The notes below the pieces were generated by a model, which did no database searches, was not told the DNA's origin, and worked only from the letters and a program-made list of their open reading frames with translations. A stretch of DNA of 24,000 nucleotides from Lachnospiraceae bacterium (GTDB lineage Bacteria > Bacillota > Clostridia > Lachnospirales > Lachnospiraceae), in contig JAZRXA010000036.1 of assembly GCA_045599965.1 (NCBI GenBank), forward strand, positions 1 through 24,000, written 5' to 3'. Made by a program: the position numbers and the translations under genes. Below, piece by piece: positions 1-24,000 of the stretch. How positions within the stretch are numbered: the first letter of the stretch is position 1; every line of letters begins with the position of its first letter.

Positions 1-555
1 CTCGCAAACAGCTTCTAAAGGTTGAATAGGGAAGCGAGAAAAATCTGCAAGATCATCGCTAGCACCTGGAGTTATTTGAGCAGCACTGTACATAATAGCA
101 AGTGGTCCATGATACTCAATTCCATAGCAACACCCCGTTAACGCGCAACCAACTCTTCCACATGCATGAGCTAAAGGAAATATCAAAACGCCTAAGTTTA
201 GATTAGGACGAAGAGCCATGTGGTTAGCCTTTATATAAATATAAAGTGCAAGCAATGCACCGAGCATACTTCCATAGAAAACAAGGCCGGACGCGTTTGC
301 ACCAAAAGCAGCTAAGAATTGATCAAAGGTATGGACATCAGGCATAACCTCTTTAATGAATTTTGGAAGGCCAACAATAAAAAATAGAAGGTGGCCACCG
401 ATAAATAATCCTACTGTTGATACAACAATAAGCAAAAAGCCGTGAACCTTCGAATAATTTTTCTTATGACAAATAAGTAGGACAGTCAAAAGTGAAAACA
501 CAAAGCCTACGAATCCGCATAAGAAATATGGAGTTAAAAAATCAGTTATTTTCAT
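1..555 (-). CDS. Lgt-family (prolipoprotein diacylglyceryl transferase-like) integral membrane protein; N-terminal 185 codons, C-terminus lies beyond the window start
   Basis: Absent from the ORF track because it runs off the edge. My own reverse-strand translation from the ATG (complement of 553-555) stays open to position 1: MKITDFLTPYFLCGFVGFVFSLLTVLLICHKK...LFIGGHLLFFIVGLP...GSMLGALLALYIYIK...FPLAHACGRVGCALTGCCYGIEY...RFPIQPLEAVCE. It has several hydrophobic helices. GRvGCxxxGCCYG and P-x-QPLEA resemble the Lgt GRxGNF and PtQLYE motifs in a Cys-rich variant. The family call is from memory, not a search. Confidence 0.5.
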   Translation of the reverse strand, partial: MKITDFLTPYFLCGFVGFVFSLLTVLLICHKKNYSKVHGFLLIVVSTVGLFIGGHLLFFIVGLPKFIKEVMPDVHTFDQFLAAFGANASGLVFYGSMLGALLALYIYIKANHMALRPNLNLGVLIFPLAHACGRVGCALTGCCYGIEYHGPLAIMYSAAQITPGASDDLADFSRFPIQPLEAVCE

Positions 556-609
556 GTTTCGCCAACCAATAAACTTAAGCCATAGCGAGCGCCTAGGCTC
601 TTCTTTCAT

Positions 610-638
610 TTCAAATGTTAGCATAAATATGTTATAAT
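610..638 (+). promoter_or_regulatory. Sigma-A type promoter for the tsaC-rpiB-dCMP deaminase unit
   Basis: TTCAAA (610-615), 17-nt spacer, TATAAT (633-638), with an extended -10 TG at 630-631. It lies 27 nt upstream of the tsaC ATG. Confidence 0.5.
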
Positions 639-664
639 TGGCAAGTAAACGAAAACGAGGAAAT

Positions 665-1279
665 ATGAAAACAATAGTAGAAAAAACAAGCAAAGAAGCA
701 TATAAAAGCGCAGGCGAAATCTTAAAAGACGGTGGCATTGTAGCCTTTCCTACAGACACGGTTTATGGTCTTGGCGCGGTTTATACAAATAAAGAAGCGG
801 TTACAAAAATTTTTGAGGCAAAAGGCCGCGATGAAGGAAAACCACTTAGTATATTAATAAGTGATATAAGCGAGGTAAGTCTTCTTACAGATGAAATTTC
901 ACCAAAAGCAAAAAAACTTATGGAAAAATACTGGCCAGGCGCGCTTACACTTATATTTAAGAAAAAAGATGGTATTCCAGACAATGTTACAGCCGGTGGA
1001 AACACGATAGGAATTAGAATGCCAAAAAGCGAGGCGGCAAGAAACATAATAAAAGAAGCTGGAGCACCACTAGCGACGCCGAGCGCAAATACATCAGGAA
1101 AAAGAAGTGCGATAAGTGCCAAAGATGTATTAGAAGATTTGGACGGAAAAATAGATATGCTAGTAGATGGTGGCACAGCTGATATAGGCATAGCTTCGAC
1201 AGTGGTAGATACAACAACAGAGCCATTAAAAATCCTAAGGGAGGGCTCTATTACCAAAGAAATGATTGAAAACATCTAA
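665..1279 (+). CDS. tsaC: L-threonylcarbamoyladenylate synthase (TsaC/YwlC, YrdC-domain-only short form)
   Basis: YrdC/Sua5 hallmarks: GGIVAFPTDTVYGLGA, KGRDEGKPLSILI, PGALTLI, GIRMP, PLATPSANTSG, STVVD. I moved the start from the tracked TTG at 638, which overlaps the -10 box, to the in-frame ATG at 665 preceded by GAGG (657-660). Confidence 0.85.
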   Translation: MKTIVEKTSKEAYKSAGEILKDGGIVAFPTDTVYGLGAVYTNKEAVTKIFEAKGRDEGKPLSILISDISEVSLLTDEISPKAKKLMEKYWPGALTLIFKKKDGIPDNVTAGGNTIGIRMPKSEAARNIIKEAGAPLATPSANTSGKRSAISAKDVLEDLDGKIDMLVDGGTADIGIASTVVDTTTEPLKILREGSITKEMIENI

Positions 1280-1322
1280 CGAACACTTTACAATGTATGG
1301 ATAAAAATGATTAGGAGGCGTT

Positions 1323-1784
1323 ATGAGCAAATATAATAAAATCGTTATTTTAGACGAAGATAATACAGCTCTCGGTCCTTTGATGGCGTCACTTCTAACT
1401 CAAAATCTTAGCGAAAATCAAATTGACTGGATAGAAGTTATTGATGTTGGAAATGTAGTTTTGTTTCCGGAACCAATTAATCCCAAAATTGAAACAATCG
1501 CAAAATATTATAATATAGACTTATCGGGGCATGTTGCGAAACAACTTGATGAAAGCCATCTAGTTGAGGGCAGTGTAGTTCTTGCGCTTGATAAAGATAG
1601 TAAGGATAAGGTATATGCAAATTATCCTAGTGTAACAAACGTTTATACCTTAAAAGAGTTCTTAGGATCTAGCGGAGATGTAAAACTTCCGCTTGGCGGA
1701 ACACTTGGAGAATACGACAAGGTAATAGATGTTGCAAAAGGACTTATAGAAAATTTAGCACAGAAATTAAAAGAGGAAGAGTAA
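1323..1784 (+). CDS. YwlE-like low-molecular-weight phosphatase fold protein lacking the catalytic residues (predicted pseudophosphatase)
   Basis: It sits between tsaC and rpiB, as ywlE does in Bacillus. The C-terminal half aligns by eye to YwlE (YTLKEFLGSSGDVKLPLGG versus FTLKEYVTGSHGDVLDPFGG). The N-terminal P-loop V-C-T-G-N-T-C-R-S-P is replaced by L-D-E-D-N-T-A-L-G-P (aa 10-19). An AGGAGG SD precedes the ATG. Confidence 0.7.
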   Translation: MSKYNKIVILDEDNTALGPLMASLLTQNLSENQIDWIEVIDVGNVVLFPEPINPKIETIAKYYNIDLSGHVAKQLDESHLVEGSVVLALDKDSKDKVYANYPSVTNVYTLKEFLGSSGDVKLPLGGTLGEYDKVIDVAKGLIENLAQKLKEEE

Positions 1785-2212
1785 TGATAGCAGTAGGTTC
1801 AGATCATGCAGGGTATGAAATGAAAGAGGCTCTTAAGGCACACTTAATTGAGCGCGGATACGAAGTAAAAGACTTCGGAACAAATAGCACAGATTCATGC
1901 GACTACCCAGAATTTGCCAAGGCAGTTGCTAAAGAAGTGGCCCAAGGAAATGCTGAAAAAGGAATGCTTATATGTGGCACGGGAATCGGAATGAGTATGG
2001 CCGCAAACAAAGTTAAAGGCGTTAGAGCAGCGGTTTTCTCAGACGAATTTTCAGCTCAGGCAACTAGAGAACATAACGATGCAAACGTTATATGCATGGG
2101 CGCACGCGTAATTGACTTAGAAAAAGCAACAAAGCTTTTAGACATATTTATGGATACGCCGTTTTCAAATGGCGAAAACCATATAAGACGAATTAGCAAA
2201 CTAGAAGATTAG
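1784..2212 (+). CDS. rpiB: Ribose-5-phosphate isomerase B (RpiB/LacAB family)
   Basis: IAVGSDHAGYEMKE, DYPEFAKAVA, LICGTGIGMSMAANK, RAAVFSDEFSA..TREHNDANV. The length is typical at 142 aa. Its ATG overlaps the upstream stop (TAATG). Confidence 0.9.
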   Translation: MIAVGSDHAGYEMKEALKAHLIERGYEVKDFGTNSTDSCDYPEFAKAVAKEVAQGNAEKGMLICGTGIGMSMAANKVKGVRAAVFSDEFSAQATREHNDANVICMGARVIDLEKATKLLDIFMDTPFSNGENHIRRISKLED

Positions 2213-2225
2213 ATAGGAGAAATTT

Positions 2226-2714
2226 ATGAGCAACAAAAGAGAAGACTACATAACATGGGACGAATATTTTATGGGCGTTGCTGTGCTTGCAGCCCAAAGA
2301 TCAAAAGACCCATCAACTCAAGTTGGTGCATGTATCGTTAGCCCTGAGAATAAGATTTTATCAATGGGTTACAACGGCCTTCCATGGGGCTGCTCAGATG
2401 ATGAGTTTCCTTGGGAAAAAACAGATACAACTCCAGACCATAACAAATACTTATATTCAACGCATAGCGAATTAAACGCAATTCTTAATTACAGAGGCGG
2501 AAGCTTAGAGGGAACAAAACTTTATGTAACCTTATTCCCATGTAACGAATGCGCAAAAGCTTGTATCCAAGCTGGAATAAAAAAGATTATCTATAAAGAA
2601 GATAAATATGCAGACACATACGGCGTAATTGCTTCAAAGAGAATGCTTGATGCAGCAGGCGTGGAGTATGAACTTTATAAACCAACAGGCAAAGAAATTA
2701 CACTTAATTTATAA
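2226..2714 (+). CDS. Deoxycytidylate (dCMP) deaminase, ComEB/CDA zinc-dependent family
   Basis: WDEYFMGVAVLAAQRSKDPSTQVGACIV, the H-S-E-L-N-A (HxE) zinc motif and PCNECAKACIQAGI (PCxxC). GGAGA SD upstream. Confidence 0.85.
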   Translation: MSNKREDYITWDEYFMGVAVLAAQRSKDPSTQVGACIVSPENKILSMGYNGLPWGCSDDEFPWEKTDTTPDHNKYLYSTHSELNAILNYRGGSLEGTKLYVTLFPCNECAKACIQAGIKKIIYKEDKYADTYGVIASKRMLDAAGVEYELYKPTGKEITLNL

Positions 2715-2742
2715 AAATGTTTTGACATAAAAGAATAAAAAT

Positions 2743-2777
2743 CGCCCGGAAGAGCTTAGGCTTTCCGGGCGTATTTT
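2743..2777. terminator. Bidirectional rho-independent terminator between convergent genes
   Basis: A perfect 9-bp GC-rich stem, CGCCCGGAA (2743-2751) / TTCCGGGCG (2763-2771), with an 11-nt loop. TATTTT follows on the plus strand and an A-run (T-run on the minus strand) lies on the other side. Confidence 0.8.
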
Positions 2778-2821
2778 ACATCATAAAAACAAGTAATTTT
2801 ATATATCAGATTTCATTAGAA

Positions 2822-5089
2822 TTACAGTTCACTACGGATAATCTTTCCGCTGGATGTTTTTGGAAGAGATTTCTTGAATTCAACGATACGCGGATATTTG
2901 TAAGGAGCTGTATGTTCTTTTACATAATTTTGTATTTCTTCTTTCAGTTTTTCAGTTCCTCTCTTGCCAGCAACCAAAACGATACTAGCTTTAACAATCT
3001 GTCCACGGATTTCATCCGGTACTGCAGAAACGCCACATTCAAGAACGTAAGGGAGTTCCATAATAACGCTTTCGATTTCGAAAGGTCCGATACGGTATCC
3101 AGAGGATTTGATTAGGTCATCTGCTCTGCCGATGTACCAGAAGAATCCATCTTCATCGCACCATGCCAAATCACCGGTATGGTAATAGCCATCATGCCAT
3201 ACAGCATCAGTGTCTTTATCGTTTTGATAGTAGCCAGCAAACAAACCGCATGGTGCGCCATCAGAAATATCAATACAAATTTCACCAGCTTCACCGACTT
3301 CGGCAAACTTTCCTTCTGAAGTAAGTAAAGCAACTTTATACTGAGGGTTCGGTTTACCCATAGAACCAATCTTTGGTGCAACACCCGCAAAGTTACCAAC
3401 AACAACGCAAGTTTCGGTCTGACCGAAGCCTTCCATAACGGATAAGCCAGTGTTTTCCATGAAAATACGGAAGATTTCCGGATTCATAGCTTCGCCAGCA
3501 GTACTTACATGTTTGATAGAACTTAAATCATATTTGCTAAGGTCTTCTTTGATCAGCATACGGAACATAGTAGGCGGAGCACAGAAGGTAGTAATACCAT
3601 ACTGCGCAAACATTGGAAGAATATCACTAGCCTGGAAGCGGTCAAAGTCGTAAACGAAAAGAGGAGCTTCGCATAACCACTGTCCAAAGAGTTTCCCCCA
3701 CATAGCTTTTGCCCAACCAGTATCAGAAATGGTAAAGTGCAGACCGTTTGGATCTACGCAATGCCAATATTTCGCAGTAACGAAATGTCCCAGAGGATAT
3801 TTGCAGTTATGAACTGCAAGTTTCGGATAACCGGTGGAACCGGAAGTAAAAATCATCATCATTGGGTCACTGCCGGAAATGCTGTCTTCCTTTCTTGCAA
3901 AACGGCTAGAGTACATAGCGTACTCTTCGTCGAAAGAATGCCAGCCTTTGCATGTTCCGTTGGCAACAATCTTTAATTCAATCTTTCCGTATTTCTTTAT
4001 GGCAGGTTCTGCCTGTTTAATTACATCACCGTCTGCAGAGCAAATAACTGCAGAAACGCCAGCAACTTCAAAACGGTAAAGGAAATCTTTCTCTAACAAC
4101 TGATCAACTGCAGGAATTGCAATTGCACCTAATTTCTCCAGACCAATAATAATCGGCCAGAACTGCCAGTTTCTTCTTAAAACGACTAATACACGGTCGC
4201 CCTTCTTGATTCCTAAAGAACTAAAGTAGTTGGCAGCACGGGAAGAAAGTTTTGCCATATCCTGGAAGGTTAAGCGTTTTTCTACTTTATCGTTGTTTAC
4301 ATGAAGAAGCGCTAATTTCTCTGGACGACGGGAACCTAATGCATCTACTACGTCGAATGCAAAATTGAAAGATTCAGGATCCTTGAAATGAACAGCAGAT
4401 ATTTCGCCAGTAGCGGTTTCTTCCACTTCCACAAATTTTTCCCAAACGCGTTTTTTTGTTTGAATGACTGGAACAATCGTCGGAATAGTTTCTGGCTTCG
4501 CAACCGCGTTTCTATCTGGATCAAGAACAATAGCATAGAAATCACAATCGCCCCCATTAGTAGCAATCATTCCGTGAGGAGTAGAGGAGTTATAATAAAT
4601 TGTATCGCCAGGGCCTAATACTTCGGTATGGTTTCCCAATTGAACTTTTAAGTGACCACGTATAACAATATCAAATTCATGTCCTTCATGGACAGTAACT
4701 TCGATTGGTTTGAGTTGAGCCTCTGCACTGAATGTACTGTGTACAAACAAAGGCTCAGCAACACGGTCACGGAATTTATAAGCTAGATTGTAATAGGTCA
4801 TGCCATGAGCCTGTTCAACACGAAGGCCTTCGCCTTTACGGGTCATGATATAAGAATTTAATCGAGGAGTGATACCTTCGATTAATTCGGTAACGTCAAC
4901 ATTTAAGACCTGGGCACAGGTGTAAAGGAATGCGAAATCCAGTTCCTGTTTTCCGGATTCATATAACTTGTATTCATCGACGGTTACGCCGATTTTCTGA
5001 GCCATGTATTCTTCAGATAAATCTTCAATCGTTCTTAGTTCACGGACACGATCCGCAATTTCTTGTACTTTTAATTCTAATCCATTCAT
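2822..5089 (-). CDS. Triple fusion: XRE-family HTH + cupin + AMP-forming medium-chain (MACS/ACSM-like) acyl-CoA synthetase, 755 aa (paralog 1)
   Basis: AGGAGA SD 6 nt before the ATG. N-terminal HTH_3-like segment: AQKIGVTVDEYKLYESGKQELDFAFLYTCAQVLNVDVTELIEG. Cupin motifs: VHEGHEFDIVIRG and GPGDTIYYNSSTPHGM. Ligase part: FNFAFDVVD (ACSM-type entry) plus core motifs TSGSTGYPK, GFGQTE, YHTGDLA, GRADDLIKSSGYRIGPFEIESV and PKTSSGKIIR. Confidence 0.85.
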   Translation of the reverse strand: MNGLELKVQEIADRVRELRTIEDLSEEYMAQKIGVTVDEYKLYESGKQELDFAFLYTCAQVLNVDVTELIEGITPRLNSYIMTRKGEGLRVEQAHGMTYYNLAYKFRDRVAEPLFVHSTFSAEAQLKPIEVTVHEGHEFDIVIRGHLKVQLGNHTEVLGPGDTIYYNSSTPHGMIATNGGDCDFYAIVLDPDRNAVAKPETIPTIVPVIQTKKRVWEKFVEVEETATGEISAVHFKDPESFNFAFDVVDALGSRRPEKLALLHVNNDKVEKRLTFQDMAKLSSRAANYFSSLGIKKGDRVLVVLRRNWQFWPIIIGLEKLGAIAIPAVDQLLEKDFLYRFEVAGVSAVICSADGDVIKQAEPAIKKYGKIELKIVANGTCKGWHSFDEEYAMYSSRFARKEDSISGSDPMMMIFTSGSTGYPKLAVHNCKYPLGHFVTAKYWHCVDPNGLHFTISDTGWAKAMWGKLFGQWLCEAPLFVYDFDRFQASDILPMFAQYGITTFCAPPTMFRMLIKEDLSKYDLSSIKHVSTAGEAMNPEIFRIFMENTGLSVMEGFGQTETCVVVGNFAGVAPKIGSMGKPNPQYKVALLTSEGKFAEVGEAGEICIDISDGAPCGLFAGYYQNDKDTDAVWHDGYYHTGDLAWCDEDGFFWYIGRADDLIKSSGYRIGPFEIESVIMELPYVLECGVSAVPDEIRGQIVKASIVLVAGKRGTEKLKEEIQNYVKEHTAPYKYPRIVEFKKSLPKTSSGKIIRSEL

Positions 5090-5106
5090 AGTTAGTCTCC
5101 TATTTA

Positions 5107-5160
5107 TTGCAATAGATTACGTTGGAACGTTTGTTGTAGTTTTTTACAACAGATTACGTT
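5107..5160 (-). repeat. Imperfect 17-bp direct repeat (15/17) at the junction of the two ligase-fusion paralogs
   Basis: Plus strand: TTGCAATAGATTACGTT (5107-5123) and TTACAACAGATTACGTT (5144-5160), 37 bp apart. The second copy forms the last codons and stop of the upstream paralog (..KRNLL*). The first copy is intergenic, just upstream of the paralog-1 SD. Confidence 0.6.
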
Positions 5161-7438
5161 TAATCTTACCGTTCGTTGTCTTTGGCAGATCATCCTTAAA
5201 ATCAATAATTCGAGGATATTTATAAGGAGCCGTACGACTTTTAACGTAGTTCTGAATTTCAATTTTTAATTCATCAGAAGGAACAGTTCCTTTTACAAGA
5301 ACGATGCTTGCCTTAACAACCTGTCCTCGGATTTCGTCAGGAGCAGCAGATACACCACACTCTAAGACATAAGGAAGTTCCATAAGTACGCTTTCGATTT
5401 CGAAAGGTCCAATACGGTATCCAGAAGATTTGATGACATCGTCTGCACGACCTACATACCAGAAGTATTCGTCCTCATCGCGCCATGCCAAGTCTCTAGT
5501 ATGATAATAATTATCATGCCATACATCAGCAGTAGCTTCCGGTTCTTCGAAATAGCCTTTGAACAAACCGCAAGGAATGCCATTGCCTGTGTAGATAACG
5601 ATTTCTCCTACTTCACCATCCGCACATTCTTCGCCATCTGCATTAAGAAGATGAACATCGTAGAGCGGACTTGCTTTACCCATGGAGCCAGGTTTTGTCA
5701 TCATTCCGGCAAAGGTACCGATAACCATGGTAGTTTCCGTTTGTCCAAAGCCTTCCATAATAGAAAGACCGGTAGCCTTGCGGAATTGTTCGTAAACTTC
5801 TGGATTCATGGCTTCGCCAGCGATGCTTGCATGTTTCACTGAGCTTAAGTCATATTTGCTGAGGTCCTCTTTGATGAAGAAACGGTACATCGTAGGAGGA
5901 GCACAAAAAGAAGTAATATGATATTGAGCGAACAAAGATAAAATATCGTCCGCATGGAAACGGTCAAAGTCATAAACGAAAGAAGCAGCGCCGTTCATCC
6001 ACTGGCCATAGAGTTTGCCCCAAAGAGCCTTGCCCCATCCAGTATCGGAGATGGTTAGGTGAAGGCCTTCTGGATCCACACAATGCCAGTACTTCGCAGT
6101 CAGGTAATGACCTAACGGATATTTGCAACTGTGAATAGCAGCCTTCGGATAGCCAGAGGTTCCGGAGGTGAAGAGCATGAGCATAGAATCATCACCAGAG
6201 ATAGAATCTTCAGTTCTTACAAAACGGCTAGAATACATATCGTATTCTTCGTCGAAACAATGCCAGCCTTCGCGTTTACCACCGCTGATTATTTTGAGTT
6301 TAACAGTAGGGCATTTCGCAGCAGCTTTTTCTGCCTCGTCTGCACTGGTTCCGAATGCAGCACATACAATTGCTTTTACTTTTGCTGCATTAAACCTATA
6401 TTCAAAATCTTTTTCTACTAATTGGTCAGTTGCAGGAATTGCAATAGCGCCTAATTTATGAAGGCCTATGATTACTGGCCAAAATTCCCAGTTTCTGCGC
6501 ATAACCAGCATTACGCGGTCACCTTTTTCCACACCCAAAGCACGGAAATAGTTCGCAGCTCTTGCAGACATTTTTTTCATGTCAAAGAAAGTGAAGCGTC
6601 TTTCTTTGCGGTTACGGTCTAAATGAACCATAGCAAGACGGTCTGGGTCTTTATCAGCAATTGCATCCACAACATCGAATGCAAAATTGAATTTATCTGG
6701 ATTAGTGAATTTGATGGAAACTGGAGCACCAGTTTCGCTGGTTGCAGTTTCAATGAAATCATTCAGGTAATCGCCGACAGAAACAATAGCAGGAACACTG
6801 TTAAGGTGTTTTTGTACTTCTTCTGCATTCATCATGCGACCATGGTTCCAAATCAGTTCTTCTTCGCCACTTAAAATAACGGCGCAAAAAACAACATCTT
6901 TTCCGCCAATAGCAATCATACCGTGAGGAGTGGAAGAGTTATAGAAGATGCTGTCGCCAGGTCCTAATTCTTCTTCATGATCACCAATCTTAATTCTCAT
7001 GCTACCTTCTAGAACAAGGTCAAACTCTTGACCACCATGTGTTACTTGATGAATCGGCTCATTTTGTTCTGCTTCTGAGTATTCATAACGAACCCAATAA
7101 GGGTCTGCTTTTTTATTTTTAAACAGAGGAGCGATAGACTTAATTTCGATGCCAGGCTCTTTTGCCGTAAGCTGGCCATTGCCGTTACGGGTAATTGCAT
7201 AGCTAGTAAGTCGGGAATTACTTCCTTCTAAAAGTTCGGTAATTTCAATACCAAAACATTGCGCACATTTATGAATAAATGTGAAAGGAAGGTCTGCAGC
7301 TCCCGTTTCATATTGGATGTATTCTTCAGTGCTGATGCCGGTAAGTTCCGCCATATTGGCTTCTGTGTAGTTATAGTCAATTCGAAGCTCACGAATACGT
7401 TGCGCAACTTCCATCAACATATTACTGTTGTCTGCCAT
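5144..7438 (-). CDS. Triple fusion: XRE-family HTH + cupin + AMP-forming medium-chain (MACS/ACSM-like) acyl-CoA synthetase, 764 aa (paralog 2)
   Basis: Same architecture as 2822-5089. HTH: AELTGISTEEYIQYETGAADLPFTFIHKCAQCFGIEITELLEG. Cupin: THGGQEFDLVLEG, GPGDSIFYNSSTPHGM. Ligase: FNFAFDVVD, TSGTSGYPK, GFGQTE, YHTRDLA, GRADDVIKSSGYRIGPFEIESV, PKTTNGKIKR. I placed the start at the ATG (complement of 7436-7438) preceded by GGAGGAG, rather than the tracked TTG at 7459. Confidence 0.85.
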   Translation of the reverse strand: MADNSNMLMEVAQRIRELRIDYNYTEANMAELTGISTEEYIQYETGAADLPFTFIHKCAQCFGIEITELLEGSNSRLTSYAITRNGNGQLTAKEPGIEIKSIAPLFKNKKADPYWVRYEYSEAEQNEPIHQVTHGGQEFDLVLEGSMRIKIGDHEEELGPGDSIFYNSSTPHGMIAIGGKDVVFCAVILSGEEELIWNHGRMMNAEEVQKHLNSVPAIVSVGDYLNDFIETATSETGAPVSIKFTNPDKFNFAFDVVDAIADKDPDRLAMVHLDRNRKERRFTFFDMKKMSARAANYFRALGVEKGDRVMLVMRRNWEFWPVIIGLHKLGAIAIPATDQLVEKDFEYRFNAAKVKAIVCAAFGTSADEAEKAAAKCPTVKLKIISGGKREGWHCFDEEYDMYSSRFVRTEDSISGDDSMLMLFTSGTSGYPKAAIHSCKYPLGHYLTAKYWHCVDPEGLHLTISDTGWGKALWGKLYGQWMNGAASFVYDFDRFHADDILSLFAQYHITSFCAPPTMYRFFIKEDLSKYDLSSVKHASIAGEAMNPEVYEQFRKATGLSIMEGFGQTETTMVIGTFAGMMTKPGSMGKASPLYDVHLLNADGEECADGEVGEIVIYTGNGIPCGLFKGYFEEPEATADVWHDNYYHTRDLAWRDEDEYFWYVGRADDVIKSSGYRIGPFEIESVLMELPYVLECGVSAAPDEIRGQVVKASIVLVKGTVPSDELKIEIQNYVKSRTAPYKYPRIIDFKDDLPKTTNGKIKRNLL

Positions 7439-7467
7439 TTTTTCTCCTCCGAGGGGCAAATTTCTTC

Positions 7468-7478
7468 ATTACTGTAAT
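7468..7478. promoter_or_regulatory. Perfect palindrome ATTAC-T-GTAAT in the predicted 5' leader of the ligase-fusion operon (candidate operator)
   Basis: ATTACTGTAAT reads identically on both strands. It lies between the predicted minus-strand -10 box (7510-7515) and the paralog-2 SD (about 7445-7451). Confidence 0.3.
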
Positions 7479-7509
7479 TTAATTCTATTTCGCCATCCTA
7501 AACTATTAA

Positions 7510-7538
7510 ATAATAATGAAAATTTTATTTGCAGTCAA
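7510..7538 (-). promoter_or_regulatory. Sigma-A type promoter for the two HTH-cupin-ligase genes
   Basis: Minus strand reads TTGACT (complement of 7533-7538), 17-nt spacer, TATTAT (complement of 7510-7515). This gives a leader of about 65 nt to the ATG at 7438. Confidence 0.45.
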
Positions 7539-7622
7539 TAGAAAAATTGCACAAAGTAAACGACGAAAACCTATTTTTAGCAAGGCATTTCGCTTATTTT
7601 TACCAAAGAAAAAAGTAATTCG

Positions 7623-7651
7623 TTGACTGTAAGAAAAAGTGGGTTTATAAT
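7623..7651 (+). promoter_or_regulatory. Sigma-A type promoter for the 10-gene OFOR/ligase/ilvE/PFOR operon
   Basis: TTGACT (7623-7628), 17-nt spacer, consensus TATAAT (7646-7651). This gives a leader of about 100 nt to the ATG at 7757. It is divergent from the minus-strand promoter, with the two -35 boxes about 85 bp apart. Confidence 0.6.
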
Positions 7652-7756
7652 CTCCAAAAGCAAAGGATTCTGCCTTGCAGAGACTTTGTTTCTATTTTGT
7701 ATCCTCTTATAGGTTTTGAGGGTTTCTTTTCGTGTATTTGAGGGAAGAAAAATAAG

Positions 7757-8461
7757 ATGAATGCTTTTTTAAAAGCCATGGCCGAGGGCCCAAGAAAAAT
7801 TGCAATTACGGGTCATTTTGGAAGTGGCAAAACAGAGGTCAGCGTATCTCTTGCCACGGCCTTAGCAAAAGAAAATATTCCAAACTTGGCGTTATGCGAT
7901 CTGGATCTTGAAAATCCCTATTTTCGTTCCAGAGAACGACAAAGCCTGATGGAGGCTTCGAAAATCAAAGTTTATTCCGATCCTTTCAAAGGAAAGAATG
8001 GAAGCGAACTTCAGACCATCGATGCAGCTATTAGGGCGCCTTTGGAAGATGAAACTTGCAGAGTCATCTTAGATTGCGGAGGAGATGCTACGGGAGCCAT
8101 GATTTTAAATCAATTCAGCCCGTATATGAAAGAGGATGCTCAGCTAATCAGCGTTGTAAATTGTAACCGTCCGGGAACTAATACACCGCAAAAAGCTGCT
8201 GATCAGATAAACAATACGATGGAAACTACCGGAATAAAAGTTACGGGTATCATATCCAATGCGCATCTGATTCGCTACACAACAGCCCAAACCGTAATGG
8301 ATGGCATGGAATTTACTAAAGAGGTTTCGCGCCTTACGGGCATCCCGGTACTTTGTGCATGTTGTATGGAAAGCCTAGTAGAAGAACTTTCCGGTTGTGA
8401 TTTTGATATTTTCCCGATTGGAATGTACATGAGGGATAGTTATTTAGATAAAAAGGTTTAA
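7757..8461 (+). CDS. Uncharacterised P-loop NTPase (SIMIBI-like), first gene of the OFOR operon
   Basis: Canonical Walker A ITGHFGSGKTE near the N-terminus. A candidate Walker B/switch is RVILDCGGDATG. The layout loosely recalls G3E/MinD-type maturation NTPases (compare UreG liESGGDNL), but the NKxD position reads SNAH. No confident family assignment is possible by eye. Confidence 0.6.
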   Translation: MNAFLKAMAEGPRKIAITGHFGSGKTEVSVSLATALAKENIPNLALCDLDLENPYFRSRERQSLMEASKIKVYSDPFKGKNGSELQTIDAAIRAPLEDETCRVILDCGGDATGAMILNQFSPYMKEDAQLISVVNCNRPGTNTPQKAADQINNTMETTGIKVTGIISNAHLIRYTTAQTVMDGMEFTKEVSRLTGIPVLCACCMESLVEELSGCDFDIFPIGMYMRDSYLDKKV

Positions 8462-8490
8462 AAACCATAAAAATATTCAGGAGGCTTGCA

Positions 8491-8721
8491 ATGAAGAGAC
8501 GTTTTAAAGTCGTTTTCGATGGAGACAAATGCAAAGGCTGTGGCTTATGCATTTCCTTCTGCCCAAAAAAAATCCTTGCCTTTGACCCGGAGGTTAATTC
8601 CAAAGGATATCATCCGGCAGGAATCACAGATGTAACAGAGTGCATCGGCTGCACAAGTTGTGCGACCATGTGCCCAGATTGCTGCATCAGTATTTATGAA
8701 TTAGAGGAGAAAGAAGAATGA
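8491..8721 (+). CDS. 2-oxoacid:ferredoxin oxidoreductase delta subunit (2x[4Fe-4S] ferredoxin)
   Basis: Two CxxCxxCxxxCP-type motifs: CKGCGLCISFCP and CIGCTSCATMCP. 76 aa, AGGAGG SD. Its stop overlaps the next start (ATGA at 8718-8721). Confidence 0.85.
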   Translation: MKRRFKVVFDGDKCKGCGLCISFCPKKILAFDPEVNSKGYHPAGITDVTECIGCTSCATMCPDCCISIYELEEKEE

Positions 8722-9794
8722 GTAAAGTACTTATGAAGGGCAATGAAGCCTTTGGAGAAGCTGCAATACGTGCCGGCTGTAAGTGCTATTTCGGCTATCC
8801 TATTACACCACAGAACGAAGTTCCTGAGTATATGAGCCATGAACTGCCAAAGGCAGGTGGCGCATTTGTACAGGCAGAAAGCGAACTGGCTGCTGTTAAC
8901 ATGGCCTATGGTGCTGCAGCTGCAGGCGGTCGTGTATTTATTTCCACGAGTTCTCCAGGTCTTGCTTTAATGCAGGAAGGACTTGGATTTATATGCAGTA
9001 CGGAAGTTCCAATCGTTGCTCTAAATGTATCCAGAGGCGGCCCTGGTGTAGGTGGTATCCAGCCAGGTCAAGCAGACTATTTCCAGGCAACTAGAGGTGG
9101 CTACAATGGTGACGCTAAAATTCCGGTTTTCGCACCTTCAGGAATTCAAGAATGCGTTGACATGATTTATGAAAGTTTCGATATTGCTGAGAAATACCGT
9201 AACCCGGTACTCATTCTTGCAGACGGCATGATTGGACAGATGATGGAACCGGTAGAACTTCCACCACAAAAGGAAATTACCCCAGTTAACCAAATCAGCG
9301 AAAAGAAACCATGGGCAATCACCGGAACTGATAATCATGACGGAAGAAACGTTATTTTCTCGCTACGTTTGGTACCGGATGTATTAGAGTCTCATGTCGA
9401 GCATATGTTTGAGAAATACGAAGAAGCAGAAAAGGAACTGGTTCGTTACAGTTCTATGAATTTGGAAGATGCAGAAATCGTATTTGTTGCTTTCGGAACC
9501 ATGTCCCGCTTATGCGCAGAAGCCATTGAGATTCTAGAGGAACGCGGTATTAAAGCTGGATTGATTCGTCCAATCAGCTTATGGCCATTTCCAGATAAAG
9601 CCTTTGAAGAAATCGGTCCAAAGACAAAAGTTGTTATTTCAACCGAGCTTAGCATGGGCCAGATGATTCAGGACGTTAAGGCAGCAATAAGCGGTCGTTT
9701 ACCTGTAAGACTGATTAACCGTACAGGCGGAATTGTTCCGTCCTCTCTTGAAATTGCTGACAGAGCAATCAAACATTTGGAGGAGCTGAAATGA
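8718..9794 (+). CDS. 2-oxoacid:ferredoxin oxidoreductase alpha subunit (VorB/KorA/OorA type)
   Basis: LMKGNEAFGEAAIRAGCKCYFGYPITPQNE, QAESELAAVNMAYGAAAAGGR and TSSPGLALMQE are typical for OFOR alpha. 358 aa. Translationally coupled on both sides. Confidence 0.85.
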   Translation: MSKVLMKGNEAFGEAAIRAGCKCYFGYPITPQNEVPEYMSHELPKAGGAFVQAESELAAVNMAYGAAAAGGRVFISTSSPGLALMQEGLGFICSTEVPIVALNVSRGGPGVGGIQPGQADYFQATRGGYNGDAKIPVFAPSGIQECVDMIYESFDIAEKYRNPVLILADGMIGQMMEPVELPPQKEITPVNQISEKKPWAITGTDNHDGRNVIFSLRLVPDVLESHVEHMFEKYEEAEKELVRYSSMNLEDAEIVFVAFGTMSRLCAEAIEILEERGIKAGLIRPISLWPFPDKAFEEIGPKTKVVISTELSMGQMIQDVKAAISGRLPVRLINRTGGIVPSSLEIADRAIKHLEELK

Positions 9795-10534
9795 AAACTA
9801 TATTTGAACCAACAAAGGGAATGCTCCCTGTAGATACAAGCTATTGTCCAGGATGTTCTCATGGTATTGCACATCGTCTTATCATGGAAGTTTTGGAAGA
9901 AAGAGGAGATTTAGGACGCACCATCGGTGTTGTTCCAATCGGATGCTCTATTAATGCTCATAACTTCATGAACATTGATATGTGCGAGTCCACTCACGGA
10001 AGAGCTCCTGCTATTGCAACAGGCATACGTCGCGTTCACCCAGATAAAGTTGTTTTTACTTATCAGGGCGATGGAGACTTAGCTTCCATTGGTGCTGGTG
10101 AAATTGTTCATGCAGCTCATAGAGGCGAGAAGTTTACTACATTCTTTATTAACAATGCGATTTACGGTATGACAGGTGGACAGATGGCTCCTACTACTTT
10201 GATTGGTCAGAGAGCTACTACTGCTGTTAATGGACGTACCATTGAGCAGGCCGGCCTTCCTTTAAAAGTCTGCGAAATGCTATCAACCATTCCTGGCGCA
10301 GTATTTGTAGAAAGAGTAATTTTGAACACTCCTGCAAATGTAAGAAAAGCAAAGAAAGTTATTGAGAAAGCATTTGATATTCAAGAAGCAAAACTAGGTT
10401 TCACCTTTATTGAATTCCTTTCTGCATGTCCTACGAACTGGGGAATGTCACCAGAAGACGCATTAAAATGGGTTGCTTCAGATATGGCAGAATATTATCC
10501 AGTCCAAAATTTTAGAACTCCGGAGGGCTTTTGA
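9791..10534 (+). CDS. 2-oxoacid:ferredoxin oxidoreductase beta subunit (TPP and Fe-S binding)
   Basis: N-terminal CPGCSHG motif. The TPP-binding segment is YQGDGDLASIGAGE...NNAIYGMTGGQ. 247 aa. Confidence 0.85.
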   Translation: MKTIFEPTKGMLPVDTSYCPGCSHGIAHRLIMEVLEERGDLGRTIGVVPIGCSINAHNFMNIDMCESTHGRAPAIATGIRRVHPDKVVFTYQGDGDLASIGAGEIVHAAHRGEKFTTFFINNAIYGMTGGQMAPTTLIGQRATTAVNGRTIEQAGLPLKVCEMLSTIPGAVFVERVILNTPANVRKAKKVIEKAFDIQEAKLGFTFIEFLSACPTNWGMSPEDALKWVASDMAEYYPVQNFRTPEGF

Positions 10535-10536
10535 TT

Positions 10537-11067
10537 ATGAAGATGAAAATGTTTTTTGCCGGTAGTGGTGGCCAGGGAACCTTAGCAATCGGCCAAATGA
10601 TTGCAAAAGCAGCAATGGAAGAAGGAAAAGAAGTAACTTGGCTTCCTTCATATGGACCGGAAATGCGTGGTGGTACGGCAAACTGTACAGTTGTTGTTTC
10701 GGACAAGCCAATTAGTTGTCCGTTAATCAACACCGCAGATATGTTAGTAACGATGAACTTGCCATCTCTTGTTAAATTTGAGCCAATCGTTGTTCCAAAC
10801 GGACTGATTATGATTAATAGCTCTTTAGTTAGCATTGATACATCTAGAAGTGATGTAAAATCTGTAAAAGTTGCAGCAAACGATATTGCTGCAGAGCTGG
10901 GAAACGAAAAAGCAGCCAATATGATTATGTTGGGTGCCATTTTGAATGAGACTCATGTTGTAGAACCGGATACTATCCGCAAAGAAATCGAGCATATGTT
11001 CTCAGGCCCTAAGGAAAAATTCCTTGCCATGAACATGGAAGCTTTTGAACATTACCTTACAAAATAG
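10537..11067 (+). CDS. 2-oxoacid:ferredoxin oxidoreductase gamma subunit
   Basis: FAGSGGQGTLAIGQMIAKAA and SYGPEMRGGTANCTVV are typical for OFOR gamma. I placed the start at the in-frame ATG at 10537, 9 nt after GGAGGG (10522-10527), rather than the tracked TTG at 10531. Confidence 0.8.
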   Translation: MKMKMFFAGSGGQGTLAIGQMIAKAAMEEGKEVTWLPSYGPEMRGGTANCTVVVSDKPISCPLINTADMLVTMNLPSLVKFEPIVVPNGLIMINSSLVSIDTSRSDVKSVKVAANDIAAELGNEKAANMIMLGAILNETHVVEPDTIRKEIEHMFSGPKEKFLAMNMEAFEHYLTK

Positions 11068-11085
11068 TTTAAGGAGAAAAATTCA

Positions 11086-12498
11086 ATGAAAAACATCCAT
11101 ATCAGTGACGTTACATTAAATACAGCACTTGATTCTGGGCGCAATGCCCTGAATTTTCGCGAGAAAATTGAGATCGCGAAGTTGTTAGATCGACTAGATG
11201 TGGATGTTATCGAAGCTGGGGCAATTGTAAATGAAAAGACCGATAGCCTATTAATAAAGGCAATCTCTACCGCGGTAAAAACTTCTTGTATTGCGGTACT
11301 TGTTGACCCAGAAGATAAAGAAAGTGTAGCAAAGGTACATGCTGCGCTGAAGGATGCTCCTTCTTATAGAATGCAGGTGGTAATACCTGTAAGTACGGTA
11401 CAGATGGAATACATTTGTCATAGAAAACCGGCAGCTGTATTAGAATTGATAAAAGAGTCTGTAAGCGAGTGCAAACAGTATGCAGAAAATGTAGAGTTTA
11501 TCGCAGAAGATGCAGTACGCAGCGATCAAGATTTTCTATTCACAGCTATAGATGTGGCTTTAGAAGCAGGGGCAAATGTAATTACAGTCTGTGACGCAGA
11601 AGGAAGCTTGCTTCCAAGTGAAGTATTTGAAAAAATTTCGGACATACGTAAAAAAGTACCGGAGAATGTAACTTTGGGAGTTCGTTGCGCAAATGATCTT
11701 TATATGGCTACCGCTAGTTGTGCAGCTGCTATCCGTGCAGGCGCAGATGAAATCAAGACATGTGCCGGCGGTATAAAGACAACCGAATTAGATAAAATCG
11801 TAGCAGTACTTTCTTCTAGAGGAGACAGCTTAAATGCATTCACCAACGTTAAGACTACAGAAATGCAACGAGTAATTTCTAAAATTCATGAAATCTGCGA
11901 AACTACTCGTTCAGACCATTCACCATTTGATTTTGGCGTTCGTGAAGAAGAAGGCATATTCCTAACTGCGAAGGATGATATGGCAGCAGTTACTCAGGCT
12001 GCAAAACAGCTAGGCTACGAGTTAAGTGATGAAGACGCAGTAAGTGTTTATAATGCGTTTGTTCATATCGCAGAAAAAAAAGAGCAAGTTGGCCAAAGAG
12101 AATTAGATGCCATCATTGCATCTGCAGCAATGCAGGTTCCTGCAACATATTCTATTGAAAATTATATTATTAACTCGGGAAACAAAATTACTGCAAGTGC
12201 CCATATGAAATTAGTCAAAGATGGTAAAGTTTTAGAAAGCGTTTGCCTTGGTGATGGTCCAATCGATGCTGCGTTCCTAGCAATCGAGCAAATTTTGGGA
12301 AGACATTTTGAACTGGATGATTTCCAAATTAAATCTGTAACCGAAGGACATGAGGCGATGGGTGAAACTGTCGTACGTCTTCGTTCTGGCGGAAAGCTTT
12401 ATTCCGGACGAGGCATCTCTACCGACATTATTGGTAGCGGCATTCGCGCTTACATTAATGCAGTTAATAAAATTGTCTTCGAGGAGGAAGAAAAATGA
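11086..12498 (+). CDS. 2-isopropylmalate synthase-like protein (HMGL-like TIM barrel + LeuA regulatory domain) with degenerate active site; predicted non-catalytic
   Basis: The N-terminus aligns to the LeuA IFDTTLRDGEQSPG...VDIIEAG motif but reads ISDVTLNTALDSGR...VDVIEAG. The HxH metal motif (VHCHNDLG) reads VRCANDLY (R200/C201/A202, nt 11683-11691). The C-terminal domain keeps LeuA_dimer hallmarks: GDGPIDAAFLAIEQI, HEAMGETVVRL, GRGISTDIIGSGIRAYINAVNK. Confidence 0.75.
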   Translation: MKNIHISDVTLNTALDSGRNALNFREKIEIAKLLDRLDVDVIEAGAIVNEKTDSLLIKAISTAVKTSCIAVLVDPEDKESVAKVHAALKDAPSYRMQVVIPVSTVQMEYICHRKPAAVLELIKESVSECKQYAENVEFIAEDAVRSDQDFLFTAIDVALEAGANVITVCDAEGSLLPSEVFEKISDIRKKVPENVTLGVRCANDLYMATASCAAAIRAGADEIKTCAGGIKTTELDKIVAVLSSRGDSLNAFTNVKTTEMQRVISKIHEICETTRSDHSPFDFGVREEEGIFLTAKDDMAAVTQAAKQLGYELSDEDAVSVYNAFVHIAEKKEQVGQRELDAIIASAAMQVPATYSIENYIINSGNKITASAHMKLVKDGKVLESVCLGDGPIDAAFLAIEQILGRHFELDDFQIKSVTEGHEAMGETVVRLRSGGKLYSGRGISTDIIGSGIRAYINAVNKIVFEEEEK

Positions 12499-14972
12499 GA
12501 CTTACCTTCTCAGCAAGAGGGTGGCACAGTCTTTCCTGGCAGGAACTGATTGATACTACCTTAGAAAATAAATATGAAGGGCTGGAGCTTTACAACGTGC
12601 ATAAATATGATGCACTAGTTGGAAAGGGCGGTCCTTTAAATGAATATAATATTCAGGCAACGTCTCGGTTTTTAAGAAACAATAAACTGACCGTTCCATG
12701 TATTGATACCTCTTTGGATATCAGCTCTGACAGTAAAGAGGTTATGAGCTGCATTCTTGAAACTATTAAAATTGCAGCTGCGCTGAAAAGTCCTTATGTT
12801 GCTGTGAAAGCGAAGGCCGATGCAGAAGAGCAAGTTTATGCTAACGTTGAAAAGATTTTGCCGGAAGCAGAACGTTTAGGAATTACACTTTTGATTTCTA
12901 CGAAAGGAATCTATGCGGATTCTGCAAAACTACGTAGTCTGATGAACTTTTTTGCAAATGATAATCTTGCAGTTTTATGGGATTCTTTGCATACCTACCG
13001 AGATAAAAAGGAAACTCCGGCAAATACCATTACCAATCTCGGAGCTTATGTGAAACATGTTCATTTAAGAGACTTAAACGATGATGGAACCTATAACCTT
13101 CCAGGCGAAGGAGCTTTCCCAATTGATGATTTAATGAGAGCCTTAGGCTCAGTAGACTATAATGGATTTATTTCTCTGGTTTGGAAACCGGAATATATCA
13201 GCGAGATTACGAATCCGGGAATTGTATTGCCATTCTTTAGCAACTACATGAACCGTTTTGGTGATACCCGTGGCAAGAAGCCAACACTGTATCTAAATCA
13301 TGACGGAAGCGGTCAGTATGTTTGGAAAAAAGATGAATTAATTTCTCTTACTTTTTCTCAGATTCTTGACCGTATGGCTTATGAATTTCCAGATCAGTAT
13401 GCCTTCCGTTATACGACCTTGGACTATACTCGCACCTATCGCGAGTTTAAAGAAGATGTTGACCGCTTCGCCCGTGCTCTAATGAGTTTGGGTGTGAAGC
13501 ATGGATATAAAGTTGCCGTATGGGCAACAAACATTCCTGCCTGGTATATTGCATTCTGGGCAGCAGCAAAAATCGGTGCCGTTTTGGTAACCGTAAATAC
13601 AGCCTATAAAATTCATGAGGCAGAGTATTTATTAAGACAGTCAGATACTCATACTCTGATTATGATTGATGAATGCAAAGACTCAAATTACAAAGAAATT
13701 ATTAACGAACTTTGTCCGGAAATTAAAAAGTCGAAGCCTGAAAAACCGTTACATTGTAAGGCTCTTCCGTTCTTAAGAAATGTAATTACGGTAGGCTTTT
13801 CTATGCCGGGCTGCTTAACCTTTGAGCAGGCTATGGACTGCTGTGAAAATGTTTCTCCTCATGAACTGGCAAAAATGGCAGCAGAGGTTGAGGTAAATGA
13901 TGTAGTAAATATGCAGTATACCTCTGGCACCACGGGTTTTCCGAAGGGAGTTATGCTGACTCACTATAACGTAGTAAATAACGGAAAATGTATTGGAGAC
14001 CGACTGGGACTTTCTACAGCGGACCGTATGATGATTCAGGTACCGATGTTCCATTGCTTTGGGATGGTACTTTCTATGACCGCCTCCATGACTCATGGGA
14101 CCACACTTTGTCCACTTCCATATTTTTCTGCAAAGAGTTCTTTGGCTTGCATAAATCAGGAAAAGATTACTTGCTTTAATGGCGTTCCGACCATGTTTAT
14201 TGCAATGTTTAATCATCCAGATTACAAAAAGACCGATTTTTCCCATATGAGAACAGGCATTATGGCGGGTGCTGGATGTCCTCCGGAACTGATGCGACGT
14301 GCGGCAAGAGACGACGAAATGCATATGAGCGGTATTGTTTCGGTTTATGGCCAAACCGAGTCCGCTCCGGGAAATACAATGTCTTCATGGACAGACCCAT
14401 TGGATAAGAGATGCGATACCGTTGGTAATGCGTTCCCACATATTCAGTGTAAGATTATCGATCCGGAGACCGGAGAAATTCTCCCACCAGGACAAAATGG
14501 TGAATTTTGTTCCAGAGGCTATAACACTATGAAGGGATATTATAAAATGCCAGATGCGACGGCAGCTGCAATAGATGCCGATGGATGGCTTCATTCAGGT
14601 GACTTAGCTTGCTGTGACGAAAATGGCTATTATAAGATTACCGGTCGTCTAAAAGACATGATTATTCGTGGCGGTGAAAACATCTATCCGAAGGAAATCG
14701 AGGAATTCATTTATACCCATGAAGATGTTCAAGATGTTCAGGTAATAGGTGTTCCGGATAAGACTTATGGCGAAGAAGTTATGGCTTGCGTCATCGCAAA
14801 AGAAGGAAGCGACTTAACTAAGGAGAAGCTTCGTGAATATATTACTAAGCGGCTGGCTCGCCATAAAGTTCCGAAATACATTGAATTAATGGACGAGTTT
14901 CCAATGAATGCGGCGGGAAAAGTTTTGAAATATAAGATGAGAGAAGATGCAGCAAAAAGGCTAGGTCTTTAA
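12495..14972 (+). CDS. Fusion: xylose-isomerase-like (AP_endonuc_2) TIM barrel + AMP-forming acyl-CoA ligase (ACSF2/YngI/FadD-like), 825 aa
   Basis: N-terminal ~260 aa show the pattern YEGLELY, IAAALKSPYVAV, LGITLLIST, LAVLWDSLHTY, VKHVHLRD, YNGFISLVW. C-terminal ~560 aa carry YTSGTTGFPKGVMLTH, VYGQTES, LHSGDLA, GRLKDMIIRGGENIYPKEIEE and the catalytic-Lys motif AAGKVLKYK. ATGA overlap with the upstream gene. Confidence 0.8.
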   Translation: MRLTFSARGWHSLSWQELIDTTLENKYEGLELYNVHKYDALVGKGGPLNEYNIQATSRFLRNNKLTVPCIDTSLDISSDSKEVMSCILETIKIAAALKSPYVAVKAKADAEEQVYANVEKILPEAERLGITLLISTKGIYADSAKLRSLMNFFANDNLAVLWDSLHTYRDKKETPANTITNLGAYVKHVHLRDLNDDGTYNLPGEGAFPIDDLMRALGSVDYNGFISLVWKPEYISEITNPGIVLPFFSNYMNRFGDTRGKKPTLYLNHDGSGQYVWKKDELISLTFSQILDRMAYEFPDQYAFRYTTLDYTRTYREFKEDVDRFARALMSLGVKHGYKVAVWATNIPAWYIAFWAAAKIGAVLVTVNTAYKIHEAEYLLRQSDTHTLIMIDECKDSNYKEIINELCPEIKKSKPEKPLHCKALPFLRNVITVGFSMPGCLTFEQAMDCCENVSPHELAKMAAEVEVNDVVNMQYTSGTTGFPKGVMLTHYNVVNNGKCIGDRLGLSTADRMMIQVPMFHCFGMVLSMTASMTHGTTLCPLPYFSAKSSLACINQEKITCFNGVPTMFIAMFNHPDYKKTDFSHMRTGIMAGAGCPPELMRRAARDDEMHMSGIVSVYGQTESAPGNTMSSWTDPLDKRCDTVGNAFPHIQCKIIDPETGEILPPGQNGEFCSRGYNTMKGYYKMPDATAAAIDADGWLHSGDLACCDENGYYKITGRLKDMIIRGGENIYPKEIEEFIYTHEDVQDVQVIGVPDKTYGEEVMACVIAKEGSDLTKEKLREYITKRLARHKVPKYIELMDEFPMNAAGKVLKYKMREDAAKRLGL

Positions 14973-15023
14973 AAATAAATAATCACGCGGGAAAAAATCC
15001 CAAAAATAAGCGGAGGAAATAGT

Positions 15024-16097
15024 ATGGAAATTAGAATTGAAAAGAACCCTAATCCGGCTCAAAAACCTACAGATGAAAGCAAACTTGGTTTTGGCAAAAT
15101 ATTTACAGACCACATGTTTGTTATGGATTGGTACAAAGGAAAAGGTTGGGAAGATGCTAGAATCATTCCTTTTGGAAACCTTAGCGTGCATCCAGCATCA
15201 ACAGTTTTTCATTATGCCGTTGAAATTTTTGAAGGCCTAAAGGCTTATCGTGCAGCAAATGGAAGTATCCGTTTGTTCCGTCCAATTGAAAATGCAAGAC
15301 GTATGAACAACTCTGCAATCCGTATGGCAATGCCTACGATTCCAGAAGAAGATATTGTTCAGGCAATCGAAACCTTAGTAACCATCGACAAAGACTGGGT
15401 TCCTCATGAAGATGGAACAAGCCTTTACATTCGTCCATTTATGATTGGTGATGATGAGCACCTTGGCGTACATGGTATTTCTCACGCTCGTTTCATGATT
15501 ATTCTTAGCCCATCTGGAGCTTACTACCCAGAAGGAATGGCTCCTGTAAAGATTATGATTGAAGACGAAGACGTTCGTGCCGTACGTGGTGGTACAGGCT
15601 TCACAAAATGCGGTGGAAACTATGCAGCATCTCTTCGTGCCGGAGACCGTGCAGAAGAAAAAGGCTTCACACAGGTTCTGTGGCTGGATGGCGTAGAAAG
15701 AAAATATATCGAAGAAGTTGGAGCTATGAACATCATGTTCAAGATTAACGGAAAAGTAGTTACTCCGGAACTGAATGGTTCTATACTTCCTGGAATTACC
15801 CGTAAGAGTATCTTAGAACTTCTTCGTAATAATGGCGCAGACGTAGAGGAAAGAAAAATCAGTATTGATGAAGTTATTGAAGCTGCAGAAAACGGAGGCT
15901 TGGAAGAAGTTTGGGGCTGTGGAACCGCAGCAGTTGTTTCTCCAGTAGGCTGGCTTGCTTTTGAAGATAAGATGTTCTGCATCAACAACGGAGAAATCGG
16001 CGAATTAACACAAAAACTTTATGACGAACTCACAGCAATTCAATGGGGCAAAAAAGAAGATCCATTCGGATGGACCTATACACTAGTTGAGGAATAA
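15024..16097 (+). CDS. ilvE: Branched-chain amino acid aminotransferase (fold type IV, long form)
   Basis: FGKIFTDHMF, YAVEIFEGLKAYR, LYIRPFMIG, the PLP-lysine context GGTGFTKCGGNYAASL and GITRKSILEL. GGAGGA SD (15012-15017). Confidence 0.9.
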   Translation: MEIRIEKNPNPAQKPTDESKLGFGKIFTDHMFVMDWYKGKGWEDARIIPFGNLSVHPASTVFHYAVEIFEGLKAYRAANGSIRLFRPIENARRMNNSAIRMAMPTIPEEDIVQAIETLVTIDKDWVPHEDGTSLYIRPFMIGDDEHLGVHGISHARFMIILSPSGAYYPEGMAPVKIMIEDEDVRAVRGGTGFTKCGGNYAASLRAGDRAEEKGFTQVLWLDGVERKYIEEVGAMNIMFKINGKVVTPELNGSILPGITRKSILELLRNNGADVEERKISIDEVIEAAENGGLEEVWGCGTAAVVSPVGWLAFEDKMFCINNGEIGELTQKLYDELTAIQWGKKEDPFGWTYTLVEE

Positions 16098-16100
16098 TTA

Positions 16101-19100
16101 ATGGCAAAAGAAATGATTACTGTTGATGGCAATACAGCCACAGCGGATATAGCATATGAATTTTCAGAAGTAGCGGCAATCTATCCAATTACGCCGTCTT
16201 CACCAATGGCTGGGTCCACAGACGCATGGAGCGCAAATGGCAGAAAGAATATGTTCGGCCAGCAGGTAAAATTGGTGGAAATGCAGTCAGAAGCTGGCGC
16301 AATCGGCGCAGTACATGGTGCCCTTCAGACCGGTGCTCTTGCAGTTACCTATACGTCTAGCCAGGGCCTTATGTTGATGATTCCTACTCTTTACCGTATC
16401 GTAGGGGAGAGGCTTCCTGCAGTTCTTCATGTAGCGGCAAGAACCGTAGGTACTCATGGTATGAGTATTTTTGGAGATCATAGTGATGTTATGGCATGCA
16501 GACAAACAGGAGCAGCTCTTCTTAGTTCCGGCAGCGTTCAGGAAGCAGCAGAAATTGCAGCCGTTGCCCATCTTTCTGCTCTTAAAGGAAGTACTCCGTT
16601 TATTCATTTCTTTGATGGATTCCGTACTTCTCATGAGCTTTGTAGAATCGAGGCTCCGGATAAAAAAGCTTTAGCAGCACTAATGGATAAAGAAGCTCTG
16701 AAACGTTTTCGTAGATATGCCCTGAACCCAGAGCATCCAATGCTTAGAAACACCGTTCAAAATGACGACGTATTCTTCCAAACCCGTGAAGCAGCAAACC
16801 ATTTCTATAATGACCTTCCTGGTATTGTTGAAAAATATCTTCATGAAGTAAATAAAATTTGCGGACGCAATTATGAACTGTTTAACTATTACGGAGACCC
16901 AGAAGCTACCGATGTAATCGTAGCAATGGGCAGCGTAAGTGGAACGGTATGCGAAGTAGTTGACTGGCTTCGCAGTCAGGGCCGTAAAGTTGGCTATGTT
17001 CAGGTTCATTTATATCGTCCGTTCTCTATAAAACATTTTCTTAAAGCTCTTCCTGAAACAGTACAGCGTATCGCGGTATTGGACCGTACAAAAGAGCCGG
17101 GAGCATCAGGAGAGCCTTTGTATCAGGACATTTGCACCTCCCTTATGGGAAGCGAACGAAAAATTTCTGTAATCGGAGGAAGATACGGACTTAGCTCAAA
17201 AGATACGGATCCTTCCCAGATTGCAGCTGTATTTAATAACCTTGCTAAGGAGAATCCAATTAAGGGATTCACCATCGGCATTAATGATGATGTAACCCAC
17301 TTAAGTTTAGAAAATGCAAAAATGGATGGCTTCAACCCAGGCAACATTAGGTTGGCTAAGTTCTGGGGACTTGGCGGCGATGGAACTGTTGGAGCAAACC
17401 ATAATACGGTTCAAATTCTTGGCGACTGCGCAAATATGTATTCACAGGCATATTTCCAGTATGATGCGAAGAAATCCTTCGGTGTTACCAAATCTCATTT
17501 GAAGTTTTCACCGGAGCCAATCCGCGGCTCTTACTATGTAAAATCTGCAGACTTTGTGGCATGCCACAATCAAAGTTTTATAAGCCAGTTTGATATCGTA
17601 GATGAAATTAAGCCAGGCGGAATTTTCTTGTTGAACTGTGATTTAAAAGATGAAGAACTCGAATCCATCATTCCTGGAAAAGCAAGAAGACTTCTTGCCC
17701 AGAATGATATCCATTTCTATACAATTAACGCTACCAAGATTGCAGATGAATTAGGTCTTGGAAGCCATACCAACACTGTACTTCAGGCAGCTTTCTTCGC
17801 CTTGACCAATCTGATTCCATTAGATGAAGCTTTAGGAGAAATGAAAAAAGCAGCCCAAACTACTTATGCAGCAAAAGGTGAAGAAGTAATTCAGAAAAAT
17901 ATTGACGCCATTGATGCAGGCGCCAACGCTCTTCATAAAGTAGAGATTCCAAAGTCCTGGTTCCAGGCAGAAGATGATCCTGCTCCAGATGAGTCCGCAC
18001 TTCCAGAAGTAGTAAGAAAAATTCTCTTTCCGGTTAACCGCCAAAAAGGTGATGACATTCCGGTAAGCACGTTTATTGGCCGCGAGGATGGTGTAATTGA
18101 ATTCGGTCTTACCGCGTTTGAAAAGAGAGGAATCGCAGTACATATTCCAAACTGGGATGCAGAAAAATGCCTTCAGTGCAACCTTTGCTCCTTTGTTTGT
18201 CCACATGCAGCGATTCGTCCATACCTCTTAAACGAAGAGGAAGTTCAAAATGCTCCAGAAGGATATTCGACAGTTCCTGCCAAAGGCGCAGACGGACTGC
18301 ACTTTACAGTTAAAATTTCCACCTATGACTGCACCGGTTGCGGAAGCTGTGTCAGCGTATGTCCAAAAGAGGGCGCTCTAAAAATGGAGCCGGCAAATCT
18401 TAAGGAGGAAGACAAAGTGGCTTGGGAATACGGCCTGAATCTTTCCGATAAAGGCGATGTATTCAATCTGTATTCTGTTAAGGGCAGCCAGTTTAAACAG
18501 CCTTTAGTAGAATTCTCAGCAGCATGTGCAGGCTGCGGCGAAACTCCATATGCAAAGCTATTAACTCAGCTGTTTGGCGATAGAATCTATTGGGCAAACG
18601 GTACCGGATGCTCCCAAGCATGGGGCGCACCAATGCCACAGATTCCTTACACCGTAAATAAAGATGGCAGAGGGCCTGCTTGGACCAACAGTTTATTTGA
18701 AAACAACGCAGAGCTGACTTTAGGTATGTACCTATCTGTATCTCAACAAAGAGATGCGCAAAAAGCTAGAATTAATCAGCTGATTGAAATGGCTCAAGGC
18801 GAACTTAAAGAAGCATGCATCAAGTTCATCGATGCTTTTGATAACTTTGAAGAATCTAGAAAAACTGCAGACGCAGTCATCAAACTTTTGGAAAACGAAG
18901 TCGACAAAGGAAATACGCTTATCGATGAAATCTATGATAATAAAGACTACATGTCAAAGAAGACTTTCTGGATGTATGGCGGCGATGGTTGGGCATACGA
19001 TATCGGATTTGGTGGCTTAGACCATGTAATTGCAACGGGACTGAATATTAACTGTTTCGTAATTGATACGGAAGTATATTCCAATACCGGCGGACAGAGT

Positions 19101-19595
19101 TCGAAAGCTACTCCTCTTGGCGCAGTTGCACAGTTTGCATCTGCAGGCAAGGGCACCGGCAAGAAAGACTTAGGCGCAATTATGATGAGTTATGGAAATG
19201 TGTATGTAGCTCAGGTAGCCATGGGTGCAAATCCAAACCAGTTGATTAAAGTCTTAAAAGAAGCTGAAGAATTTGATGGACCTTCTGTAATCGTTGCTTA
19301 CACTCCATGTACGGCTCATGGAATTAAATCTGGAATGTGCTCAGCACAGCAAGAGATGAAGAAAGCGGTTCAAAGTGGATATTTCAATCTATATCATTAT
19401 GATCCAAGATTAGAGCATCCAATGAAAGTGGATAGTGCACAGCCAACCCTTTCCTATCAGGACTTCTTAAGCGGAGAAGTTCGTTATGAGTCCTTGAAGA
19501 CAACCTTCCCAGAGAGAGCTAAAGAACTGTTTGGCGAAGCAGAAGAAGCAGCGAAACAAAAATATGAGAAATATAAGCAATTAGAATTGCAGTAA
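16101..19595 (+). CDS. nifJ: Pyruvate:ferredoxin (flavodoxin) oxidoreductase, single-polypeptide PFOR
   Basis: 1164 aa. AAIYPITPSSPMA, GLGGDGTVGANHN, ferredoxin domain CLQCNLCSFVCPHAAIRP / CTGCGSCVSVCP, and TPP domain GGDGWAYDIGFGGLDH...DTEVYSNTGGQ. The start is 3 nt after the ilvE stop, with the SD inside ilvE. Confidence 0.92.
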   Translation: MAKEMITVDGNTATADIAYEFSEVAAIYPITPSSPMAGSTDAWSANGRKNMFGQQVKLVEMQSEAGAIGAVHGALQTGALAVTYTSSQGLMLMIPTLYRIVGERLPAVLHVAARTVGTHGMSIFGDHSDVMACRQTGAALLSSGSVQEAAEIAAVAHLSALKGSTPFIHFFDGFRTSHELCRIEAPDKKALAALMDKEALKRFRRYALNPEHPMLRNTVQNDDVFFQTREAANHFYNDLPGIVEKYLHEVNKICGRNYELFNYYGDPEATDVIVAMGSVSGTVCEVVDWLRSQGRKVGYVQVHLYRPFSIKHFLKALPETVQRIAVLDRTKEPGASGEPLYQDICTSLMGSERKISVIGGRYGLSSKDTDPSQIAAVFNNLAKENPIKGFTIGINDDVTHLSLENAKMDGFNPGNIRLAKFWGLGGDGTVGANHNTVQILGDCANMYSQAYFQYDAKKSFGVTKSHLKFSPEPIRGSYYVKSADFVACHNQSFISQFDIVDEIKPGGIFLLNCDLKDEELESIIPGKARRLLAQNDIHFYTINATKIADELGLGSHTNTVLQAAFFALTNLIPLDEALGEMKKAAQTTYAAKGEEVIQKNIDAIDAGANALHKVEIPKSWFQAEDDPAPDESALPEVVRKILFPVNRQKGDDIPVSTFIGREDGVIEFGLTAFEKRGIAVHIPNWDAEKCLQCNLCSFVCPHAAIRPYLLNEEEVQNAPEGYSTVPAKGADGLHFTVKISTYDCTGCGSCVSVCPKEGALKMEPANLKEEDKVAWEYGLNLSDKGDVFNLYSVKGSQFKQPLVEFSAACAGCGETPYAKLLTQLFGDRIYWANGTGCSQAWGAPMPQIPYTVNKDGRGPAWTNSLFENNAELTLGMYLSVSQQRDAQKARINQLIEMAQGELKEACIKFIDAFDNFEESRKTADAVIKLLENEVDKGNTLIDEIYDNKDYMSKKTFWMYGGDGWAYDIGFGGLDHVIATGLNINCFVIDTEVYSNTGGQSSKATPLGAVAQFASAGKGTGKKDLGAIMMSYGNVYVAQVAMGANPNQLIKVLKEAEEFDGPSVIVAYTPCTAHGIKSGMCSAQQEMKKAVQSGYFNLYHYDPRLEHPMKVDSAQPTLSYQDFLSGEVRYESLKTTFPERAKELFGEAEEAAKQKYEKYKQLELQ

Positions 19596-19624
19596 AGAAA
19601 ACGTAAAAAAATAAGTGATGCAAG

Positions 19625-19662
19625 AAAAAAACCCTGAAGAGAAAAATCTTTTCAGGGTTTTT
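19625..19662 (+). terminator. Rho-independent terminator ending the 10-gene operon
   Basis: Stem CCCTGAAGAG (19632-19641) / CTTTTCAGGG (19648-19657) with 9 of 10 positions paired. An A-run precedes it and TTTTT (19658-19662) follows. Confidence 0.8.
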
Positions 19663-19709
19663 GTATAAATAGTTTATGATATATGATATTTCCTTTTAAG
19701 GGGATTGTA

Positions 19710-19738
19710 TTGATAAAAATACACAAAAATGGTAAAAT
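19710..19738 (+). promoter_or_regulatory. Sigma-A type promoter of the V-type ATPase operon
   Basis: TTGATA (19710-19715), 17-nt spacer, TAAAAT (19733-19738), with an extended -10 TG at 19730-19731. Confidence 0.5.
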
Positions 19739-19824
19739 ATGATACATGATGGGGGCAATTGTACTTTTTTTAAAAAGAGCCCAAAGACAGAAAAAAATTA
19801 GCATGAAATATTATGGAGGTGCGT

Positions 19825-20133
19825 ATGGCACAAGAAGTAATTAAAAATATAAAAGAAGCAGAGCTTAAGGCGAAAGAGACACTTGCTAATGCTGAAAAAG
19901 AAAAACAAGAAATTCTAGACAAAGCAGCCGAAGATGCAAAAACTTTGAAAAAAGATATTTTAGACAAAGCTAAAAAGCAGGCTCAAAAAAAGCTCGACAA
20001 AATTGAGGCTACTAGCGAAGCGGCTATGGAAGAGGCTCAAAAGAATGCCGAAGCAGTTATCAAGCAGTTCGAGAAAAACGCTAAAGCGAAAAAAGAAAAA
20101 GCTATCAAAGCTGTAATCGAAACAATCGCTTAA
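19825..20133 (+). CDS. V-type ATPase small peripheral-stalk subunit (G-like; positional equivalent of Enterococcus hirae NtpF)
   Basis: 102-aa Lys/Glu/Ala-rich coiled-coil protein (AQEVIKNIKEAELKAKETLANAEKEKQEILDKA...) immediately upstream of subunit I. I placed the start at the ATG at 19825, 4 nt after GGAGGT (19815-19820). The tracked ATG at 19813 overlaps the SD. Confidence 0.65.
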   Translation: MAQEVIKNIKEAELKAKETLANAEKEKQEILDKAAEDAKTLKKDILDKAKKQAQKKLDKIEATSEAAMEEAQKNAEAVIKQFEKNAKAKKEKAIKAVIETIA

Positions 20134-20168
20134 CTAGAATCACTTTCGTATATTAAGGAGGCTTAAAA

Positions 20169-22672
<2,504 letters not shown>

Positions 22673-22689
22673 TTAAGGAGCTTTAAGGA

Positions 22690-23265
22690 ATGAGTGGACT
22701 TGATAAAATCTTAAAACAAATCAATAAAGATGCCACTGATAGCGCGAAAAGATTGGTTAAAGACGCTAAGAAAAAAGCTGAGGGTATTATAAGTGTGGAA
22801 CAAGAAGAAGCACAAAGACTCGAAGCCAATATAAAAAAGCAAGCGGAGCATGACCAGATTGCAGCTAAAAAGCGTATCCAATCAACAGCAGAGCTAAAAG
22901 AAAAGAGAATGGTTCTAGAAGCTAAGCAAAAAGAAATTGATAGCGTGCTTAAAGGAACTATCGATTATCTTGAGAAGATGGATGATAAAGAATATTTTGA
23001 AATCATCTCTTCTATGCTTAAACGCTATGCAAATGACCAAAAAGGCATCGTTAAATTTAATGCCAAAGATATGAAGAGACTTCCAAAAGAGATTAAAAAA
23101 GAAGCCCAAAAACTCGGTTTGGAACTCTCTAAAGAACCAGCAAATATCGGCGGCGGATTTATTTTAGTATATGGTGACATCGAAGAAAATTGCAGCTTCG
23201 ATGCATTAATCAGTGCTTCACATGAAGAACTGCAAGACAAAATCGGACAGATACTGTTCAGCTAA
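22690..23265 (+). CDS. ntpE: V-type ATPase subunit E (peripheral stalk)
   Basis: 191 aa. A charged N-terminal coiled coil (LDKILKQINKDATDSAKRLVKDAKKKAE...) is followed by a C-terminal globular part GGFILVYGDIEENCSFDALI. Its position follows K, as in ntpFIKEC. Confidence 0.8.
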   Translation: MSGLDKILKQINKDATDSAKRLVKDAKKKAEGIISVEQEEAQRLEANIKKQAEHDQIAAKKRIQSTAELKEKRMVLEAKQKEIDSVLKGTIDYLEKMDDKEYFEIISSMLKRYANDQKGIVKFNAKDMKRLPKEIKKEAQKLGLELSKEPANIGGGFILVYGDIEENCSFDALISASHEELQDKIGQILFS

Positions 23266-23287
23266 AAAATAGAAAGGAGCGGAAAAA

Positions 23288-24000
23288 ATGGCAGATGAGT
23301 TGTTAAACGATAAATTATTAGATGACGAATTGTTACCTGATGATTTGTTTACATCCCAAGTCGCACAAATCCGTGCCAAAGAAAATACGCTGCTCAGTGA
23401 TCAGGCGCTAAATAACCTTCAAAATCAAGAAAGTTATTCAGATTGCATCCAGTTTCTTTTAGATAAAGGCTGGGGTCCAACACCTAAGAATTCACCTGAG
23501 GAGTTACTAACACTTGAGCGTGAAAGAATGTGGGAAGAAGTTAGAAAACTTTGTGGAGATAAGGCTTTAGAGCAATTTAATATCTTCAGATTTCCTACAG
23601 ACTACCATAACTTAAAAGTTGCTCTTAAGGAATCTTACATACAAAAGCAAGTTCCAAATGTGTATAAGGACGCAGGCACAATCGAAATTGAAACAATAAG
23701 ACGTTGTGCTACAGATAATGACTTTGCAGCGCTTCCAATAGCTATGATGAGAGCGGCTATAGAAGCTAGAGAAGTACTTTTCCATACAGGAGATTCTCAG
23801 CTTTGCGATGTAATAATTGATAAAGCTGCGCTTAGTGCGATGCATGAAGCGGGGAAAGCATCAGATAACAAGTTGCTTAAAGATTACGCTGAATTTAAGT
23901 GCGCTGCAGCAAATATAAATATTGCAATAAGAGCTTGTAAGGCTAATAAAGATACAGATTTTCTAAACAGAGCTTTTGTTCCATGCGATAGCATAAGCAT
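23288..24000 (+). CDS. ntpC: V-type ATPase subunit C (d-type), N-terminal ~237 codons; continues past the window end
   Basis: Absent from the ORF track because it has no stop in the window. My translation from the ATG at 23288 (AGGAGC SD upstream) stays open to 24000: MADELLNDKLLDDELLPDDLFTSQVAQIRAKENTLLSDQ...FRFPTDYHNLKVALKESY...ANINIAIRACK. The DYHNLK motif and the gene order fit NtpC. Confidence 0.7.
   Translation, partial: MADELLNDKLLDDELLPDDLFTSQVAQIRAKENTLLSDQALNNLQNQESYSDCIQFLLDKGWGPTPKNSPEELLTLERERMWEEVRKLCGDKALEQFNIFRFPTDYHNLKVALKESYIQKQVPNVYKDAGTIEIETIRRCATDNDFAALPIAMMRAAIEAREVLFHTGDSQLCDVIIDKAALSAMHEAGKASDNKLLKDYAEFKCAAANINIAIRACKANKDTDFLNRAFVPCDSIS

Follow-up and report, generated by a model that had tools for sequence, protein, structure and literature searches.

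The locus studied here raises the question of whether proteins that join an apparent DNA-binding domain to an acyl-CoA ligase control transcription, activate acids, or do both. In the window, by which we mean the whole 24,000-nucleotide stretch of Lachnospiraceae DNA that was analyzed, genes A and B (Table 1) each encode HTH_3/HTH_19, Cupin_2, AMP-binding, and AMP-binding_C domains, in that order, with Pfam scores over cut-off (HTH_3, 29.6 bits in A against a cut-off of 23, and HTH_19, 33.1 bits in B against 30.2, both HTHs at about residues 13-72; Cupin_2, 40.6 and 42.8 bits at about residues 130-187; AMP-binding, E = 8e-55 and 8e-61; AMP-binding_C, E = 3e-20 and 1e-18). The start of gene B is placed at the ATG at 7438, which is preceded by a GGAGGAG ribosome-binding site; the ORF itself is open to a TTG at 7459. 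An earlier note on this DNA had described both products as an HTH, a cupin, and an adenylate-forming ligase in one polypeptide and had proposed that they are trigger enzymes coupling acid activation to transcription control. Its description of the domains holds, as do the identities it had estimated by eye, which are 66% between the ligases and 40% between the HTH-cupin parts of A and B; the interdomain linkers are 20% identical.

The same four-domain architecture, about 750-780 aa long, is present in all of the best 120 database clusters, which derive from independent assemblies and are 62-97% identical, and all 109 complete ORFs recovered from 80 species-level genomes join the N-terminal HTH-cupin module (N-module) to a ligase of 520 aa. 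Because the architecture recurs in this way, we conclude that neither a frameshift nor an assembly error created the fusion, a possibility that the earlier note had allowed for. No published description of the HTH, cupin, and ligase architecture was found in the literature searched, so the family does not appear to be a well-characterized one.

Table 1. Positions of the fusion genes, their domains and key residues, and the neighboring genes in the window.
Feature	Position	Strand	Description	Basis
Gene A	2822..5089	-	755 aa; predicted isobutyrate--CoA ligase with N-terminal HTH-like domain and cupin; Val type	ORF, Pfam
B-A spacer	5090..5143		54 bp	
Gene B	5144..7438	-	764 aa; predicted 2-methylbutyrate--CoA ligase with N-terminal HTH-like domain and cupin; Ile type	ORF, RBS, Pfam
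B ligase domain, MACS type	5147..6706	-	aa 245-764	3ETC MacsMa match, NCBIfam MbcS 442 bits
B Arg648 codon AGA	5495..5497	-	motif III, Gly expected	
B Gly469	6032..6034	-	directly after Trp468; sole ligase position separating Ile-type (G) from Val-type (A)	
B cupin barrel	6863..7174	-	aa 89-192; invariant H134/E138/H172	Pfam Cupin_2, HppE and PuuR alignments
B HTH-like domain	7214..7438	-	aa 1-75; five helices; net charge -9	Pfam HTH_19/HTH_3, AF2, charge/contact analysis
Divergent control region	7439..7756		318 bp; promoter-like sites 7538-7510(-) and 7623-7651(+); no T-box or inverted repeat found	
P-loop NTPase-like gene	7757..8461	+	conserved beside ferredoxin-Vor genes across loci	weak CbiA/ParA match
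Ferredoxin	8491-8721	+	delta-ferredoxin; first of 8491..11067 block	
VorB	8718-9794	+		NCBIfam VorB 479 bits, above 399 cut-off
TPP beta subunit	9791-10534	+	branched-chain 2-oxoacid:ferredoxin oxidoreductase	
Gamma subunit	10531-11067	+	branched-chain 2-oxoacid:ferredoxin oxidoreductase	Pfam
LeuA-like gene	11086-12498	+		
Third ligase	12495-14972	+	fused to xylose-isomerase-like TIM barrel	
Branched-chain aminotransferase IlvE (BCAT)	15024-16097	+		NCBIfam 485 vs 307 cut-off
PFOR	16101-19595	+		NCBIfam 1646 vs 911 cut-off

Both proteins belong to the ANL superfamily, with an AMP-binding N-domain and an AMP-binding_C lid domain, and they are of the MACS type, as the earlier note had assigned them; the ligase domain matches, along its entire length, MacsMa, the medium-chain acyl-CoA synthetase of Methanosarcina acetivorans (PDB 3ETC, E = 3e-187). 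The core motifs are complete in A, comprising A3 ((T)SG(T/S)xGxPK), A5 (GFGQTE), motif III (YxxGD), A8 (GRxDDxxKxxGxxI), and A10 (PKTxxGKIxR, with the catalytic Lys). The claim that all of them are present in both genes therefore stands for A and fails at one point for B, in which motif III reads YHTRD (G648R). This Gly position is highly conserved, and it is Gly in six relatives of B, each at least 90% identical. In Acs1Mt, a Gly-to-Ala change at the motif III Gly lowers turnover (kcat) more than 200-fold (PMC3438747), so the B copy in the window, judged by this substitution, may be a poor enzyme.

MacsMa shares these core motifs, apart from the deviation in B, and also the acyl-pocket Trp (W468 in B numbering, equivalent to MacsMa Trp259), which is invariant in the family. 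In MacsMa, 2-methylbutyrate is the preferred substrate, and Trp259 is critical for the acyl substrate (PMC10455477). Unlike A and B, MacsMa lacks an HTH and a cupin, its N-terminal extension being short, and it is not known from a Vor/BCAT cluster or behind a T-box. The best NCBIfam model for A and B is MbcS, which scores 407 and 442 bits, respectively, far below its equivalog cut-off of 850. MbcS of Staphylococcus aureus is reported to activate isobutyrate and 2-methylbutyrate (PMC10026030, PMC11167679); it differs from A and B in being a single-module enzyme that feeds fatty-acid rather than amino-acid synthesis.

The earlier note had placed the fusion genes opposite a divergently transcribed OFOR operon. 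That operon is present and is larger than described, as it holds the genes for the P-loop protein, delta-ferredoxin, VorB, VorA, and VorC, the LeuA-like protein, the TIM-barrel-ligase, BCAT, and PFOR. The proposed tie between the fusions and the neighboring Vor operon is borne out by conserved synteny. Among Clostridia of the gut and rumen, at least 580 species-level genomes carry the fusion, with a conserved cluster around it (P-loop, ferredoxin, VorBAC, BCAT, LeuA-like, and the third, TIM-barrel-ligase fusion), and the blocks LeuA-like/TIM-ligase, fusion/fusion, and P-loop/ferredoxin/VorB/VorA/VorC/BCAT recur in dozens of species-level genomes. At nearly every locus, the fusion genes and the P-loop-ferredoxin-Vor genes are tightly co-located.

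The fusion genes of relatives are each preceded directly by a separate T-box leader (Rfam RF00230), with a score of 104.7 bits at loci L009 and L058. The aligned specifier is AUC (Ile) before a B-type gene and GUA (Val) before an A-type gene (82.5 bits, E = 2e-18); in a survey of the callable leaders, ATC was found in 69 of 72 before B-type genes and GTA or GTC in 33 of 37 before A-type genes. Relatives have the LeuA-like/TIM-ligase pair behind a T-box with a CUC/CUG (Leu) specifier. With their Ile, Val, and Leu specifiers, the leaders of the relatives are classical ones, of the kind that Firmicutes place before genes for branched-chain amino acids, except that the genes they control are those for acid-activating ligases and a reductive carboxylase, not ilv/leu or tRNA synthetase genes. 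Since T-boxes induce on uncharged tRNA, these leaders imply a biosynthetic role for the cluster.

The two paralog types can also be told apart within the proteins. When type-specific positions are defined as those conserved inside each type and different between the Ile and Val types, 14 of the 15 fall in the N-module (6 in the HTH-like domain and 8 in the cupin), and the remaining one is in the ligase. Identity between the Ile and Val types is 0.42 in the HTH-like domain and 0.52 in the cupin, compared with 0.66 and 0.87 in the two ligase subdomains. At the 15 positions, gene B of the window agrees with the Ile-T-box class in 14 cases and gene A with the Val-T-box class in 11, including Ala460 (nt 3710-3712), the equivalent of B Gly469. 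The earlier note's suggestion that the paralogs serve different acids is now well supported by the Ile and Val specifiers and by this Gly/Ala difference beside the acyl-pocket Trp, and the 2-methylbutyrate preference of MacsMa agrees with the Ile T-box on B-type genes.

Based on the T-box specifiers and the MacsMa-like ligase, the cluster would therefore serve the salvage of branched acids into amino acids, with paralogs for different acids; most likely, it converts isobutyrate and 2-methylbutyrate to valine and isoleucine. In the route that we propose, the paralogous MACS-type enzymes A and B would consume ATP to convert the acid to its acyl-CoA, the adjacent ferredoxin-dependent VorBAC would convert the acyl-CoA to a 2-oxoacid by reductive carboxylation, with PFOR as an available source of reduced ferredoxin, and the adjacent BCAT would transaminate the 2-oxoacid. 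B would take 2-methylbutyrate to isoleucine, and A would take isobutyrate to valine. Many fiber-degrading rumen and gut Clostridia need or assimilate isobutyrate, 2-methylbutyrate, and isovalerate, which they convert to Val, Ile, and Leu by reductive carboxylation. The isovalerate-to-leucine route is mentioned in PMC7356843; a gene-level assignment of the branched-acid-to-amino-acid route in Clostridia was not found in the literature searched.

The N-module has the order of the XRE-cupin factors (PuuR, PsdR, ErfA, PauR, and DbuR), an XRE HTH followed by a cupin. AF2 predicts five helices in B (at 4-71, pLDDT about 88-95) and then a beta-barrel. The HTH-like domain has a net charge of -9 in both A and B and a family mean of -7.2, compared with +4 for 434 cI, +1 for a PbsX-family HTH, and -2 for Escherichia coli PuuR. 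Positions equivalent to DNA contacts, and those on the surface of helix 3, show the lowest conservation in the domain. The contact equivalents are acidic, hydrophobic, or variable, in place of the polar or basic surface expected of an XRE-cupin factor on helices 2 and 3 and the loop after them, and many are Asp or Glu: the equivalents of the 434 repressor contacts are E/P/V, L/V/E, E/D/A, D/E, an invariant D, L, and T/S in the family, and the K40 equivalent is an invariant Asp. The best-conserved patch, residues 49-59, lies away from helix 3. In the cupin, H134/E138/H172 is invariant across the family and aligns with H138/E142/H180, the 2-His-1-Glu facial triad of HppE, and PuuR has His/Glu/His at the same positions; because PuuR is a true repressor, the triad does not separate a sensor-regulator from other roles. 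By these features, the N-module resembles a sensor of small molecules more than a regulator that binds DNA.

The reading that we tentatively favor, with a probability of roughly 0.45, joins these two lines: A and B would be salvage ligases for Val and Ile, respectively, and the N-module a metal-assisted sensor that tunes the ligase and reads no operator. It would have originated as an XRE-cupin regulator that has since lost operator reading, and we infer a sensor pocket at His134/Glu138/His172, with the conserved helix-4 patch D49-A59 as its lid, that may act allosterically on the ligase of the same polypeptide. Most plausibly, Ile or Val, or the 2-oxoacid of either, would exert feedback specific to each paralog. 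Transcription would be handled apart, by the Ile, Val, and Leu T-boxes in most lineages and by other means in the clade of the window. HppE, HEPD, and MPnS, metalloenzymes with an HTH-like alpha domain and a cupin, set a precedent, as their XRE-like domain has a role other than binding DNA. The favored reading also draws on the type-specific residues, almost all of them in the N-module, and on split homologs (described below), whose genes are tightly spaced or overlap.

The proposal of the earlier note, that A and B are true trigger enzymes, has the N-module binding an operator as a cupin-mediated dimer and repressing or activating the fusion genes, the Vor operon, or both; its signals might be acid, acyl-AMP, CoA, or amino-acid status, perhaps only in the T-box-less clade of the window. 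BirA is an adenylating enzyme, and BirA, PutA, and FadD1 resemble A and B in concept, with catalysis and gene control in one polypeptide; the acyl-CoA ligase FadD1 of Pseudomonas aeruginosa is reported to bind promoters as well (PMC12754631). DNA binding is demonstrated for these three, whereas for A and B the sequence evidence points against it. The HTH is over Pfam cut-offs and closer in sequence to 434 cI, SinR, and a PbsX-family protein than to the HppE alpha domain, and the architecture is that of local XRE-cupin repressors, which, like the fusions, adjoin genes of small-molecule metabolism. These factors are stand-alone proteins of about 185 aa (range about 180-200 aa) that bind 15-25 bp promoter palindromes as dimers (PMC7901475, PMC12724383); the present family differs in that a ligase is joined to the module or translationally coupled with it, the HTH is strongly acidic, and an operator was not found. 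The N-modules of A and B are also typical of the family and have not regained basic residues.

The DNA of the window itself bears on this proposal in both directions. As the earlier note had stated, the 318-bp region between the divergent genes holds both predicted promoters, placed back to back, which are the two best sigma-70-like sites in the stretch scanned (7623-7651(+), 11 of 12 matches; 7538-7510(-), 10 of 12); the same region contains direct repeats at 7572-7583 (TATTTTTAGCAA) and 7595-7606 (TATTTTTACCAA). The region is conserved with loci L001 and L002, and a central intergenic block is fully conserved among the three, but they are too closely related for this block to mean much. A T-box was found in the window neither at the gathering threshold nor, within 5000-8800, at E <= 5, and the 54-bp B-A spacer leaves no room for the promoter and Val T-box (330-500 bp) seen in relatives. 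The clade of the window has lost all three T-box leaders, and the cluster there has been rearranged into a divergent operon pair; something else must therefore regulate A and B in this clade, a gap that a DNA-binding N-module would fill neatly. However, a search of 7400-7800 found no inverted repeat, and L001 does not keep the only palindrome of the B-A spacer, at 5102-5117. A search of promoter regions (73 of B type and 37 of A type) that assumed a single shared palindromic site close to the promoters found no palindrome, shared operator, or enriched dyad; the conserved blocks were the -35, the -10, and the leader start only, both promoter sets reading TTGACAAA-17-TGnTAtAAT followed by the T-box.

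The catalytic half of the trigger-enzyme idea is thus well supported, and the DNA-binding half is disfavored by the protein sequence and by the absent operator. In nearly all relatives, moreover, T-box leaders visibly govern transcription. The negative charge of the HTH makes DNA binding less likely, and the idea is weakened rather than refuted. We consider it unlikely as a general account of the family, and it is similarly doubtful that in the lineage of the window the XRE-cupin part binds 7439-7756 despite its acidic surface and that A and B, as trigger enzymes, set their own and Vor-BCAT transcription. If they did, the ligase's occupancy by acid, acyl-AMP, or amino acid would set transcription, bringing BirA-like logic to amino-acid salvage in an enzyme-regulator that naturally replaces riboswitch control.

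A docking role, in which a cupin oligomer holds the ligase at VorBAC or at the P-loop protein so that acyl-CoA is handed over directly, is distinctly unlikely, although it would account for the co-location of the fusion and P-loop-ferredoxin-Vor genes and for the conserved patch away from helix 3. It is also consistent with split homologs, in which a stand-alone HTH-cupin gene is followed by a co-directional stand-alone ligase gene, 48-53% identical to the ligase of B, with gaps of -4 (an ATGA overlap), 3, 19, and 74 nt; the pair at locus L088 lies beside a divergent P-loop-ferredoxin-VorB group, as in the window. Pirins, which are cupin proteins, bind PFOR directly in Bacteroides fragilis (PMC11304471). 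A pure scaffold, however, would need neither an invariant His/Glu/His pocket nor type-specific pocket residues that track the Ile and Val T-boxes.

It is improbable that the N-module is instead an HppE-like metallo-cupin enzyme that adds a chemical step, such as epimerization or proofreading hydrolysis, acting on the acid, acyl-AMP, or acyl-CoA. Its best PDB matches in profile and fold comparisons include HppE, HEPD, MPnS, and Psf4, whose facial triad aligns with that of the N-module. MacsMa mishandles non-cognate acyl-AMPs (PMC10455477), and the cluster's third ligase carries an enzyme-type barrel. Against this, only the cupin stretch aligns with these enzymes by profile (E = 3e-06; i-Evalue of 39 for the HTH stretch), the Foldseek TM-scores are just 0.3-0.4, and PuuR, a repressor, conserves the triad just as well. 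The O2-dependent phosphonate chemistry of HppE, HEPD, and MPnS has no counterpart here and is implausible in strict gut anaerobes, and the route from acid to amino acid has no obviously missing step. A catabolic cluster, in which Vor oxidizes branched 2-oxoacids while the ligases run in reverse or prime membrane fatty acids as MbcS does, is very improbable: Vor enzymes are reversible, and MbcS reportedly makes branched fatty-acid primers in S. aureus (PMC10026030), but A and B fall far short of the MbcS cut-off, BCAT and a LeuA-like gene are co-clustered, and Ile, Val, and Leu T-boxes are a signature of biosynthesis or uptake.

With salvage to isoleucine and valine as the preferred reading, the locus supplies a set of concrete candidate genes that is conserved widely, encoding Vor, BCAT, three dedicated ligases, and a P-loop protein as an accessory. 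The T-box specifiers of most species tag each ligase with an amino acid, which makes the substrate assignments directly testable, along with predictions of auxotrophy from metagenomes and hypotheses on feed additives or probiotics. A regulator-derived HTH-cupin module is fused to a ligase, or encoded by a gene that overlaps with the ligase gene, in hundreds of species, and it would be either a transcription-factor module exapted for enzyme control or part of a new trigger enzyme; either outcome would be a new regulatory principle for the acyl-CoA synthetase family. The third ligase carries its TIM barrel in place of the HTH-cupin module, and a catalytic accessory role therefore fits as well as a regulatory one.

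The earlier note described genes A and B as tandem fusions of a DNA-binding HTH, a cupin barrel, and a full-length adenylate-forming ligase, and this triple architecture was confirmed in both by their open reading frames and by four Pfam domains per protein: an XRE-type HTH (HTH_3/HTH_19, above the gathering score), a Cupin_2 barrel, AMP-binding, and AMP-binding_C. The listed open reading frame of gene B reaches upstream to a TTG at 7459. Identities between A and B that had been estimated by eye (about two-thirds for the ligase and about 40% for the HTH-cupin part, here called the N-module) were computed as 66 and 40%, with 20% for the linker. In AlphaFold models each domain is confident (full length pLDDT 83.9, pTM 0.65), and the linker (aa ∼190–230) has low confidence. 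The four-domain architecture, at about 750–780 aa, is kept in 120/120 of the best database clusters (62–97% identity, many independent assemblies), which are annotated merely as "AMP-binding protein," "cupin domain-containing protein," or "acetyl-CoA synthetase." Because the identical architecture is found in these clusters and in 109 complete open reading frames, an assembly or frameshift artifact, with the N-module as a separate gene, was ruled out.

Coordinates of the features discussed, in the window and in related loci
Sequence	Feature	Coordinates	Strand	Remarks
Window	Gene A	2822-5089	-	755 aa
Window	Gene B	5144-7438	-	764 aa; ATG at 7438 preceded by GGAGGAG ribosome-binding site
Window	Codon AGA (Arg648 of B)	5495-5497	-	motif III
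Window	Palindrome ATTTATTGC/GCAATAGAT	5102-5117		B-A spacer
Window	Direct repeat, 21 nt	5103-5123 and 5140-5160		86% identity
Window	Region with both promoter-like sites	7439-7756		contains AAAAATAAGCGAAATGCCTTG
Window	P-loop NTPase-like gene	7757-8461	+	234 aa
Window	LeuA-like gene	11086-12498
Window	TIM barrel-ligase gene	12495-14972	+	825 aa
Window	V-type ATPase operon	19813-23265	+	subunits I, K/c, E
L009	T-box leader of B-like gene	9706-9939
L058	T-box leader of B-like gene	9711-9941
L017	P-loop-ferredoxin-Vor-BCAT after Val-type ligase	12590-18132		almost gapless
L001	Liv-type transporter genes	8061-13411
L086	7-2-7 palindrome	∼3915-3930		77 nt upstream of HTH-cupin gene at 4001

An N-module profile run against species-representative genomes matched at least 580 of them. 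The best 80 of these were all gut or rumen Clostridia MAGs, with Oscillospiraceae, Acutalibacteraceae, Christensenellaceae, Lachnospiraceae, and Faecousia among the taxa. This wide spread answers the architecture search proposed in the earlier note. A literature search of incomplete coverage returned no description of the fusion or its split form, of T-box control of ligase/Vor clusters, or of gene-level work on branched-chain volatile fatty acids; the components are individually known, and their combination appears undescribed.

The divergent operon of the window encodes, in order, a P-loop NTPase-like protein, a 4Fe-4S ferredoxin, the branched-chain 2-oxoacid:ferredoxin oxidoreductase Vor (VorB with TPP beta and gamma subunits), a LeuA-like protein, a xylose isomerase-like TIM barrel-ligase fusion, and the branched-chain aminotransferase BCAT with a PFOR; VorB, BCAT, and PFOR exceed their NCBIfam cut-offs. 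The OFOR genes that had been recognized from the sequence are thus present, and the operon is a larger gene set than the one claimed. When the cluster proteins were searched against 80 loci by tblastn, the recurring gene set comprised the LeuA-like and TIM-ligase genes, the B-like and A-like fusions, and the P-loop, ferredoxin, VorB, VorA, VorC, and BCAT genes. Two tandem fusions are present in ∼45 of these loci, and in most of the 80 the fusions are co-directional with and upstream of the P-loop-Vor-BCAT genes, the P-loop gene being divergent only in the window, L001, L002, L005, and L064.

Upstream regions of relatives contain AATTTGAGTGGTACCGCG followed by a terminator hairpin, and Rfam identified RF00230 T-box leaders above the gathering score upstream of B-like genes in L009 and L058 and of LeuA-like genes in L009, L058, and L061. 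In Infernal alignments, B-like genes have the specifier AUC (Ile) and LeuA-like genes CUC (Leu), and the leader of the A-like gene in L009 (82.5 bits, E 2e-18) has a GUA (Val) specifier. With a pattern validated against the Infernal alignments, ATC was counted in 69/72 callable B-type leaders, GTA or GTC in 33/37 A-type leaders, and CTC or CTG in 14/24 leaders of LeuA-like/TIM-ligase pairs. For every fusion gene in the relatives there is also a separate strong promoter, TTGACAAA-17-TGnTAtAAT. Since uncharged cognate tRNA is the signal by which T-boxes activate genes, the fusion genes are read as amino acid supply genes, and T-box control together with the adjoining Vor and BCAT genes makes branched-chain acid salvage the coherent reading. 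The conversion of branched acids to amino acids is long-known physiology in rumen bacteria, and the locus offers a labeled, testable gene set for what is a classic nutritional trait, so far unexplained, in gut and rumen Clostridia. Formation of leucine from isovalerate has been mentioned (PMC7356843).

Several side observations concern this gene set. The P-loop protein has weak CbiA/ParA/NUBPL matches only, lies directly 5′ of ferredoxin-VorBAC in nearly all related loci, and could serve Vor as an Fe-S or maturation factor. The TIM-ligase, a third acyl-CoA ligase with an N-terminal xylose isomerase-like barrel (AP_endonuc_2), overlaps the stop of the divergent LeuA-like gene, which scores under the IPMS cut-off; this pair is kept in ∼35 related loci, there behind a Leu (CUC/CUG) T-box, and may be an isovalerate-to-leucine arm. 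In the common layout, of which L017 is an example, there is almost no gap after the Val-type ligase, so that Vor would seem to be expressed by read-through of the Val T-box even when only Ile is limiting, a regulatory puzzle. The 97%-identical relative L001 has, 3′ of the fusion pair, a Liv-type branched-chain amino acid ABC transporter (BPD_transp_2 ×2, ABC_tran ×3, Peripla_BP_6), in place of which the window has dCMP deaminase, RpiB, and TsaC-like genes; a V-type ATPase operon begins directly after the PFOR gene of the window.

The ligase domain matches MacsMa (PDB 3ETC) over its full length (E 3e-187), and its best NCBIfam model is MbcS, far under whose cut-off it scores. A comparison of 34 Ile-T-box with 27 Val-T-box fusions revealed a single ligase position that is fixed within each class and differs between them, G469 in the Ile type versus Ala in the Val type; the window's B has Gly there and A has Ala. 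This residue directly follows the acyl-pocket Trp and presumably matches a residue of the acyl pocket in acetyl-CoA synthetase. The smaller residue for a C5 acid and the larger for a C4 acid are consistent with predicted specificities for 2-methylbutyrate and isobutyrate, respectively. The preferred acid of MacsMa is 2-methylbutyrate, and the enzyme depends critically on Trp259 for its acyl substrate (PMC10455477); the equivalent Trp is invariant in the fusion ligases. The proposal that the two paralogs cover different acids is thus well supported by the T-box classes and by the Gly/Ala difference.

The best explanation, to which we assign a probability of about 0.45, is that A and B are salvage ligases whose N-modules are regulator-derived sensors. 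The ligases would convert the acids to acyl-CoA (2-methylbutyrate by B, isobutyrate by A), Vor would carboxylate these reductively to 2-oxoacids, and BCAT would yield the amino acids. We infer that the N-module, with metal assistance, tunes the attached ligase, the cognate amino acid or 2-oxoacid most plausibly feeding back on this first ATP-consuming step, and that T-boxes control transcription in most lineages. Such recruitment of a regulator domain to an enzyme would be unusual, and it would occur in hundreds of species.

The earlier note had instead proposed that the fusions are trigger enzymes that control transcription, and this mechanism is probably wrong. The HTH-like domain (aa 1–75) has a net charge of −9 in both A and B (family mean −7.2, range −11 to −2), compared with +4 for the aligned stretch of 434 cI, +1 for a PbsX-family HTH, and −2 for aa 1–75 of Escherichia coli PuuR, a proven XRE-cupin repressor. 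At the positions of what we take to be the DNA-contact residues of 434 repressor, the family has E/P/V/Q (Q17), L/V/E/P (Gln28), E/D/A (Q29), D/E (S30), an invariant Asp (K40), Leu (R41), and T/S (R43), whereas in PuuR these places read Q-R-R and T-H-S..S-T. The exposed helix 3 holds the least conserved HTH-like positions, and conservation is highest at D49-L-P-F-T-F-I-H-K-C-A59, which lies in the helix 3-4 loop and helix 4. Known XRE-cupin factors bind palindromes of 15–25 bp over the promoter (PMC7901475; PMC12724383). In 73 B-type and 37 A-type promoter regions, no operator was detectable by dyad enumeration (5-mers, spacers 0–14) against shuffles, 8-mer enrichment, or information content aligned on the −35, which returned only A/T tracts, the −35, the extended −10, and the start of the T-box leader; there is no inverted repeat in window positions 7400–7800. 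A palindrome in the B-A spacer was rejected as an operator, as it is not conserved in L001. The acidic HTH, the nonmatching contact positions, and the lack of a detectable operator together argue against a classical operator-reading regulator.

What keeps the trigger enzyme alive, as an unlikely reading, is the clade of the window, L001, and L002, which has no T-box at all; in the window, Rfam gave nothing relevant even at E≤5. A CodY box (AATTTTCWGAAAATT, up to 3 mismatches) was rejected as a replacement there, with 0 hits versus 4.2 expected. This T-box loss with no CodY box is the main reason to retain the idea for the window locus, but its N-modules are as acidic as those of the rest of the family. 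In this clade the B-A spacer is 54 (window), 54 (L001), or 17 bp (L002), versus 330–500 bp elsewhere, the LeuA-like/TIM-ligase pair is relocated within the Vor operon, 18 nt after VorC, and the Vor operon points away from the fusions, so that the cluster forms two divergent operons. The block between both promoter-like sites is identical in all three. The direct repeat in the window places a second copy of the final gene B codons (…RNLL-stop) in the B-A spacer and may have been left behind by the rearrangement in which the promoter and Val T-box that other species have here were lost.

The N-module is strongly constrained, with a within-type identity (0.59–0.75) similar to that of the ligase N-domain. 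It contains 14 of the 15 type-specific positions (6 HTH-like, including H56Y and K57R inside the conserved patch, and 8 cupin), so the distinction between Ile and Val copies resides mainly there. An exhaustive search of representatives found many genuine stand-alone relatives of ∼185 aa (E 1e-57 to 1e-37), which are as acidic as the fused ones and keep the metal triad; the stand-alone N-modules from a word-indexed search, almost all fragments ending at contig edges, were not used as evidence. In readable contexts, each is followed by a co-directional stand-alone MACS-type ligase, 48–53% identical to that of B, at gaps of −4 (an ATGA overlap), 3, 19, and 74 nt, and in L088 the split pair adjoins a divergent P-loop-ferredoxin-VorB, as in the window. 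The occurrence of both split and fused forms speaks for a direct functional partnership of module and ligase. Docking or scaffolding of the ligase to Vor by the N-module, for which pirin-PFOR is a precedent (PMC11304471), is a doubtful alternative, somewhat behind transcription control. The L086 palindrome (AAAGATT-TC-AATCTTT, perfect) stands upstream of a split HTH-cupin/ligase pair whose contig has a Bacteroidota-style TAnnTTTG promoter motif; in this single case it could be an operator of the stand-alone form.

That the cupin is itself catalytic is improbable. The top Foldseek ranks of the two-domain N-module model are HppE, HEPD, MPnS, and Psf4, enzymes in which an HTH-like alpha domain joined to a cupin is used without DNA binding, and one uncharacterized "HTH_3 regulator," 1y9q; these matches are genuine, but at TM-scores of 0.3–0.4, which reflect an uncertain domain orientation, they do not separate regulator from enzyme. 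His134, Glu138, and His172 are invariant and align with the Fe(II) triad of HppE, but they were dropped as a sign of an enzyme since PuuR has the identical triad, which therefore indicates metal-assisted ligand binding, not catalysis. Least probable of all is a catabolic or lipid-priming role for genes that T-box control would class with amino acid supply.

The earlier statement that all core ligase motifs are present holds except in motif III of B, where G648R gives YHTRD instead of YxxGD. This Arg is unique among the 7 members of B's 90% cluster, the other six having GGA (Gly), and the same Arg recurs in a separate, distant clade of 10 homologs. In Acs1Mt, a Gly-to-Ala change at the equivalent position lowered turnover >200-fold (PMC3438747). 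G648R may have arisen in this strain by mutation, may be a tolerated variant, or may reflect a sequencing error. Nearby, G657E is common to B and its close relatives, and this position is Gly in 119/120 homologs.

Follow-up and report, generated by a model that had tools for sequence, protein, structure and literature searches.

A conserved gene set joining three acyl-CoA ligases, a VorB-type oxidoreductase and IlvE is a candidate route from branched short-chain acids to valine, leucine and isoleucine

Rumen and gut anaerobes reportedly carboxylate isobutyrate, 2-methylbutyrate and isovalerate reductively to obtain valine, isoleucine and leucine, as labelling work by Allison and co-workers from the 1960s to the 1980s is said to have established. 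Traffic in the opposite direction is served by kinase-type operons for the fermentation of branched-chain keto acids, of which we take ptb-buk-bkd of Enterococcus faecalis to be an example and which end in a phosphotransacylase and/or a kinase. The name VorB, as used for the protein family NF005507, presumably goes back to a distant archaeal enzyme, likely the anabolic 2-oxoisovalerate:ferredoxin oxidoreductase VorABC of Methanothermobacter. Among enzymes that activate short-chain acids, MacsMa prefers 2-methylbutyrate (PMC10455477), and MbcS of S. aureus activates 2-methylbutyrate and isobutyrate and hardly acts on isovalerate (PMC10026030). Finally, leuA is controlled by a leucine-specific T-box in other bacteria, for instance Geobacter (PMC2700814).

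The window, by which we mean the whole stretch of 24,000 nucleotides analysed here, from a Lachnospiraceae bacterium, probably encodes a salvage route that converts exogenous branched short-chain acids into valine, leucine and isoleucine. The overall chemistry proposed (acid to acyl-CoA to 2-oxoacid to amino acid) is identical to that of the classical rumen physiology, and the habitat is the same. The difference is that physiology was defined there whereas genes are described here, as a conserved set with one ligase per amino acid and with T-box wiring; moreover, the classical scheme does not predict an NTPase, a dead isopropylmalate synthase (IPMS) homologue or a TIM-barrel domain. Literature searches found no published description of this gene set. 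Its main transcription unit is composed as follows.

7623-7651, plus strand: operon promoter, TTGACT-17-TATAAT, 11 of 12 positions matching the consensus
7652-7756, plus strand: operon leader of 105 nt, whose predicted fold shows a hairpin and, after it, a U-rich run (about 7658-7700)
7757-8461, plus strand: SIMIBI-class P-loop NTPase (Walker A GHFGSGKT; fold match)
8491-8721, plus strand: OFOR delta, 2x[4Fe-4S] ferredoxin-like (Pfam Fer4_7 and related families)
8718-9794, plus strand: OFOR alpha, VorB type (NCBIfam NF005507)
9791-10534, plus strand: OFOR beta, TPP-binding (Pfam TPP_enzyme_C)
10531-11067, plus strand: OFOR gamma (Pfam POR; TIGR02175)
11086-12498, plus strand: dIPMS, an IPMS-like pseudoenzyme (HMGL-like barrel and LeuA regulatory domain)
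12495-14972, plus strand: TIM::LIG, in which a TIM barrel of the xylose-isomerase-like kind is joined to an AMP-forming ligase of the FACL type (Pfam AP_endonuc_2, AMP-binding)
15024-16097, plus strand: IlvE, branched-chain amino acid aminotransferase, class IV type II (NF009897, TIGR01123)
16101-19595, plus strand: PFOR, single-polypeptide pyruvate:ferredoxin oxidoreductase of the NifJ type (TIGR02176)
19632-19662, plus strand: intrinsic terminator, a long perfect hairpin (-21.6 kcal/mol) followed by TTTTTG

An earlier note on this DNA had counted ten genes. We find nine open reading frames between 7757 and 19595, all on the plus strand, and ten is reached only by counting the fused gene once for each of its domains; the gene content itself was confirmed by Pfam and NCBIfam profile searches. 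The junctions are either ATGA overlaps or gaps of 3-51 nt (-4, -4, -4 or +2, +3, 18, 29 and 51 nt). The sequence confirms the overlaps at positions 8718, 9791 and 12495, as well as the TGA/ATG junction (10531-10537) and the gap of 3 nt (16098-16100). The promoter reported at 7623-7651 is borne out as the top-scoring match within 5000-24000, located in an intergenic region 105 nt 5' of the first ATG and kept in locus L004, which is 93% identical and in which the leader is conserved too. Sites that resemble promoters are overall no commoner than expected (43 against 44.3), and some fall within genes, such as those at 9157 and 13134, so that this promoter counts only by its rank, position and conservation. 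The terminator at 19632-19662 is real, judging from its hairpin and T-run; a simple terminator scan gave no call there or at a hairpin at 2744-2772, and a scan of the remaining gaps (29, 18 and 51 nt) found no terminator-like site. One strand, tight junctions, a flanking promoter and terminator and terminator-free gaps are the sequence features of a single operon, and the nine genes are predicted to form one co-transcribed unit behind one sigma-70-type promoter.

The core of this unit is a four-subunit OFOR. Its alpha subunit passes the cut-off of the VorB subfamily NF005507 (479.4 bits, cut-off 399) and covers practically the whole of that model (positions 2-349 of 352). An anabolic direction is proposed for this OFOR as for VorABC. 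The window OFOR differs from VorABC in being bacterial, in that its beta and gamma subunits are separate and pass no specific cut-off, and in having a dedicated NTPase gene directly 5' of delta. Could this enzyme instead be a 2-oxoglutarate synthase (KOR/Oor) that supplies IlvE with its amino-group carrier and does not handle branched acyl-CoAs? The subunit order is that of KOR, the best matches of delta are OorD-type, though below the cut-off (49.9 against 93; delta reaches no family cut-off), and the solved alpha subunits nearest in sequence (1YD7, 8YS5 and 6N2N) belong to a Pyrococcus enzyme that is uncharacterised and to 2-oxoglutarate enzymes, the latter being the nearest with a functional name. 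However, the alpha subunit that passes as VorB falls short on two other models, with 230.7 (cut-off 579) on NF007206 for the 2-oxoglutarate synthase alpha subunit and 311.6 (cut-off 411) on NF006412, the generic one for 2-oxoacid alpha subunits. The beta subunit reaches no NCBIfam cut-off, scoring 107 against 364 on the 2-oxoglutarate model, and gamma passes only a generic model, barely (TIGR02175, 82.1 against 81.1). Furthermore, the cluster has no linked enzyme for succinate activation, its ligases being tied to isoleucine, valine and leucine, and without the OFOR the cluster would have no user of their acyl-CoAs. The 2-oxoglutarate alternative is thus quite unlikely in our judgement, and a branched-chain acyl-CoA enzyme remains the preferred reading.

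The NTPase that precedes delta appears, from sequence comparison, to lie outside every described family, its Pfam CbiA score being below the cut-off (21.9 against 25.4). Its predicted structure (AF2 pLDDT 84.7) matched ATPase-type HypB, SRP54/FtsY and FlhG best in Foldseek (TM 0.55-0.6, probability 1.0), and no conserved Cys was found in the protein. It adjoins delta in 28 of the 29 loci that hold both genes, and likewise in L084, L085 and L089, and we propose it as an OFOR accessory, an assembly or maturation factor. In locus L089, from another lineage, a sigma-54 regulator gene and a butyrate kinase gene are followed by an NTPase-OFOR unit like that of the window, with an alpha subunit that scores 559 bits against the VorB model. 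This layout is typical of fermentation operons, and the adjoining sigma-54-type activator gene sets it apart from the window; at the same time, the butyrate kinase partner suggests monocarboxylic acyl-CoAs as substrates, which is a further point against a 2-oxoglutarate enzyme.

Divergently from the operon lie the two MACS-type ligases that had been noted earlier, and both are present on the minus strand.

5144-7459, minus strand: HCL1, XRE-type HTH, cupin and MACS-type AMP-forming acyl-CoA ligase (Pfam)
2822-5089, minus strand: HCL2, of the same domain composition (XRE-type HTH, cupin and MACS-type AMP-forming acyl-CoA ligase; Pfam)
7510-7538, minus strand: promoter-like site from which HCL1-HCL2 would be transcribed divergently, TTGACT-17-TATTAT, 10 of 12, a consensus match only
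2744-2772, no strand assigned: GC-rich hairpin flanked by an A-run and a T-run, between a convergent dCMP-deaminase gene and HCL2

From its sequence, the hairpin is probably a bidirectional terminator closing the HCL1-HCL2 transcript, and the true start of HCL1 may be an ATG a few codons 3' of the listed TTG. The Pfam domains of both proteins are HTH_3, Cupin_2, AMP-binding and AMP-binding_C. The N-terminal XRE-type HTH and cupin, found on both, are absent from the earlier note. The ligase domains align over their full length with MacsMa (PDB 3ETC; HCL1, 627 bits; HCL2, 611 bits), the alignment beginning at MacsMa residue 46-51; compared with MacsMa, which has no HTH-cupin extension, both proteins are longer at the N-terminus by about 215-230 residues.

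The third ligase, TIM::LIG, belongs to a different type. Its nearest solved relatives are fatty-acyl and feruloyl-CoA synthetases (258 bits), and the TIM barrel occupies residues 1 to about 275, passing PF01261 with 66.8 bits (cut-off 31.1). The structure predicted for the fusion has an AF2 pLDDT of 91.6, and its barrel resembles AsbF, Art22, UlaE and DPEase (Foldseek TM about 0.75). Across phyla, identity is 67-82% in the ligase domain and 43-55% in the TIM domain. With positions equated by motifs and predicted strands, without structural superposition, the window has S135/D163/H190/V229 in place of the canonical E-D-H-E metal tetrad, and relatives mostly have K/D/H/E (K first in 73 of 75, E last in 72 of 75).

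The start of TIM::LIG overlaps, in an ATGA, the stop of dIPMS, a protein that keeps the HMGL-like barrel and LeuA_dimer domain of LeuA. Its top score against the LeuA equivalog models is 315.8, far from the cut-off of 532. The suggestion that it is a degenerate IPMS was confirmed by the loss of both catalytic motifs, RDGEQ having become NTALD and HxH having become RCA in the window. Across 82 relatives, the commonest residues are mostly Q in place of the Asp, and S/R/A/G/K and S/A in place of the two His, which leaves no Asp or His among them at the metal-ligand positions. The best-conserved part of the protein is the C-terminal regulatory domain (LeuA_dimer PF08502, 104 bits against a cut-off of 24.9, positions 2-130 of 131), with an invariant GDGPID motif. 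Gut and rumen species with a relative number several hundred at least. Its orthologues are, as leuA is elsewhere, under leucine-specific T-box control; the differences from LeuA are that the gene pairs with an acyl-CoA ligase gene instead of leuBCD and that the catalytic motifs are lost family-wide. We propose dIPMS, from sequence, as a putative leucine-branch partner of TIM::LIG, a leucine-binding regulator or scaffold.

Do these genes belong together at all? In metagenome-assembled genomes from rumen, gut and faeces, TIM::LIG follows dIPMS in every locus with downstream sequence, and in many species a block of one or two HCL genes, NTPase, delta, alpha, beta, gamma and IlvE lies upstream of, downstream of or divergent to this pair. 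Among the 32 loci flanked on each side by 8 kb or more, an HCL gene was found in 16, OFOR in 13, IlvE in 11 and PFOR in 10. Locus L084 has the exact gene order of the window, its NTPase being 64% identical. One could argue that nine housekeeping genes with no common function have come to adjoin one another by chance: PFOR (1646 bits against TIGR02176, cut-off 911) and IlvE (485.2 against 307 for NF009897; 399.5 against 250 for TIGR01123) are central enzymes, PFOR lies within 10 kb in only those 10 of the 32 loci, about a third, and the presence of both in the operon could be incidental. Against the comparative data this is very unlikely. Stop and start codons overlap, the linkage is kept through three arrangements in dozens of species and two phyla, and T-box control is coordinated. 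The claim of one linked module stands as to linkage and needs amending as to unity: as an operon it is specific to its lineage and joins sub-modules that are separable, with PFOR as an optional neighbour.

Which acid does each ligase activate? A custom stem I model recovered 112 T-box leaders in 84 sources (1.27 Mb), each followed by a T-box motif; eleven leaders reach the Rfam T-box gathering score. The specifier codon is Leu in all 62 leaders 5' of dIPMS orthologues, with one further from L084, Ile in 29 of 29 5' of HCL1-type ligases, and Val in 12 of 12 5' of HCL2-type ligases. The window itself yielded no T-box, either in the Rfam search or with the stem I model, so the argument from regulation is borrowed from orthologues; the closest T-box-bearing loci are only 56-64% identical to the window, and the T-boxes have been lost from its own lineage. 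In the ligase-domain tree HCL1 groups with the ligase of L084 that an Ile (ATC) T-box precedes, and HCL2 with the ligases of L007 and L084 that follow Val (GTC) T-boxes. Because of these T-boxes, together with the substrate preferences of MacsMa and MbcS, we propose HCL1 as a 2-methylbutyrate-CoA ligase of the isoleucine branch and HCL2 as an isobutyrate-CoA ligase of the valine branch; MbcS, compared here by its substrates and not by homology, has a range that fits both. If the HCL enzymes behave like MbcS, the use of a different ligase type in the leucine branch would be explained. TIM::LIG would be the isovalerate-CoA ligase of that branch, an assignment for which the leucine T-box is the single source.

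A T-box switches on the genes behind it in response to uncharged cognate tRNA, and the module should therefore be anabolic, serving amino-acid supply rather than degradation. An oxidative, Stickland-type direction, with IlvE deaminating branched-chain amino acids, the OFOR oxidising the products to acyl-CoA and the ligases either reversed or active in detoxification, draws on the reversibility of OFORs and on L089, where the NTPase-OFOR unit accompanies a butyrate kinase and a sigma-54 regulator and suggests that the enzyme type is probably fermentative too. In that case, however, T-boxes would induce the breakdown of the very amino acid in shortage. AMP-forming ligases are moreover effectively irreversible in most cells, and profile searches of the window found no phosphotransacylase or kinase, in line with the earlier note. 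This direction is distinctly improbable; the AMP-forming ligases of the window and the T-boxes of its relatives indicate a direction opposite to that of kinase-type operons such as L089.

A rather unlikely alternative, which we give somewhat more weight, is that the ligases mainly make acyl-CoA primers for branched membrane fatty acids, the OFOR and IlvE having a separate role. MbcS of S. aureus has exactly such a role on 2-methylbutyrate and isobutyrate (PMC10026030), and T-box induction would fit as well, since scarce branched-chain amino acids mean scarce primers derived from them. Nevertheless, OFOR and IlvE lie inside the T-box-headed units of the ligases in many species (L018, L052 and L069 among others), no gene of fatty-acid synthesis is linked, and a strict control by one amino acid per ligase exceeds what primers need. 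Primer supply and amino-acid salvage are in any case compatible with each other.

The salvage route that we favour would proceed in three steps. Exogenous acids would be activated at the expense of ATP by the three AMP-forming ligases, one per amino acid: 2-methylbutyrate by HCL1 (isoleucine), isobutyrate by HCL2 (valine) and isovalerate by TIM::LIG with dIPMS (leucine). The shared VorB-type OFOR, with the SIMIBI-class NTPase, would then convert the acyl-CoAs into 2-oxoacids by reductive carboxylation, consuming reduced ferredoxin and CO2, and IlvE would transaminate the products. Where PFOR is co-transcribed it could provide both reduced ferredoxin and CO2, and the net reaction would be pyruvate plus acyl-CoA to acetyl-CoA plus 2-oxoacid, with transamination pulling it forward. 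This order of acid activation, OFOR carboxylation and IlvE, already put forward in the earlier note, is supported by gene linkage, by the Leu, Ile and Val T-boxes, by the similarity to MacsMa, by the VorB cut-off and by the contrast with L089.

More tentatively, and with real doubt, dIPMS, the HTH-cupin heads and the NTPase might together represent new regulators and helpers built onto an old pathway. In such a case dIPMS, having kept only the leucine-sensing domain, may give feedback to, or be a scaffold for, the isovalerate-activating TIM::LIG. HCL1 and HCL2 may be single-chain enzyme-repressors, in likeness to BirA, whose HTH-cupin part would bind DNA and couple acid activation to transcription. 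The NTPase may be an obligatory partner of this OFOR family, for assembly or possibly for uphill carboxylation. The wiring of the pathway is seen in related genomes, where T-boxes tie each acid-activating enzyme to one amino acid.

The operon comprises nine + strand ORFs spanning 7757-19595, and the ten genes counted in the earlier note reflect either a miscount or the fused gene being counted twice. Its gene content was upheld by Pfam and NCBIfam and, together with the two divergent ligase genes, is as follows.

Genes of the operon and of the divergent ligases (window coordinates)
7757-8461, + strand: NTPase, P-loop protein (ORF)
8491-8721, + strand: OFOR (2-oxoacid:ferredoxin oxidoreductase) delta subunit (ORF, Pfam/NCBIfam)
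8718-9794, + strand: OFOR alpha subunit (ORF, NCBIfam VorB subfamily)
9791-10534, + strand: OFOR beta subunit (ORF, Pfam/NCBIfam)
10531-11067, + strand: OFOR gamma subunit (ORF, Pfam/NCBIfam)
11086-12498, + strand: dIPMS, IPMS-like protein (ORF, Pfam/NCBIfam)
12495-14972, + strand: TIM::LIG, fusion of a TIM barrel and an AMP-forming ligase (ORF, Pfam)
15024-16097, + strand: IlvE (equivalog cut-off passed)
16101-19595, + strand: PFOR, single-chain (equivalog cut-off passed)
5144-7459, - strand: HCL1, XRE-type HTH, cupin and ligase
2822-5089, - strand: HCL2, XRE-type HTH, cupin and ligase

The close packing of these genes was verified in the sequence: ATGA overlaps occur at 8718, 9791 and 12495, a further junction lies at 10531-10537, and a gap of 3 nt is present at 16098-16100. 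The bracketing signals were also confirmed: the promoter at 7623-7651 (TTGACT-17-TATAAT) is the top-ranking match of its region and is kept in the closest relative, and the terminator at 19632-19662 combines a hairpin of -21.6 kcal/mol with a downstream T-run. A V-type ATPase operon lies directly after this terminator (19813-24000; promoter-like site at 19710-19738), in the order small subunit without Pfam match, subunit I, proteolipid K/c and subunit E. At the other end of the window, the + strand housekeeping genes at 638-2714 (Sua5/YciO/YrdC family, low-molecular-weight phosphatase-like protein, RpiB and dCMP/cytidine deaminase) appear unrelated to the module.

How stable is this assembly in other genomes? 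Scanning one genome per species for relatives of dIPMS gave at least 564 confirmed stretches, the best 80 of which show 51-93% identity and belong mostly to gut and rumen Clostridia (labels Oscillospiraceae, Faecousia, Lawsonibacter, Acutalibacter and similar), nine of them carrying Bacteroidota labels; the nearest named locus among these 80 comes from a Lachnospiraceae-labelled genome from horse faeces. When neighbouring ORFs were labelled by BLAST against the window's proteins, the parts of the module proved persistently linked, though rearranged. TIM::LIG directly follows dIPMS in all loci with downstream sequence, and a block of one or two HCL genes, NTPase, delta, alpha, beta, gamma and usually IlvE adjoins this pair upstream, downstream or divergently. 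The NTPase gene is immediately 5′ of delta in 28 of the 29 loci having both, and PFOR is near the pair in about one third of loci. One locus, L084, has a gene order identical to that of the window (NTPase identity 64%), and another, L085, contains only an HCL gene and the NTPase-OFOR genes. Because of these varied arrangements, we regard the nine-gene operon as a lineage-specific fusion of separable, persistently linked modules. The nine Bacteroidota-labelled contigs (L020, L023, L048, L059, L060, L062, L063, L065 and L081) encode a dIPMS-TIM::LIG pair 51-53% identical to that of the window with no T-box, HCL or OFOR block near it; in L059, whose gldM and gldN genes mark a genuine Bacteroidota context, the lone pair sits amid gliding-motility and BspA genes. 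This distribution suggests that the two-gene unit has moved between phyla.

The regulatory leaders of the relatives assign an amino acid to each ligase. Rfam T-boxes at or above the gathering score stand directly 5′ of dIPMS and HCL genes in six related loci, and specifier codons were taken from the cmscan alignments (model positions 92-94). A stem I covariance model, built and searched against 84 sources (1.27 Mb in total), found 112 T-box leaders, all of them with the conserved T-box motif within 260 nt downstream. The specifier is a Leu codon in 62 of 62 leaders 5′ of dIPMS (CTC 25, CTG 36, CTA 1), to which L084 adds a CTG, an Ile codon in front of HCL1-type ligases (ATC, 29/29) and a Val codon in front of HCL2-type ligases (12/12; GTA in eight, GTC in four). 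In a neighbour-joining tree of ligase domains, HCL1 of the window clusters with the Ile-controlled L084 ligase, and HCL2 of the window with Val-controlled ligases from L007 and L084. In L018 a Val T-box heads HCL2, NTPase, OFOR and IlvE in that order, and a Leu T-box then precedes dIPMS and TIM::LIG, an arrangement in which OFOR and IlvE are co-induced with the ligases. T-boxes permit read-through when the cognate tRNA is uncharged, so that each of the ligase genes is turned on when one specific branched-chain amino acid runs short. Such control argues for a function in branched-chain amino acid supply and against degradation. It is improbable that the module runs in the direction of oxidative fermentation, and unlikely, if somewhat less so, that the ligases supply primers for branched membrane lipids.

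T-box-like leaders were also seen directly 5′ of NTPase-OFOR genes (L047 5277-5525 and L039 5250-5505; 73 and 69 bits vs an Rfam gathering score of 93), with an AUCU string common to both specifier loops. Assignment of a specifier to these two was dropped, given the sub-gathering scores and the inconsistent GCA and GAA read in the standard register. Other riboswitches in the relatives are a further Leu (CTC) T-box pointing out of its locus (L025 38-263, - strand), a THF riboswitch (L025 7597-7697) and a cobalamin riboswitch (L039 20946-21123).

The Leu T-box is absent in 18 loci: the nine labelled Bacteroidota, two of the window's lineage and seven others. In the window, no T-box or known riboswitch was detected at the gathering score, at E<=5 within 7400-7800, or by the stem I model. 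Its 5′ leader holds a terminator-like hairpin with a U-rich run (7658-7700), without match to any Rfam family and kept in L004, the closest relative (93% identical), bar one stem/loop change; this hairpin could be an attenuator standing in for the lost T-box control. Gaps between genes are very short in this lineage, whose regulation may rest on the sigma-70-type promoter and the conserved leader hairpin with its U-run, possibly with a contribution from the HTH-cupin heads of the ligases. Within 7440-7760, no inverted repeats were found as candidate HTH operators, and no element was kept past the closest relative.

Family models speak to the identity of the OFOR. The alpha subunit passes the NCBIfam VorB-subfamily cut-off (479 vs 399) and falls short of the cut-offs of two other alpha-subunit models, one for 2-oxoglutarate synthase and one for 2-oxoacid enzymes in general, and IlvE and PFOR score above their equivalog cut-offs. 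It is quite improbable that the OFOR is a 2-oxoglutarate synthase, and hardly credible that these genes are juxtaposed by chance. The NCBIfam scores, the T-box pattern and the presence of OFOR and IlvE inside T-box-headed operons weaken these two explanations as well as those invoking lipid primers and oxidative fermentation. A distant member of the NTPase family occurs in L089 (1-6066), where genes for a sigma-54-dependent PrdR-like regulator and a bona fide butyrate kinase precede those for NTPase, delta, VorB-type alpha, beta and gamma. We take this locus to be a probable fermentative version of the window's NTPase-OFOR unit; judging by its butyrate kinase, the OFOR substrates are more likely to be monocarboxylic acyl-CoAs than succinyl-CoA.

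The NTPase itself reaches the cut-off of no Pfam family. Its predicted fold is of the SIMIBI class, nearest to the ATPase-type HypB, SRP54/FtsY and FlhG, and its family counts about 1,450 cluster representatives at E<=1e-10. A role as NifH-like ATP-driven electron donor was considered and rejected, since no cysteine is conserved across the two NTPase subfamilies and the fold is nearer to HypB, SRP and MinD. Two cluster representatives (P0405 and P0481) contain the NTPase domain as a C-terminal fusion to a Mur-ligase/FolC-like protein. Because the neighbours of the P0405 fusion gene (L088 6001-8019), namely PEPCK, a SPOR-domain protein and a Fe-hydrogenase-like protein, are unrelated to OFORs, the family may have uses beyond these enzymes.

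Regarding the ligases, HCL1 and HCL2 each carry an XRE-type HTH and a cupin domain at the N-terminus (Pfam), and they match the Methanosarcina acetivorans acyl-CoA synthetase MacsMa (PDB 3ETC) across the entire ligase domain with 627 and 611 bits, respectively. MacsMa prefers 2-methylbutyrate (PMC10455477), and the S. aureus ligase MbcS activates 2-methylbutyrate and isobutyrate, and isovalerate barely (PMC10026030). By analogy, this substrate range would offer a rationale for a different ligase type in the Leu branch. The listed TTG start of HCL1 (5144-7459, - strand) gives the N-terminus MPLGGEKMADNS; translation more likely begins at an ATG a few codons further on.

The gene pair of the Leu branch encodes dIPMS and TIM::LIG. 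The description of dIPMS as a dead IPMS is borne out by alignment to solved IPMS structures, in which RDGEQ is replaced by NTALD and HxH by RCA in the window; in 82 relatives Q, a variable residue and S/A occupy the metal-ligand positions, and the score falls far under all LeuA cut-offs of NCBIfam. Its best-conserved part is the C-terminal LeuA_dimer regulatory domain, which on its own had no match in a PDB sequence search. We tentatively propose that dIPMS binds leucine and serves the Leu-branch ligase as a regulatory or scaffold partner, given that the genes are translationally coupled, the regulatory domain is conserved and the T-box is specific for Leu. The TIM domain of that ligase (12495-13334; pLDDT 91.6) resembles AsbF, UlaE and ketose 3-epimerases (TM about 0.75, 12-18% identity). 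In place of the canonical metal tetrad E-D-H-E, most of 75 relatives have K-D-H-E, and the window has S-D-H-V. At the first and last of these positions, 135 and 229, Lys is found in 73 and Glu in 72 of the 75; both are gone in the window's lineage (S or A, and V), and in L039 E229 alone is replaced. This joint loss suggests that a Lys-Glu pair, probably a salt bridge, occupies the former metal site. An initial reading of the domain as simply dead was dropped, having been based on an alignment of fragmentary proteins: the 75 genome-derived sequences conserve D163, H188, H190 and D193, with K in place of the first Glu. Since E31, R58, D156, H188, H190 and D193 are invariant, the domain may bind a ligand even though it lacks the canonical metal site. 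The ligase domain is unusually conserved (67-82% identity across phyla), and its closest solved relatives give no functional clue.

The route put forward in the earlier note, from acid activation through carboxylation by OFOR to transamination by IlvE, is supported by T-box specificity, gene linkage and family memberships, all of which are established, as are the lost catalytic motifs. Substrates, direction and the roles of the accessory proteins are what we infer. On the best-supported reading, HCL1 would activate 2-methylbutyrate, HCL2 isobutyrate, and TIM::LIG with dIPMS isovalerate; one shared VorB-type OFOR, aided by the NTPase, would reductively carboxylate the acyl-CoAs; IlvE would transaminate the resulting 2-oxoacids, and PFOR would supply reduced ferredoxin and CO2.

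For some sixty years, rumen and gut anaerobes have been known to require or draw on branched short-chain acids as precursors of Val, Leu and Ile, and the supplementing of ruminant diets with these acids builds on this physiology. Neither the physiology of the pathway nor any of the enzyme superfamilies is new. The literature searched contained no description of this gene set, a weak sign of novelty given its thin coverage of subscription journals. As far as these searches show, what is new is a defined and widespread gene module, the allotment of one ligase per amino acid exposed by T-box specifiers, and the HTH-cupin-ligase fusions, the OFOR-linked NTPase and the pair of dead IPMS and TIM::ligase. 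The cluster, carried by hundreds of uncultured species from gut and rumen, amounts to a parts list that is concrete and testable and includes three uncharacterised protein types to study: a pseudoenzyme with a leucine domain, ligases fused to an HTH and a cupin, and an NTPase linked to OFOR. The T-box specifier codon serves as a built-in annotation key to the amino acid that each ligase serves, and the capacity for branched-acid salvage would become predictable from metagenomes. The module also explains possible cross-feeding between amino-acid fermenters and amino-acid salvagers.

Follow-up and report, generated by a model that had tools for sequence, protein, structure and literature searches.

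A predicted non-catalytic 2-isopropylmalate synthase paralogue, probably the leucine sensor of isovalerate-to-leucine salvage in gut and rumen bacteria

The window, by which we mean the whole 24,000-nucleotide stretch of DNA analysed here, contains a forward-strand operon in which the gene for a predicted non-catalytic paralogue of 2-isopropylmalate synthase (IPMS, LeuA) is enclosed by genes for oxidoreductases, an acyl-CoA ligase and an aminotransferase. We refer to the product of 11086-12498 as pLeuA, which is our own label. The features of the locus are as follows:

2822-5089 and 5144-7459, - strand: two divergently transcribed paralogues, each combining HTH (XRE), cupin and MbcS-like short branched-chain acyl-CoA ligase parts
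7623..7651, + strand: best promoter-like site upstream of the operon, TTGACT-17-TATAAT, 11/12 matches (consensus match only)
7757..11067, + strand: upstream operon genes as a block, with ends overlapping or 18-30 nt apart
7757-8461, + strand: ParA/CbiA-like P-loop protein, upstream in the pLeuA operon (domain/family matches)
8491-8721, 8718-9794, 9791-10534 and 10531-11067, + strand: delta, alpha, beta and gamma subunits, respectively, of a VOR-type OFOR
11071..11077, + strand: Shine-Dalgarno sequence AAGGAGA of pLeuA, 8 nt 5' of the ATG (sequence read directly)
11086..12498, + strand: pLeuA, 470-aa predicted non-catalytic IPMS paralogue (ORF, translation, Pfam, NCBIfam, AF2, Foldseek, dN/dS)
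12481..12498, + strand: translational-coupling junction between pLeuA and ligase (sequence read)
12495..14972, + strand: obligate partner, an 825-aa fusion (Pfam AP_endonuc_2, AMP-binding and AMP-binding_C; PRK12583-like, 693 bits)
12495-13334, + strand: N-terminal xylose-isomerase-like TIM barrel of the fusion (Pfam; TIM model and fold search)
13335-14972, + strand: AMP-forming acyl-CoA ligase part of the fusion (Pfam; intact ANL motifs)
15024..16097, + strand: IlvE, branched-chain amino acid aminotransferase, last step to leucine (NF009897, 485 bits against a cut-off of 307)
16101..19595, + strand: single-chain PFOR/NifJ-type 2-oxoacid:ferredoxin oxidoreductase (TIGR02176, 1646 bits), a candidate for the reductive carboxylation step, with activity inferred

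The pLeuA frame starts with ATG and is present both in the list of open reading frames and in translation. It begins 18 nt past the gene of the OFOR gamma subunit, in the middle of the operon and after the VOR genes, and its Shine-Dalgarno sequence lies downstream of the VorC stop codon (11065-11067).

Pfam recognised two domains in pLeuA, HMGL-like (PF00682, aa 4-260, 119 bits) and LeuA_dimer (PF08502, aa 335-463, 104 bits). The protein stayed under the cut-off of every NCBIfam IPMS model, the top one being NF002086 with 316 bits against a cut-off of 532, and NCBI names it ‘hypothetical protein’. Family members, where named by any source, are called ‘hypothetical protein’ or after the regulatory domain only. 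Within the gene, the following parts were delimited:

11086..11865, + strand: predicted dead (beta/alpha)8 barrel, aa 1-260 (alignment, AF2, Foldseek)
11113..11133, + strand: T-L-N-T-A-L-D replacing T-L-R-D-G-E-Q, with the DRE-motif Arg, the metal Asp and the Glu gone (alignments)
11683..11691, + strand: R-C-A replacing the H-x-H metal ligands (alignments)
11866..12087, + strand: accessory region, aa 261-334, subdomain I truncated, subdomain II helices kept (alignment, AF2)
12088..12474, + strand: C-terminal LeuA_dimer regulatory domain, the best-conserved part of pLeuA (Pfam, column conservation)

pLeuA has the LeuA fold, consisting of barrel, linker and LeuA_dimer domain. Its AF2 model (pLDDT 82.7, with values below 50 at residues 14-19, which overlap the former TLRDGEQ, and 274-289, in subdomain I) was matched by Foldseek to 3EWB with a TM-score of 0.92 and a barrel rmsd of 1.9 Å, as well as to full-length Mycobacterium tuberculosis LeuA (3FIG/1SR9) with E ~1e-22, in agreement with the IPMS homology asserted in the initial annotation of this gene. 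The order of domains, HMGL-like barrel, accessory helices and LeuA_dimer, is that of LeuA (Escherichia coli b0074; M. tuberculosis 1SR9/3FIG; Neisseria meningitidis 3RMJ) and of CimA; identity to E. coli LeuA is 28%, and regulatory-domain signatures are common to both. Unlike LeuA and CimA, pLeuA lacks the DRE Arg, Asp and Glu, the HxH motif, four residues of GERAGN and the His motif of subdomain I, and its genomic partner is an acyl-CoA ligase instead of the leuBCD found with LeuA.

These losses were verified column by column. The initial annotation had read T-L-N-T-A-L-D at aa 10-16 and R-C-A at aa 200-202 as the remains of the two catalytic motifs, and both residues and coordinates were confirmed in the translation and in the alignments, as was the presence in the translation of the three regulatory signatures it had listed, GDGPIDAAF, HEAMGETVVRL and GRGISTDIIGSGIRAYINAVN. 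In an ungapped HMMER alignment to the barrels of the solved IPMS structures 3EWB, 3RMJ and 3EEG, TLNTALD falls under TLRDGEQ and RCANDL under HCH(N/D)DL, and a MAFFT alignment with E. coli LeuA places them in identical columns; since the two agree, no shifted Arg, Asp or His rescues the site. The catalogue of losses drawn up earlier was correct but short, as two deletions seen in the MAFFT alignment had been missed. One removes four residues of the NGIGERAGN loop and is universal in the 83 members tallied below; the other, of ~27 residues, takes out the subdomain-I ‘AFAHSSGIHQDG’ segment and spans the His motif H-x-S-G-I-H (‘HSSGIH’; His379 in M. tuberculosis numbering).

Column tallies were made on 83 distinct members of the pLeuA family, none of which has the metal site. 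At the position of the metal Asp they have Q (48), E (8), R (7), T (6), M (3) or N (2), i.e., Asp is absent from the six commonest residues, which account for 74 of the 83. The His202 column is occupied by S36/R17/E7/G5/A5/K3 (73 of 83 tallied) and the His204 column by S58/A16/N3/C2/V2/K1 (82 of 83). In smaller alignments, one member (P0089) retains His at the first His position (VHCSD). The columns of the former TLRDGEQ vary across the family; the DRE-Arg position is basic in 75/83 members, and the window lineage is without a basic residue there (N12). In the M. tuberculosis enzyme, R80A/K mutations abolish activity (PMC10464499). On the evidence of these alignments, the catalytic losses are systematic and not a matter of chance. 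Within the limits of sequence evidence, the earlier proposal that pLeuA is a pseudoenzyme is supported: the family lacks each of the catalytic elements tested, yet the gene is under strong purifying selection; the absence of any catalytic activity is inferred.

The family is large. A collection of 185,579 species genomes yielded 596 or more matching stretches, and the carriers there are mainly gut and rumen Bacillota, along with Eggerthellaceae and Bacteroidales; no report on it was found in the literature searched. Frames are intact (464-474 aa) across the members examined. Against the nearest relative (L008), dN/dS of the gene is 0.054 overall (~0.05), with 0.071 for the dead barrel and 0.021 for the regulatory domain, and by these estimates the gene is under strong purifying selection, without decay. 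The high overall similarity to the IPMS model might be taken to mean that pLeuA is a true LeuA which has been mis-aligned, or else a decaying, functionless leuA pseudogene. We consider this practically ruled out, as three independent alignments return the same columns, and intact frames, the number of matching stretches, the low dN/dS and the conservation of both synteny and T-box control all contradict it.

The regulatory domain deserves separate consideration. Columns with at least 95% conservation number 45 of 118 in this domain versus 38 of 260 in the barrel. No variation is seen in G-D-G-P-I-D-A or at the position matching E. coli G462. G462D is the E. coli LeuA allele used for removing leucine feedback (PMC6345581); in CimA, the LeuA_dimer domain binds its amino acid even when separated from the rest of the protein (PMC13381585). 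Judged by its conserved columns, the leucine-type regulatory domain of pLeuA is intact and highly conserved; there are no binding data, and leucine-contact residues were not compared singly.

The barrel has invariant residues of its own. S103, Q106-M107-E108-Y109, D142, R145 and D170, all family-specific, are situated on the former active-site face, and together with the mostly basic DRE-Arg position they fit a remodelled ligand site or even a new activity as well as a docking surface, a point against the sensor model. On that account, pLeuA might be a positive subunit that is indispensable, or else a metal-independent enzyme with a new function; its pocket would bind isovalerate, isovaleryl-CoA or 2-oxoisocaproate, and the protein would set the specificity of the ligase, activate it or catalyse a new step, the regulatory domain being of secondary importance. 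Purifying selection on the barrel points the same way. However, the metal ligands are gone, subdomain I has lost its acetyl-CoA/enolisation motif by deletion, the former TLRDGEQ loop is variable and predicted to be disordered, the window lineage has lost even the basic residue, and the best-conserved part is the regulatory domain, not the barrel. We regard such a role as unlikely, albeit worth keeping in mind.

Directly downstream of pLeuA, the 825-aa fusion is proposed to be an isovalerate-CoA ligase, its substrate being inferred from context alone. AMP-forming ANL enzymes favour the activation (anabolic) direction, and this direction is consequently favoured for the ligase, which is AMP-forming. 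Its Shine-Dalgarno sequence GAGGAGG (12481-12487) lies inside the C-terminal Glu codons of pLeuA, and its ATG (12495-12497) overlaps the pLeuA stop codon TGA (12496-12498) as ATGA. In 85/85 loci the fusion is the gene directly after pLeuA; the two genes overlap by 4 nt in 49 of these loci and abut in 9, and two reverse look-ups starting from the TIM domain of the ligase found pLeuA directly upstream both times. Universal retention and tight coupling of this kind could also be seen if pLeuA were needed for the activity or specificity of the ligase and not just as its inhibitor. No natural pLeuA-ligase fusion was seen among the homologues examined. Two candidates for stand-alone TIM proteins (P0155 and P0179) are located on long contigs, but these come from long-read assemblies with frameshifts, which disrupt the PFOR gene as well, and a 570-aa homologue (P0026) considered as a fusion had a mis-called start.

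A PDB fold search with the TIM domain of the ligase revealed no close functional analogue, the best matches (sugar epimerases, AsbF, IolI) having a TM-score of ~0.7. In the window lineage this domain has lost S135, L165 and V229, otherwise conserved in its family, a point against the sensor model. In a mirror-tree comparison, the pLeuA barrel and the TIM domain of the ligase have pairwise distances that correlate with r = 0.84, or with a partial r of 0.66 when the AMP domain is controlled for; for the pLeuA barrel versus the AMP domain, controlling for TIM, the partial r is 0.13. This hints at an association of the two barrels, but the signal is weak, may reflect just two fast-evolving domains and is suggestive only.

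The other genes of the window accompany pLeuA less regularly. IlvE occurs within 10 kb of pLeuA in 30/86 loci, and PFOR is directly 3' of the pLeuA-ligase pair or of IlvE in 13/86. Co-occurrence with OFOR genes was surveyed as suggested at the outset: no more than 29/86 loci have a VOR-type OFOR (VorB) within 10 kb of pLeuA, and its strand and place in the gene order differ between loci. When the 10 kb around each pLeuA were searched by tblastn with E. coli LeuA as the query, none contained a true leuA.

With respect to these partners, the initial annotation had suggested that pLeuA might serve either the OFOR or the ligase, as feedback sensor or as scaffold, and had noted translational coupling on the downstream side. 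The coupling holds; of the two partners, the ligase, always the next gene, is the better supported. Regulation of the adjoining VOR-type OFOR instead of the ligase would suit the 18-nt distance between the two genes in the window, yet it has very little to commend it given the scarcity and variable placement of VorB, and the fact that pLeuA is mostly the first gene after a T-box. pLeuA might instead be a passive scaffold, insensitive to amino acids, which bridges the ligase to PFOR or VOR (perhaps to IlvE) and so channels isovaleryl-CoA. Channelling hetero-complexes that include DRE-TIM barrels do exist; structural matches of pLeuA include three of the DmpG-type aldolase-dehydrogenase kind (1NVM, 4JN6 and 8IH7), and OFOR genes are often nearby. 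Such a role is nonetheless improbable in our opinion: the most conserved part of the protein is a ligand-binding regulatory domain in which the leucine-feedback residues of LeuA are invariant, and PFOR and VOR are missing within 10 kb in many loci, the ligase never.

Leader RNAs lend independent support to the link with leucine made in the initial annotation. A T-box core motif precedes pLeuA in 61/86 related loci, and Rfam confirms a T-box in eight of these relatives' leaders. The specifier codon, determined by helix-anchored parsing and reading by eye, is CUG, CUC or CUA in 61/61, all of them leucine codons; neighbouring reading frames gave stop codons or inconsistent amino acids and were discarded. 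T-boxes located 5' of MbcS-like ligases in the relatives carry isoleucine (35) or valine specifiers (21 parsed automatically and 2 by eye), and the leucine set of pLeuA never crosses with the isoleucine/valine set of these ligases. From the leucine T-box leaders we infer that the operon of the relatives is turned on under leucine shortage. This evidence comes from relatives only, because Rfam found no T-box in the window at gathering threshold or at E <= 1e-3; the lack of a T-box and the mid-operon position of pLeuA in the window count against the sensor model. Induction at leucine starvation would also suit a protein needed for leucine supply, i.e., the positive subunit considered above.

Leucine, isoleucine and valine T-boxes alongside IlvE and PFOR or VOR make the locus read as a salvage system in which branched-chain fatty acids are turned into the corresponding amino acids. 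pLeuA is probably the leucine sensor of isovalerate-to-leucine salvage in these gut and rumen bacteria, since it always precedes the ligase, in an operon which relatives are inferred to turn on at low leucine. As to mechanism, we lean, by no wide margin of confidence, towards a non-catalytic LeuA paralogue acting as a HisZ-like subunit that confers leucine feedback on the isovalerate-CoA ligase; binding, complex and activity are all inferred. The operon would make leucine from exogenous isovalerate: the ligase would convert isovalerate to isovaleryl-CoA, PFOR or VOR would carboxylate the latter reductively to 2-oxoisocaproate, and IlvE would transaminate this to leucine. pLeuA would dimerise via its regulatory domains, as LeuA does, and dock on the ligase, probably barrel to barrel with the N-terminal TIM domain; with leucine in the site of the regulatory domain, it would throttle the ATP-consuming committed step. 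T-box and pLeuA combined would give salvage both leader-RNA control and end-product allostery, the same two layers as in the canonical LeuA route.

HisZ is a catalytically dead HisRS paralogue and the regulatory subunit of the short-form ATP phosphoribosyltransferase HisG. The likeness lies in a dead enzyme paralogue used as an in-trans end-product sensor of a committed enzyme of an amino acid pathway, although for pLeuA complex and allostery are inferred, it derives from LeuA and not from an aminoacyl-tRNA synthetase, and its partner is an ANL ligase. The AHAS regulatory subunit IlvH/IlvN (valine feedback) is likewise a separate, small subunit conferring branched-chain amino acid feedback on a catalytic partner, and IlvH serves as a stand-alone valine sensor (PMC13381585). 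IlvH differs from pLeuA in that its fold is of the ACT type and it lacks a dead catalytic domain.

Branched-chain fatty acids are abundant in the gut and are growth factors of fibre-degrading rumen bacteria, and a route from them to amino acids has been known biochemically for decades. Allison and co-workers reportedly found, in the 1960s to 1980s, that rumen bacteria use reductive carboxylation to build leucine, valine and isoleucine out of isovalerate, isobutyrate and 2-methylbutyrate. The chemistry predicted for our locus, acyl-CoA ligase followed by 2-oxoacid:ferredoxin oxidoreductase and aminotransferase, is the same, as is the rumen and gut habitat. That work was biochemical, and in the literature searched we found no gene-level assignment, T-box regulon or LeuA-like subunit for the route.

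From the locus and its relatives comes a concrete set of genes open to testing, namely IlvE, PFOR or VOR and three ligases whose T-box specifiers assign each of them to a single amino acid. pLeuA itself would exemplify allosteric control moved between pathways, the sensing domain being kept, the barrel disabled and a new committed enzyme placed under control. If this is true, many MAGs from gut and rumen would need new annotation and altered metabolic models, e.g., as regards predictions of leucine auxotrophy. A wider reading, which we advance only tentatively and which may well fail, is a three-branch regulon from isovalerate, isobutyrate and 2-methylbutyrate to leucine, valine and isoleucine, where each branch would have its ligase under an amino-acid-specific T-box and a dedicated non-catalytic sensor module. 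The leucine sensor would be an exapted dead LeuA working in trans on a ligase-fused sugar-isomerase-like TIM barrel, making it a new class of allosteric pseudoenzyme subunit and the regulon the first gene-level definition of the reductive-carboxylation route.

The two HTH-cupin ligases of the window are likely its valine and isoleucine salvage branches, their orthology to the Ile-box and Val-box types being half resolved. MbcS is the best NCBIfam match of both (407 and 442 bits, below the cut-off of 850). In Staphylococcus aureus, MbcS is a short branched-chain acyl-CoA synthetase that activates branched short-chain acids (PMC10026030, PMC11167679). Compared with it, the window ligases add an N-terminal HTH and cupin module, and the ligase paired with pLeuA belongs to another, PRK12583-like ANL clade.

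The LeuA-like protein pLeuA is encoded by the following ORF:

11086-12498, + strand, pLeuA, 470 aa

Pfam assigns aa 4-260 to an HMGL-like barrel and aa 335-463 to a LeuA_dimer domain, and the NCBIfam isopropylmalate synthase (IPMS) models match it far under their cut-offs (top score 316 bits vs 532). In HMMER alignments with solved IPMS barrels, TLNTALD falls under TLRDGEQ with an ungapped N-terminus, RCANDL falls under HCH(N/D)DL, and NGIGERAGN is gapped. Alignment with E. coli LeuA (MAFFT; reference taken from NC_000913) reproduces these columns and reveals a ~27-residue deletion that takes out the subdomain-I segment 'AFAHSSGIHQDG'. The coordinates and motifs of the initial annotation were exact, its substitutions hold column by column, and the catalytic losses exceed those it had noted. 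In the M. tuberculosis enzyme, mutation of the motif Arg (R80) abolished activity (PMC10464499). Its fold and ancestry place pLeuA in the LeuA/CimA lineage, yet it fails all catalytic criteria tested for membership, and the name isopropylmalate synthase should not be applied to it.

The AF2 model of pLeuA (pLDDT 82.7) has a confident barrel and retains the subdomain II helices; the former TLRDGEQ loop (residues 14-19) and the subdomain I remnant (residues 274-289) are disordered. With Foldseek, the barrel matches LeuA 3EWB (TM 0.92, rmsd 1.9 A); over its full length the model matches M. tuberculosis LeuA, leucine-bound 3FIG included.

Protein search returned thousands of relatives, the best 120 of which measure 464-491 aa save one outlier, share 53-86% identity and, where named at all, are called 'hypothetical' or 'alpha-IPMS regulatory domain-containing protein'. 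The length of the outlier, P0026 (570 aa), was attributed to a mis-called start. The cluster holding the pLeuA of the window consists of proteins from Lachnospiraceae MAGs, annotated as 'hypothetical protein'. A scan of one genome per species with two peptide patterns specific to the family gave at least 600 stretches, at least 596 of them confirmed; among the matches listed, the sources were Oscillospiraceae, Faecousia, Acutalibacteraceae, Lachnospiraceae, Christensenellales, Peptococcaceae, Tissierellia, Solobacterium, Eggerthellaceae/Coriobacteriia and Bacteroidales, nearly all of them gut or rumen MAGs.

Across 83 distinct members, Asp is missing from the six commonest residues of the metal-Asp column (Q48, E8, R7, T6, M3, N2), the two His columns are mostly S/R and S/A, respectively, and the GERAGN deletion is present in all (83/83). 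Conservation is highest in the regulatory domain, where 45 of 118 columns reach ≥95%, vs 38 of 260 in the barrel. Compared with L008, the nearest relative (93% identical), the whole gene has a dN/dS of 0.054, the barrel 0.071 and the regulatory domain 0.021. The family is real and conserved, and this is no decaying gene. The barrel has invariant residues of its own on the old active-site face (S103, Q106-M-E-Y109, D142, R145 and D170), and the Arg position of TLRDGEQ is Lys or Arg in 75/83 members (Asn in the window). These residues, together with the conserved basic residue in place of the DRE Arg, suggest that a ligand site has been remodelled, and a positive or catalytic role for pLeuA cannot be excluded.

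In the window, pLeuA starts 18 nt after four-subunit VOR-type OFOR genes. The next gene overlaps it by 4 nt (ATGA) and has its Shine-Dalgarno within the terminal Glu codons of pLeuA, which bears out the downstream translational coupling suggested earlier. Its 825-aa product, hereafter the ligase, joins an N-terminal xylose-isomerase-like TIM barrel to an AMP-forming acyl-CoA ligase with intact ANL motifs. We examined 86 pLeuA loci (6 via exact-protein look-ups, 80 via genome scan): the ligase fusion follows pLeuA directly on the same strand in 85/85 loci with enough downstream DNA, overlapping by 4 nt in 49 and abutting in 9, and reverse look-up from TIM-domain matches (n=2) again placed pLeuA directly upstream. 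Other neighbours recur within 10 kb in shuffled order and on either strand, namely VOR (29/86), the ParA-like companion of VOR (33/86), IlvE (30/86), PFOR (13/86) and HTH-cupin ligases (43/86). The conserved unit is therefore pLeuA plus the ligase and not the OFOR; of the two partners originally offered, OFOR or ligase, gene order favours the latter. Support for the family and for its genomic logic is strong.

The acidic C-terminus of pLeuA (window 12469-12498) is conserved (…FEEEEK; …YEE(G/E)E in relatives). Its coding sequence, GAGGAGGAAGAA, doubles as the Shine-Dalgarno of the overlapping ligase gene, and part of this conservation may therefore act at the RNA level.

The ligase TIM domain (window 12495-13334) has a generic xylose-isomerase-like fold (pLDDT 91.6, best PDB TM about 0.7); no relatives of it were found outside the ligase fusion family. 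Of 79 members, 49 share the exact family pattern K135, D163, H165, H166, H188, H190, D193, E229; Lys mostly takes the place of the first canonical metal Glu. Three pattern positions are decayed in the window and L008 (S/A135, L/Q165, V229), and an Eggerthellaceae subgroup reads E-N-Y-E-L-H-D-E instead.

Pairs of pLeuA and ligase at ~50% identity were found in three phyla, which suggests their horizontal transfer among gut anaerobes. The loci outside Bacillota include:

L016, L027, L034, L035, L039: Bacteroidales
L056, L060, L062, L073-L075: Eggerthellaceae/Coriobacteriia

A T-box core motif was found upstream of pLeuA in 61/86 loci, and none where pLeuA follows IlvE or VorC, nor in Bacteroidales loci. 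In each core-motif-bearing Bacillota or Actinomycetota locus tested, a complete Rfam T-box leader ends 60-170 nt upstream of pLeuA, scoring at or above the gathering score in L001, L004, L009, L022, L011, L056 and L063 and just under it in L013, L006 and L010 (E between 1e-13 and 1e-18). Among the Actinomycetota copies, L056 and L073 have a T-box, and L060, L062, L074 and L075 have no core motif. Specifiers were read by anchoring on the Stem-I basal helix and the conserved GAG, a geometry described by Wels et al. (PMC2494555). The pLeuA specifier is CUG, CUC or CUA in 61/61 loci, often with the canonical purine next; adjacent frames gave stop codons or inconsistent amino acids and were rejected.

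A relaxed scan of the same loci gave 60 further T-boxes, all upstream of HTH-cupin ligase genes, with Ile (AUC 34, AUA 1) or Val specifiers (GUC 12, plus 2 read by eye, and GUA 9). Seventeen loci carry one Ile and one Val box before two different HTH-cupin paralogues, and among the T-boxes of the 86 loci, Leu boxes never stand before an HTH-cupin ligase, nor Ile or Val boxes before pLeuA. Proteins behind Val boxes are nearer the window paralogue at 2822-5089 (22/24), and those behind Ile boxes split ambiguously (18 vs 15). T-boxes induce amino-acid supply genes in response to uncharged cognate tRNA, and in every case tested the specifier agreed with function (PMC2494555); on this basis we assign one of the three ligases each to the supply of Leu, Ile and Val. 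Our literature search found no description of pLeuA, the ligase fusion or this triple T-box regulon.

Rfam detected no T-box in the window; the operon there apparently begins ahead of the ParA-like gene, at a promoter-like site (7623-7651). Elsewhere, a core motif precedes a ParA-like/VOR operon in L055 (about 5100-5352, +; specifier not confidently readable). Motifs with apparent specifiers that face genes past the locus ends occur in L017 (about 63, -; Leu), L054 (about 16211, +; Val) and L020 (about 270, -; Ile), and L067 has a further core motif (about 1331, -).

AMP-forming ligases run in the activation direction, and a reductive-carboxylation route from isovalerate to leucine is known from rumen bacteria. 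With the ligase, IlvE and a ferredoxin-dependent 2-oxoacid oxidoreductase in one transcription unit, the simplest inferred pathway leads from isovalerate through isovaleryl-CoA and 2-oxoisocaproate to leucine, and the ligase would be its ATP-consuming committed step. pLeuA keeps the leucine-binding module of LeuA, including the G-D-G-P-I-D-A loop and the glycine equivalent to E. coli G462, from which leucine binding by pLeuA is inferred. In LeuA, leucine bound where the regulatory domains dimerise makes the enzyme more rigid (PMC9860122), G462D removes feedback in E. coli (PMC6345581), and the isolated homologous domain of CimA binds isoleucine (PMC13381585). On the strength of the inferred pathway, the retained module and binding by the CimA domain, we propose that pLeuA acts in trans as a leucine-sensing subunit of the ligase, by analogy with HisZ and HisG. 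Its mode of action, inferred here, most likely resembles that of pseudoenzyme regulatory subunits such as HisZ or IlvH. In pairwise distances, the pLeuA barrel follows the ligase TIM domain (r = 0.84; partial r = 0.66 after correction for the AMP domain) more closely than it follows the regulatory domain of pLeuA (r = 0.69) or, in partial correlation, the AMP domain (r = 0.13). This gives only a weak hint of a barrel-to-barrel interface, as shared fast rates could mimic the pattern.

Several neighbours deserve mention. A 234-aa P-loop protein (window 7757-8461), with only weak CbiA/ParA/NUBPL-like matches below Pfam cut-offs, is encoded directly upstream of the VOR delta gene, and in 33 related loci a homologue sits beside VOR genes. 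A role in Fe-S maturation or as an OFOR accessory factor is possible. Behind the ligase and co-transcribed with IlvE lies a full-length PFOR/NifJ (window 16101-19595, 1164 aa, 1646 bits), whose gene falls under the Leu T-box in several relatives; this may be a 2-oxoisocaproate-specialised paralogue and not the housekeeping enzyme for pyruvate. The HTH-cupin ligases of the window are two tandem paralogues (2822-5089 and 5144-7459, both on the - strand; 755 and 771 aa) that join, in an unusual arrangement, an XRE-type HTH, a cupin and an MbcS-like AMP-forming ligase, and the fused HTH-cupin may serve as a built-in sensor or autoregulator. Among NCBIfam models, HTH-cupin ligases best match the S. 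aureus branched short-chain acyl-CoA synthetase MbcS (PMC10026030). Ordinary-looking genes flank the region:

638-2714, upstream: Sua5/YrdC, LMW phosphatase-like, RpiB, dCMP/cytidine deaminase
19813-24000, downstream: V-type ATPase subunits (H-like, I, K/c, E)

A Clostridiales-1 sRNA (RF01699, 81 bits), probably unrelated to pLeuA, lies ~9.5 kb upstream of it in a Lachnospiraceae MAG (L041, 331-509).
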